A stretch of 39,743 bases of DNA from Gemmatimonadales bacterium (GCA_035577525.1 DATLVL010000323.1:1-39743), one strand, 5' to 3'. Counted from the stretch's first letter, positions 1 through 39,743 are shown. Translations and numbers: made by a program. The notes: generated by a model from the letters alone, not told the origin.

Positions 1-2
1 AG

Positions 3-251
3 CGACGCTCGCTCGCCGCGCGCAATAGCTTCCGCGTCCGGACGCGCTCAGGCCGGCGCTATGAGATCCAGCGTGGCCACCATGCCAATGTGTACGAGCT
101 CGACGCGCAGAACAAACGACGCGACCACCTGTGCGTGTATCCCGTCGGCGGGCTGCCCGAAGCCGACTGCATGCTGGCCCAGAAGCTCTGGCTCGAAGCG
201 AACGAAGAGGTACTGCGCAGCGTCGCCGTCATCACGCCCGTGCATGCGTGA
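3..251 (+). CDS. 3' end of a hypothetical protein gene, truncated at its 5' end by the window edge
   Basis: Frame 3 is open from the window edge to TGA 249-251 and has GC3-rich codons (...YEIQRGHHANVYELDAQNKRRDHLCVYPVGGLPEADCMLAQKLWLEANEEVLRSVAVITPVHA*). It is absent from the ORF track because it has no start in the window. Listed ORFs 48-245(-) and 61-264(+) look like off-frame shadows. Confidence 0.4.
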   Translation, partial: RRSLAARNSFRVRTRSGRRYEIQRGHHANVYELDAQNKRRDHLCVYPVGGLPEADCMLAQKLWLEANEEVLRSVAVITPVHA

Positions 252-260
252 GATTCCGGC

Positions 261-353
261 ATGAAGTCCTGGTTAGAGCCGGCGTTGTATGTGGTGCTCA
301 TCTTCGTGTCGGCGGTGCTGTTCGGCTGGTCCCTGCGCGGCGTGTTCGGATGA
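261..353 (+). CDS. 30-aa hydrophobic peptide (MKSWLEPALYVVLIFVSAVLFGWSLRGVFG), one predicted TM helix
   Basis: ATG lies 9 nt after the upstream stop. It is below the ORF-track size cutoff and has no clear SD. Confidence 0.3.
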   Translation: MKSWLEPALYVVLIFVSAVLFGWSLRGVFG

Positions 354-374
354 GACGCTTAAATGCAAAAGACA

Positions 375-412
375 CCCTCGCCCCGAGCTTGGGAGTGAGC
401 TCGGAGCGAGGG
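375..412 (+). terminator. Strong GC hairpin (7+7 bp stem with one mismatch, 8-nt loop), terminator-like but without a U-tract
   Basis: ccctcgc-c-ccgagct / tgggagtg / agctcgg-a-gcgaggg, read directly. It lies between the 30-aa ORF and the Zn-ribbon gene. Confidence 0.35.
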
Positions 413-445
413 CAGAAGTTATCCAATTTGAGAACACGAGGTCAT

Positions 446-565
446 TCTAATGGTGCATAAGTCGGCCAAATGTAAGGGCTGCCCACACACAAGCGAGACA
501 GGCACACGAGACGGACAACACTGGCGGTGCGATGGGTGCGGGCGATTGACTCCGCGTCCGCAAGT
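446..565. repeat. Left copy of the 120-bp exact direct repeat (partner 39624-39743)
   Basis: Base-by-base comparison is identical. The mismatch immediately upstream (t445 vs a39623) sets the left boundary. The right boundary is unknown because the window ends. Confidence 0.95.
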
Positions 566-728
566 CACCCCGCCAATTGAAGAAGCCGTCGAGCGTAGCC
601 CGGCCCTGAGCCAGCGGTGGATCGTGTTCCCACCTGGCGGGACGGCAACGCTAGTTTCAAACTTGACCAGTGCTGAGAGAAGGGATCTCTTTCGAGAGTT
701 AGCGATGGGGAACCCAACCGATGCTTGA
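450..728 (+). CDS. Small zinc-ribbon protein (CxxC-x17-CxxC), hypothetical
   Basis: 92-aa ORF MVHKSAKCKGCPHTSETGTRDGQHWRCDGCGR... GAGG sits 8 nt upstream. The first 116 nt are duplicated at the right end of the window. GC content is locally lower. Confidence 0.55.
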   Translation: MVHKSAKCKGCPHTSETGTRDGQHWRCDGCGRLTPRPQVTPPIEEAVERSPALSQRWIVFPPGGTATLVSNLTSAERRDLFRELAMGNPTDA

Positions 729-1027
729 CCGACATATGTGCCGTTATGACCGGTAAGCGCGCGGGGCCCAGGGCTGAGGCTCTGGTAGGTAAGCAGGTGC
801 ATAAGTCGGCCAAACCAGAACCGGTGCACTTGCCGGACGACTCCATTGCTGATCGGACACGCGGCGAGGTCCGCGCACTCCGCGCCGAGAACGAGCGGCT
901 ACGAGCCAACAACGAACGGCTGCTGAAAGCCGCTTACGGCCTGCAAGATGACGTTGAGGCGCTACAGCAACAACGCGCTGAACTCATCCTGAAGATCGAG
1001 CGCCTACGCGCGGGTGCCCAGGGCTGA
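725..1027 (+). CDS. Coiled-coil protein, hypothetical
   Basis: 100-aa ORF with an ATGA-type overlap with the upstream gene and a heptad-like ERLRANNERLLKA...LQQQRAELILKIERLRA segment. It reuses the VHKSAK motif of the upstream gene. Confidence 0.5.
   Translation: MTDICAVMTGKRAGPRAEALVGKQVHKSAKPEPVHLPDDSIADRTRGEVRALRAENERLRANNERLLKAAYGLQDDVEALQQQRAELILKIERLRAGAQG
758..789. repeat. Copy 1 of a 32/33-bp direct repeat (cgcgcggg[t]gcccagggctgaggctctggtagg)
   Basis: Read directly. The partner at 1007-1039 carries one extra T (1015). It contains the imperfect palindrome CCAGGGC-TGAG-GCTCTGG. Confidence 0.9.
796..814. repeat. 19-bp copy of ggtgcataagtcggccaaa (also at 452-470 and 39630-39648)
   Basis: Read directly. 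It encodes VHKSAK in frame in both genes. Confidence 0.9.
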
Positions 1028-1039
1028 GGCTCTGGTAGG
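1007..1039. repeat. Copy 2 of the 32/33-bp direct repeat. An inverted partial copy (cagccctgg) lies at 1060-1068.
   Basis: Read directly. It spans the stop codon of the 725-1027 gene. ccagggctg (1018-1026) is the reverse complement of 1060-1068. Confidence 0.9.
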
Positions 1040-1073
1040 CGTACTCCCTTTCTTTTCCCCAGCCCTGGACAGG

Positions 1074-1295
1074 TCAGTTGCGCGTGCCGTGTCGAGGCCT
1101 GGCGGTCGACACCAGCCCGAACGCGGCACCCACCACCACGCCGATCAGTGCGATCGCGACGTTGGAATACTCGGGTCGCAGCAACAGCAACACGCCACCC
1201 CCCACCAGCACGGTCAAGACCACCAGCGTAAGGCAGACCAGTCGAGTGATCGAAACTGCCGGCGTCTCCGGATCACTGGCAGGTTCGCTCAGCAC
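1074..1295 (-). CDS. Holin-like small membrane protein (2 TM helices)
   Basis: 73 aa with a GTG start. Hydrophobic stretches LVCLTLVVLTVLVGGGVLLLL and VAIALIGVVVGAAFGLV. It lies downstream of the endolysin at the end of the late operon. Confidence 0.55.
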   Translation of the reverse strand: MLSEPASDPETPAVSITRLVCLTLVVLTVLVGGGVLLLLRPEYSNVAIALIGVVVGAAFGLVSTARPRHGTRN

Positions 1296-1299
1296 CCAC

Positions 1300-1461
1300 T
1301 CACGTCAGACGCGCTATGGCCAACCCCGCGATCAGGCCGAACACCACCGCACTACTCATCGGCAGCACGCCGACAAGCCCGAGAATCGCCAGCAGCAGCA
1401 CCACGAGCGCGATGATCGCGCCGATGGTCCACGGGTAGGTACCGACAGCAAAAGCAGGCAT
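1300..1461 (-). CDS. Second holin/antiholin-like membrane protein, 53 aa (MPAFAVGTYPWTIGAIIALVVLLLAILGLVGVLPMSSAVVFGLIAGLAIARLT)
   Basis: Translated by hand and below the ORF-track cutoff. It has two hydrophobic helices and sits between the endolysin and the 73-aa membrane protein. Confidence 0.45.
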   Translation of the reverse strand: MPAFAVGTYPWTIGAIIALVVLLLAILGLVGVLPMSSAVVFGLIAGLAIARLT

Positions 1462-1479
1462 AGCGTCCTCCTCAGTGCA

Positions 1480-1920
1480 TCACGCGAGCCACACCACGCT
1501 GAAGCCGCCCAGGCGATCGAAGTCCTCGCGACTGACGTTGTCGTAGATTCCCTTGTAGCCAGGCGCCGAGTTGGCCACCCAGATCGTGCTGCCCTGCACG
1601 CCGCGGATTGCCACCCAGTGGTACCAGGCGGCTCCCGACATCAGGCCCGGCGTCTCCTGCGCCAGCAGGTACGTCTCGTCAAAGCTGAGCCAGCCCTGGT
1701 CGGTGTCGGCGCCGGTCTGCTCCTTGACCACCCGCTGGAGCTCGGCGCCGGAGCCGTCCATGAGTCCGTAGGTAGCGTTGATGTTGTGCGGGTAGCCAAT
1801 GGCGTAGACGACCGCCTCGCGACTGGTGTACACGTCCGCGTCGCGCGCGTAGCCCAGCGAGCGCTCGAGCCATTCAGTACTGCACGCCGAGCAGGTCCAG
1901 TCGTACAGCTGGCCGGGCAT
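1480..1920 (-). CDS. Endolysin candidate, papain-like (C39/NlpC-like) cysteine peptidase
   Basis: 146 aa with N-terminal Cys (DWTCSACS) and downstream His (AAWYHWVAIRG) at the spacing typical of Cys-His peptidases. It sits immediately upstream of the holin-like genes. Confidence 0.6.
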   Translation of the reverse strand: MPGQLYDWTCSACSTEWLERSLGYARDADVYTSREAVVYAIGYPHNINATYGLMDGSGAELQRVVKEQTGADTDQGWLSFDETYLLAQETPGLMSGAAWYHWVAIRGVQGSTIWVANSAPGYKGIYDNVSREDFDRLGGFSVVWLA

Positions 1921-1960
1921 GCTCGCCCAGGCGTCCCACGCGATCTCGGTTTGTGAGTCG

Positions 1961-2149
1961 TCACCGAAAGGGCACCCGGTTAACCCGGTTGTCCTCCTCT
2001 ATCCACCAGTACTGACCGTCTCTGCCCAGGGTCAGGCTGACTTTGTGCCCTTCGTCGAGAATGACGAAGCGCTCATCCGAGCGAGCCTCATCGTTGTTGT
2101 CGGCGAGGGCCTGCTGCACACCAGGGCCGATGCTGAATCCGTCGCTCAC
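1961..2149 (-). CDS. Hypothetical protein (62 aa)
   Basis: ORF with a 4-nt overlap to the upstream gene and GC3-biased codons. Confidence 0.5.
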   Translation of the reverse strand: MSDGFSIGPGVQQALADNNDEARSDERFVILDEGHKVSLTLGRDGQYWWIEEDNRVNRVPFR

Positions 2150-2739
2150 GCCACCTCCGGTGTCGCCAGAATGTGCGCCTTGTCCTGGCTCAGATAGGCC
2201 GGGTCGGTACGCATCAGCACGTCGTACTCGGTGGGGTCGTGCAGCACAGCGAGCTTGTGGTCTGGACCAACGCCACCACTCGGCTCGAGGCCGGTGATCA
2301 TCTGCTCCGCGGTGTCCTGATAGATGACCTGAAAGCTGGTCTTGCCTGCCTGCGGATCGACCTCGCGTAGCAGCTCAGCACCGGCCGGCTGCCAGCGGCC
2401 CGGGCCATCCATGCGATTGCAATTGAGTCGTACGTGGCCCTCAGGCAGAGCGTCGCTGCGGCCGGCCTCGACGGTCCCGCACGGGCAGCCCTCGCGCTGG
2501 ACCTTCTCGAGGAACATCTGCTGGGCTATCGGCGCCGCAGCCCCGCCGGCCACCGGCCAGGCCGACGCCCCGCCGCAGCCGTCAGGGCACTCCAGCATGA
2601 TGTAGTTGTGGTCCGCAGAGCCACCGCTGCTCGTGCCCCAGACCACGTCGGCAGCGGCCACCGTGCCGCTATGGCCACGCTCGTCGTACACCACGTCGAT
2701 GGAGCCGTCGGCGTTCAGGGTGACAGGCCGGACGCTCAT
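2146..2739 (-). CDS. Hypothetical Cys-rich protein downstream of the tail fibre (197 aa)
   Basis: ORF overlaps the fibre gene stop by 4 nt. Contains CPDGCGG and GCPCG motifs. Confidence 0.6.
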   Translation of the reverse strand: MSVRPVTLNADGSIDVVYDERGHSGTVAAADVVWGTSSGGSADHNYIMLECPDGCGGASAWPVAGGAAAPIAQQMFLEKVQREGCPCGTVEAGRSDALPEGHVRLNCNRMDGPGRWQPAGAELLREVDPQAGKTSFQVIYQDTAEQMITGLEPSGGVGPDHKLAVLHDPTEYDVLMRTDPAYLSQDKAHILATPEVA

Positions 2740-3884
2740 GGATTCGCCTCAACCGTAATGTTTGTGCCCGCGGCAGTATTCACCGCTGACACGGTCCCAG
2801 TAGCAGTACCAGTCACACGTACAACCACTGAGCCGACTCCTGATCCATTTAGCGCGGGTTGGCTCGCGTTGGCCAGCGACCAGGTCCCGTTCTTGGTAAC
2901 TGTTGGGGTTACGGCTTTACGCGCCTTGTATGGCAACGTCCAGTCAAAGGGAGCGCTGGCCGCGCCCGCATACGACGTCAGGGAAATCTCACCTGAAGTC
3001 TCGCCCAGGACCTCGTAGTACCGCAGGCACCGCGCCAGGTCGTCGGCCGGGTGCATGGGCACGTAGTCACACGGCTGCGAGCCGACCACCAGCATGGCGT
3101 TGTCGAGATACGCCGTGCAACTGGCGGCGAAATAGACCACGACCTGAATGGTGGCATTATTGGAGGGAACGGCGTACGTCGCGGTGAGGGACTGGTAGGT
3201 GCCGTCGCCGGTGTGAAACGCCGAGTAGGTGTTGAGTGAAGCAGTCCCGTCGAAGATCGCCACGCGCACCGCATTCGCCGTGCTGGCCTTCACCCGCACG
3301 CTCAGGCTGATCGTCTTTCCGGCCACCGCGATGTTGCCGTCCTGAGTCCTGATCGGTATCTGCAGGAGGCAGGTCTGTCCGGCGCCGCTGCCCAGAACGA
3401 ACGTACAGGCAGCGGACCTCACCGAGGCGACATCCCAGTTGGCCGCATTCATCGACACGCTGAGGGTGTCGGTGCCGGCGATGCTGAGCGCCCACCGATC
3501 GGCACAGAAGCCACCGTTCGTCGCGAACGGCCCATTGCCGCGCTGCCAGTTCTCGAAGCCACCATTGGTCAGCAGGTTGGCCCGCCCAACGTCACTGGCC
3601 AGTTTGGCATTGGTGACGCTGGCGTCGGCATGTTTGGCGGTCGTCACCGAGCCATCAGCCAGGTCCGCTGTCGCGATCGTCCCGTCGGCGATCATGGCCG
3701 ACGTGATCGTGCCATTCGGAATCGCACTGGCCGCCAGGGCATGGCCCAGACCAGGCGCATGCGTATGCTGATCGACCGCCTGCGCCAGGACCTGGACGTC
3801 TTCTTTTTTGAAAATGTCGTTGGCGGCAGTGGCATACGGAAACTGCAGACCGCCGCTGAAGTTTGTCGCGTTTGTTCGAGCCAC
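2736..3884 (-). CDS. Tail fibre / receptor-binding protein
   Basis: The N-terminus carries fibre-type repeats (ITSAMIADGTIATADLADGSVTTAKHADASVTNAKLA), followed by NLLTNGGFENW, a CBM/jelly-roll-like start. I prefer the GTG at 3884, which follows GGAGG by 8 nt just after the upstream stop. The ORF track extends to 3950. Confidence 0.7.
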   Translation of the reverse strand: MARTNATNFSGGLQFPYATAANDIFKKEDVQVLAQAVDQHTHAPGLGHALAASAIPNGTITSAMIADGTIATADLADGSVTTAKHADASVTNAKLASDVGRANLLTNGGFENWQRGNGPFATNGGFCADRWALSIAGTDTLSVSMNAANWDVASVRSAACTFVLGSGAGQTCLLQIPIRTQDGNIAVAGKTISLSVRVKASTANAVRVAIFDGTASLNTYSAFHTGDGTYQSLTATYAVPSNNATIQVVVYFAASCTAYLDNAMLVVGSQPCDYVPMHPADDLARCLRYYEVLGETSGEISLTSYAGAASAPFDWTLPYKARKAVTPTVTKNGTWSLANASQPALNGSGVGSVVVRVTGTATGTVSAVNTAAGTNITVEANP

Positions 3885-3897
3885 TAACCCAACCTCC

Positions 3898-5853
3898 TCA
3901 AGTCCATTGGACCGCTTTGATACGCAGTGACCCGCGCCACTGACGCCCAATCTCGTCGAAGCTCTGCAGTAACGAATATTCGGTAAACGACAATTGCTGC
4001 GTCGACTCGTCCGGCAGGATGACCGTGACCGCGCCAGGCGTATCGACCGCGGCTTCGATCAGTTTCTGGATCTGCGTGCGACCGATCCTGATCGGCACGC
4101 CGTCACGGCGGACCAGGCCGTCAGCACACAGGATGTCCGCCTGAAACTCCATCACCCGCGGCGGGCGCAACGCATGCCCCAGGCTGACGGCCGACACCTG
4201 CGGCGAGCTGGTGCGCATCGTGTTGTGCAGGTGCACGCGCAGCGCCGCCAGCGTGCACGCCGCATCCACCGGGAACTTGAAGCGGTCGTACACCCCGCTA
4301 TTGAACTGGTGCGCCAGCGAGGTGAACGGCGTGCTCGACGTCGGGTCCAGCTTGTACTCGAGCGTGACGTAGTCGTTCGCGTCGATCTTCGGGCCCGTCA
4401 CGCTGAAGTGCCGCAGGCTCTTTGGGCTGGCGTGGTAGCCGCCATGCCACAGCGGCAGGTCGACCCAGCCGTCGCCGACGAAGTACGGGTAGTCGGCGCA
4501 ACCCGCGGGATTTGGCGTGCAGGAATTCAGCATCCAGCCGATCGAGCCGTCCGAAAAGCCGATGTACGTCCGCGTGTGACCGGCCACAGGCGAGCCGACC
4601 TGCGAGACGAACAGCGCCTGGATCGCGCGACTGACGAACGGGATACTGACCGAGCCGTGCCAGGCGTCGATGTGCACCGGCTCGCCCGTGCCCTGCGAGC
4701 CCAGCGCGGTGACCAGCGTCGACTGCCGCGGTCCGCGCACGCCCATCGCGACCCACGCGCCGAACTTGCACAGATACGACGTGTTCGTATCACGGTCCAG
4801 CAGCGCCGCGTAGGCGAACATCGACTCGACCCCGGCGAAGGCCGTGACCTGACCGGTCACGGTGCCCGTATTGCCGCTCAGGTCGTCCGGCCCGACCGAC
4901 GTCCACGACAGGTCCGGGTCGATGCGTCCCAACGAGTTGCCGTAGGCCACGAACAGCCCGTTTTCGAACGTGCCCCAGGCCCGCCCGTTGGTCGCCGTGT
5001 CGGCGTAGCGCAGGAACGGAAACAGCTCGTGATCGGTGCCCGAGGCGTCCAGCGTGTAGCACCCGTCGGTCTTGGCCACGATCAACGTGCCGCCACTGGT
5101 CACCAGCAGCGACACGATCGCCGACGACTTATCGCCCGCTCTGAAAATCAACGAGGTGTAGTTGGCCTCGTTGGTCGGGTCGGCGTTGGTGTCCAGCTTC
5201 CTGAGGCGGTTGGTGTCGTCCGCCCACCAGAACTCTTTGGCGATCACCGTGAACGCCAGCGCCGTGAACGTCGCCATCGCGGTGTACGCCGCGCCGTCCG
5301 ACGTCCATGCCGCGACCACTCCCTGCAGCGCGAAAAACGCCCGCTGCACGCCGTCGAAGTTCGACGTGAAGACGCACACGTCCAGGATGGGCGCCGCGAA
5401 GGTATGCACGACCGACCAGGTGTCGGTGGTCCCCGCCGCCTTTTTCAGAACGTTGGTGCCATTGGCCGCGTACAGGCTGTTGCCGAGCTCGAAGAAGCGG
5501 TTGATGCCGTGCACCGTGTCGACGCCCGCGGGCGTGACGGTACCGATCTCCGGACCGAGGCACCACGGCCAGACGGACAGGTCGACCGCGTTCGCGGCGA
5601 CGTATCGCTGGTCGTCCCACTTCTCCTGAATCGCCAGGCCCAGGCCCAGCGTCATCTGCTGGAACGGCTCTTCGCGGTCGTTGGTCGGATTGGCGCCCGC
5701 GTACGAATAGTCCGGCGGCGCGACCTGATTGATGCTCTGGGTCTCGACCGACACGAGCGCCGGCTGCCCCGGCTGCGGCGAGCCGAGCATGAATCCCGTG
5801 CCTGAAATGACGACGTGGTACGGCCACGGCCGCCGCTTCGCGTACAGACTCAT
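3898..5853 (-). CDS. Large virion/tail structural protein (651 aa)
   Basis: Long ORF in the tail module, overlapping the upstream gene by 4 nt. No motif recognised. Confidence 0.65.
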   Translation of the reverse strand: MSLYAKRRPWPYHVVISGTGFMLGSPQPGQPALVSVETQSINQVAPPDYSYAGANPTNDREEPFQQMTLGLGLAIQEKWDDQRYVAANAVDLSVWPWCLGPEIGTVTPAGVDTVHGINRFFELGNSLYAANGTNVLKKAAGTTDTWSVVHTFAAPILDVCVFTSNFDGVQRAFFALQGVVAAWTSDGAAYTAMATFTALAFTVIAKEFWWADDTNRLRKLDTNADPTNEANYTSLIFRAGDKSSAIVSLLVTSGGTLIVAKTDGCYTLDASGTDHELFPFLRYADTATNGRAWGTFENGLFVAYGNSLGRIDPDLSWTSVGPDDLSGNTGTVTGQVTAFAGVESMFAYAALLDRDTNTSYLCKFGAWVAMGVRGPRQSTLVTALGSQGTGEPVHIDAWHGSVSIPFVSRAIQALFVSQVGSPVAGHTRTYIGFSDGSIGWMLNSCTPNPAGCADYPYFVGDGWVDLPLWHGGYHASPKSLRHFSVTGPKIDANDYVTLEYKLDPTSSTPFTSLAHQFNSGVYDRFKFPVDAACTLAALRVHLHNTMRTSSPQVSAVSLGHALRPPRVMEFQADILCADGLVRRDGVPIRIGRTQIQKLIEAAVDTPGAVTVILPDESTQQLSFTEYSLLQSFDEIGRQWRGSLRIKAVQWT

Positions 5854-6875
5854 CCGGCCATCCTGACCGCGGGCCCGAACGTGCGCGGGCGGTACAGCTT
5901 CTTCTGGGGCATGTCTGCCACCAGGTGCTCGCGCACCAGGTCGTTGAACGCCGCCACCGCGCTGGCCTGGTCGCGGATCAGCCGCTGGTTCGCCGCCGGC
6001 TCAAGCAGGTGGCCGAACTGCCGCCAGCCGGCAACCAGTGCCGCGGCGGCGGCCCAGCCGCGTTCGATCGGCGCCTCGTCCGTCTCGAGCAGCAGGCCCT
6101 GCTGGTCGCCGAAGTTGCCGCCCGCGCCGCGACAGTGGTCATACCCCCGCTTGAGGCAGCGCAGGAAGATCAGATCCCCCGTGCTGAAGGTCATCGAGCC
6201 CGTCTGCAAGTAGAAGGTTCCGCCGTCACGCTCGACACGCCCATAGATGCGCCGCTCGAACGGGTCTTGCAGGTTGCGGTCCTCACCGTTGGCCAGCAGC
6301 CCGACCTGGAGCACGTCGCCCGCATCGATCAGCCACGGCGCGGCCACGCTCAGATCGTGCCTGGTCGTTTCGATCGTCGGAATGCAGGCGACCTCGACCA
6401 CCAGCCAGCAGTGGCGCAGCCCTTCGTTGAGCAGTCGGGTGGTGGTTGGTGCGTCGAACGGCCCCAGGATCTCGAATCGCTCGCCGATCCCGTTGATACC
6501 CGAGCCTTCCAGGTCGACGTATTCGTACTGCTCCATGTCGTGATAGGTGAAGGCTTCCAGGAATCCATACGTGGTACCCGCGACGTCCGAATACGGAGCA
6601 ACCGCCCACTCGATATCGGGCGTGATCGTCCCGGTCGACGGGTCGTAGCTCATCACGTAGCGATTGCGGTCGGTCTGCTGCGTCGCGTTCGGGCGGTACA
6701 GCGGACGGTCAATCAGCGTGTCCTGCTGCGGGATGCCCGACTGGATCGGGTAGATCGTGCAAACCAGCTTGGTCAGGTCCGAGCCGCCCATCGCTCGCAC
6801 CTCGTACGACTCGGGCCCAATGAACGGACCAGCTTCCTGCGCGAACGTTGAGCGGTACTCCTGAAGCGTGGGCAT
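5850..6875 (-). CDS. Virion/tail structural protein (341 aa)
   Basis: ORF in the tail module with operon continuity. Confidence 0.6.
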   Translation of the reverse strand: MPTLQEYRSTFAQEAGPFIGPESYEVRAMGGSDLTKLVCTIYPIQSGIPQQDTLIDRPLYRPNATQQTDRNRYVMSYDPSTGTITPDIEWAVAPYSDVAGTTYGFLEAFTYHDMEQYEYVDLEGSGINGIGERFEILGPFDAPTTTRLLNEGLRHCWLVVEVACIPTIETTRHDLSVAAPWLIDAGDVLQVGLLANGEDRNLQDPFERRIYGRVERDGGTFYLQTGSMTFSTGDLIFLRCLKRGYDHCRGAGGNFGDQQGLLLETDEAPIERGWAAAAALVAGWRQFGHLLEPAANQRLIRDQASAVAAFNDLVREHLVADMPQKKLYRPRTFGPAVRMAG

Positions 6876-6888
6876 GCTCGAATGCTCC

Positions 6889-8157
6889 TTACGGTACTAA
6901 CACCAGGGGCGGTGCTCCAGACGCTGGTCCCGCGACCAGTGCCGGCGCTCCGCTGGCCATCGCCAGGATCAGGTCGGGAGCCTCGAGCGCGGGCCCGGTG
7001 AGGAGTGGCGGCGCGATGGACCGCGGCACCACGCTGACGGTGGGTGCGTACACCAGCTCGGCGGACGGGATTGCAGCCGGCTGGATGTCTGGCGCGGTGA
7101 AGCCGACGAAGAGTGGTGCGTAGACCTGCTCGGCGGTGCCGATGGCATTCGGGTTGACGGTCTGCGGCGTGACCAGCATGACCATCGGCGCGTGCACCTG
7201 CGCCGCGGTCGCGATGGCATCCGGCAGGACCTGCTGGGTCAGCGTCGGGCCAAAGACGCTCTCCGCGGTAGCGATCGCGTTGGGAATGACCGACTGTGCG
7301 CCGCCGCTGAGGGTGACCACCGGCGCGTACACCGACTCGGCCGTCGCAATCGCGCCAGGCAGGACCTGCAGCGTGAGGGTTGGCTGCGCGACCGCCTGCG
7401 CCGTGCCTATCGCGTTCGGCAGGACCTGCAGATTGACAATCGGACCGAACACCGACTCCGCCGTCGCGATGGCATTCGGAGTGACGGTCTGCGCGCCGCC
7501 GCCACCGGATGGCGACTTGATCGCCAGGATGACACTCGCGCCAGGGCCCGCGACCGCGTTGCTATCCGAGATGGTGACGTGCGTCGACGTCGGTGCGGCG
7601 GCACCTGATGCGAGCGTCTGCTTGGCGATGCCAACGTCGTCGCCGCTATTCCACTGGATCGTCCAGGTCGACGGCGCGGTCCACGTCGGGGCGTTGTCGT
7701 TGGTGACCGCCGTTGCCAGAATCGCCAGGTCGTCGACGCTGGCCGCGCCGGTCAGCGCGACGCTGGGCAGACTCGAGTTGGTGCTGGCGACGCTGGTCGT
7801 GTTCTGCGCCGAGTTGTTGTTCTCGTAGGGCGTGCCCGAGGTTTGCGCGCCGGTGATCCGCAGCAGCGCGCCGACGCGCCAGACGGAGCCCGTCCACGAC
7901 CACGTCAGCGTCGTGCCCTCGGTGCCGTCGGCAATCTTCCAATCGACTCGCAGACGCATCGCGCCCGACGGGTTCACCGCGTACAGGTTGGTGAACCCGG
8001 TGGGCATCGTCGTGACGTTGGCGTCGACGTAGAAGATGGCGACCAGCAGATCGCCCGCGGCGGTGCCGACTGGCTTGCTCGGGACAAACGACGTGCCGTT
8101 GGCGCCGGGCACCGTCTGCATCCCAGCAGTGCCGGCTGGGATGGTCGGACTGGTCAC
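6889..8157 (-). CDS. Tail protein with seven tandem ~20-aa repeats (P-N-A-I-A-T-A-E-S-V-F/Y-G/A-P)
   Basis: 422-aa ORF. Repeats fall at aa ~223-376. This IPSAE-x-FG-type motif is common in phage tail/fibre proteins. Confidence 0.65.
   Translation of the reverse strand: MTSPTIPAGTAGMQTVPGANGTSFVPSKPVGTAAGDLLVAIFYVDANVTTMPTGFTNLYAVNPSGAMRLRVDWKIADGTEGTTLTWSWTGSVWRVGALLRITGAQTSGTPYENNNSAQNTTSVASTNSSLPSVALTGAASVDDLAILATAVTNDNAPTWTAPSTWTIQWNSGDDVGIAKQTLASGAAAPTSTHVTISDSNAVAGPGASVILAIKSPSGGGGAQTVTPNAIATAESVFGPIVNLQVLPNAIGTAQAVAQPTLTLQVLPGAIATAESVYAPVVTLSGGAQSVIPNAIATAESVFGPTLTQQVLPDAIATAAQVHAPMVMLVTPQTVNPNAIGTAEQVYAPLFVGFTAPDIQPAAIPSAELVYAPTVSVVPRSIAPPLLTGPALEAPDLILAMASGAPALVAGPASGAPPLVLVP
7030..7491. 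repeat. Degenerate ~60-66-bp tandem repeats (7 units) inside the tail protein gene
   Basis: Recurrent gcgatggcattcgg / gcgatcgcgttggg / gcaatcgcgccagg blocks. The protein-level repeats were counted by hand. Confidence 0.8.
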
Positions 8158-8170
8158 CTGGAGCGATCAG

Positions 8171-8593
8171 CTAAAGCGTGAAGAGCCCGGACGCGTTGAA
8201 GACGACGTTGATGTCGGCGCCGTTCGGCGTGACCGGTAGCCCCGTGCCCGTGTCCACCCAGGCAATCAGGCGCTGCGCCGACGCCGCGACGTCCGCACCG
8301 CCGGTGACCGCGGAGCTCTGGAAGTACAGCAGGCTATGCCCCGACGCGTTGGCCGCCGGCGCCGTGAAAGTGATGTCGGCCGCGTCCGCGGTGCCGCTGG
8401 TGCCCGTCTTCGACGCCAGGGCGGCGGAGGTCGCGTGCAGCACGCCGCTGGCGCCGGTCACGTCCGAGACGAACTTGTGCGACGCGCTGAACGTGTAGGA
8501 CCGAACCAGCGCGACCTTGATGACCGCGGTGTCATAGTCGATTTCGCCGAGGAGGAATCCCTCGCGGCCAGGTGAGAAAAGCGCGTTGGCCAT
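8171..8593 (-). CDS. Virion structural protein, hypothetical (140 aa)
   Basis: ORF in the structural operon. Confidence 0.6.
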   Translation of the reverse strand: MANALFSPGREGFLLGEIDYDTAVIKVALVRSYTFSASHKFVSDVTGASGVLHATSAALASKTGTSGTADAADITFTAPAANASGHSLLYFQSSAVTGGADVAASAQRLIAWVDTGTGLPVTPNGADINVVFNASGLFTL

Positions 8594-8599
8594 CAGCCA

Positions 8600-8791
8600 C
8601 TAACCTCCGTAGGTCAGGTCCTCGAGCGAGTTCGGCACGAGCGCCTTGAGCGTCTGCCAGTCGTCGGGCAGTGTGAGCGTCACGACCGTGCCGGACGGCA
8701 GCTTGCAACTGACGATCAGTTTGCCGGTATGCACCCAGGTGCCGTCGGTCTGCTGCCCGTTGACCAGCGTGTAGACATCAGACGTGGACAT
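8600..8791 (-). CDS. Hypothetical small virion-module protein (63 aa)
   Basis: ORF that overlaps the upstream gene. Confidence 0.5.
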   Translation of the reverse strand: MSTSDVYTLVNGQQTDGTWVHTGKLIVSCKLPSGTVVTLTLPDDWQTLKALVPNSLEDLTYGG

Positions 8792-9227
8792 CGGTCACTT
8801 TCGCGCCTGGCCGCTTGATGACGATGCTGGCCCGCACCCCGCCCTGCGACGCGCGGTTGTCGCGCCGACCGCACGCCGCCTCGATGGCACGGTACGCGCG
8901 GGCGTAGTCGGCGTCGCTGGTCAGTCCCAGCTCGCGCATGCCTTCGGTCCGCGGCAGGCCGAGCCACCACTCGCCGTCGACGACATCTGGCGTGTTGGCG
9001 TCGCCGATCAGCGGGTCGCCGTCCAGGCAGTAGCCGTCCCGCTCGATCCGAATGTCGCGCACGACCCCCTCGAGCAGATGGCACGCCGTCTGAACCTCGG
9101 CCCATGACTGGCAGTAGCGCACACCAGCCCCGTAGCTCAGACGAAAGAAGCCCGAGCCGAAGGCACAGTCAGCCCGATGCGCCGCGCTGACGCTCAGGTA
9201 CTCGGTGCGGCCGTGCTCGTCGATCAC
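8778..9227 (-). CDS. Hypothetical Cys-containing virion-module protein (149 aa)
   Basis: ORF with a GTG start that overlaps the stop of the upstream micro-ORF (GTGA). Confidence 0.55.
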   Translation of the reverse strand: MIDEHGRTEYLSVSAAHRADCAFGSGFFRLSYGAGVRYCQSWAEVQTACHLLEGVVRDIRIERDGYCLDGDPLIGDANTPDVVDGEWWLGLPRTEGMRELGLTSDADYARAYRAIEAACGRRDNRASQGGVRASIVIKRPGAKVTDVHV

Positions 9228-9349
9228 TGCGCGGGCTCGTCCTCCGCGGGATCGCCGACCTCGACTTCGTCGCCCTCATCCTCTGGTTCAGGCGGCACCG
9301 GCGGAGTTGGATCCGGCTGGGGTGGAGTGGGATCGGGTGTCTCGCGCAT
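9224..9349 (-). CDS. 41-aa acidic proline-rich peptide (MRETPDPTPPQPDPTPPVPPEPEDEGDEVEVGDPAEDEPAQ)
   Basis: Hand-translated and below the ORF-track cutoff. Its stop overlaps the next start. Confidence 0.35.
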   Translation of the reverse strand: MRETPDPTPPQPDPTPPVPPEPEDEGDEVEVGDPAEDEPAQ

Positions 9350-9357
9350 GCTGCCTC

Positions 9358-9813
9358 CTAACTGGTCGTGAATGTTCCGTCTGCCGAGTAGGTGGTGATG
9401 CCGTTGGCGACCGCTGCGATGCGGTAGTGGTACAGCGTGGCGGTCACCAGCCCCGATATCGGCTTGGACTGAGCGCCGGTGCCCGATCCCTGCGTGTTCT
9501 GCGAGCCGTACGCCAGGGTCGTGCCGTAATCGATCCAGTTCAACGCTTGCTGCGACAGCGTGAAGTTGACGGTCGCGCCGGTCGCCGTAATAGCCGTCAC
9601 CGAAATCGCCGTGATCGCCGCCGCCTGGGCACCCTGGCCTCCCAGAGGCGAGCCATTCGGAAAGACCGCCGTCGCTGCGCCGGCGTCAGTCGGCCAACCG
9701 CCAGGTCTGGCCGCACCTGGCGGTTCGTTGCCGCGCCAGTCGACTGGCGTGTGCGTCCACAGCCCGGCCGCGGCGCCTACCTGCGAGCCGATCCTGCCGC
9801 CATCAAGCGGCAT
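9358..9813 (-). CDS. Fibronectin type III-like domain protein (decoration or tail accessory)
   Basis: C-terminal ITAISVTAITATGATVNFTLSQ...YGTTLAYG...LVTATLYHYRIAAV...G is a typical FN3 pattern. Confidence 0.6.
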   Translation of the reverse strand: MPLDGGRIGSQVGAAAGLWTHTPVDWRGNEPPGAARPGGWPTDAGAATAVFPNGSPLGGQGAQAAAITAISVTAITATGATVNFTLSQQALNWIDYGTTLAYGSQNTQGSGTGAQSKPISGLVTATLYHYRIAAVANGITTYSADGTFTTS

Positions 9814-10099
9814 TGCCCTTGCTCCGCGGATGCGCTTGCTCGGTCGGCTCGGCCGCCTTCGGCGCTTCTTTGGCTCCCTGCTCCTCGACCCACGCGGCGA
9901 AATTGTCGATGGTCTGCTCGCCCGTAATGGTGTATCCCATCCGCAGGTACTGCTCGGCGTGCGACGCCGGGCCGACGAACGAATCGCCGTCGGTGCGCAG
10001 GAAGGTGAAGTACAGCGTGCTCGGCGGCGTGACGTACGGTCCGTTTTCGTGGACCAGGTTGGCCTGGGCGATGAAGTCGACGGGTGGTGTTTCGGTCAT
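9803..10099 (-). CDS. Hypothetical head-module protein (98 aa)
   Basis: ORF with an ATGA overlap with the upstream gene. Confidence 0.55.
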   Translation of the reverse strand: MTETPPVDFIAQANLVHENGPYVTPPSTLYFTFLRTDGDSFVGPASHAEQYLRMGYTITGEQTIDNFAAWVEEQGAKEAPKAAEPTEQAHPRSKGNAA

Positions 10100-10740
10100 G
10101 TCCTGCTCCTTCGACGCGACTGGTCGATCGGGTCGTACCCGCCGTTCGGGATCGCGCCTTCGATGGTCGTCGCCTGCGCGCCTTCGGCGCCGAGCTTGCG
10201 TTGCAGGTCCTCGAGCGAGCTGGCTCCGGCAGTCTCGACACCGCGCAGCAGCGACGGCTCAGGCTCGTCCCTGAACTTCGGCTCGGTCACCCGCACGACT
10301 CCGCCCTTGGCGCGGATGTCGACAATCGTCGCCTCAAGCTCTTCGGTTGACTGCGCGTCAATGCCCTCGATGTCGATCAGCGTCCCGAGCGTCGGGTCTT
10401 TCTGGTCTGCCTTGCGGATCGCGTTGATCAACTTGGCCCGCTTGCGCTGCTCGGCGATGACCTTCGGTCGCTCGATGCGCTCCCACTCGTCGACCTCCGA
10501 CATGTCTTCGCCGCGGGCGGCGACGGTGGCCAGCAGGTGAAAGCCCAGGTCGGAATACAGCGCGCGGTTCTGCGGGTCCGACTGCAACTGCACGATGTCG
10601 CCGTTCGGTGTCGCGTACCAGCGCAGCGGGTAGTTGTAGTTCTGCCCGCGCTTGGGCGTGATGTCGGTCCGACCGAGGGTCTTTTCGACCATGCGGTCGA
10701 TGAACGTCTCACCCGTATGGGGTGACGCCGACGTCGTCAT
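10096..10740 (-). CDS. Hypothetical head-module protein (214 aa)
   Basis: ORF immediately downstream of the capsid gene. Confidence 0.6.
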   Translation of the reverse strand: MTTSASPHTGETFIDRMVEKTLGRTDITPKRGQNYNYPLRWYATPNGDIVQLQSDPQNRALYSDLGFHLLATVAARGEDMSEVDEWERIERPKVIAEQRKRAKLINAIRKADQKDPTLGTLIDIEGIDAQSTEELEATIVDIRAKGGVVRVTEPKFRDEPEPSLLRGVETAGASSLEDLQRKLGAEGAQATTIEGAIPNGGYDPIDQSRRRSRT

Positions 10741-11595
10741 CTACGCCGCGCCTTTCGCCCAGACACCAAAGGTTGGCCGCATCATCTGGTGCCCATAAAT
10801 TTCCTCGACCGCGAGCTTCCAGGTGAACACGTCGATGTCGTAGAAGACGTGCGACTTCGGCGTCCGCTGCATGACCAGCGCGATGGCCTCGCGATGACCG
10901 ATGAAGTTATTCGCCTGACCGCCGGCGGGCTTGACCAGGTTGGTGGTGATGCCCAGGTTGAGTCCGTACATGTCGCCGAGCATGCCCGACTTGGCGGGCA
11001 TCGAGTTGTTGCCGATGTACAGCGCGTTCGACCAGCGATCCAGCGCCAGCTTGGCAACCTTCTCAGCAGGTGACATGAGAAAGAAGCGGTTGTCCTGCGG
11101 GCAGTCCGCGTTATCCAGCAGCTGCACCGCGGCCAGCACGTTGGCGTCAGACAACGCCGTGCCCAGGGTGCCGACGGTCTGGGTGAAACCCGCGACGTCG
11201 GTGGCCAGGTTCGTATCGACGTCCTTGGCCAGCGCGTAGCCCAGCTTCTGCTGGTACTCATTCTGCACATCGACGATGCTCTGCACCTTGATGATGTCTT
11301 CGATGCCAAGCGCCGCGTATGACCAGATGTTCAGCGTGATGGTCGTGGCCGTTTCCGCGACGGTCTCGTAGACGATCGCGGTGTTCTCGGTCTTCGCCCG
11401 AGCCGCCAGGTTGCCAATGCTGGCGACCTTGACCGTCTTGCCCACGCTGGCGTCGTTTTCGAAGCCGCGGTTGACACTCTTGGCGAAGAGCAGGTTGCTT
11501 TCGGTCGCGCGCAGGACCTGCTTGCTCCAGATGTCCGGCGAGAACACTCCGTCAGAGATCGTCTTGTCGACGAACTCGGTTGCACCTGTAGCCAC
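10741..11595 (-). CDS. Major capsid protein
   Basis: 284 aa with a GTG start 6 nt after GGGGGT, preceded by a scaffold-like gene. Composition and size fit small coat proteins. The family was not verified. Confidence 0.75.
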   Translation of the reverse strand: MATGATEFVDKTISDGVFSPDIWSKQVLRATESNLLFAKSVNRGFENDASVGKTVKVASIGNLAARAKTENTAIVYETVAETATTITLNIWSYAALGIEDIIKVQSIVDVQNEYQQKLGYALAKDVDTNLATDVAGFTQTVGTLGTALSDANVLAAVQLLDNADCPQDNRFFLMSPAEKVAKLALDRWSNALYIGNNSMPAKSGMLGDMYGLNLGITTNLVKPAGGQANNFIGHREAIALVMQRTPKSHVFYDIDVFTWKLAVEEIYGHQMMRPTFGVWAKGAA

Positions 11596-11605
11596 TGGCT
11601 ACCCC

Positions 11606-12490
11606 CTACTGTCTGTGAACGGGGATGCCTCGAGTCGATCGATGCCGCACCCCTGGTTTCGGTCTGCCGTTCTCGTCGAACAGCGCGTCGTATTCGGCAA
11701 GGCTCATATTGGCGATCTGCTCATCCGTCACTTCGCGGACGCGACCGGGGGTGCCAGAGTCACGCTCGGGTACGGGTTCGTCGCCGTTCATCTCGCTCAA
11801 CATCGACTTTCGCAGTGCGGACTCGCGCTTTCCGATGCCGAGCTCGACTGCCTTGTCGACGATGTAGCGCATGTATTCTGCCATGCCCTCGGCCGGCGTC
11901 TTGCCGACCCCGAACGCCTTACCCGAGACGTCCTTCTGGATCGTTTCGGGCAGGTCTTTTTGAAACAGCACGATGGCGTCCATGGCTGGCGCCAGGGCCT
12001 GGGCCGATTGCTGCGACGCGAGCTGGGTCTGCAGCTCGCGCTGAGTCATCTCACCCAGGGTGTACAGGTCGTTGTTGGCCGCGGCCTCCAGCTTCGCCGC
12101 ATCCTGACGGTCGCGCTCCTGCTTCGCCAGCAGGTCGCGCGCACGACGGTCGCCGATCTGACCGATCAGACCGGACACGACCTCGTCCTTCTCCAGCTGG
12201 TCGCGCGGCAGGTTCTTCGCCAGCAGGCGCAGCGCTTCGGTCGGGTCTTTTGCTTCACGAACCGCCGCGAACCAGTCGGGCGGCTCGGACTCGGTCGGTT
12301 CGGACTCGGCGACGTCGGGCGCCTCGGGAGGGAGGTCGGACGTCGCCTCGTCCACGGGCGGGGGTGGAGTGCTGGACGCTCCGCCCGTCTCGCCCGAACG
12401 TCTCCGCGAAGGACGCGCGGGCGCAGCCGGCTGCTCGTCTGGCGCGTCGGCCAGGTCGGGGTGGACGGACTTGTCCCAATCGCCGGGCAT
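11606..12490 (-). CDS. Scaffolding protein candidate
   Basis: 294 aa, acidic, helical and low-complexity, directly upstream of the capsid gene. Confidence 0.5.
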   Translation of the reverse strand: MPGDWDKSVHPDLADAPDEQPAAPARPSRRRSGETGGASSTPPPPVDEATSDLPPEAPDVAESEPTESEPPDWFAAVREAKDPTEALRLLAKNLPRDQLEKDEVVSGLIGQIGDRRARDLLAKQERDRQDAAKLEAAANNDLYTLGEMTQRELQTQLASQQSAQALAPAMDAIVLFQKDLPETIQKDVSGKAFGVGKTPAEGMAEYMRYIVDKAVELGIGKRESALRKSMLSEMNGDEPVPERDSGTPGRVREVTDEQIANMSLAEYDALFDENGRPKPGVRHRSTRGIPVHRQ

Positions 12491-12624
12491 TACTTCTTCG
12501 CCGCCGCCTTGCGCTGCGTCGCGTACGCCGCCGCTACGGCCTGTTTGACCGGTCTGCCACTCTTGACCATCTCGCGGATGTTGGCCTTGAAGGCCGCCTT
12601 ACTGGCCGATTTCTTGAGCGGCAT
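12490..12624 (-). CDS. 44-aa basic protein (MPLKKSASKAAFKANIREMVKSGRPVKQAVAAAYATQRKAAAKK)
   Basis: Hand-translated. Its TAA overlaps the scaffold ATG (TAATG). It has a KQA-x-A-x-A motif reminiscent of a widespread family of small basic proteins. Confidence 0.5.
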   Translation of the reverse strand: MPLKKSASKAAFKANIREMVKSGRPVKQAVAAAYATQRKAAAKK

Positions 12625-12631
12625 CTCTCGA

Positions 12632-13855
12632 TCAACCCCTCCGAATCACGCCCACCGTGTTGGGCGCGTTGAACTGCGGCAACGTGTTCTGGATCTGCTT
12701 CAGCGAGTCTTGCGGATCGAGACCGTACTTTTCCTGCATCGACTGCAGGATCAAGTTTTGCGTGGTAGGCGTCGACCTGAGAAAACTCGCCGAGTCGATC
12801 TTGTTCGGCGTCGGCGTCGCGTCCAGCCACGACTGCGCGGTCGTCTGGTTCGCCTGCGGCGACTTGATGTCGTCGATCAACTGCTGCAGGTAGCCCATCC
12901 CGCCCTGGGTATTGCCGCCGGCAGTGCCCACGCCGGCCACTGTATTCGGGGCGCTGAAGCCGGCGGTCGGCAGGCCCTGCAGCACGCGCCCCGCCTGGCC
13001 GATGACCTGCGCCTGGCGGAAGGGATTGGCCTGGAGCGCGGCCGCGGCGTTGATTGCGCCCATCTGCTGCGCGTAGGCCTGCTGCTGCGCCGCCAGCGTG
13101 GTCTGGCCAGGTACGGGCGCCTGGCCCGCATTGCCGTACAGCCCGGCGTACTGCGCTTGCGCGGCCAGCGTCTCCTGTCCGGGGCCTGTGCCCTGCACCA
13201 GGCCATTCGGCGTGACGTAGTAGCCCGTCAGGCCCGCGTTCTGAGCCGCGATGTTCTGCGCCTGCAGCAGACCCGCCTGCGTGGGCGTGCCCTGATACAT
13301 GCCCGTCAGACCGGCCTGACTGATCTGTAGGTTCTCGTTGAAGCGGCGAACGTCGTCCTGGAACTTCTGGGTGTCCAGCCCGAAGTTGGCGTTGAACTCG
13401 CGGATCGCCTCGGCAATCGCATCTTTGTTGCCGCTGGCCTGCGCGCCCAGAAGCTGCTGAATGCCGGCGATCAGCTTCTGGGTATCCGCATTGGTGCCAG
13501 TCGTCGCTGCGACGGGCGCGGTGGCCGTTCCGGGCGCGCCGCTCATGATCGGCTGGACAGCCTGACCGGTGGTGTTGCCGTACGTCACCAGGATGCTGGT
13601 GCTGTCGGTCGGTCCGCTGTACCCGACGTTCTGGAGCTCCTGCTGCATCTGCTGGAGCGTCCGCGGCCCGTTGACGGTGTTGTACGAACCCGGCGCGACC
13701 GCTCCGCTGGGGGCACCACCGGTCGCGCCGGCCGGCGCGCCACCACCGCCACCCCCACCCCCGCTGGAGACGGGCACGTTATTGCCCTGCTGCTGGTCGG
13801 CCGGTCCGCTCGAGGGAAGCTCCTCGTGCCACTTGTTTCCGACGTAACGTCCCAT
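12632..13855 (-). CDS. Q/G/A-rich low-complexity virion protein (407 aa), possible internal/ejection protein
   Basis: ORF coupled by TGATG to the upstream gene. Contains a run of 8 Gly and repeated LTG/QAQ segments. Confidence 0.65.
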   Translation of the reverse strand: MGRYVGNKWHEELPSSGPADQQQGNNVPVSSGGGGGGGGAPAGATGGAPSGAVAPGSYNTVNGPRTLQQMQQELQNVGYSGPTDSTSILVTYGNTTGQAVQPIMSGAPGTATAPVAATTGTNADTQKLIAGIQQLLGAQASGNKDAIAEAIREFNANFGLDTQKFQDDVRRFNENLQISQAGLTGMYQGTPTQAGLLQAQNIAAQNAGLTGYYVTPNGLVQGTGPGQETLAAQAQYAGLYGNAGQAPVPGQTTLAAQQQAYAQQMGAINAAAALQANPFRQAQVIGQAGRVLQGLPTAGFSAPNTVAGVGTAGGNTQGGMGYLQQLIDDIKSPQANQTTAQSWLDATPTPNKIDSASFLRSTPTTQNLILQSMQEKYGLDPQDSLKQIQNTLPQFNAPNTVGVIRRG

Positions 13856-15786
13856 CAGGTACTACTCGCCAGCGCCACGGGCGCGTTCGGCGCGATGAAA
13901 GAAGCACCTGGCGCTGCGTTCCACGGATAGATCCCTCCTGTATACGCCGTCGCGGCACCGTAATTAGCACCCGGCACCGCGGCGAGCGGCGCAACCATTC
14001 CCGCGGCCTGAGCCGGCGGGATCGCCGGCACGGCAGGCACCACTGGCCGAGCCACCGCCGTTTGCGGAGCGACGGTGGCGGCCTGCTGCTGGCTCGCACT
14101 GGCGGCCTGCGTCGCGGCGACAATGGGATGCTGGGTGTTGGTGAGCTGCTGGTACTTGTCCAGCATTTGCCTGAGCGTGCCGATCGCCGCCTGTGTCGTC
14201 GGGTCGGCGTTATCACTCTTGGGGTCGGCCATCTGGACCATGCGCGCGGCCGAGTCGAGCGTTGCCTGACCGCCCATCAGGTCAGCCGTCCAGCCCGACA
14301 GGCCCTGCACCAGGTTGGCTCCGACGTCGCTCGGATACGACGTGATGTTCTTGTTTTGCAGCGTCTGGCCGAGGATGCTCTGCAGCGTTCCCGTCGCGGC
14401 TTGCGCTCGCTGCTGCAGCAGGTTGCCGGCCGTCTGCGCGTTCGCGCGCGTGTTGGCCAGGACATCGCCCGCCGCGGTCGTCACGTTCTGCTGCGTGTTG
14501 ATGTCGTTGGTCATCCGCGCGTTGGCGGCGTTGATCAACTGGATCGCTTCATCCTGCGAGATGTCGCCCGCGACTACCGTGCCGGTCAGCGACGTGGCCA
14601 GCTGCTTGAGCGCATCCGACGCGGTGATGCGGCCCTCGTTCGGAACCCACTTGAGCTTGCTCGGGTTGTCCGGATCCGGGATCGCGATCAGCCTGGCGTT
14701 GGCGTTCGGCGCCGGTACCTGCACCGCCGGCGGCTGGTAGTTGGTGTTGGGGTGCGACGCGATCAGGTTGCCCTGGTCGTCGTACCACTCGAGGTTCTTG
14801 AGGGTCGTACTGTTGTTGGCCGTCGCCGCTTTGGACACCCCGGGCGGCAGCTTGTACGTGCCGCTGTCGGCGTCGTACAGGTAGGTGATCCCGTTCGACG
14901 TGAGCGTCTTGGGCGGTCCATTCGGCCCGACCGCCACGAGCGCTTTGCTGGCGTCCGTCTCGTTTGGATCGAAGCGGTACATCGACCCGTCTGGATACGT
15001 GACGATCTGGAACGGCGAATCCTTGGTGACGTCGGTCAGCTTGACCAGTTGCTTCTTGGGGTCCGGCTCGTCCTTGTTGAACGAATAAATCGCCGTCGGG
15101 GTGGTGACGATCTGGCGCCCGTCGGCGGTCGTCGAGACCGCGTGGAGCTCGTTGTTGACCGGGTCCCATTGCCCGACCACCCCGCTACTGGCATCACCAG
15201 GTGAGCGATAGACAGGGTTCCACTTCGACGGGTCGGACGCTTTGTTGCCCGCCGCGGACTGGACGCTGGCGCCAATCTTGTTGTTGACCGGGTCCCACAG
15301 ACCGATGATCCGCTTGCCGCTCGGATCGTTCGGATCGGCGATCGGCGTCCACTGCGACGGGTCGGTTGTCAGGTCGCCTTCGACCTTGAATGGCTGCGTA
15401 CCCGGTGGCGCCTTCGGATCGCGCAGATAGACCGCCGGCGTGTTGGAGCCCGCGGGTATCGGGTTACCCTTCGCGTCCAGACGCTCGAGCCCCGCGGCCG
15501 GCGTGCTCGTCGTCGCCGGTTTCCCCTGCGGGCCCTGGATGACGTCGAAGCCGACGCCGCCCTTGGTGTTGGGGTTGTTGCCGACCTCTTTGACGATCAG
15601 CGAGTCGGGCTCGCCGCCGGGCCCCTGGATCGACAGGATGATGCCGGCCTGCTGATCGATCTGCGACGGCTCGCCGGCCAGGCCTGCTTTGGGATTGGCG
15701 ACCTTGACGACGTACGGCGCCTCGCCGACAACCTTGTAGCCGGGCCGCAGCGCGTCGACGGCCTGCTGTTTGGAGTTGTACGGCAT
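13855..15786 (-). CDS. P/N/Q-rich virion protein (643 aa), possible internal/ejection protein
   Basis: ORF coupled by TGATG to the giant gene. Contains a repeated WDPVNN motif. Confidence 0.65.
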   Translation of the reverse strand: MPYNSKQQAVDALRPGYKVVGEAPYVVKVANPKAGLAGEPSQIDQQAGIILSIQGPGGEPDSLIVKEVGNNPNTKGGVGFDVIQGPQGKPATTSTPAAGLERLDAKGNPIPAGSNTPAVYLRDPKAPPGTQPFKVEGDLTTDPSQWTPIADPNDPSGKRIIGLWDPVNNKIGASVQSAAGNKASDPSKWNPVYRSPGDASSGVVGQWDPVNNELHAVSTTADGRQIVTTPTAIYSFNKDEPDPKKQLVKLTDVTKDSPFQIVTYPDGSMYRFDPNETDASKALVAVGPNGPPKTLTSNGITYLYDADSGTYKLPPGVSKAATANNSTTLKNLEWYDDQGNLIASHPNTNYQPPAVQVPAPNANARLIAIPDPDNPSKLKWVPNEGRITASDALKQLATSLTGTVVAGDISQDEAIQLINAANARMTNDINTQQNVTTAAGDVLANTRANAQTAGNLLQQRAQAATGTLQSILGQTLQNKNITSYPSDVGANLVQGLSGWTADLMGGQATLDSAARMVQMADPKSDNADPTTQAAIGTLRQMLDKYQQLTNTQHPIVAATQAASASQQQAATVAPQTAVARPVVPAVPAIPPAQAAGMVAPLAAVPGANYGAATAYTGGIYPWNAAPGASFIAPNAPVALASST

Positions 15787-18700
15787 CAGGCTGCGGGCTC
15801 CCCTGCGACGGTGTACGGCGTCGGGACGGTCTTGCGCACCGCGCGTTGCTTGATGTCGGCGTCGCCCAGCGAGCGAACGAACAGCACGTCGCTATTCTGC
15901 GATGCGTTGCTGATCGCCTTCGAGAGCAGCTGGTTTTTCACACTGATGTCACCGTTCTTATACAGCGTCGAATCCATCACCGCCGCGACCTGCTGGCGGA
16001 TCTGCTCGCCTCGAGCGCGCTGGACCTGGTCCTGCTCTTCGGGGGTCAGGTCAATGGCCCAGCCATTGCCGACATTGACCGACTTGGCCGGCGGCGGAAT
16101 CCGGACGTCGTTGGCGCGCAGCGCCTGCAGCGTCGGCTCGTCGCGCAGGATGTCCGCCCGCAGCGGCAGCGCAAACGCCGCGGCGCCCGAGATGCCCTGC
16201 GTCCGCGGCTCGCCGATCGCCGTGAGCGACTCGGGCACATTCCCGCTCACACCTGGATAGTTGGCCTCCATCGCCTCGACCAGTCCCATCAGACCGTCGT
16301 GCGGGTTACGGCTCGCCACGCCGTACGCGCGCTGAATCTGACGCCCCATCGCCGAGTACGGACCGTAGCTGCTGACCAGGCTCTCGAGGAACTTGTTTGC
16401 ATACCGGGACGGGTCGTGCAGCACGTTGACCGTGTCCGACAGGCCCTGCAGGAAGGTGTTGTCGAGGACGTACTGCCCGATGCTGGTCGCCGCCCGAGCC
16501 ACCTCGTCCTTGTCCAGCAGACTGTGCCCGCGCTTGGCAGCGTCGGTCAGGATCGCCGCCATCGCCAGCGGCGCGCCCGCGGCGCCGAAGTTCTGCATCG
16601 GGATGTAGTACGTGTTGCCGCTGACCGGATCTTCAGCCACCATCGACCACTCGCGCCAACCCTGCGGGTAGGTGCTGGCCTCATTCGGGTCGTACGCGCC
16701 CGTCAGCATGCTCTTGCCACCGGTGAACGTGCCGGCGCCCAGCCCGATACCGAGACCCACGATCGCCGTGCCGATGGCCGTCCTGGCGATCCGCTGCTCG
16801 GCCAGCAGCGTGGCCCGGTCGAGCTGCGCCGTGGTCGCCTTGCCGGTCGCCTCGAGCGCGCCGCGCGCGCGGACCGCTTCGATCGAGCCGGCCACGCCGA
16901 ACGGCGACAGGCCCATGCCCTGGGCGGTGATGTTGGCCGGCGTCTTGATGAACGGCAGGGGTTGGGAGACGACCCCGCGCGCGGCGCCCCGCGGCGCCGG
17001 AATCCAGTCACGGTGCTCCTGGAAGACCATCCGCAGCATGGCGTCGTGGGCTTCCTTGTACAGGTCGGGGTAGTCCTCGAGATTCTTGATGATGTTCGCC
17101 CTGCGCCCGGCGAGCTGCTCGCCGCGGAATCCCTCGCGGTAGGCGTACCTGGTCGCGACCCGCGCGGCCTGCATCGCGAACGCGCCACCCCTGAACAACT
17201 GGTCCTCGGCTTGCAGCGCCCGCAGCGGACCTTCCAACGCGGCGTCGACCTTGCCCGAGCCGGAAGCGAAGCCTGGGCGGATGTTCTCGAGTTTGACCGC
17301 ATCCGCGGGCGTGATCCCCGTCTGCAGGATCTTCACCGCGTCCGGCATCGACGCCAGGAAGCCCGGTCCGTACGCCTCGAGCATCGGTCCGAGCTCGGCC
17401 ATGTAGGCAACCCGCCGCCCGCCGGTCGCCCTGGCGCGGGCCCAGTCGATCGGCACGACCGCGGCGTGCGTGGCCACCTCGAGCGGCACCTGGGTCACGT
17501 TGCCGACCATGTTGGCCATGTGGGTGATCGTCGACGACAGCAGTCCAGCGATACGCAGCGTCTGCGCCCTGGCCCACCAGCCGGGTGTCATCAGCCCCTT
17601 GACGAACTTGCCGGCGGCCAGCGGGTCGTTCGAGTTGACCGCCTCGACATAGGCAGCCAGGAGCTCGCGCGACGGTCTGGCGCCGCCGACCGCCTCGAGC
17701 AGGGTGGTCGCCTTCTGGGTCTGGAGGCTCTGCCGCTTCGACTCGAGATTCCACGCCCGCTTCGCGTCAGCTTCCGCGGACTTCGCGGCCAGGTCCGCGG
17801 CCTTGCGGTACTGCTCGATGTACAACCCGCCGCGGAAGGCGTTACGTTTCGCCACGGCATTCTCGTTGGCCTTCGAGTCCCAGAACGCCATCGTCTCCCA
17901 GGTGTCTTTGCGCTTGGCGAAGTTGTCGCGTTCGGCTTTCAGCTCGGCCTGCAGCGCCGAAAGGAGCTCTTGCGGCGGCTCGCGGACAGCCGCTTTCCGC
18001 CTCGCGGCGGCAGCATCGCGCTGGGCTTTCAGCGCGTTGTAGTCGTCCGCTTTCTCGTGCAGCGACATGGCCTGGTAGCGATCGAGCTGGTCGTACGCCT
18101 CGGCGATCTGGTCGATGATGCTGTTGGAAACCTTGACCCTGGGCGGCGGCGTGCCGGGCATGCCGACCTGCTCACCCGGTCCGACAGGACCACGACGCTC
18201 CGGTGGAATGTTCTCGTAGCCACGTTCGCGTGCAGCAATCTGCTCCTCTTCAGTCGATGGCACTGGGGTGACATCACCGCGCCGCAAGCGCTTGACGACC
18301 GCCTGCTTCTCGGCATCGAGCTCCTTGGCCTGCTCGAGCTGCTGCGTGGCCCGCTTGACGGCGGCCCGCGCCTGCGACGCCAACCTGGTCGCGGCGATGC
18401 GATCGTTGCTGGCGGTAATGCCGCGCGCCAGCGTCGCGTCCAGCCGATTTTTCAGCGCATTCAGCGTGCGACCCGCGGTCGTCCGTCCACCCCTGGCAAC
18501 CGCCAGCAGCCGGGTGTTATTGACCAGCTCGTTGAGCCCGTACGCGACTTGCTCGGGCGACAGCGCATCGACACCGCCACGCGCGGCGATGTCCTTGGCC
18601 ATCTGCTCCGAGCGCGCTTGCGCGTCGATCGCCGCGGCCTGCAACGCGACCATCTCTTCGGTGCTGAAGCCCTTGCCGACCGGTGTTTTGAGCCACTGCT

Positions 18701-21700
18701 CGCGCGTCATGCCGACCTTCGTCGCCAGGTCGGTGACCAGCGAGTCGTGGCTGATCCGCCCCTGACGATAGGCGTCGAAGAGCTCGGGGTTGTCTTCCGC
18801 GGCGCGCTGGATCTGGGCGCGGACCTCGGGCATGTCGCCCTTGAGCATCGCGTCGAGGTTCGGCATACGCGCGACGGTTTCGCTGCTCGGCTCGCCGACG
18901 CGGGCGGCCTCCACGTCGCTGATGCCGCGACCGGTGACGCCGCCCCTGGTGCCGACGACCTCACCTGGTGCCTCGCGCAGACCGTCACCGGTGAGCGGGT
19001 CGGCGTACGACTTCCTGCCGTTCTGGGTGACGATGTCTTCCGCCAGCGAGCCGGGCCCTGACGACGCCTGCTCGGTCGCGTACGGTCCGTGCGGCGCCTC
19101 TTCCTCCCCACCCGCGAACGGCAGGTCAGCCGGCGTCTGCGTCCGAGTCGTGAACCGCTGGCCTGGCGCCGCGTTGCCGAGTTGATCTGCGGCGGCCTGG
19201 ATGTCGCGCTGCTCGGCGGCAAGCGTGTTGCGCTCCGCCCTGAGCTCCGTCGGCGTCGGCTCGCGGCCCGCGTTCGGCGTGCGGAATCCACCCTCCGCCA
19301 GTCGCTTGACCTCGTCGGAGCCCGTGTTCAGCCCGACCTTCTCCCACCACAGCGGCTCGTACGGACTCGCGCCGTGACTGCTGGCGACCTGCGCCAGCTC
19401 GTCGTTGGTCCAGCCAGCCGCCCACGGCGGCCGCTCCGGTTTGGCATTCGGATTGCGTAACTGCTCGTCGATCGACGCGAGTCGGTCCTGATTCTGCTGG
19501 TAGCGCTGGTCCAACTGGTCGTAGTGCGCCGCGAGCTGCTCGTCGGTCATCGGCGTCTCGCCAGCAGCGGCTTCCCGCAGCAGGTGCGGGTTGCTGTGCA
19601 CCTCGCTCAGGCTCTGGGGTGGCGCGCCGGCTGGCTCCCGACCGACGGGACCAGGCCGCTCCGGTGGCAACTGCTCGCCCGGCACGATCGGCACCTCGCC
19701 GCGTTCGCTGCGCGCCAACTCGGCAACGTCGGCCATGCGCGGTGCGCGGAAGCCCCCCTCGAGCGCGCGCGGGACGAGTCGGCCAGCGGCCAGGCCGGCA
19801 CCGGCGCCCAGCGCGATGTTGCGCAGGCGCTCTTCGGGCGTGGCGTTCTCGGGTGTCGCGACGTTGCCGGCCACGCCGCCCGCGACGGCGCCGCCTACGT
19901 TGAGGTGGAGGCCGAGGGTGGATTCTGCGCGTTGTCGGGCGCCACGAAGCCCTCCCCCGGTGGCAGCGGCGGCTCCTGCTTCCGCGGCCGGAGCGGCGTC
20001 GCGGAAGACGGCTTGCGCGAGTTGCTGCCGACGAACGCCGTCCCCTGCTTGTAGACCCAGTGGTCCGGCGGCGCCGGCTTGACTCCCAGCGCGTCCAGCT
20101 CCGCGCGCTCCTGGTCCTCCGGACTCAACGGCATGTGTCGCTCCTCTGTAGTCTGTAAGTGTACCCGATATCCCTTCTGCGTTCAGGATTTGTTGCACTT
20201 GACGAACGAGCGCGACCGCCTTGCCCTCCATCAATGGCACGCGCACGCCCATGCCGGCCGTCTCCCTGAGGACCGGTAGCCCTTGCGCGCGCAGCGCATC
20301 CGAGAGGCGCGCCTGGTCCGCGCGAGATCCTAGGTCAACCGCGATGCCGCCCGCGCTTTTCGCGGTCGGGTCGGCGTGGTTGAAGCGGTCAGCACCGAGC
20401 CGCTGGCCGATCAGGTGCGCGGCGTCGTCGCCCACGCCGGCCACCGTGACGTAGGCGTGCCCGGCCGTCTGCTGAACGTCATGCTCGAGCGCGAGCCACG
20501 GGATCTTGCCCGTCGACGGGTCGACCTGGAGCTCTCCTGGTACGCGAATGACCGGCTGATCGGCGAGTGCCAGGTCGCGCAGCGCAGTCGCCGGCTCGGC
20601 CCCGACTGGACGGCGGATGCCCGTCTTCGGCCCGCTGACCGTGCCGTACTCGAAACCGCTCGGGTCCAGGATGGTGCGCTTCTGCAGCGCGGACTGGATC
20701 GACGGGTGGTAGAGCGCGATGTCGCCCAGCGCCGTCGCGCTCGCCGGTGGCGGAGCGTTGTAGCTGCCGTTCTGACGGATGCGGTCGCGTACGTCGTTGA
20801 TCTTGTTCGACCACGAAGTAGGCGGACCCATCCGTGGACCTCTGACTTCGTCAAGACCACCCGTCGCCAGCGTCTGCGGGTTGAGCAAGCCCGCTTGCTG
20901 CCCCTGCTTGATCGCGTCCGAGAGCCCGATGCGATCGTTGCGGAGCTCGGGCCCGATAATCGGATCGGTCCACAGCGTGCGGAACGTCGTCCACCCCGCG
21001 GCCTGCGCCTGGTCAGGCGGCAGGTTCATCTCGCGCGCCACCCAATTTGTCAGCGCGTGCATGGTGCGGTACGCCTGGTCATTCTGCGACACGTCCGGCA
21101 GCGGCTTACCGCCCTGCACGTCTGGCCTGGCGCCGAACAGCCGGCCCTGATGGACGTCCTGCGTTGAGTACGGCGCGTACGACTCGCTCAGCGCGTGCAG
21201 GAAATCCTGGGTGTAGCTGCTGAGTTTGGCCCCTGACGGGACCGGCACCTCGCCCGTGCGATAGCCGCGCATGACCTTCGCCAGCATGTCGTCGTCGATG
21301 TACGCCGAGTCAGCGCGGACCAGCGCTTGTACGTCCTTGAACGCCGTCGTCGCCTTGACCTGCGGCAAGTCCAGGTTCTCCAAGCCGACCAGGTCGGGCT
21401 TGGCCTGACGCATGGCGTCGAAGACCGACAGCATGGCGTGGTAGTTGGGCTGCACCCCTGCGTTGCCGCCGGTCGCTCCCATCAGCACCGCCGCCTCGCG
21501 CGGGTTGATGTCCTGACCGGTGTCCTGGCGGACCTGCTGCACGATCTGCTGATACCAGCGCGCCGCGGGCAGACCAGCTTCGGTCGCGTCGCGGACCTCC
21601 TGCAGACCACGCGAGCGCGAGCCGGCCATGCCCGGCAGTGACGCGACGTCGGCGCCGCTGATCGTTGGCCGCGGCGTGCCCTGCTGGCGTGCCTGGTCCT

Positions 21701-24302
21701 GCAGGAACGTCTCGGTCGTGTGCTCGGGCGTGCCTGGCTCATAGCCCGGTCGCGGCACGGCTTGACCGTGCAGCACATCCTGCTGCGCCGGCAAACGCAC
21801 GCCCCCCGCCTCCGAGCCGAGGAACTCCGCTACCCGCGGACGAAGCTCTGCGGCGCGATCGATCAGGGTCTGCCCGATGCGCCGCACGACGGGCGCTGCC
21901 GCGGCACTGCCCACGTCCGCCGCCGCGCCGAAGCCGGCCCCTTGCCAGAGCGCGGTAAACACCGATTCAGGCGTCGCGTCCGGCTTCTCGGCCTCCAACA
22001 GCGCGTTCTGAACGCCGCCGATGATGGCCCCGGACGCCAGCTTGTCGGCGACCGTCGACGCGAACTCCACCGCCCGCGGAGCCAGACGACCCGTCAGCAC
22101 GCCGCCAACTCGCTCGGCAGTCGCCGCCCCCGCGGCTCGCCCGAGCCCCATCGACGGGCCAAACGTGGCGATCATCAGTGGGTCCGTGAGCTGCTGGGCG
22201 ATGCTCGTCGTCAGACCGCCCAGAACCAGCACGTCGCGGGCCGGGTTGTTCTGCTCGAGCCACTGGTTCTTGACGTTCTGCGCGTCCTGGTACTGCTGCA
22301 GGCTGATGCCCATCGGCGGGTTGGCGCCGATGATCTGGTTCCAGGCGTTGGATGCGACGTCGCCGACCGTAATCGGCTCGTTGCCGCGCCGGTTCATCGC
22401 CTCCGCCGCGGCCTGGACGTCGCGCTGGTACTGCTCGTCGGCGGCCTGACGCTCCTGCGGCGTTCGGTTCAGCCCGTAGGCGTTGGACACCGCGCCGCCC
22501 AGGTCGGTTACGACGCCGCGCGCACCCGCCCCGATATCGCTGGCCACGCCACCCAGCACCGGCGTTGCCGCCTGGACTGCTGCCGCGCCGGGCTGCAGGC
22601 GGTTGATGTCCTGCGCGGTCTGACCGACTTGCTGCGCCGCTCCACCGAGCGCTGGCGTAATGGCCCGCACCGCTTCCGTACCGGGCTGGATGCGGTTGAT
22701 GTCCTGCGCTGCGCCCAGGACACCCTGCGCCGCGCTGCCCAAGTCCGACGCCACCTGGCCCACTCGAGTGGTAACGGCCTCTGCCGCGCCGCCCAGCACG
22801 TCCTGCGCGGTCTGGATCGGCGTCGGCCCCTGGTCGGCGACGACGTTGCCACTGGCGTCCTGCATGCCGCCCATGACCAGCGGCGCCCTGGCCTGGGGTC
22901 GACCGCCGAGGTTGATCGGCTCGTCGCTGGCGGTCACCGAGCCCTTGGCAGGGACATTGGGGTTGTTGGAGAACAGCGCGCCCTGCGCGGTGCCCATCAG
23001 GTTTTCCATCTGGGCCGGCGTCATCCACTCCGCGCCGCCCTTCAGATCCAGCCCCGAACGTCCAACGTGAAACGCGCCGGACTCCGCGTTGTAGCCGTCG
23101 GCGTAGAAGTAGTGGCCCGGCGTACTGATGGTGACCGGGTTGCCGGTCGCCGCTTCCTTGGCATACGCCGACCAGTCGCGGCCGACGATCTTGGTGTCGA
23201 TGCCGAGGTTGGTCATCAGCTTCTGCTCGCTGGCGATGCCGGCCATGCCGCCCTGCGACGTCCAGCCAACGTCCTTGGCCAGGTCGGTCGCCTCGCGCAG
23301 CGTCGGATTGCGCCCGAACCGCTCCGCGAACCTGACCGCGGCCGCGGGCCCGCAGGCTGCGTAGGCCTCCGCGCTGGTCAGCTGGCTGTCGCCGAACTGC
23401 GAGACATCTTGATAGCCCAGGTCACTGGCGGGTCGCGTGCTGCGCTGCTGCGCGCTCGAGAGGATCGTCTTGACGTAGTTCTGCGTTTCGGCAAACGGTG
23501 GTACGCCGCCGTACTGGTCAACGGCTCCGCCGCCCGCGTTGTAGGCCGCAAGCACCTTCGAGTAGTCGCCGTTGTACTTCTTCAGGTTCTGTGCATCGAG
23601 CCGCGCCGCGGCATCCAGACTGGCGTACGGATCGGTCGGATCGACACCCACGCCCTGCGCGGTGGTGGGCATGAACTGGGCGACACCGAGCGCACCCGCG
23701 GGTGACTTGGCCGTAGGGTCGAAGCCGGATTCTTGCTGGATCTGGGCAACGAAAATCTGCGGATCGATGCCCGCGCGCTGAGCCGCGGCCCTGGCGTAGT
23801 CCTGTAGCGACATCGACCGGTCTGGTGGTGCCGCGGCCGCGCTGGTATCGACAGGTGCGCCACCGCTGATCGACGGCTGCCCGCCGCCAAGCGTCTGGAT
23901 CGTCGGCTGCACCGCCGTCGCCAGTGACTGCAGTCCGCTCTGTGCGCCACCGGTCAGGGTGTTGACGTGGTCCAGCAGCGCGCTCTGCACCTGGTCGCGC
24001 TGCGCGCCGAGCTCAGTCAGCGCGCCGCCGACAGCCTGCTGCCCCTGGCCCAGGACCTGCAGCGCGTTCTGCTGCGCGCCCTGTGTCAGGCCGTTGACGT
24101 GTTGCAGCAGCGTGCTCTGCACCTGGTCGGGCGACGGCACCTGGATCTGTGGCGGCGCCTGCGCCAGTCCAGCAGCGGCCTGCACCGGCTGCACGACCTG
24201 CTGGCCGACCTGCTGCGCCTGACCGAGCAGGCTCTGGACGTGCTGGTGAAGCTGGTCCTGGATCGAGTCGCGCAGGTCGTCGAGGAGGATCGTGCCCGGC
24301 AT
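15786..24302 (-). CDS. Giant multidomain virion protein (2838 aa) with an SLT lytic transglycosylase domain and a papain-like cysteine peptidase domain
   Basis: Uninterrupted 8.5-kb ORF. The SLT motif QQESGFDPTAKSPAGALGVAQFMPTTA...AAYNAG is followed by AACGPAA...TPGHYFYADGY. The rest is long helical repeat regions, with a hydrophobic GLGIGLGAG segment near the C-terminus. Confidence 0.85.
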   Translation of the reverse strand: MPGTILLDDLRDSIQDQLHQHVQSLLGQAQQVGQQVVQPVQAAAGLAQAPPQIQVPSPDQVQSTLLQHVNGLTQGAQQNALQVLGQGQQAVGGALTELGAQRDQVQSALLDHVNTLTGGAQSGLQSLATAVQPTIQTLGGGQPSISGGAPVDTSAAAAPPDRSMSLQDYARAAAQRAGIDPQIFVAQIQQESGFDPTAKSPAGALGVAQFMPTTAQGVGVDPTDPYASLDAAARLDAQNLKKYNGDYSKVLAAYNAGGGAVDQYGGVPPFAETQNYVKTILSSAQQRSTRPASDLGYQDVSQFGDSQLTSAEAYAACGPAAAVRFAERFGRNPTLREATDLAKDVGWTSQGGMAGIASEQKLMTNLGIDTKIVGRDWSAYAKEAATGNPVTISTPGHYFYADGYNAESGAFHVGRSGLDLKGGAEWMTPAQMENLMGTAQGALFSNNPNVPAKGSVTASDEPINLGGRPQARAPLVMGGMQDASGNVVADQGPTPIQTAQDVLGGAAEAVTTRVGQVASDLGSAAQGVLGAAQDINRIQPGTEAVRAITPALGGAAQQVGQTAQDINRLQPGAAAVQAATPVLGGVASDIGAGARGVVTDLGGAVSNAYGLNRTPQERQAADEQYQRDVQAAAEAMNRRGNEPITVGDVASNAWNQIIGANPPMGISLQQYQDAQNVKNQWLEQNNPARDVLVLGGLTTSIAQQLTDPLMIATFGPSMGLGRAAGAATAERVGGVLTGRLAPRAVEFASTVADKLASGAIIGGVQNALLEAEKPDATPESVFTALWQGAGFGAAADVGSAAAAPVVRRIGQTLIDRAAELRPRVAEFLGSEAGGVRLPAQQDVLHGQAVPRPGYEPGTPEHTTETFLQDQARQQGTPRPTISGADVASLPGMAGSRSRGLQEVRDATEAGLPAARWYQQIVQQVRQDTGQDINPREAAVLMGATGGNAGVQPNYHAMLSVFDAMRQAKPDLVGLENLDLPQVKATTAFKDVQALVRADSAYIDDDMLAKVMRGYRTGEVPVPSGAKLSSYTQDFLHALSESYAPYSTQDVHQGRLFGARPDVQGGKPLPDVSQNDQAYRTMHALTNWVAREMNLPPDQAQAAGWTTFRTLWTDPIIGPELRNDRIGLSDAIKQGQQAGLLNPQTLATGGLDEVRGPRMGPPTSWSNKINDVRDRIRQNGSYNAPPPASATALGDIALYHPSIQSALQKRTILDPSGFEYGTVSGPKTGIRRPVGAEPATALRDLALADQPVIRVPGELQVDPSTGKIPWLALEHDVQQTAGHAYVTVAGVGDDAAHLIGQRLGADRFNHADPTAKSAGGIAVDLGSRADQARLSDALRAQGLPVLRETAGMGVRVPLMEGKAVALVRQVQQILNAEGISGTLTDYRGATHAVESGGPGARGAGRAGSQAGAAGPLGLQAGDGVRRQQLAQAVFRDAAPAAEAGAAAATGGGLRGARQRAESTLGLHLNVGGAVAGGVAGNVATPENATPEERLRNIALGAGAGLAAGRLVPRALEGGFRAPRMADVAELARSERGEVPIVPGEQLPPERPGPVGREPAGAPPQSLSEVHSNPHLLREAAAGETPMTDEQLAAHYDQLDQRYQQNQDRLASIDEQLRNPNAKPERPPWAAGWTNDELAQVASSHGASPYEPLWWEKVGLNTGSDEVKRLAEGGFRTPNAGREPTPTELRAERNTLAAEQRDIQAAADQLGNAAPGQRFTTRTQTPADLPFAGGEEEAPHGPYATEQASSGPGSLAEDIVTQNGRKSYADPLTGDGLREAPGEVVGTRGGVTGRGISDVEAARVGEPSSETVARMPNLDAMLKGDMPEVRAQIQRAAEDNPELFDAYRQGRISHDSLVTDLATKVGMTREQWLKTPVGKGFSTEEMVALQAAAIDAQARSEQMAKDIAARGGVDALSPEQVAYGLNELVNNTRLLAVARGGRTTAGRTLNALKNRLDATLARGITASNDRIAATRLASQARAAVKRATQQLEQAKELDAEKQAVVKRLRRGDVTPVPSTEEEQIAARERGYENIPPERRGPVGPGEQVGMPGTPPPRVKVSNSIIDQIAEAYDQLDRYQAMSLHEKADDYNALKAQRDAAAARRKAAVREPPQELLSALQAELKAERDNFAKRKDTWETMAFWDSKANENAVAKRNAFRGGLYIEQYRKAADLAAKSAEADAKRAWNLESKRQSLQTQKATTLLEAVGGARPSRELLAAYVEAVNSNDPLAAGKFVKGLMTPGWWARAQTLRIAGLLSSTITHMANMVGNVTQVPLEVATHAAVVPIDWARARATGGRRVAYMAELGPMLEAYGPGFLASMPDAVKILQTGITPADAVKLENIRPGFASGSGKVDAALEGPLRALQAEDQLFRGGAFAMQAARVATRYAYREGFRGEQLAGRRANIIKNLEDYPDLYKEAHDAMLRMVFQEHRDWIPAPRGAARGVVSQPLPFIKTPANITAQGMGLSPFGVAGSIEAVRARGALEATGKATTAQLDRATLLAEQRIARTAIGTAIVGLGIGLGAGTFTGGKSMLTGAYDPNEASTYPQGWREWSMVAEDPVSGNTYYIPMQNFGAAGAPLAMAAILTDAAKRGHSLLDKDEVARAATSIGQYVLDNTFLQGLSDTVNVLHDPSRYANKFLESLVSSYGPYSAMGRQIQRAYGVASRNPHDGLMGLVEAMEANYPGVSGNVPESLTAIGEPRTQGISGAAAFALPLRADILRDEPTLQALRANDVRIPPPAKSVNVGNGWAIDLTPEEQDQVQRARGEQIRQQVAAVMDSTLYKNGDISVKNQLLSKAISNASQNSDVLFVRSLGDADIKQRAVRKTVPTPYTVAGEPAA
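22983..23390 (-). other. Papain-like Cys peptidase domain of the giant protein, aa ~305-440 (Cys317, His397)
   Basis: The CGPAA and GHYFY motifs have the same Cys-to-His spacing as the endolysin at 1480-1920. Confidence 0.55.
23448..23810 (-). other. SLT (family 1 lytic transglycosylase) domain of the giant protein, aa ~165-285, catalytic Glu191
   Basis: E-S-x-F ... GLMQ-like GVAQF ... AYNAG motif order, with coordinates computed from the ORF start. Confidence 0.8.
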
Positions 24303-24304
24303 GG

Positions 24305-24802
24305 CTACGGACCCGAAGGCGGCAGCGGCAGACCGTTAGGTCCGAGGATGACGGGGACTGGTGGCGGAGCGACCGGTGCGACCGGTAACGCTGCTGGCGG
24401 TGGGAGCACTGGAGTTGGGGCTGGGGCAGGTGGTGGGGCTGGCGCCAGCGCTGCTGACGCGTTCGCCGCGAACGCCTGCATGCCGGCACCGGGTGGCGGG
24501 GGTGGTGCGACGCCTGGGGCGGTGCTCGGTGGCTGCACGCCGATGCGCTTGGCGACGTCCAGGAACTGTTGCGGGTCGCGCCGCGCTTCCGCCTGCAGCC
24601 ACTGCCGATCGTTCGCCATGTACTTCGAGCGGTACAGGTCGTCGAGTTGCGCGTTGCTGACCTGCGCCATGTCGGGATGGTTCTTGTTGTCGCCGAAGAC
24701 GCCCTGCGCGATCTCCGGCGCGTCGCGCTGAATCTCGTTGGTGATCTCCGACTGGAGACGCACGATCTCGTTCTGGCGCGTGCCCGGCGTGGTGTAGGCC
24801 AC
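24305..24802 (-). CDS. Hypothetical head-module protein with a Pro/Ala-rich C-terminus (165 aa)
   Basis: ORF between the portal region and the giant gene. Confidence 0.6.
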   Translation of the reverse strand: MAYTTPGTRQNEIVRLQSEITNEIQRDAPEIAQGVFGDNKNHPDMAQVSNAQLDDLYRSKYMANDRQWLQAEARRDPQQFLDVAKRIGVQPPSTAPGVAPPPPPGAGMQAFAANASAALAPAPPPAPAPTPVLPPPAALPVAPVAPPPVPVILGPNGLPLPPSGP

Positions 24803-24810
24803 GGCTCAGG

Positions 24811-24948
24811 CTATTTGCCCTTGTCCTTCACCCCGCGGCTCTTGTCGAGAGCGATGTCGCGCTTCGAGCCCGGCTTGATGCCTGCCTTCTTGTCGGCGCG
24901 CGCGTCGCTCGACGGCGTGTACTTCACGGTCCTGGTTACGCGAGCCAT
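24811..24948 (-). CDS. 45-aa basic protein (MARVTRTVKYTPSSDARADKKAGIKPGSKRDIALDKSRGVKDKGK)
   Basis: ATG lies 2 nt after the portal stop and is preceded by AGGAGGTG. The 219-aa track ORF 24811-25470 is otherwise an off-frame shadow of the portal gene. Confidence 0.5.
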   Translation of the reverse strand: MARVTRTVKYTPSSDARADKKAGIKPGSKRDIALDKSRGVKDKGK

Positions 24949-24950
24949 GA

Positions 24951-26981
24951 CTAGCCACCTCCTGGTGCAGCCGCGCCCTGCGGCCCGAACGGCACGCCAC
25001 CGGGTGGCAGTGTGCCGCCTGGCTGCTGCGCGCCACCAATGACCTGCCCGTACGCCGGCGGACCCACCCCGGCTCCGTTTGGCGCGGCCGCCAGCGCGCC
25101 AAGATCCGGCACGCCGCCAGCACCGGGCCCACCACCTTCGAACACGCCTGGCTGAGGTTGCTGCCCCGGCGGACCACCGGGCGGCAGACCCGCCTGGAGC
25201 TGGCCGCTCAGTGCGAGCTGCTCCGCGTCCTGCGCCTTCTGCAGCATGTCGCCGCGGCCGGCTTCCATGAACACCTCGGCGTCCAGCCACTTCTGGTACG
25301 CCGGGCTGGCGCGGATGCGGTCGCGCGCGATGCTGCGCCGAATCTCGTCGGGGTTGTCGCCCAGGTAGGTGACCGCTTCGTCCTTGCCGAACGTACCCGC
25401 GGCGAGCCGCTCGTGCGCGTAGCGGGCCATGATCATCTCGTCGGTCGGAAGTTGCGCCTGAACTTCCCACTTGATGCGCATGGGTCGCTCGAGGTCCTTG
25501 GGCCCGAAGCCGATGAACTCGGCGACCTGCGTTCCCGAGCCGACATCGACGCCGCCCGAGAACACCCAGACTTTCTCACCCGCGCGTTCGCGGATCAGCG
25601 TCCACAACTTCTCGGTCTGACCCTTGAGCAGGCTCTCGATGCCGTGGCGGACGGGCCCGACGCGGGTCCTCGAGTAGCTGAGCACCTGACTGATAGCGAA
25701 ACCGGCGCCCTCCATACCGCTCAGGGTGGTCACCCTGGGCGACTCGAGGTCGCGGATCGCGCCATCGATCAACGCCATGTGTTTTTCCAGGGTCGCCGCG
25801 TCGGGGTACTGGATGCGCTGCAGCTGGCGACCGGGCGGCAGGTTCAGGATCTCGCCCGGATGCACCGTCGGGTCGGTTTCCTTCGGCTTGCCGTCGTCGC
25901 CGATGATCATCGCCGCGGGCGTGTCGCCGTAGGTCACCAGCGGCGACAGCAGGTCCCTTGCCACGTATTGCGCGTGCATGGCGCGCAGGTACGCGCGGTA
26001 CTGCACCAGCCACAGTTTGGTGCGGCCGATGCCCCAGCCGATTTTGCGGTTGCGCCACCAGTTCATGGTCAAGCCTGGCGCGTAGTCGTAGGGCACGCCG
26101 AACGGGTACTTGTGGCGGAATTGCTTGACGATGTACCCCGTCGGGTCGCCCTTCATGTTCTGGCCACAGATGGCGTACGAGACCCAGGTGTCGTCCCAGT
26201 GCTCCAGGAAGGTCACCGAGCTCAGCATGTTGCGCGACGCCTCGATCAGGTTCTGCGACTGGCCGAGCTCTTCGGGCACGATGTTGCCCTGTGAGTCATA
26301 GCCCAGGCGGTAGCGGCGGAACGCCGATCGCATCGGCATCTGGCTGACCTCGAGCACCTCGCACAGGTAGCCGTTGCTCCACTGCGGGTACACCTTGCGC
26401 GGATCGACATACGACCACACGAACGGCGGCCCCGCGCGCTTCTTGGCCTCTTCGGTGAGCTTGTCGTACGCGGTGTAGTCCGCGGTCGTCGACGACGCGC
26501 TCTTGGCCGGGTCGGGAATGCCGTAGCGCTCCGACCACAGGTCGCTGGCCCACAGGATTTTGGCCCAGCCGCCGCCGTCGTTCAGCGTCGCGTCGGTGAC
26601 CTGGGTCATGGTGTCGGAGCCCGGCTCGCGCGTGCCGCACTCCCACAGCGTCTCTTCGGTGAAGTGCTCGAGCTTGCTGGCCACGGTCTGCGCGGTGTCG
26701 CCTTCGCCGCCGACGATGGCTAACTTGGGGCGCTCGAGCGTCAGGATGGCGGTCTGCTGGAACGCCTCTTCCGTAATGTCCGGGTCGCGCGGGTCGACGT
26801 GGACGAGGACGTAGTCCTTGTCGGCCTCGCTGAGCGCGGGTCGGCGCATCTCGCGCTGCTCGCGGACCAGGTCGATGTCGTTGTCCTGCTGGAGGTATAG
26901 ATCGCCGAGCTCGGTCTGTAGCGACGTGAGGTATTCGCTGTCGGGAGCCTTCAGCTCCTTCTTCGAGCGGTCGATGGCCAC
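24951..26981 (-). CDS. Portal protein
   Basis: 676 aa, the first large ORF after the large terminase. It has a GTG start and a G/P-rich C-terminal tail. Confidence 0.7.
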   Translation of the reverse strand: MAIDRSKKELKAPDSEYLTSLQTELGDLYLQQDNDIDLVREQREMRRPALSEADKDYVLVHVDPRDPDITEEAFQQTAILTLERPKLAIVGGEGDTAQTVASKLEHFTEETLWECGTREPGSDTMTQVTDATLNDGGGWAKILWASDLWSERYGIPDPAKSASSTTADYTAYDKLTEEAKKRAGPPFVWSYVDPRKVYPQWSNGYLCEVLEVSQMPMRSAFRRYRLGYDSQGNIVPEELGQSQNLIEASRNMLSSVTFLEHWDDTWVSYAICGQNMKGDPTGYIVKQFRHKYPFGVPYDYAPGLTMNWWRNRKIGWGIGRTKLWLVQYRAYLRAMHAQYVARDLLSPLVTYGDTPAAMIIGDDGKPKETDPTVHPGEILNLPPGRQLQRIQYPDAATLEKHMALIDGAIRDLESPRVTTLSGMEGAGFAISQVLSYSRTRVGPVRHGIESLLKGQTEKLWTLIRERAGEKVWVFSGGVDVGSGTQVAEFIGFGPKDLERPMRIKWEVQAQLPTDEMIMARYAHERLAAGTFGKDEAVTYLGDNPDEIRRSIARDRIRASPAYQKWLDAEVFMEAGRGDMLQKAQDAEQLALSGQLQAGLPPGGPPGQQPQPGVFEGGGPGAGGVPDLGALAAAPNGAGVGPPAYGQVIGGAQQPGGTLPPGGVPFGPQGAAAPGGG

Positions 26982-27166
26982 GACGCTGCGAGTGTAACGC
27001 TCAGTGTTTCACGGGGATGTTTCACGCCGGCGGCTCATTTAGAATGGCGTCTCCGGCAGTGGCGGCCAGCCTGCACAATCGCCGTGCAGGGTCGGAACAG
27101 GCGGGAAGAAGTTGGAGCAATCCAGACCGGCGATGCCTGCGGCCTACTGACGGAGCGGCCGCCACA

Positions 27167-28450
27167 TCATCGCCTGCCGGCCGCGAAGCGGTACGCGCTG
27201 CGCCCGTGGGGTGCGGACTCGAGCCCTTCGCCGAGGTGCGCCAGTGCGAGCGCGATGACCGTGTCGTCGTGCAATCCCGACGGTGCGGAGTAGCGCACCA
27301 TACCCGTCACGGTCACGCTGCTCTCAAAGGCCAGCAGCTCGGCGGTCTGCACCTGGTCGTCCAGCAGCGTCAATTGCCCCTGCTCGATGGCCAATGCCAG
27401 GCTCTGAATGACCGCGGCCTTCGACGCATTCGTCGCGGTCCACGCGTAGATCGGCAGCGCCGCGCGCGGTCTGCCCACCAGGCGCCCGTAGCCGGTCTGC
27501 AAGCGCTCGACGAGCGGTCCGCCCATCGAGTTGGACTCGGCCACGATCTGCAGCGGGTGGTACAGCTCGGCCCAGCGGTGCAGCCGTTCGGACTGGTACT
27601 CGAAGTCGATGTTCGAAAAGCGGTCCAGCGCGACCTGCTCGCCGACGCTGACGTCGATGACGCTGATGGCCGTGAAGTCGTTGCTGCGACCCCAGTCAAC
27701 GCCGAAGACGTACTGATGCCCGCGCTGGGGTGGTGTTGGCTGCAACCGAGCGACGGCCTGCACGCCGCGGAAGACGCCGTCGCCCTCGAGCTGGACGAAC
27801 TGGGCCAGGTACTCCTGGGCAAAGGCCCGCTCCGGTAGCTCGTGCCGTGCGGCTTCGATCTCCTCCGCGCCGATGTAGGGATTGACGCTGGTCGGCATCT
27901 GCCACGATCGCCACGCCGGCTCGAGTGGGTCCTGGCCGAACTGGTAGACCTGGTGGAAATCGTTGAGTCCGCGGGGTGTCGACAGGAACCACGCGTCGCC
28001 GGCGAAATCCGCGAGGGTCGGGCGGATGGCGAGCTGCCAGATGTCCAGCAGGTTCGACACCATCGCGGCTTCGTCGACCACCACGCGCGCATACTTCCGA
28101 CCGCGGGCCGGGTTCGGGTCGTCCAGCGACCAGAGCTCGATCACACCCCGCGTCGCGAGCTCGAGTCGGTGGTCCTGCTCGGACTTGCTGCGCGTGATCG
28201 GTTCGACCGTGGTGCGCAGCTCGCGCCAGAACTCGCCGAGCAGTTTGTAGCTGGGGGCGAAGTAGCCGGCTGGCCGACCCGCGAGCGCCGCCACAATCAA
28301 CTGGTGCTGGCCGAGCGTGGACTTGCCCGAGCGACGGCCGCACGCGAGCACCGAAAAGCGCGCTCGAGCATCCATCACGTCGCGCTGCCAGTCGAGTGGC
28401 CGCGGCAGGGTGATGGTGACGTTAGTCGGCGTGGCCGTTGCCACGCTCAT
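27167..28450 (-). CDS. terL: Terminase large subunit
   Basis: Walker A ACGRRSGKST, Walker B VVVDEAA, and a RNaseH-like nuclease half (FGVDWGRSNDFT ... GLHDD). Confidence 0.9.
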   Translation of the reverse strand: MSVATATPTNVTITLPRPLDWQRDVMDARARFSVLACGRRSGKSTLGQHQLIVAALAGRPAGYFAPSYKLLGEFWRELRTTVEPITRSKSEQDHRLELATRGVIELWSLDDPNPARGRKYARVVVDEAAMVSNLLDIWQLAIRPTLADFAGDAWFLSTPRGLNDFHQVYQFGQDPLEPAWRSWQMPTSVNPYIGAEEIEAARHELPERAFAQEYLAQFVQLEGDGVFRGVQAVARLQPTPPQRGHQYVFGVDWGRSNDFTAISVIDVSVGEQVALDRFSNIDFEYQSERLHRWAELYHPLQIVAESNSMGGPLVERLQTGYGRLVGRPRAALPIYAWTATNASKAAVIQSLALAIEQGQLTLLDDQVQTAELLAFESSVTVTGMVRYSAPSGLHDDTVIALALAHLGEGLESAPHGRSAYRFAAGRR

Positions 28451-28802
28451 CCGCCAGTCGCATCAGGGGTGTCGCGACGTCGGCGTATTCGACGCGGATC
28501 GTCGTGTCGCCGCTGGTCTCGAGCTTCTCGGGCAGTTTGTAGCCGGTGCGGTCCAGCAGATCGCGAATGGCCGACAGTCGGACCGAGTCGGAATCGGCTT
28601 TGTGGATGAGCTCCGCGAGCCCCGAGATGGCCGGGTGGACCATCGCACGCAAGCGTTCCTCCGCGGTCTTGATGTTCTGTGGCGCCATCCCGCCGTGCAT
28701 GCGGCAGACGGTCTGGCCGCGCATCGGCGAGATCTTGCAGGGATAGCCGCCGCGGGTCTTCCGTCCGCAAATCCGCCTCTGCATGGGGTTTGCCTCATGC
28801 AT
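28422..28802 (-). CDS. Terminase small subunit candidate
   Basis: 126 aa directly upstream of and overlapping terL. The N-terminal CGRKTRGGYPC...CRMHGG motif recurs in phage small-terminase-position proteins. Confidence 0.5.
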   Translation of the reverse strand: MHEANPMQRRICGRKTRGGYPCKISPMRGQTVCRMHGGMAPQNIKTAEERLRAMVHPAISGLAELIHKADSDSVRLSAIRDLLDRTGYKLPEKLETSGDTTIRVEYADVATPLMRLADERGNGHAD

Positions 28803-28957
28803 GGGGCATCATTTCGCTAGGCGTCAGGGCGCGCAGAATCGCACGCCGGTGGGCTCGCAGACATGGCCAGCGGACACCGCAGGACCGACAGAACAGTCCC
28901 CACTTTTCACGCGTCGGTTGATGCGCTGGGACCGATCCCAAAATTGTTAAATCAGCG

Positions 28958-28989
28958 CCGCCGGTGGGCTGGTGAAGCCCATCCGGCGG
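28958..28989 (-). terminator. Hairpin (7 bp + bulge + 4 bp, 7-nt loop) followed on the minus strand by a T-rich tract. It separates the early and late operons.
   Basis: ccgccgg-t-gggc / tggtgaa / gccc-at-ccggcgg. The minus-strand downstream sequence is GATTTAACAATTTTGG. It lies in a 237-bp AT-richer intergenic gap. Confidence 0.4.
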
Positions 28990-29039
28990 GCCTAAAACAA
29001 CGCGCCGCGACGCTGCGGGGGGGCTCGCGTCGGGTGCGT

Positions 29040-29819
29040 TCATGCGTGTTTCTGCTCGTCCGGCAGCGACTGGAGACGCTGATGCATGGCAGCAAATTGG
29101 GCCGCCACATCGGGCGGCGGGGCTTCGGCCGGGTCACGCCGATGGCCGAACAGATTACCCGGGGTAGCCTCGGCGTTGACTTTGTGCCTCGCCGCGGTGT
29201 GCTCGAGATACGGCCCGGTGTACGGCAAGCGGCAGATCGGACACTCTGCCCCGTCGTGGTGCAGCGTCACTGGCGAATCGGCGACGGCGCGGGGCGCAGC
29301 CCCATCAGCGCCAGTCGCCGCGGTAAGGGGGGTTTCGGGGGATCCGGGGACGGCCGGAGGCCGTCCGGATTGGATGGGGTTGGATTGGTCGCGCGCGGGA
29401 GTTGTGTGACTCCGGCGTGACTCCGGCCGGACATCCGGGTGTGACTCCGGCCGGACATCGTGCTCCGCGTCCGGCGTGACATGCCCGTTGTGTCCGGCCG
29501 GAGTCCGGCGTGACATGCGCTTCCGGTCGGCCGCCGCGGCGCGGTCGGCCAGGACCTGCGCGCGGCTGCGGTTCCACTGCAGATAGTCGTGCACGCGGAA
29601 GCCGCCTTCCACCGGCTCCCATAACTTGCGCTCCGTCAGCATGCGCACCGCGGTCGTCCAGCCGCGGATGCCCCGCACCACCGCTTGCGGGATGAAGCCG
29701 TCCGTCATGTGCGCGCTGCAGTAGCTCAAGCCGATGGCGTACAGACCGACCCCGGGCAGCGGCGTCTCGAGCACCTTCGGATTGTCGTGGAAGTGGTCGT
29801 CGAGATTCGCCCACGGCAT
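29040..29819 (-). CDS. Putative replication organiser/initiator-like DNA-binding protein with a C-terminal C2H2-type zinc finger
   Basis: 259 aa with GGGAGG 7 nt upstream. The N-terminus MPWANLDDHFHDNPK...GLYAIGLSYC...TDGFIP...LWEPVEGGFRVHDYLQWN resembles phage replisome-organiser-type winged-helix N-domains. CPICRLPYTGPYLEHTAARH is present, and iteron-like repeats lie inside the gene. Confidence 0.45.
   Translation of the reverse strand: MPWANLDDHFHDNPKVLETPLPGVGLYAIGLSYCSAHMTDGFIPQAVVRGIRGWTTAVRMLTERKLWEPVEGGFRVHDYLQWNRSRAQVLADRAAAADRKRMSRRTPAGHNGHVTPDAEHDVRPESHPDVRPESRRSHTTPARDQSNPIQSGRPPAVPGSPETPLTAATGADGAAPRAVADSPVTLHHDGAECPICRLPYTGPYLEHTAARHKVNAEATPGNLFGHRRDPAEAPPPDVAAQFAAMHQRLQSLPDEQKHA
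29406..29518. repeat. Iteron-like repeat cluster
   Basis: GTGACTCCGG x3 (29406, 29417, 29441). The 19-mer gtgactccggccggacatc x2 (29417-29435, 29441-29459). One inverted 16-mer (29490-29505). TCCGGCGTGAC x3 (29411, 29470, 29504). Confidence 0.85.
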
Positions 29820-29820
29820 C

Positions 29821-30126
29821 TCAGCGCCTCCCGTACATCAATTCGTAAAACGTGCGCCAGTCATCCGGCAGCGCCACACCGCGGGCCCGGTCGCGGCGTT
29901 CCTCCAGCCACGCCTGGGCTTCGGCCAGCGTGCGCGTAATCGGCTTTACCCGCCGATTGCAATGGGCGCACATCAGCACCAGATTGCTGAGCGTGTTGTC
30001 GCCGCCGACGCAGCGGTCTACCAGGTGGCCGGCGTCCCAGCGCCGACCGACCGGCAGCAGGCACACCTGACACAACCCCCCGTCGCGGTCATAGACCATC
30101 CTGCGCAGCGACAACCAGCCCATCAT
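29821..30126 (-). CDS. HNH endonuclease
   Basis: 101 aa with CQVC...GHLVDRCVGGDNTLSNLVLMCAHCN, the classic HNH/zinc arrangement. Confidence 0.85.
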   Translation of the reverse strand: MMGWLSLRRMVYDRDGGLCQVCLLPVGRRWDAGHLVDRCVGGDNTLSNLVLMCAHCNRRVKPITRTLAEAQAWLEERRDRARGVALPDDWRTFYELMYGRR

Positions 30127-30140
30127 GGATGGTCCGCGAG

Positions 30141-30449
30141 CTAGTCCTGCTCGCCCTCGGTGGGCTGCGCCTGAGTGCCGCGCCGACGCCGACCGGCGGC
30201 TGGGAGCGTGACCGAATCAGTCGACGTGCCATTGGTTTCGGGAGCCCTGGCGATGGCCATTTCGAGCGGCGTGGCCGCGGGCGCGGCGCGCGCGATGACA
30301 ACGCCGACCTGCTCGTCCAGCAGCTCGATCAGCGAGTCGACCGGGATATCGTGAAACTCGAGCAGGACCCGCACGACGGTCCGCACGTCGTCGGCGCGCG
30401 AGGGTGTGGCGCGCACGCTGGCGAGTCTGCCGCACATCGGTTGAAGCAT
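30141..30449 (-). CDS. Hypothetical protein (102 aa)
   Basis: I prefer the ATG at 30449, preceded by AAGGAG at 8-nt spacing. The track ORF extends to 30548 but would overlap the upstream gene. Confidence 0.55.
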   Translation of the reverse strand: MLQPMCGRLASVRATPSRADDVRTVVRVLLEFHDIPVDSLIELLDEQVGVVIARAAPAATPLEMAIARAPETNGTSTDSVTLPAAGRRRRGTQAQPTEGEQD

Positions 30450-30471
30450 AGGGATGACTCCTTTCGGGCGT

Positions 30472-30708
30472 TTAGCTGGCCCAGTAGCGACGCAGGATGC
30501 GCTCGGTGGTCGAGCGATTGCGTCGTAAACCCACTGCGCGTTCCGCATCAGTCATCAAGAACGTGGCGAGGGTGTCGCGGCTGATGGCCGACAGGTCGCA
30601 CACGGACCGCACGCCATTGACGTGCTGCACCGACAGGAACGCCGCGTTGTGCGTCGTTCCGAATTTCGCCAGGTCCGGCTCGAGCTCCACCAGCAGGAAA
30701 CGACCCAT
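30472..30708 (-). CDS. Hypothetical protein (78 aa, MGRFLLVELEPDLAKF...)
   Basis: An internal ATG at 30708 is coupled by TGATG to the upstream gene stop. The longer track ORF (to 30843) is Arg-rich and overlaps. Confidence 0.5.
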   Translation of the reverse strand: MGRFLLVELEPDLAKFGTTHNAAFLSVQHVNGVRSVCDLSAISRDTLATFLMTDAERAVGLRRNRSTTERILRRYWAS

Positions 30709-30968
30709 CAGTGTTTCCGTCCCGGACGATCTCTGCAGGTGCGCCAATGACTGGTTCCTGTGCGCTCGCCGTCGGGCTTGATGTCGAACGGACAGCGTTT
30801 TCCGTTCGCGCGCGTGATCCCCCACCAGATCGGTGCGGCACATTTACTCTGGTTGCAGCGCCGCGTGGGCGCCTCGGCGTCGCTCAGGATGCGCAGCGCG
30901 TCGTTCGGAAACACGCGCCAGGCGTACTCGCGTTCGGTCTCGCCCGGGATTGTCTGCGGCAGTGGCAT
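30708..30968 (-). CDS. Small Cys/His zinc-binding-like protein (86 aa)
   Basis: RRCNQSKCAAPIWW...GKRCPFD...HWRTC. It starts 2 nt after the recT stop. Confidence 0.6.
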   Translation of the reverse strand: MPLPQTIPGETEREYAWRVFPNDALRILSDAEAPTRRCNQSKCAAPIWWGITRANGKRCPFDIKPDGERTGTSHWRTCRDRPGRKH

Positions 30969-30970
30969 GC

Positions 30971-31831
30971 CTACACCGCCGCCTCCTCTTTATCGAGCTG
31001 CTCCTGGCGCTCGGAGATGGCCGTGACCAGCTCGTTGCCGCGGCGTTTCAACTCGGCCCGCTCGATCGGCAGCTCGAGCTTGGGCGGGCTCAGTCCAATG
31101 TCGTCCGCGTCCACCACCAGCTCGAGCCAGCGCTGCCAGATCCGTTCGGTTGGCTCGCGCACCAGGTCGCGGTCGGACACCTCGCGCACGTCCGTCGGCA
31201 CGTACGCCTCCTGCACGTCGACGACCGGCGCGCCCTCGTCCACCAGCTCGACATCCGCCAGCTGCTCGGGGAACGCCAGACGCAGGGCCTGCGCGAGCGC
31301 GCATTTGGAAAGCATCCTCCTCGGCATCTTGCGCCACATGCGGCCGACCTCGCCGTCGCCCGGATAGAACTCCGCCCAGTCGGCCGTGCCGCGGAAGGGC
31401 CGCGTCACCGGATGGTCCCAGGGGCCGACCATCTTCCACACCGTCACCTCGGCGTGCATCGGCACATCGATCTCACGCTGGCCTTCCTTCACGGTGAGCA
31501 CGCCGCGGAACTCGGGCGCGTCCGCGCCGCCAAAACGCTGGGTGCGATCGGCCATCGCCGAGAACCCGTCGATCGACGTCGTAAACGTCCACTTGCCGCC
31601 GCGCGGAATCCAGAAGCACTGCCGCTTACGCGGGTCCAATCCGCGCGCTTTAGCCTGGACGCAGAAGCGCAGCAGACCCGCGTTGTCGGCATTCGCCGCC
31701 ACGCCGCCTTCGCCGCGCATCTCGGCCAATTCGACGATGTTGAAGCCGGTCAGCTCGACCAGGTCCTGCACCGAGATGCTCTGCTTTTCGAGCCCAACGT
31801 CCGCCGTCAGCGGCTTGATCGCTTGTGTCAT
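30971..31831 (-). CDS. recT: RecT/Bet-family single-strand annealing protein
   Basis: LLRFCVQAKARGLDP...IDGFSAMADR...WAEY...MWRKMPRRMLSKCALAQALRLAFPE matches the RecT family pattern. The ATG at 31831 (MTQAIK) has an ATGA overlap and GGAGG upstream. Confidence 0.8.
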   Translation of the reverse strand: MTQAIKPLTADVGLEKQSISVQDLVELTGFNIVELAEMRGEGGVAANADNAGLLRFCVQAKARGLDPRKRQCFWIPRGGKWTFTTSIDGFSAMADRTQRFGGADAPEFRGVLTVKEGQREIDVPMHAEVTVWKMVGPWDHPVTRPFRGTADWAEFYPGDGEVGRMWRKMPRRMLSKCALAQALRLAFPEQLADVELVDEGAPVVDVQEAYVPTDVREVSDRDLVREPTERIWQRWLELVVDADDIGLSPPKLELPIERAELKRRGNELVTAISERQEQLDKEEAAV

Positions 31832-32454
31832 GCCACCTCCATGCATGATTGGTGATGGATCACGTCGAGCCAGCGATTGAGACGCGACCAGTTCTGGTCG
31901 GGTCCGTATTTCAGGTAGGTGCCGTCGGCCGAATCGAAAAGCGAAACCATCATCGTGACCAACCTCCGCTCACTGTTGACGCGGCCCTGGTGCGTTGGCT
32001 TGCCGTGCGAACGCGCCCAGCGTGCAGATGCATAGCCCCCATCCTCGGCGAACTTCCACTCGTCGCGGCCGCCGATGAACAGCACGTCGAAGGTGTCCGG
32101 GTTCGGAAACGCATCGTGAAAGCCGTCCTGGGCGACGAACGCCGCGCGGTAGCCGAGTTGGCGAATCGTTTCGAGGTAGGGCATCGACAGTTGCAGCGTG
32201 GCCACGGCGTCGCCGACCACGTCTGGCGCCACGGCGAACAGGCAGTTCTGGCGATAACGGCGGAGGCCAGCCAGCCACTCGAGCCAGTCGCCAGCGTTCC
32301 ATTCGTCAGGCTTGGCGAAGCGTCCGTTGTCGCAGGCGAACTTCCAGAACGGGAACGCCCGCGAGTCATTGCCCATGCCCGGCTGATACATCAGGCCGAG
32401 TTCGGGCCGAGGGTTGGCCAGCAACGTCTGGGTCATCACGCCGCTCAGGTACAT
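31828..32454 (-). CDS. Minimal TGT/DpdA-like (queuine/DNA-guanine transglycosylase-like) barrel protein, tentative
   Basis: 208 aa from the ATG at 32454 (TGATG coupling). Five ordered motifs resemble TGT: CDNG, APDVVGD, VAQDG, FIGG, SLFDSADG. There is no zinc-site Cys cluster. Confidence 0.4.
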   Translation of the reverse strand: MYLSGVMTQTLLANPRPELGLMYQPGMGNDSRAFPFWKFACDNGRFAKPDEWNAGDWLEWLAGLRRYRQNCLFAVAPDVVGDAVATLQLSMPYLETIRQLGYRAAFVAQDGFHDAFPNPDTFDVLFIGGRDEWKFAEDGGYASARWARSHGKPTHQGRVNSERRLVTMMVSLFDSADGTYLKYGPDQNWSRLNRWLDVIHHQSCMEVA

Positions 32455-32675
32455 CACCGCGCCACAAAACCGAAGGTGCCATCGGCCTTCTTGCAGTAGG
32501 TGCCGAAGTACGGCTGACCGCAGTTCGCGTCGGCATATACGCCAATCTGCGTTTTCCAGAGCACATCCCACGCCGCACGATCGGCATACGTGGACCACTT
32601 CCAACTCCCGTCCCACGGGTTGCTGGTCTGAGCGAACAGCACGAGCGCGAGGAGCATCGTCACCAGCGTCGCCAC
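32454..32675 (-). CDS. Small secreted or membrane-anchored protein (73 aa, Trp-rich, 2 Cys)
   Basis: N-terminal hydrophobic segment MATLVTMLLALVLFAQT followed by a W-rich mature part. Confidence 0.55.
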   Translation of the reverse strand: MATLVTMLLALVLFAQTSNPWDGSWKWSTYADRAAWDVLWKTQIGVYADANCGQPYFGTYCKKADGTFGFVAR

Positions 32676-32955
32676 CAGCGCCGCAGCCGCATCAGCCAGT
32701 ACAGCAGCGGCCGCTTGCGCGCCTGTGGCCGCGGCGCGAAGTCCTCGTGCAGATAGAGCACCGACCGCGACAGGCGCATCAGAACAACCTCATCCAGCGC
32801 GCAACGGCCATGCACACGCACACCGTCGCCGCCAGCCAGCCCACCACCAGCAGCACGTCAGTGTCCGTCACGGCCGCCACCCGCGCCCATCGCGGCGCCA
32901 AACAGCAGTGCCACCAGCAATCCGAACAGCAGCCATATCGTCAGGATCTGCAGCG

Positions 32956-33441
32956 CTAACACAAGCCCCTCAACACCGGCACCCACTCGCGCGCGCGCCC
33001 CTGGTTCAGCATCCAGCGCGCCGCGTTGCGCGCCGCCACCGCGTCGAAGGGGGAGAGCCCAGCCCGTCCCTGCGGGGTCGTGCGCCACGTCGACGGCAGG
33101 AACTGGAAGAGTCCACTGGCGCCGCTCGAGCGGTTGACCGCGCCGGCGTAGCCACGCGACTCGTACGCCTGGATGCAGTCGAGCCGCGCCTCGATCGCTG
33201 CATTCAGCGGCGGCGGCAGGACCAGCGGGCGCGGCCGCTCGAGCTCGCCGACGGCGTACAAATACGACCGCGGGCTGAGTCCCGTGGCATTCGCCGCGCC
33301 GAGCAGGTCGACCTGGTCCACGCCGGCTTCATCGGCCAGCGCGACCACGTCGTCCGGGTCGGGGTCGGCCGCCGCGGCCGGTCGGGCCAGACCGAGCAGC
33401 GAGCTGAGCACCATGACGCTGGCCACCAGGTGCCGCGCCAT
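32956..33441 (-). CDS. Secreted lysozyme-like (Rpf/transglycosylase-like) protein
   Basis: Signal peptide MARHLVASVMVLSSLLGLARPAAAA, then CIQAYESRGYAGAVNRSSGASGLFQFLPSTW, which fits the transglycosylase-like pattern C-x-x-x-ES...G-L-x-QF...STW. Confidence 0.65.
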   Translation of the reverse strand: MARHLVASVMVLSSLLGLARPAAAADPDPDDVVALADEAGVDQVDLLGAANATGLSPRSYLYAVGELERPRPLVLPPPLNAAIEARLDCIQAYESRGYAGAVNRSSGASGLFQFLPSTWRTTPQGRAGLSPFDAVAARNAARWMLNQGRAREWVPVLRGLC

Positions 33442-33764
33442 CAGAGCGGGATGTCCTCGTCGTCGTCGTAGTTCGAGCGCGCGTTGTCGCGCAGCCCCGC
33501 GGCGAGCTCCACCTCGGCGCTCTGCTCGGCCTGACGCCAGCGCTCCTCACGCTCGTGCGGCGGGTAGTCCAGCGCGCGCCGCACCTGCGCTGAGGGCGAC
33601 TGACGCAGCTCTTGGTGGACCAGCCGCCTGGCCGTCGCCAGTGCCGCGGCGATCGCCTCGTCGGTGTCGTCGCCGGCGAACACGGTCGCCTCGGCCACCT
33701 CCGACCCGTAATTGCCGTCGGAGACCTGCTTGCGGAACGTCACCCGCTGCTCACTCTCAGTCAT
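33441..33764 (-). CDS. 107-aa protein ending in an SSB-like acidic tail (NYDDDEDIPL)
   Basis: The ATG at 33764 has an ATGA overlap with the upstream stop. The C-terminus resembles the bacterial SSB tip DDDIPF. Confidence 0.6.
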   Translation of the reverse strand: MTESEQRVTFRKQVSDGNYGSEVAEATVFAGDDTDEAIAAALATARRLVHQELRQSPSAQVRRALDYPPHEREERWRQAEQSAEVELAAGLRDNARSNYDDDEDIPL

Positions 33765-34531
33765 ACACCGCACACTCCCTCGCACTCCTCATCGAACATC
33801 TCGAGTTGGCCGCGGTCCTGCTCGCTACGCAGATCGACCTGAATGAGAGGGACGCCGTCGCGATGGACGAAGACCTCCTGCAGACGCGTGCGGGACCGCA
33901 CGCGTCTAATCCGCTCATCGAAATCGACGGCGTCGCGCCAGGACTCCGGATCAGCGCGAATCTCGCGCCACTCGCGGTTCGTACGCAACGGGCAACCAAT
34001 ACAGGCTGACTTGCGCGGGATCGGGTACCCATGCTGCTGCAACCAGGCGACGCAGTCCGCGCGCGTCATGCGCCTGTCGATCAGCGGATAGACGTTCCTG
34101 ATGTACTGCACGTCCGAGTCGCGTACGCGCTGCCACTCATCGAGACTGATGCCGATCAGCTGCTCGACCTGGGGCTTCGTCCCGCCGTTCAACTCGAGCA
34201 CCTTCCGCCGAATCGGGCGGATTTTGTAGTTGCGCGTGCACTGGCGCTTGAGTTGCTCTAGAGCGCCGGTCGGACCGACTGAGTAAAGCGGCTGCCAGGA
34301 CATCGTCTTGTTGTCGAGCGCGTCCTGCCGAAGCGTGCCCGTCCCGACGCGATAGACGGGGATACCTGCTGCTGCCGCGTGGTCCTCGAGTCGGGCGAGA
34401 TGCTCGTACACCCACGCCGGCTCCCAGCCTGTATCAGCGAAGATCGCGGCATCCACGTCCAGCTCGCCCTCGCGCGCCATCAGCAGCAGCGTGCTGGACT
34501 GCACGCCGGCGCCGAGGCTGAGCACGCGCAT
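33761..34531 (-). CDS. PAPS reductase / DndC-IbrA-like PP-loop enzyme (256 aa)
   Basis: MRVLSLGAGVQSSTLLLM (PP-loop variant), CTRNYKIRPI, CIGCP, C-terminal ECEGVCGV. The ATG at 34531 is coupled by TGATG to the upstream gene. The track extension to 34693 is rejected. Confidence 0.8.
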   Translation of the reverse strand: MRVLSLGAGVQSSTLLLMAREGELDVDAAIFADTGWEPAWVYEHLARLEDHAAAAGIPVYRVGTGTLRQDALDNKTMSWQPLYSVGPTGALEQLKRQCTRNYKIRPIRRKVLELNGGTKPQVEQLIGISLDEWQRVRDSDVQYIRNVYPLIDRRMTRADCVAWLQQHGYPIPRKSACIGCPLRTNREWREIRADPESWRDAVDFDERIRRVRSRTRLQEVFVHRDGVPLIQVDLRSEQDRGQLEMFDEECEGVCGV

Positions 34532-34782
34532 CAGGGCCCCTTCCAGTACGCGCTCGGCTCGAGTGCCTCGAACTCGGCATCCACGCGGTCCTCGACCAGC
34601 TCGTCCAGCAGCGCCTGCAAGAGCGGCACGACCTGCTGATAGGCCGAAGCCTGCAGCGCCTCGCGGCGGCCCTCTTTCACGGCGGCGGCCCACAGCGCGC
34701 TGACCACGGCGCCGGGCACGTCGCGCAACGCTTCGGCCTCGGCCGGGTGGTAATGCAGCCAGCGGAAGTACGGGTCGCTCAC
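34531..34782 (-). CDS. Hypothetical acidic helical protein (83 aa)
   Basis: ORF with a 4-nt overlap with the RHH gene. Confidence 0.55.
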   Translation of the reverse strand: MSDPYFRWLHYHPAEAEALRDVPGAVVSALWAAAVKEGRREALQASAYQQVVPLLQALLDELVEDRVDAEFEALEPSAYWKGP

Positions 34783-34949
34783 GCGACCTCGGCGATTGGC
34801 TCAGGTTCGAGTGCTAAGCCGAGTCGGATTACCTCTTCACGGATCTTGAGGTGCAGTAGATAGCTGGCCTGCTCACGGACCGAGCGGTGATCGTTGAATG
34901 CGAGCGTGCGCAGCGGGTCCTCGTCCTCGCGTCGCACCTCCACCTGCAT
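34779..34949 (-). CDS. Ribbon-helix-helix (Arc/CopG-like) DNA-binding protein
   Basis: MQVEVRREDEDPLRTLAFNDHRSVREQASYLLHLKI fits a strand-helix-helix layout. The ATG at 34949 follows GGGGAG by 7 nt. The track start at 34967 is also possible. Confidence 0.5.
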   Translation of the reverse strand: MQVEVRREDEDPLRTLAFNDHRSVREQASYLLHLKIREEVIRLGLALEPEPIAEVA

Positions 34950-35009
34950 GCGCATGCTCCCCAGCATGCGTCCGCATCAATGGCCCCGGTGGGCCAAATC
35001 AGACCAAAT

Positions 35010-35504
35010 CTAGATTTTTCCTCGGCCCCTGTTTCTATGAGGAGAATGCCAGGTCCGATCTTCGCTCGCGTCCCACGTCGAGGGTGGCCATTGGTCGGAA
35101 CGCAGCCCGTAGCCCTTCATCGTGTTCCAGATCGTCCTGGGCATCGGCGCACCCACCGCATACAGCATTTCCCTGGTCACCCCATCGTCGTGCTCCAGGT
35201 GATTGTCGCGCCGCACGATGCGTTCGAGCCGCTGCAAATCGAGCGCGAAGCCACGGAACGTGCGGTGCTTGCTGTTTGACGGGCCATAGCCATCACGCTC
35301 GGGCATAGCCGAAAGGCCGTCGCGTGGCTTGAGTTGGAACCCGTGCGCCTGCGCCGCTTTGAGTTCCTGTTGATAGCCCGCAGCGACCGCCGAGAGCATG
35401 CGTATCCCCTCGGCCTGGGTCTTGATGACGTTGAAGAGCAGCTCTCTGACGGGATCGTCCTGCGGAAACATCGGCAGCTGCTTGCCATCGTCAGCCACCG
35501 GCAT
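35010..35504 (-). CDS. Hypothetical first gene of the leftward early operon (164 aa from MPVADDGKQ)
   Basis: GC3 bias only begins near 35504. The track ORF extends to 35687 through an AT-richer stretch with poor codon bias. The start is uncertain. Confidence 0.45.
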   Translation of the reverse strand: MPVADDGKQLPMFPQDDPVRELLFNVIKTQAEGIRMLSAVAAGYQQELKAAQAHGFQLKPRDGLSAMPERDGYGPSNSKHRTFRGFALDLQRLERIVRRDNHLEHDDGVTREMLYAVGAPMPRTIWNTMKGYGLRSDQWPPSTWDASEDRTWHSPHRNRGRGKI

Positions 35505-35748
35505 AGGCCCTGGCAGGACAAATGCGGAAACATTTGAAATTTGGCCTGTCGCCGGCAAGGGCACGATCGTCCACCCACGTACAACCCCCATGGCACCGAT
35601 GAGTTTAGAACACATGTTCCATTCACGGCTCGCGTTTGCCCGGCGGGTGCCCACGTCGTGCCCTGGCGCGACTGCCGCATGCGCCAAGTTCCCTTCACGA
35701 ATCCCTCGGTTTAGGTAAACAACACGTTAGCGCCACGTAAGCACTACC

Positions 35749-35800
35749 TGTCAATGAATGCGCCGGCGCTTGACAAATCCGCTCACCAGGCGGTACGACG
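35749..35800. promoter_or_regulatory. Divergent promoter region with two back-to-back TTGACA -35 boxes
   Basis: Plus strand: TTGACA 35771-35776, 18-nt spacer, TACGAC 35795-35800. Minus strand: TTGACA at 35749-35754 (tgtcaa on plus) with only a weak -10 candidate (TAACGT/GCTAAC). Confidence 0.35.
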
Positions 35801-35818
35801 AATAAACCTGGGCACTAC

Positions 35819-36049
35819 GTGAACGCCACTGTGCAGTCAGCGTCGCGCGTACGATCATCTTCGGACGTGCTTGTGCCACGCCTGCGAGAACAACGCTTGC
35901 GACGGGCACTCTCGCAGGACGAGCTGGCGACCTTGAGCAAGGTCTCGCGGACGACCATCATCAAGATCGAGGCAGGCCGCAACGCCTGGCCCCAGACCGT
36001 CCGCAAGCTGGCCAAGGCGCTGCGCGTCAAGCCCGAAGATTTGCAGTAG
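35819..36049 (+). CDS. XRE-family HTH regulator (Cro/antirepressor-position)
   Basis: LREQRLRRALSQDELATLSKVSRTTIIKIEAGRNAWPQTVRKLAKALRVKPEDL is a canonical HTH_3 pattern. GTG start, and the exact start is uncertain. Confidence 0.75.
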   Translation: MNATVQSASRVRSSSDVLVPRLREQRLRRALSQDELATLSKVSRTTIIKIEAGRNAWPQTVRKLAKALRVKPEDLQ

Positions 36050-36228
36050 CGGACAACTTTCCGATTTGTCCAGATTTGACCCGCCGGCAGGGGGCGAGGC
36101 ACCGCACACTGGTGGGGCATGCCCGAGTCGAAACCGCGAGTGCCACCCACGCCGACGCGCGAGGAGCTCCTGGACGAGTTGGCCAAGCTGTTGGCCGACG
36201 CTGCCAGGGAACAGGTCCTGGCAGCTCG

Positions 36229-37986
36229 TCAGGCTGGCGTCAAGACCCCGGCGAGTTCACGAAGCGAGGGTAGGTAATCGACATATACGCGTTCGGATAT
36301 GTCGGTTGCCAACGTTCGCTCGTCCCGATCGACGAACACCAGCACGTCCTTTGGAGCATCGTCTTTCGACATGGGATTCGGAAGCCGTCCCCACGGTGCC
36401 CAGTCGCTGATCCGCGGCTCATCGAGCAGACGCGCGGTGTATGAGTGGAGTCGCCACTGGCGGCCAGCGGCGAAGCCCTGGGTCTCGATCCGTACCTGAG
36501 CAAACAGCATCGAATACACGCGTCCCTGCTGCTCCGGGCGCATGTGGTCGATGACCTCGAGGGTGTTGGTCCGAAGCAGGACCTCGCATGTCCTGGCCAG
36601 CTCCTCGTCGCCGAGGCGGGCGTCCTCCTCATCAGCGACCTGGTCGCGCAGTGCAGCGATCTCGGTCTCGGTCTGAGCGATGCGGGCGATGACCGCCTTG
36701 AGCGCGCTGGCCGGCGTGTTTTCGTCAGTCAGCGAATCGCTGAGCGACATCAGCCGCTCCTGCAGAAAATCCAGGCGCTGCGCTGCTGCCGATGGAGCGT
36801 GCTCCAGAATGTGGGTACGCGCACGCGCAGCCAGGTCCTGGGCGTCGACCAGCACATTGGGGAGCTCGCGGCGCAGGACCTGCAGGACGATGCTCTCCGT
36901 GAGTATCTGGGGCGCCGGGCAGTCGAGTCCGCCGCGCCCCTTACCGCTACCCAATGCTGAGCAGGCGTACTTGCCGATGCCGTGGCTGATCATGCGCGAG
37001 CCGCATGCGACACAGTGCAGCACGCCGCTCAGGGCGTGCACGCTGCCGTTCTTCATGACGCGCGCGTTGGCCGGCTTGTCGAACTTGCGCCGCCAGCGTC
37101 GAACCTGAGCGATTGACCAGTAGGCCAACTCAGGGCAGAACTGCAGGAAGTCTTTCGGTGTGCTGGTAGCCGGATCCAACGCGAAGCGGTCCCATACGGT
37201 AGAGCGCTCCTTGAGGCCGGCGCCGAAGGTGAAGGTGCCGGTGTAGATCGTGTTCCGCAGGATGTATCTGAGCCCAAAAACGTTCCAGTGGGTGCTGGTT
37301 CCCCCGCGGCCGCGGAACCAGGGGCGGCCAGGTCCCTCGGTGTTGAGACGTCGGGCCACCTGCGCGAGCGAGTCGCACTCGTCGAATGCACGCGCGAGCG
37401 CGTCGATGACGTGCTGGTGCTCGGGGTTTTTGGCGACGTGGCTCTTACCGCGGTCGTCGGCCACGTTCCTGTAGCCGAGCGGTGTCTTCATGTAGTGCGG
37501 TTCCTGCTCCAGCTTCTTGAAGGTGCCGCTCCACAGCGTATTGCGGATGTTGCGCCAGTCGATGCCGGCGATGAAGCAGCCGAACTGGAATTGCAGCAGG
37601 TCGTCGTCGAGGCGCAGGTTGTATTCACGGTCCCAGGTCTGGAAGATGGCGTGAGCTTCGACGATGCGGCGTGCGATGGTGGCGCCATCCATCCCAAACT
37701 CGTCACGCGTGAGACGCTTGAAGTCATACGCGGCGATGCCCTGGATCTGGCCGGCTTTCAGGTCGTCGAGCATCTGCATGGCTTTCTTGCGCTTTGTCAG
37801 GTCAGCACCTGAAGTGCCCTGCTCGTCGTAGTAGCGAACCGCGTAGCCTCGCTGCTCCACGCGTGGGCCCAGGTCGTACTGCGCTTCCGATCGGTAGTTG
37901 CCGACTTGCTTGGCGGTCGAGTTGCGGACCAGCACACCGATGGTTTTCACAGCTCGACCGTCGGCCGCCGGTTGTACAGTAGGCAT
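36229..37986 (-). CDS. int: Large serine recombinase (integrase)
   Basis: 585 aa. N-terminal resolvase catalytic domain (IGVLVRNSTAKQ), recombinase domain, zinc ribbon (CVACGSRM...KYAC) and a C-terminal coiled coil. Confidence 0.9.
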   Translation of the reverse strand: MPTVQPAADGRAVKTIGVLVRNSTAKQVGNYRSEAQYDLGPRVEQRGYAVRYYDEQGTSGADLTKRKKAMQMLDDLKAGQIQGIAAYDFKRLTRDEFGMDGATIARRIVEAHAIFQTWDREYNLRLDDDLLQFQFGCFIAGIDWRNIRNTLWSGTFKKLEQEPHYMKTPLGYRNVADDRGKSHVAKNPEHQHVIDALARAFDECDSLAQVARRLNTEGPGRPWFRGRGGTSTHWNVFGLRYILRNTIYTGTFTFGAGLKERSTVWDRFALDPATSTPKDFLQFCPELAYWSIAQVRRWRRKFDKPANARVMKNGSVHALSGVLHCVACGSRMISHGIGKYACSALGSGKGRGGLDCPAPQILTESIVLQVLRRELPNVLVDAQDLAARARTHILEHAPSAAAQRLDFLQERLMSLSDSLTDENTPASALKAVIARIAQTETEIAALRDQVADEEDARLGDEELARTCEVLLRTNTLEVIDHMRPEQQGRVYSMLFAQVRIETQGFAAGRQWRLHSYTARLLDEPRISDWAPWGRLPNPMSKDDAPKDVLVFVDRDERTLATDISERVYVDYLPSLRELAGVLTPA

Positions 37987-38028
37987 TGCAGGTCTATCAG
38001 TCCTTTCACACTCCTACGATCTGCCACT

Positions 38029-38071
38029 GCCCCGGCTGTTTTAGACTCGCAGCGCGGGGCAACCTTTTTTT
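38029..38071 (+). terminator. Intrinsic-terminator-like hairpin followed by T7 on the plus strand, between int and the repressor-like gene
   Basis: gccccggctg / 11-nt loop / cagcgcggggc (one bulge), then caacc and TTTTTTT (38065-38071). Confidence 0.4.
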
Positions 38072-38294
38072 ACTCGGTCGTGAGCTGGACGGGATCGACA
38101 GCCAGCGCGCGCGCGAGCTTGCGGATGGTAGGCGGGTGTGGCTGGTGGTCGCCGGCTTCGATCTTGAGTAGCGTGCTTCTGCTGATGCCCGCGCGCGTGG
38201 CGAGCTCGTCCTGGGTCCAGGCCTGCCGCAGTCGGTAGCGTCGGACCTGTCGGCCGAGCGTACTCGCCGTCTCTTTGGTGTCCATCATGTGCAT
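38070..38294 (-). CDS. XRE-family HTH regulator, CI-like repressor candidate
   Basis: LGRQVRRYRLRQAWTQDELATRAGISRSTLLKIEAGDHQPHPPTIRKLARAL. I prefer the ATG cluster at 38294/38288/38285, because a plus-strand promoter occupies the longer track ORF region up to 38351. Confidence 0.75.
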   Translation of the reverse strand: MHMMDTKETASTLGRQVRRYRLRQAWTQDELATRAGISRSTLLKIEAGDHQPHPPTIRKLARALAVDPVQLTTE

Positions 38295-38331
38295 AGTATA
38301 GGTTGCACGCGTGTGGCGTGGCGAGTATGAT
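38295..38331. promoter_or_regulatory. Overlapping divergent promoters (genetic switch)
   Basis: Plus strand: TTGCAC 38303-38308, 17-nt spacer, TATGAT 38326-38331. Minus strand: TCGCCA (38319-38324), 18-nt spacer, TATACT (38295-38300) abutting the ATG cluster, which implies a leaderless repressor mRNA. Confidence 0.45.
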
Positions 38332-38421
38332 CTGAGGCGTGGCTCGGACAAGCGGACCCGCCCGTAGTGTCACCTGCGAGCGGGCCCTCGAGCCAACACC
38401 TGCATCAGAGGTGAAGACTCG

Positions 38422-38778
38422 ATGAACAGCGTACCCCTCAAGCGTTTGACCAGTTTCGAGTTCGCCGTCGGCATCGGCTATCTCGAGGTCTGGGTCAACC
38501 CCGCGACCGTGGCCTACGTCCAGCCGCGGCGCCAGTACGACTCGAAGTCGGACCGCCACTCGTTCAACGGCTCGCTGATCTACTTCCAGCAGGAAGCCGG
38601 CGTGCTCGCGGTGCGCGACGAGATTGGCTACGTGGTGGCCACGCTCCAGAGCGGCAAGGGCGGCGTGTGCCGCGACTGCTACCAGATCCTCGAGGAGGCA
38701 TGGGCGACGCTCTGCAGCGACTGCTGCCGCACACGCCACAAGGGCGTGCATCCTGACCCCGAGGAGGTGCCGGCGTGA
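38422..38778 (+). CDS. Hypothetical first gene of the rightward operon (118 aa, C-terminal CxxC...CxxCC)
   Basis: ATG preceded by GAGGTGA at 7 nt. Confidence 0.6.
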   Translation: MNSVPLKRLTSFEFAVGIGYLEVWVNPATVAYVQPRRQYDSKSDRHSFNGSLIYFQQEAGVLAVRDEIGYVVATLQSGKGGVCRDCYQILEEAWATLCSDCCRTRHKGVHPDPEEVPA

Positions 38779-39065
38779 TGGGCGGCCAGCAGGCCGACCT
38801 GTGGGCCGACCTGGAGGAGACATTCCTCCAGCCACCACCATTGCAGGCCGGTGACGCCACGCCCTCGGGCGTGGTCCTGCAGCCGGGCGAGCCGCAGAGC
38901 TCGGTCGAAATCACCGACAGCGCCTCGGGTCCGCGGCTCACGATCAAGTGCTACGACCACGATGCGCGCCAGGCGATGCACTCGGCGATCGCGCTCTACC
39001 GCGAGACGCGCCACCAGCTCGGCCTGGACGACACGCCCCAGTTGCGCGTGGCGGACCGGCGGTGA
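38775..39065 (+). CDS. Hypothetical protein (96 aa)
   Basis: ORF with a 4-nt overlap with the upstream gene. Confidence 0.55.
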   Translation: MMGGQQADLWADLEETFLQPPPLQAGDATPSGVVLQPGEPQSSVEITDSASGPRLTIKCYDHDARQAMHSAIALYRETRHQLGLDDTPQLRVADRR

Positions 39066-39463
39066 TCGCCAGTAACGGCGGTTCGGGCGAGCACGTCTAC
39101 CCGAACGTCGTCGAGGGTGTCGTCGAAGCCATCAACGAGCGCGGCGTCCGCATCGACGGCGAGTGGCTCAACATCTCGAAGTTCCATCCAGTCGCACTAC
39201 CGGAAGTTGGCCAGCTGGTGCGGATCAAGGTCCAGCCGAAGGGCTTCATCAATAGCCTGGAGGTCGTCAAAGCCTTGAACGGCGCTACTGGCCCAGCGGC
39301 CACACCGACCGACCGCGACCAACGCATTGCTCGCCTGGCCGTGCTCAAGGCCGCGGCCAACTTCCTGGGCGAGATGTCCCATACGCACCCGGACGTCCGC
39401 AGCGAGCACGTCCTGGTGCTGGCCGACAAATGGGTGGCGTGGGTGAATGATGATGCTGACTAG
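39062..39463 (+). CDS. Hypothetical protein (133 aa), possibly an OB-like N-terminal half
   Basis: The GTG at 39062 overlaps the upstream stop (GTGA). The track ORF 38948-39463 has the same frame with an implausible upstream extension. Confidence 0.5.
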   Translation: MIASNGGSGEHVYPNVVEGVVEAINERGVRIDGEWLNISKFHPVALPEVGQLVRIKVQPKGFINSLEVVKALNGATGPAATPTDRDQRIARLAVLKAAANFLGEMSHTHPDVRSEHVLVLADKWVAWVNDDAD

Positions 39464-39611
39464 CGTGCCCCGCTGGTTGGGCATCTTCGCCATTCTGTCG
39501 TTCGCTGGTGTTGCCATCCTCGGACTGGAAAAGCACTGGAGCGACGGAGACTTCGTAGTCGGGTTCGCCCTGTGGGCCGCCCTGGTGATATTCCTCGGAT
39601 GGAAACACTGA
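39447..39611 (+). CDS. 54-aa membrane protein with 2 TM helices (MMMLTSVPRWLGIFAILSFAGVAILGLEKHWSDGDFVVGFALWAALVIFLGWKH)
   Basis: Hand-translated and below the cutoff. It overlaps the upstream gene end and stops 13 nt before the repeat. Confidence 0.4.
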   Translation: MMMLTSVPRWLGIFAILSFAGVAILGLEKHWSDGDFVVGFALWAALVIFLGWKH

Positions 39612-39623
39612 TTACTTGAGGGA

Positions 39624-39743
39624 TCTAATGGTGCATAAGTCGGCCAAATGTAAGGGCTGCCCACACACAAGCGAGACAGGCACACGAGACGGACAACACT
39701 GGCGGTGCGATGGGTGCGGGCGATTGACTCCGCGTCCGCAAGT
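39624..39743. repeat. Right copy of the 120-bp exact direct repeat, truncated by the window end
   Basis: Identical to 446-565. Confidence 0.95.
39628..39743 (+). CDS. Second copy (5' part) of the zinc-ribbon protein gene, truncated by the window end
   Basis: Same ATG context as 450. GAGGGA sits 4-5 nt upstream. Confidence 0.5.
   Translation, partial: MVHKSAKCKGCPHTSETGTRDGQHWRCDGCGRLTPRPQ

Follow-up and report, generated by a model that had tools for sequence, protein, structure and literature searches.

A 2838-residue protein with a lytic transglycosylase domain, encoded in a phage head-gene block, as a probable ejected internal virion protein

Our analysis supports a model in which a single giant protein, encoded in the head-gene block of a short-tailed temperate phage, is probably an internal virion (ejection) protein, an oversized analogue of the T7 gene 16 product and a polyvalent protein of the phage type. 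The window, by which we mean the whole stretch of 39,743 nucleotides that was analysed, represents an uncultivated temperate phage of about 39 kb, and no cultured phage carrying the giant protein was found. A preliminary description of this DNA had proposed that the protein is packaged in the head and ejected. That remains the best-supported reading, through homologies of the C-terminal region, a chain of similarity running through LPD38-type proteins and kinship with polyvalent proteins, although no similarity to T7 gp16 was found outside the SLT domain (hmmsearch score 1.0; hhalign E 0.17). Judged by its sequence, the giant belongs to a large class, known before, of very big polyvalent proteins of phages, as an unusual variant and not as a new kind. 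The features discussed below are collected in Table 1.

Table 1. Features of the giant protein and of the surrounding head-gene block, in window coordinates (aa, residues of the giant protein).
Feature	Coordinates	Strand	Remarks
Giant gene	15786..24302	-	2838 codons plus stop; ATG start; product 298.5 kDa, pI 5.7
Gln-rich N-terminal region, aa 1-150	23853..24302	-	Degenerate repeats; poorly conserved (31-51% identity in close relatives)
SLT lytic transglycosylase, aa 165-290, catalytic E191	23433..23810	-	PF01464
C39-like papain-type domain, aa 300-450	22953..23405	-	C317, H397 and D402 invariant
Gly/Ala/Gln-rich linker, aa 451-869	21696..22952	-	Moderately hydrophobic stretches
Middle 'cargo' module, aa 870-1450 (~580 aa)	19953..21695	-	Helical domain, then alpha/beta ferredoxin/ACT-like domain
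Gly-rich/ATPEERL region (motif at residue 1487), then Pro/acidic stretch, aa 1451-1784	18951..19952	-	Kept only in closer relatives
C-terminal module, aa 1785-2838 (~1050 aa), mostly alpha-helical	15789..18950	-	Conserved; alignment A2
C-terminal core, aa 2208-2829	15816..17681	-	Homologous to gene-16-position 'internal virion protein D'; remotely to LPD38-type C-termini
Membrane-helix-like segment, aa 2505-2526, IARTAIGTAIVGLGIGLGAGTF	16725..16790	-	Kyte-Doolittle 1.53, 19-residue window
Large terminase (TerL)	27167..28450	-	Terminase_6C E 4.2e-9; phrog_2 E 2.9e-37
p676, putative portal	24951..26981	-	Position only, directly after TerL; 62-96% identity within lineage
p165, small Pro/Ala-rich protein	24305..24802	-	Stop 2 nt before giant ATG; partner in 31 loci
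p643, candidate co-packaged internal protein	13855..15786	-	Start overlaps giant stop
p407, Gln/Ala/Gly-rich, candidate co-packaged internal protein	12632..13855	-	Start shares base 13855 with p643 stop
p294, putative scaffold	11606..12490	-	Position only, immediately upstream of capsid gene
Major capsid protein, HK97 fold	10741..11595	-	phrog_267 E 5.6e-30; 9jwb E 2e-16

The giant reading frame is a single gene, as had been described, and occupies 21.4% of the window. Its GC content by codon position (0.72/0.51/0.85) matches that of the other genes of the window, and a long antisense ORF at 15846-19061 fails the coding-composition filter (GC3 >0.78, GC2 <0.62). Two homologues, P0003 (2859 aa; 64% identity) and P0005 (2880 aa; 53% identity), align with the giant across 100% of its length. 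Because the codon bias is of the coding type and the collinear full-length homologues come from independent samples, the gene is not an assembly chimera, an outcome that the preliminary description had allowed for. The N-terminus MPGTILLDDLR is kept among the homologues, and we therefore favour the upstream ATG over the 2778-residue automatic call (P0001). In a megablast search against 50,697 phage records, the giant gene had no match, and in tblastn against phage records the SLT domain was the only part of the protein to match. Two scans of representative bacterial genomes returned no prophage copy; the peptide patterns that they used were too specific.

The N-terminal region contains the tandem repeat noted before (DQVQS..L..HVN.LT.GAQ, at residues 59 and 103) and is followed by a clear glycosidase. 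PF01464 matches aa 169-274 (E 3.1e-21; 75.5 bits against a cutoff of 21.3), and the glutamate previously named as catalytic, E191, lies in QIQQESGF and is kept in at least 90% of 70 aligned homologues. Among the PHROGs, this region matches phrog_342 (E 4.3e-26), annotated as 'internal virion protein with endolysin domain', and in the PDB it matches chains of T7 gp16 (6yt5/7eyb; E 1.2e-4, over aa 172-261 only). The SLT slot is a swappable cassette, occupied in near-identical phages by a glucosaminidase or by another SLT-type domain. The giant gene as a whole is a hotspot of domain swapping among near-identical phages, in which the glycosidase, the peptidase and the cargo module are each exchangeable.

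The second enzymatic domain had been described as a Cys317/His397 peptidase. The residues bear this out: C317 lies in AACGPAA and H397 in PGHYF, and together with D402 they are invariant in 22 sequences, in the order expected of catalytic Cys, His and Asp. The family assignment is borderline for the window copy, in which Peptidase_C39_2 falls below threshold (E 0.002; 19.2 bits against a cutoff of 24), and scores above the cutoff in the homologue P0020 (24.4 bits), with E-values of 5.7e-4 and 0.007 in P0079 and P0033. A profile of the domain found no sequence relative in the PDB; p146 was considered as a relative and dropped, its match not being significant. The C39-like domain is the best-conserved segment of the giant, with at least 64% identity in every locus, and it is 66-74% identical between phages whose p676 proteins are just 23% identical. 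In the same phage pairs, the capsid and terminase genes are beyond tblastn detection. All three full-length homologues that lack the domain (P0012, P0069 and P0030) have NlpC/P60 or M23, and in P0012 the NlpC/P60 domain occupies, by coordinates, the slot of the C39-like domain. We infer that the C39-like peptidase acts on the cell wall.

A different function for this domain would change the interpretation of the whole protein. It is possible, but we think unlikely, that the giant is a self-processing injected polyprotein, in which the C39-like protease acts on the giant chain itself, perhaps at Gly-rich linkers, or on a conserved host protein. Cleavage of the chain would free separate wall-hydrolase, cargo and channel fragments, in the role that has been proposed for zincins in other polyvalent proteins. 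Peptidases of the C39 type are known to cut after Gly-Gly, and the giant has long Gly-rich linkers. The high identity of the domain between phages with such diverged p676 proteins is also unusual in a wall hydrolase and in keeping with a fixed substrate. Moreover, a Pfam search found no zincin-like metallopeptidase in the window protein, and a processing peptidase is central to polyvalent proteins according to Iyer et al. 2017 (PMC5512222). Against the polyprotein, however, both domain families carried by the three homologues that lack the C39-like domain are wall endopeptidase families, and the C39-like domain always adjoins a glycosidase cassette. We regard it as rather improbable that the domain is a fixed-target protease, directed at the giant itself or at a conserved host or defence protein, and no wall hydrolase, with the middle module as a new injected effector fold; in that case, its near-invariance between diverged phages would mark a horizontally traded effector cassette.

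Between the enzymatic domains and the C-terminal module lie the linker, the middle module and the ATPEERL region. The second repeat noted before, QDINR.QPG..AV, is found at residues 533 and 564, within the linker. The middle module is present in 16 of 69 homologues (E <=1e-57) and missing from some near-identical phages. Neither a PDB profile search nor a Pfam search with its alignment gave a match, and its link to DUF7178 is restricted to about 90 residues (E about 1e-5). Its AF2 model is of low confidence (pLDDT 65.6) and had no Foldseek match in the PDB at E<1e-3, the best being generic ferredoxin/ACT folds at E about 0.04. The suggestion that the unassigned regions hide effector or anti-defence domains was not borne out for the window copy, since none was identified in its roughly 2400 unassigned residues. 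Relatives of the giant bear GNAT, M48, ddrB-ParB and ART-PolyVal domains, including a Peptidase_M48 in P0069.

The C-terminal module carries the homologies that point to an internal virion protein. Its profile matches 18,022 cluster representatives at E<=1e-3 and 6,327 at <=1e-30, and it matches internal virion protein D of ProddE (E 1.7e-34), gp38 of CRP-227 (E 1.4e-22) and a 1121-residue protein of the podovirus ctQWt234 (E 8.5e-43), which itself matches phrog_6651, 'internal virion protein'. In profile-profile comparison (hhalign), the module aligns with the ProddE protein over aa 2064-2825 (99.4%; E 2.4e-21). Alignment A2 also matches LPD38-type C-termini (97%, E 1.1e-10; reversed control, E 0.72), and the LPD38-type proteins in turn match phi24B gp47 (98.6%, E 5e-16), but the link to gp47 is transitive only, the direct comparison not being significant (E 0.42). 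Pfam LPD38 (PF18857), LPD1, LPD5 and MuF-C were not detected in the window protein; LPD38 is a precomputed assignment in 25 of 120 homologues among the matches listed. The module also occurs in proteins with SLT, glucosaminidase, M23, ddrB-ParB or ART-PolyVal domains. [quoted passage not shown] No solved structure was matched, whether by PDB profile search or by Foldseek against the PDB at E<1e-3. The hydrophobic GLGIGLGAG stretch pointed out earlier is present at residue 2516, inside the sole strongly hydrophobic segment of the giant (aa 2505-2526), and the motif surrounding this segment is conserved in A2.

These matches bear on whether the giant might instead sit on the outside of the tail, as a lysin or as a structural protein of the hub, needle or fibre type, which we consider very unlikely. 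Many phages bear wall hydrolases on their tail tips, and the SLT region also matches the PHROGs 'lytic tail protein' and 'lytic tail fiber protein'. However, those PHROG matches span only the SLT domain (aa 129-303), whereas the C-terminal module matches internal-virion or gene-16-slot proteins and no tail proteins; moreover, the giant gene lies upstream of the capsid gene, with fibre-like genes at the other end of the module.

The gene neighbourhood also argues for a virion protein. The order TerL, p676, p165, giant, p643, p407, p294, capsid is kept in at least 20 related viral contigs. The head-module gene order given in the preliminary description is thus real and conserved, and its capsid gene is confirmed, but the labels 'portal' and 'scaffold' found no sequence or profile support. 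For p676, no portal signal was detected in PHROGs, Pfam, NCBIfam, PDB phmmer or PDB profile searches, or with Pfam on 16 members of the family; hhalign comparison with the T7, ProddE, phi24B and A4 portals was negative, and none of 145 p676 homologues has a Pfam domain. Similarly, p294 shows no similarity to the T7, ProddE or A4 scaffolds, and comparisons of p165, p643 and p407 with T7 gp13-15, ProddE IVP-B/IVP-C and CRP-227 gp35-37 were all negative. As candidates for a nozzle or adaptor, p651 and p341 were rejected after a negative PDB comparison. The junctions of the giant gene are adjacent or overlapping (TAG-cc-ATG from p165 to the giant, TGATG from the giant to p643), and p165, giant, p643 and p407 appear to form a translationally coupled block. 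A few homologues of a neighbouring gene come from genome bins assigned by label to Chloroflexota or Jiangellaceae, possibly bacteria with a single membrane.

As stated earlier, the tail module contains no recognisable tape measure, tail tube or sheath: no such family was found in any downstream gene, a weak negative given that most window genes are unannotatable. We infer a podovirus (short-tailed) morphology from this absence of recognisable tube, sheath and tape-measure genes in a poorly annotated genome. It is highly improbable that the giant is no virion component at all but a wall remodeller expressed during lysis or lysogeny, or the remnant of a polyvalent protein of a conjugative element. 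Polyvalent proteins do also occur on conjugative elements, and the automatic source names of the giant's homologues are those of FlgJ-like hydrolases, but in more than 20 phage contigs the giant is embedded, and apparently translationally coupled, among the head genes, and no type IV secretion genes are present. A tape measure of a long-tailed phage, equipped with wall-hydrolase domains, is scarcely credible: some tape measures do bear SLT or peptidase domains (SPbeta yomI, so annotated, is among the tblastn matches) and the C-terminal module is mostly helical, but the gene lies between TerL/p676 and capsid, whereas a tape-measure gene is expected between the tail chaperones and the distal tail genes. 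Moreover, searches for tube, sheath and chaperone families were negative, the sole tape-measure match in BFVD is non-significant (E 0.12), and, at a scaling of about 0.15 nm per residue, a tape measure of 2838 residues would correspond to a tail some 425 nm long in a phage with a 39-kb genome. A MuF/SPP1 gp7 minor head protein was also considered; there is no Phage_Mu_F match at E<=1, and the resemblance to MuF is confined to gene position, one small gene after p676. Gene position and missing hallmark domains led us to reject the tape-measure, MuF and conjugative-element readings.

As an ejected internal virion protein, the giant would be made from the coupled block p165-giant-p643-p407 in the head-assembly operon and built, in few copies, into the procapsid at the portal vertex. 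On adsorption, it would exit through the portal and tail channel before the DNA; the SLT domain would then cut glycan strands and the adjoining Cys/His domain peptide stems or cross-links, so that the wall is opened locally. The Gly/Ala linker and the helical C-terminal module, with its membrane-like helix, may help to form or anchor a trans-envelope DNA conduit at the cytoplasmic membrane, and the middle module would be an exchangeable cargo, delivered together with the rest of the giant. Gene position speaks against ejection: the giant gene lies between the putative portal and capsid genes, whereas the ejection genes of T7, A4 and phi24B follow the tail genes. So does the lack of similarity to T7 gp16 beyond SLT and to the A4 ejection proteins. 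The polyvalent character is seen in one polypeptide that unites glycosidase and Cys-peptidase domains with two or more unassigned modules and is encoded in a TerL/capsid block.

Known systems match the giant in different respects. Like the giant, T7 gp16 (internal virion protein D, 1318 aa; 7eyb, 6yt5, 7k5c) carries a lytic transglycosylase domain, including a catalytic Glu, in its N-terminal part. Most of this large protein is helical, membrane segments are predicted in it, and it is expected to have a role in crossing the wall and inner membrane; the known range of gp16-like proteins is 609-1337 aa (PMC8954989). The giant is 2.15 times as long, with the Cys peptidase and the cargo module as extra parts, and its gene position differs from that of gp16, the last gene of the gp14-gp15-gp16 operon past the tail tubular genes. 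The ProddE and CRP-227 (Autographiviridae) proteins, which occupy the gene-16 slot after gp14-/gp15-like genes, are homologous across about 500-760 residues of the giant's C-terminal module. However, proteins of this ProddE/CRP-227/PHROG 6651 type have 1121-1303 aa, less than half the length of the giant, and unrelated N-terminal parts; the genomes are lytic and T7-like with another gene order, and the 'internal virion' status is an annotation by synteny.

The LPD38-type relatives share more of the architecture, with the same N-terminal SLT and C39-like cassettes and the same gene slot as the giant. An LPD38 protein of phage PTXU04 (PTXU04_00025, 2198 aa) has been reported as required for efficient infection. 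For gp47 of the Escherichia Stx phage phi24B (vb_24B_48, 2807-2811 aa), a preprint reports abundance in purified virions by proteomics and proposes ejection. Like the giant, gp47 is a single polypeptide of near-equal size from a short-tailed temperate phage, although the C-terminal kinship is remote and runs through the LPD38-type chain. It differs in having a metallopeptidase, where the giant has SLT and Cys peptidase domains, and its gene comes later than the tail genes, at the far genome end, whereas the giant gene lies within the head-gene block.

The closest solved relative of the capsid is that of cyanopodophage A4 (9jwb; A4 gp33 is 27% identical to the window capsid, E 1e-20). Inside the A4 head, gp28 joins a lytic transglycosylase with an M23 peptidase, as part of a gp26-gp29 pre-ejectosome (PDB 9K2V; PMC12002296). 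This is the same two-enzyme logic as the glycosidase and peptidase of the giant, and the summed lengths are similar, at 1114+1717+1058+380 = 4269 aa for the four A4 proteins and 4053 aa for p165, giant, p643 and p407. However, no homology was detected between A4 gp26-29 and the giant's modules or neighbours, and in A4 the functions are divided among four proteins, whose genes follow the tail genes, whereas the giant gene precedes the capsid gene. The N4 virion RNA polymerase (~3500 aa) is a giant protein that is packaged in a podovirus head and ejected; N4-like polymerases are counted among the polyvalent proteins and may be fused to lysozyme domains. In contrast to N4, no polymerase or zincin domain was found in the window giant, and the genome of the window phage is half the size.

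Short-tailed phages must build a trans-envelope channel from proteins stored in the head, and few phage parts evolve as fast, or are as poorly understood, as these ejection proteins. The locus described here joins two groups that are usually treated apart, the gene-16-position internal virion proteins of T7-like phages and the giant LPD38-type polyvalent proteins, through one C-terminal module, whose profile matches about 18,000 protein clusters. The swapping of cassettes between near-identical phages is the expected look of an arms-race locus. Our work also singles out two targets, a cysteine-peptidase domain of about 150 residues that is unusually conserved and a cargo module of about 580 residues that has no known fold. 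If the virion location is true, the family would amount to a naturally evolved means of bringing protein cargo into bacterial cells.

As judged from sequence, giant, the 2838-aa product of a single minus-strand ORF, is most likely an LPD38-related polyvalent ejection protein of the type that occupies the gp16 slot. The gene, which begins with ATG, accounts for 21.4% of the window and yields a 298.5-kDa product, and its codon-position GC (0.72/0.51/0.85) has the same pattern as that of the other window genes. The reading frame proposed in the preliminary description is genuine and an assembly chimera is ruled out, since the homologues P0003 (2859 aa) and P0005 (2880 aa), which come from separate samples, align collinearly with giant from end to end. 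The features singled out there (E191, C317, H397, two repeat pairs and the GLGIGLGAG segment) were each found at the position assigned to them. We favor the upstream ATG over the automatic 2778-aa call (P0001) because the N-terminus MPGTILLDDLR is common to relatives. The closest relative, P0002 (3027 aa, 82–93% identical), carries an insertion of approximately 190 residues near aa 1470, showing indel turnover even among near-identical copies. G+C ranges from 61 to 73% across the window, and long spurious ORFs are therefore expected. The long ORF antisense to giant failed the coding-composition filter applied to other genes, as did several further ORFs of 150–660 codons; these are the usual artefact of DNA with about 68% G+C.

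Modules of giant (aa; borders from a coverage map of 69 homologues and per-segment identities) and other features of the window (nt)
Feature	Coordinates	Strand	Remark
giant ORF	15786-24302	-	
Gln-rich repeat region	aa 1-150		
SLT	aa 165-290		Pfam E 3.1e-21
C39-like domain	aa 300-450		
SLT + C39-like cassettes	22953-23810	-	
Gly/Ala linker	aa 451-869		
Middle module	aa 870-1450		
Gly-rich/ATPEERL region	aa 1451-1784		
Gly-rich motif around ATPEERLRN	~aa 1475-1520 (19740-19880)	-	G..AGG.AGN.ATPE.ATPEERLRNIALGAGAGLAAG
Conserved C-terminal module	aa 1785-2838		
Hydrophobic segment	aa 2505-2526		only helix-length, strongly hydrophobic segment in giant
ORF antisense to giant	15846-19061	+	1071 codons
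p146	1480-1920	-	C-x-x-C...YHW pattern
p422	6889-8157	-	~19-aa unit (PNAIATAESVFGP..L.QVL) repeated about 8 times in tandem
p643 + p407	12632-15786	-	low-complexity, Gln/Ala/Gly/Thr-rich
p676	24951-26981	-	
RecT recombinase	30971-31846	-	
Large serine recombinase (serine integrase)	36229-37986	-	
120-bp direct repeat	446-565; 39624-39743		exact; second copy reaches contig end
Small Cys-rich ORF	450-728	+	5' end within the repeat

The enzymatic head of giant joins two domains. The C39-like domain scores 19.2 bits against Pfam Peptidase_C39_2, below the threshold of 24, with the homologue P0020 just above it, and C317, H397 and D402 are invariant across 22 diverse copies. Three full-length homologues (P0012, P0069 and P0030) do not have this domain, and each carries NlpC/P60 or M23, the NlpC/P60 domain of P0012 lying exactly in its slot. 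Because known wall endopeptidases replace it, we infer that the C39-like domain is probably also a peptidoglycan peptidase. Conservation in giant peaks here by a wide margin, with at least 64% identity in every locus. Such extreme conservation would be accounted for if the domain were instead a protease that processes giant itself, as in a self-processing polyprotein, or one whose target is not the wall; its substitution by NlpC/P60 or M23 speaks against both and for a wall peptidase. The SLT domain is unambiguous, with matches to the PDB chains of T7 gp16 and to PHROG 342 ('internal virion protein with endolysin domain'). That giant might be an external tail lysin is suggested by PHROG names only, and those matches cover just the SLT domain. 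A tape measure is rejected on gene position, the absence of recognizable tube and chaperone genes, and the implausible tail length implied.

Giant's function is best judged from the C-terminal module. The AlphaFold model of this module, from a 16-sequence alignment, is nearly all helical and of low confidence (pLDDT 64.3, pTM 0.46), and no match to the module was found in the PDB. Searched against predicted viral structures, the model gave 31 matches at E<1e-3 (best 9.5e-18), including 'Internal virion protein' of Pelagibacter phage EXVC018P and Synechococcus phage S-CBP3, as well as 'Large polyvalent protein associated domain-containing protein', 'PolyVal ADP-ribosyltransferase' and 'Phage MuF C-terminal domain-containing protein'. 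The profile of the module retrieved 18,022 cluster representatives at E<=1e-3, of which 6,327 remain when the cutoff is tightened to 1e-30. Matches include 'internal virion protein D' of Desulfovibrio phage ProddE (E 1.7e-34; confirmed by hhalign at 99.4%, E 2.4e-21), gp38 of Roseobacter phage CRP-227 (E 1.4e-22) and, from Podoviridae sp. ctQWt234, a protein of 1121 aa (E 8.5e-43) that in turn matches phrog_6651 'internal virion protein'. The ProddE and CRP-227 homologues occupy the T7 gene-16 position: their genes come last among the internal-protein genes that follow those for tail tubular proteins A and B. The module is unrelated to T7 gp16 itself (hmmsearch score 1.0; hhalign E 0.17). The earlier reading of giant as an ejected, T7 gp16-like protein was essentially right, the likeness being one of function and position class and not of homology. 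Pfam domains identified in a set of 29 more distant module carriers were SLT (four), glucosaminidase (two), ddrB-ParB (two), and M23, ART-PolyVal and C39_2 (one each).

A second line of evidence links giant to polyvalent proteins. In 25 of the 120 listed homologues, the same N-terminal SLT and C39-like head is joined to a different C-terminus bearing Pfam LPD38. In profile-profile comparison, the alignment of giant's C-terminal module (A2) matches these LPD38-type C-termini over 524 columns (97%, E 1.1e-10), with a reversed LPD38-type alignment as control giving about 0% (E 0.72). The LPD38-type profile in turn matches the C-terminus of a 2807-aa protein of Stx phage phi24B (hmmsearch E 3.4e-11; profile-profile 98.6%, E 5e-16). 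The link from giant to phi24B is transitive, because only the LPD38-type profile matches phi24B and A2 does not do so directly (about 0%, E 0.42). This phi24B protein is gp47, with domains LPD5/LPD1/LPD38/MuF-C; a 2026 preprint reports it at high abundance in purified virions and invisible in the reconstruction, and puts it forward as an ejection protein (10.64898/2026.04.10.717836). For phage PTXU04, efficient infection reportedly depends on a 2198-aa LPD38 protein (10.1101/2023.09.18.558157). Polyvalent proteins were defined by Iyer et al., according to whom lysozyme and LPD38 domains are confined to the phage type (PMC5512222).

The middle module was found in 16 of the 69 homologues at E<=1e-57. 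Its model, also of low confidence (pLDDT 65.6), has a helical domain and, after it, an alpha/beta domain whose resemblance to generic ferredoxin/ACT folds is not significant (E about 0.04). The preliminary description had suggested hidden effector or anti-defence domains; none was identified in this copy, and the middle module matched nothing in Pfam or PDB profile searches. GNAT and M48 domains are present in the variable region of giant's relatives. The Gly-rich ATPEERLRN motif, which may be a membrane-active hairpin, recurs in the distant relatives P0069, P0033 and P0020 and sits inserted within the C-terminal module in P0045, P0047 and P0035.

The modules of giant appear in different combinations. 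In loci L028, L036, L038, L045 and L055, p676 (neighboring products are named by their length in aa) is about 23% identical to that of the window, and tblastn detects neither capsid nor terminase. In such distant phages the C39-like domain is still 66–74% identical, SLT about 75% and the two cassettes together 66–76%; the C-terminal module is 27–43% identical. This high cassette identity would point to either recent horizontal spread or extraordinary constraint. Where p676 is at least 90% identical, by contrast, the window's SLT is exchanged for a glucosaminidase or a different SLT-type domain and the middle module is gained or lost, making the giant gene a hotspot of cassette exchange.

Every recognizable window gene lies on the minus strand, in the order serine integrase, RecT, large terminase, p676, p165, giant, p643, p407, p294 and major capsid protein, followed by small genes and fibre-like proteins. 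The order TerL-p676-p165-giant-p643-p407-p294-capsid-p214 onward is shared by at least 20 contigs of IMG/VR, many of them 38–42 kb long. The p165 stop lies 2 nt from the giant ATG, the giant TGA overlaps the p643 ATG as TGATG, and the p643 and p407 ORFs have base 13855 in common. Translationally coupled to giant and kept in about 30 loci, p643 and p407 are candidates for additional internal proteins; no relatives were found among known ejection proteins. The labels 'portal' (p676) and 'scaffold' (p294) are purely positional: searches of PHROGs, Pfam, NCBIfam and the PDB (phmmer and profile) were negative, as were hhalign comparisons with portals and scaffolds of T7, ProddE, phi24B and A4 and, for the portal, Pfam on 16 family members and 145 database homologues. 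None of those 145 p676 homologues has any Pfam domain, and p676, if a portal, is a family outside current models. It is the lineage's most conserved protein, and a few homologues in genome bins labelled Chloroflexota and Jiangellaceae are the sole host hint. Farther along, p422 looks like a fibre or spike shaft from its repeats, its sole match being to a PHROG of unknown function. The pattern in p146 is reminiscent of a small papain-like peptidase and makes it a possible endolysin; p146 had no family match, and its comparison with giant's C39-like domain was not significant (hhalign E 0.38).

RecT and the large serine recombinase together indicate a temperate lifestyle. The spacing of the 120-bp repeat gives a 39,178-bp unit, which fits related contigs of 38.9–39.1 kb, and the integrase lies 1.6 kb from the right copy. 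Bases 1–445 are not a simple duplicate of the DNA before the second copy, because the immediate upstream sequences differ. The repeat could reflect host flank with attachment-site duplication, or an assembly junction.

In the mechanism we propose, giant most likely enters the head at the portal vertex while the head is being assembled, perhaps along with p165, p643 and p407, and would be ejected when the phage infects. Its two N-terminal enzymes, glycosidase and peptidase, would next breach the wall; the C-terminal module, which bears the membrane-like helix, would help form a DNA conduit, and the middle module would travel as delivered cargo. The closest solved relative of the window's capsid is the capsid protein of cyanopodophage A4 (E 2e-16), in whose pre-ejectosome a single protein is reported to unite lytic transglycosylase and M23 peptidase (PMC12002296). 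A4's four ejection proteins total 4269 aa (largest 1717 aa), similar to the 4053 aa of the window's four coupled genes, although they have no detectable homology to them. The known range of gp16-like proteins is 609–1337 aa, and the hydrolase domain moves between ejection proteins (review PMC8954989); giant is roughly double that upper limit. It is distinguished by its odd gene position, a two-enzyme head with a remarkably conserved putative cysteine-peptidase cassette, a large uncharacterized module that may be cargo, and a very large, experimentally untouched family.

Follow-up and report, generated by a model that had tools for sequence, protein, structure and literature searches.

Do a minimal transglycosylase-like gene and a PAPS-reductase-like gene that lie close together in a phage genome form a dedicated DNA-hypermodification pair? 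The question is raised by a stretch of DNA of 39,743 nucleotides (GCA_035577525.1 DATLVL010000323.1:1-39743), the whole of which is called the window here; its source is a soil phage. In the original prediction, made from the sequence, a 208-aa ORF coupled to recT was read as a compressed, zinc-less barrel of the TGT/DpdA type, and a 256-aa PP-loop protein encoded upstream was read as its partner in an undescribed modification system. We conclude from sequence comparison that the 208-aa protein, called mini-DpdA below, is a homologue of the phage guanine transglycosylases known as DpdA, and that the two genes are not a dedicated, undescribed pair. Probably, mini-DpdA is an orphan DpdA-like transglycosylase and the PAPS-reductase-like (PAPS-like) gene is an independent mobile neighbor. 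The features of the locus are collected in Table 1.

Table 1. Features of the locus, with coordinates in the window
Feature	Coordinates	Strand	Evidence or remark
recT	30971..31846	-	PF03837 at E 1e-21
mini-DpdA (208 aa, zinc-less minimal barrel)	31828..32454	-	phrog_15826, AF2, Foldseek, hhalign, homologue annotation
73-aa ORF, hydrophobic N-terminus	32454..32675	-	stop codon overlaps mini-DpdA start (TGATG)
161-aa secreted transglycosylase-like (SLT/Rpf-like) protein	32956..33441	-	between mini-DpdA and PAPS-like genes
114-aa hypothetical protein	33441..33785	-	25-nt overlap with 3' end of PAPS-like gene
PAPS-reductase-like PP-loop protein, 256 aa, stand-alone	33761..34531	-	PF01507, phrog_424, AF2, Foldseek, PADLOC

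The mini-DpdA ORF is real, and its motif residues lie at the predicted positions. The ATG is its true start, and an upstream GTG at 32616 was rejected, because the homologues, about 209 aa long, have the N-terminus M(x)YLSG and because 32457 is the position from which related phages match at the nucleotide level. The predicted coupling to recT was also borne out, as GGAGGTGGCATGACA holds a Shine-Dalgarno site and an ATGA stop/start overlap at 31831-31828. The start of recT is probably its second ATG, at 31831, which lies on the mini-DpdA stop codon (ATGA) after the Shine-Dalgarno site GGAGGTGG; another, earlier ATG is found at 31846. Seven positions do not vary among 45 mini-DpdA homologues (D42, N43, D78, Q109, G128, H155 and D177), and three more, G129, D174 and S175, are kept in at least 90% of them. 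The catalytic residues of the DpdA of S. Montevideo are D95, D130 and D256, which act in acid/base catalysis, base recognition and nucleophilic attack, respectively (PMC10164549). For mini-DpdA, we propose from the alignment that D42 is the acid/base, D78 recognizes the base and D174 is the nucleophile; Q109 and G128-G129 are proposed to line the base pocket, and H155 is also placed among the catalytic residues.

The homology rests on several comparisons. Mini-DpdA matches phrog_15826 at E 5e-47, and hhalign, a profile-profile comparison, aligned the mini family with the DpdA family of the Sonali gp87 type at 91.9% probability and E 7e-7. The paired positions (mini/gp87-type) are D42/D37, D78/D73, Q109/H103, FIGG/AIGG, H155/H155 and D174/D174; since the motifs are in register in this alignment, the motif match exceeds chance. 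Sonali gp87 in turn hits DpdA proteins from the phages 9g, CAjan and Iggy (E 1e-9 to 1e-12), and the gp87 profile extends the match to a bacterial DpdA of solved structure, 7ui4, over GG..HLLGI..SIDSTT, with the nucleophile motif SIDSTT aligned and IDSGAF opposite the bacterial DCGAF. The AF2 model of mini-DpdA (pLDDT 90.8, pTM 0.89) has eight beta-strands, each followed by a helix. When it was compared with the PDB by Foldseek, TGT ranked first at E 1e-4 with a TMq of 0.53-0.57 (about 0.55), a score that some unrelated TIM barrels reach as well; among the BFVD matches, several phage queuine tRNA-ribosyltransferase/DpdA entries stand near the top. With the threshold relaxed to E 10, the 45 family members still gave no match to the Pfam models of TGT (PF01702) or of DUF6610 (PF20314, that is, DpdA4), and NCBIfam gave no match.

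The predicted loss of the zinc site was confirmed. No CxCxxC..H motif (CxCx2Cx22H) is present on direct reading, the family has no conserved Cys or His on the C-terminal side of D174, and the protein stops at residue 208. Characterized DpdA conserves a structural Zn site and Ins8, which carries the DNA-intercalating Phe265 (PMC10164549), but beta8 of the mini-DpdA model is followed by only one helix (185-200), so that Ins8 is missing. The TIM-barrel core, the Q/H-G and G-G(L) motifs and, by alignment only, the three active-site aspartates in the right order are present. Mini-DpdA is therefore the (beta/alpha)8 core of TGT/DpdA alone; both the zinc site and the large insertion at beta8/alpha8 have been lost, and these losses leave its DNA binding without an explanation.

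Mini-DpdA shares the TIM-barrel core with phage DpdA1 (Enterobacteria phage 9g, CAjan, Iggy; the gp87 type of Arthrobacter phage Sonali) and with 7ui4, and its catalytic and pocket motifs agree with theirs in identity and follow the same order (D-x-G, x-D-V-x-G-D, Q/H-x-G, G-G, H-x-G, D-S). Unlike them, it is about 90-200 residues shorter, ends 34 residues past the nucleophile Asp and lacks their C-terminal extension in addition to the zinc site and the Ins8 helical insertion; the likeness to them is seen by profile-profile or fold comparison only. Aoka gp40 and Sonali gp81 of Arthrobacter phages, and StevieRay gp54 of a Mycobacterium phage with its close relatives, belong to the same family as mini-DpdA, the same as phrog_15826, with the same size and motifs, and the SEA-PHAGES homologues are 39-49% identical over 85-90% of the length. 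In GenBank and SEA-PHAGES records, such homologues from phages of Arthrobacter and Mycobacterium already bear the label "DpdA-like tRNA-guanine transglycosylase", and so the mini-DpdA family had been recorded before.

At 50% identity, the mini-DpdA family falls into 3,076 clusters, and its gene context was counted in 170 non-redundant loci. The recurrent partner, overlooked in the original prediction, is a YhhQ/Vut_1 precursor transporter, encoded directly upstream in 92 of the 170 loci (54%). QueC is found in 11 loci (6%), QueD in 10, a QueF-like gene in 9 and QueE in 7. In Nocardia, a natural DpdA-like/QueF-like fusion lies 3' of a Vut_1 gene, and a fusion of a DpdA-like protein to an N6_N4 DNA methylase is also found in the family. 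These neighbors (QueC/D/E, QueF-like, YhhQ) are those of DpdA1, but none occurs at the window locus. Vut_1 lies just upstream in Aoka and StevieRay, accompanied in Aoka by a QueF-like gene, whereas the window has neither; Sonali carries a full DpdA/QueCDE/FolE cluster besides gp81, which the window also lacks. As predicted, searches of the window gave no folE, queC, queD or queE, and they gave no queF-like gene, YhhQ-type transporter or second DpdA either. With no transporter and no preQ0 genes, mini-DpdA falls into the known class of orphan DpdA-like genes, and any substrate has to come from outside the phage, in agreement with the external precursor that had been supposed. The slot that Vut_1 fills in most mini-DpdA relatives is held here by the 73-aa ORF. 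This ORF is unrelated to the transporter; tblastn with Vut_1 proteins gave nothing significant in the window.

By analogy with DpdA, mini-DpdA would act on phage DNA after replication: a guanine would be flipped out, the deoxyribose would be linked covalently to an Asp as an intermediate, and a free 7-deazaguanine (preQ0 or a related base) would be put in. The modified base would be expected to blunt restriction. Most family members may obtain the base through the phage YhhQ/Vut_1 transporter or through co-encoded QueC, QueD and QueE. Because this phage has neither the transporter nor Que genes, its mini-DpdA would depend on a host that provides the base or takes it up; failing that, it would be silent, the state reported for Orion, a phage with DpdA only. 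Seventy-six phages carry DpdA only, and the DNA of Orion is unmodified (PMC6884629, Hutinet et al. 2019). The window resembles these Group-3 phages (Mycobacterium phage Orion, Salmonella phage 7-11) in having a transglycosylase homologue without preQ0/G+ synthesis genes and in that modification hangs on a host or exogenous precursor (PMC6884629), but their proteins are full-length and of the DpdA1 type. The phages of the mini family (ReqiPine5, Fishburne and relatives) are missing from the supplementary lists of PMC6884629.

The 256-aa protein passes Pfam PF01507 marginally (23.9 bits, cut-off 22.5) and matches phrog_424 at E 9e-42. It has the SLGAGVQSS loop and five invariant cysteines (C98, C177xxC180 and C250xxxC254). 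In its AF2 model (pLDDT 90.8), the C-terminal tail is disordered, with residues 242-256 under 50. The best Foldseek match is CysH PAPS reductase (E 4e-6) with TM-scores of 0.43-0.49, followed by APS reductase, LarE, TtuA and the ATP-PPase domain of GMP synthase. PADLOC matched residues 2-208 to SspD (E 2.9e-14), while its DndC and BrxP models gave no match; of the PAPS-reductase/DndC type first proposed, the PAPS-reductase part thus stands and the DndC part does not. Scans of window ORFs, which for PADLOC took in some but not all of the small ones, turned up no SspA/B/C, DndA/B/D/E or cysteine desulfurase, and tblastn with a ParB-like protein gave no partner of the IbrA/IbrB type in the window. 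The PAPS-like protein shares the PP-loop fold and conserved cysteines with SspD, DndC, BrxP and CysH; unlike these, it stands alone in a phage genome and has a cysteine pattern of its own (C98, CxxC, CxxxC). In IMG/VR, at least 585 loci of 31-70% GC carry the gene without a conserved neighbor. Its neighbors in other phages include methyltransferases, recombination genes and ParB-like proteins, the last at 9 of 80 loci. These findings indicate an independent, widespread stand-alone phage PP-loop protein, which probably carries an Fe-S cluster and may act in sulfur transfer or adenylation on nucleic acid.

The co-occurrence of the two families decided against the predicted pair. The PAPS-like gene is present at 9 of the 170 mini-DpdA family loci (about 5%), and a DpdA-family gene at 4 of 80 PAPS-like loci, about 95% being without one. 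The nearest relatives carry one gene only. Loci L004-L008, whose DpdA-like proteins are 80-88% identical to mini-DpdA, have no PAPS-like gene within 10 kb, and their nucleotide homology to the window is confined to 32457-31828, ending at the borders of mini-DpdA. Synteny is greatest in L081, which matches window positions 39364 to 23964 collinearly and has recT and the PAPS-like gene (76% nucleotide identity), but no DpdA-like gene. The two genes may thus be mobile cassettes of a variable early region for DNA-metabolism and DNA-modification genes, which would account for their proximity.

A functional pair, in which the PP-loop/Fe-S enzyme activates or tailors a host-derived or imported 7-deazaguanine precursor and mini-DpdA installs the base, is nevertheless worth weighing, since a weak positional association is seen: in 7 of the 9 co-occurring loci, no more than 1.5 kb separates the PAPS-like gene from the DpdA-like gene (binomial P about 0.008, uncorrected for relatedness), so that an optional functional link is conceivable. 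QueC-like adenylation and sulfur insertion are examples of such tailoring, and the PP-loop fold is common to QueC and PAPS reductases. In the window, the genes form an operon-like array on one strand, 1306 nt apart, and a search of the minus strand from 35728 to 30800 gave no terminator-like site. Elsewhere, L062, L186 and L226 have the PAPS-like and DpdA-like genes side by side; in the first two, Vut_1, DpdA-like and PAPS-like genes are contiguous, and the PAPS-like gene takes the immediate-downstream slot, the place of QueC in other loci. Linkage is also seen in L091 and in Aoka (PAPS-like/x/Vut_1/QueF-like/DpdA-like), and in L101 the PAPS-like gene abuts a gp87-type DpdA plus Vut_1. However, the low co-occurrence in both directions and the mosaic borders exactly at the DpdA-like gene make this pairing improbable, and the PAPS-like family is much more broadly distributed, for the most part away from deazaguanine genes. 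DNA methyltransferases are similarly frequent near the DpdA-like gene (8 and 6 of 81 loci), so that the proximity may reflect a variable region in which modification genes are gathered. In the window itself, two unrelated genes lie between the two, as do several small ORFs; the 161-aa product matches PF06737 (E 1e-4) and PF01464 (E 3e-3), both under the curated cut-offs, as well as PHROG transglycosylase families, and the 114-aa product had no match in family searches.

The orphan-transglycosylase reading has also to be weighed against the view that the mini-barrel has diverged, into a DNA glycosylase, an exchanger of another base or a tRNA-directed enzyme, or is inactive here for lack of substrate. 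The loss of the Zn site and Ins8 and the want of precursor genes in the window are in line with this, as are the unmodified DNA of Orion, the functional divergence of singleton DpdAs raised as a possibility in PMC6884629, and the approximately 40% of family loci that have neither transporter nor Que genes. We regard it as unlikely, however, because the family keeps all its base-pocket and catalytic residues with little or no variation, the linkage to Vut_1, QueC, QueD, QueE and QueF-like genes is strong and includes the QueF-like fusion, and the intact cassette is kept at 80-88% identity in several phages. For the PAPS-like gene, a true CysH that boosts host assimilatory sulfate reduction as an auxiliary metabolic gene, unconnected to nucleic acids, would fit the CysH and APS reductase matches, the flexible C-terminal Cys tail, which resembles the ECGLH tail of CysH, and the PHROGs category of the family (auxiliary metabolic genes). 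The low TM-scores, the marginal Pfam pass, the SspD match to a DNA phosphorothioation component, the position among early DNA-metabolism genes and the invariant C98 and C177xxC180, which are extra to the PAPS reductase signature, make this very improbable.

It is also conceivable, if doubtful, that the PAPS-like enzyme is an optional tailoring partner of DpdA-family transglycosylases in a minority of phages, perhaps this one among them, and that the mini family is an uncharacterized fifth DpdA class. The PAPS-like gene fills the QueC slot beside Vut_1 and mini-DpdA in L062 and L186; if it is such a partner, a salvaged 7-deazaguanine precursor could be converted into an undescribed, possibly sulfur-containing base and then written into DNA. 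The fifth class would then be a two-gene salvage module, consisting of a transporter and a zinc-less mini-transglycosylase, which would serve phages whose hosts may lack queuosine synthesis.

Judged from its sequence, the 208-aa protein encoded beside recT is a DpdA homologue cut down to the barrel. The original prediction had recognised five active-site motifs of tRNA-guanine transglycosylases (TGT) in this ORF, and the assignment was correct: D42, N43, D78, Q109, G128, H155 and D177 are invariant in 45 homologues with 51-85% identity to the window protein, G129, D174 and S175 reach at least 90% conservation among them, and the profile alignment to the DpdA family of Arthrobacter phage Sonali gp87 (gp87-type) is in register. 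The zinc site CxCxxC..H is absent from the protein, as had been noted. Its only sequence-library match was phrog_15826, to which no function is assigned (E 5e-47). Searches of Pfam, NCBIfam and PADLOC with the protein, and of Pfam with each of the 45 family members, returned nothing relevant, whether to TGT, to DUF6610/DpdA4 or to another family. The profile of the family (hereafter mini family) found only chance DnaK matches among PDB sequences.

From the family alignment, AlphaFold2 produced a confident model (pLDDT 90.8, pTM 0.89) of eight strand-helix units, with the conserved residues at or just after strands 3 (D42), 4 (D78), 5 (Q109), 6 (G128-G129), 7 (H155) and 8 (D174-D177). When this model was compared with the PDB by Foldseek, as the original prediction had proposed, tRNA-guanine transglycosylases ranked at the top (E 1e-4, TM 0.53-0.57); tryptophan synthase alpha, PdxJ and ribulose-phosphate epimerase were nearly equal in score, and therefore the fold alone is not decisive for TGT/DpdA identity. 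Among viral models, the top matches included several actinophage "queuine tRNA-ribosyltransferases", Sonali gp87 among them. At the level of sequence profiles, the DpdA identity of the mini family is settled by profile-profile comparison with the gp87-type family (91.9% probability, E 7e-7), in which CDNGRF aligns with IDSGAF, APDVVGD with LDVIGD, AQ109 with WH103, FIGG with AIGG, THQG with LHGLG and FDSAD with VDSSS. Sonali gp87 lies in a ParB-like/DpdA/QueC/QueD/QueE/FolE cluster. It is similar (E 1e-9 to 1e-12) to the DpdAs of phages 9g, CAjan and Iggy, which have been studied by experiment, and its profile reaches the solved bacterial DpdA (7ui4) over GG..HLLGI..SIDSTT. In the bacterial enzyme, the nucleophile D256 is the Asp of SIDSTT and the acid/base D95 lies within DCGAF (PMC10164549). 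Assignment to DpdA2, DpdA3 or DpdA4 was not made, DpdA3 (phiST) and DpdA2 (nt-1) being only weak fold matches (E ~1e-2). The mini family was not found in the published DpdA1-4 classification; the supplementary lists of Hutinet et al. (2019) contain none of its phages, and no description of a DpdA5 or DpdA6 was found in the literature.

The window is a phage genome of 39.7 kb and 66% GC that codes almost wholly on the minus strand and in which a serine integrase, a replication initiator, an HNH endonuclease, RecT, a terminase and a capsid protein were identified; no tRNA genes were found in it. The DpdA-like ORF is real, and its ATG start is backed both by homologues of about 209 aa with the N-terminus M(x)YLSG and by position 32457, the onset of nucleotide homology with related phages. 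A 73-aa ORF overlaps this start (TGATG), and the stop codon overlaps recT: GGAGGTGGCATGACA holds a Shine-Dalgarno site, and its ATGA joins the stop to the second ATG of recT. This coupling is not conserved, since of 80 loci only 5 have RecT in the vicinity of the DpdA-like gene, and in none of these do the two adjoin. The gene for the PAPS-reductase-fold protein (PAPS-like) and the DpdA-like gene are separated by an ORF of 114 aa, one for a secreted transglycosylase-like protein and several small ones, and no terminator-like site was found there on the minus strand. A run of tiny hydrophobic ORFs of about 25-50 codons, all on the coding strand, sits in the stretch that divides the transglycosylase-like gene from the 73-aa ORF. 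Also as predicted, the window carries no preQ0-pathway genes: folE, queC, queD and queE were looked for and not found, nor were a queF-like gene, a YhhQ-type transporter, a ParB-like gene or a second DpdA. A remnant of the transporter gene Vut_1 was considered and rejected, its sole signal being a short segment where, in relatives, Vut_1 runs into the 5' end of the DpdA-like gene.

Positions of the features discussed in the window and in the comparison loci
Feature	Source	Position	Strand	Remarks
DpdA-like ORF	window	31828-32454	-	208 aa, ATG start
PAPS-like ORF	window	33761-34531	-	256 aa; 1306 nt upstream of the DpdA-like gene, same strand
Run of tiny ORFs	window	32680-32940	-	
Terminase	window	27167-28450	-	
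2838-aa ORF	window	15786-24302	-	
Structural region	window	2100-27000		
Vut_1	L186	5512-6039		
Vut_1	L001 (phage Aoka)	5083-5610		gp38
Vut_1	L004	9496-10053		
Aoka block	L001 (phage Aoka)	3619-6567		gp36-gp40
PAPS-like/DpdA/Vut_1 row	L101	9764-12154		
PAPS-like/QueE/DpdA locus	L123	1972-5611		
Barrel/QueF-like fusion ORF	L173	7935-9008		357 aa; identical in L174

The window phage is far from any isolate. Its terminase shares at most 31% identity with that of any cultured phage, the best matches being Halorubrum, Thermus and Tunturiibacter phages, and the majority of large ORFs in the structural region have no Pfam or PHROG match. One ORF of 2838 aa occupies 21% of the genome, with matches confined to the N-terminal ~300 residues, a lytic transglycosylase / internal virion protein domain. 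No relative of the DpdA-like protein above 46% identity was found in GTDB genomes, where the carriers are Actinomycetota and Chloroflexota.

Beyond the window, the mini family was found by tblastn in 22 deposited phage records (37-49% identity), and Aoka gp40, Sonali gp81, StevieRay gp54 and their close relatives bear the SEA-PHAGES label "DpdA-like tRNA-guanine transglycosylase". An exhaustive HMM search delimited 3,076 clusters at 50% identity, mostly of 195-230 aa. We sampled 77 loci from IMG/VR, 80 from metagenomes and 25 from genomes of Actinomycetota and Chloroflexota, the last with no more than 46% identity, clustered and HMM-searched the neighbour genes, and counted over 170 non-redundant loci. 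A Vut_1/YhhQ-type transporter (PF02592) is near the DpdA-like gene in 92/170 (54%), usually directly upstream and overlapping its start; loci with this arrangement lie among L004-L080 and L186-L266, and Aoka (L001) also has it. QueC (11), QueD (10), QueF-like (PF14489; 9) and QueE (7) are less frequent among the 170, and several loci have Que genes beside mini-DpdA with no other DpdA detected. In Nocardia sp. CA-290969, a single ORF encodes the mini barrel, into which a zinc-ribbon-like CxxC...CxxC segment is inserted, followed by a QueF-like domain at the C-terminus; a Vut_1 gene precedes the ORF. Further fusions are to an N6_N4 DNA methylase domain (P0407) and to an N-terminal DUF6884 domain (P0387). 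At family level, these contexts tie mini-DpdA to 7-deazaguanine bases, and the fusion to a methylase suggests that the target is DNA. The preQ0 transporter is YhhQ, which is known in phage CAjan (PMC7544227). Hutinet et al. found phage YhhQ uncorrelated with any phage group (PMC6884629), whereas the correlation is strong in the mini family. The placement of Vut_1 directly upstream suggests that it forms a two-gene salvage module with mini-DpdA. Vut_1 is annotated only as 'membrane protein' in Aoka (gp38) and as 'hypothetical protein' in StevieRay (gp53).

The second enzyme had been described as PAPS-reductase/DndC-like, of which the first half stood. The protein passes the PF01507 threshold marginally and matches phrog_424 strongly, and its model (pLDDT 90.8, last 15 residues disordered) is nearest to CysH and APS reductases, followed by LarE, TtuA and the ATP-PPase domain of GMP synthase; C98, C177xxC180 and C250xxxC254 are invariant, and the SLGAGVQSS loop is present. 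In PADLOC it matched SspD (E 2.9e-14) and neither DndC nor BrxP. The family profile found nothing meaningful among PDB sequences. This family far exceeds the mini family in size and breadth, with more than 7,500 database matches, at least 585 IMG/VR loci, a locus GC of 31 to 70%, and phage records from Thermus, Pelagibacter, Geobacillus, Salisaeta, Synechococcus and M. abscessus prophages. No conserved neighbour of the gene was found; ParB-like, methyltransferase and recombination genes each occur at ~10% of loci. Phage PAPS-reductase-like proteins of this kind are treated as uncharacterised in the literature (PMC11437467), and no paper was found that gives stand-alone members a function.

On present evidence, the proposed two-enzyme hypermodification system is two independent mobile genes. 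The co-occurrence search suggested in the original prediction argues against a dedicated pair: the PAPS-like gene is present at 9/170 mini-DpdA loci, and among 80 PAPS-like loci mini-DpdA occurs in only 1 and gp87-type DpdA in 3. The closest relatives carry one gene only. In L004-L008, the nearest DpdA-like carriers (80-88% identity), no PAPS-like gene was found within 10 kb. Nucleotide similarity between these loci and the window covers 32457-31828 and nothing else, which means that the DpdA-like gene moves as a cassette. Locus L081, collinear with window 39364-23964, keeps recT and the PAPS-like gene (76% nucleotide identity) and lacks the DpdA-like gene. An optional functional link is improbable, although the PAPS-like gene lies within 1.5 kb of the DpdA-like gene in 7 of the 9 shared loci and adjoins it in L062, L186 (order Vut_1, DpdA-like, PAPS-like) and L226; a binomial test against sampled flanks gave P 0.008, with relatedness of loci not corrected for. 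Because DNA methyltransferases are found near the DpdA-like gene at comparable frequency and that P is uncorrected for kinship, we read the proximity as residence in one variable DNA-modification region.

Other arrangements were observed during the survey. L101 has PAPS-like, full-length gp87-type DpdA and Vut_1 genes in a row, and in L123 the PAPS-like gene is followed by QueE and a full-length gp87-type DpdA. In the cultured phage Aoka, PAPS-like gp36 (annotated hypothetical), gp37, Vut_1 gp38, QueF-like gp39 and mini-DpdA gp40 form one block. Aoka is the best available experimental model for any link between PAPS-like and mini-DpdA genes.

DpdA homology, the conserved catalytic constellation, the family contexts and the lack of a precursor gene in the window are directly supported. 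By inference, the 208-aa protein would act by double-displacement base exchange, D174 serving as nucleophile, D42 as acid/base, and D78, Q109 and the GG as the pocket. Guanine in phage DNA would be replaced after replication by preQ0 or a related base, and the exchange would protect the DNA from restriction. The barrel would have to bind DNA without Ins8 and Zn, and the base may come from the host; in a host unable to supply it, the gene would be expected to be silent. The DpdA-only phage Orion is a precedent for a silent DpdA (PMC6884629).

Annotators already call the family of the window gene DpdA-like, and the category that the gene represents, DpdA-only phages, is a known one. On present evidence, the window contains one more orphan DpdA-like gene of a recognised class, the proposed pair is not a system, and the window should be given no priority as a new one. 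The more interesting lead, absent from the window, is the salvage module of transporter and mini-DpdA. The useful product of this analysis is the family-level picture of a large, zinc-less mini-DpdA family that is usually partnered by a YhhQ-type transporter encoded by the phage. As a minimal scaffold, mini-DpdA lends itself to the question of which DpdA elements base exchange in DNA requires. The transporter partnership points to salvage as a cheap way to modify DNA with 7-deazaguanines, and it gives a rationale for asking why some DpdA-only phages are unmodified.
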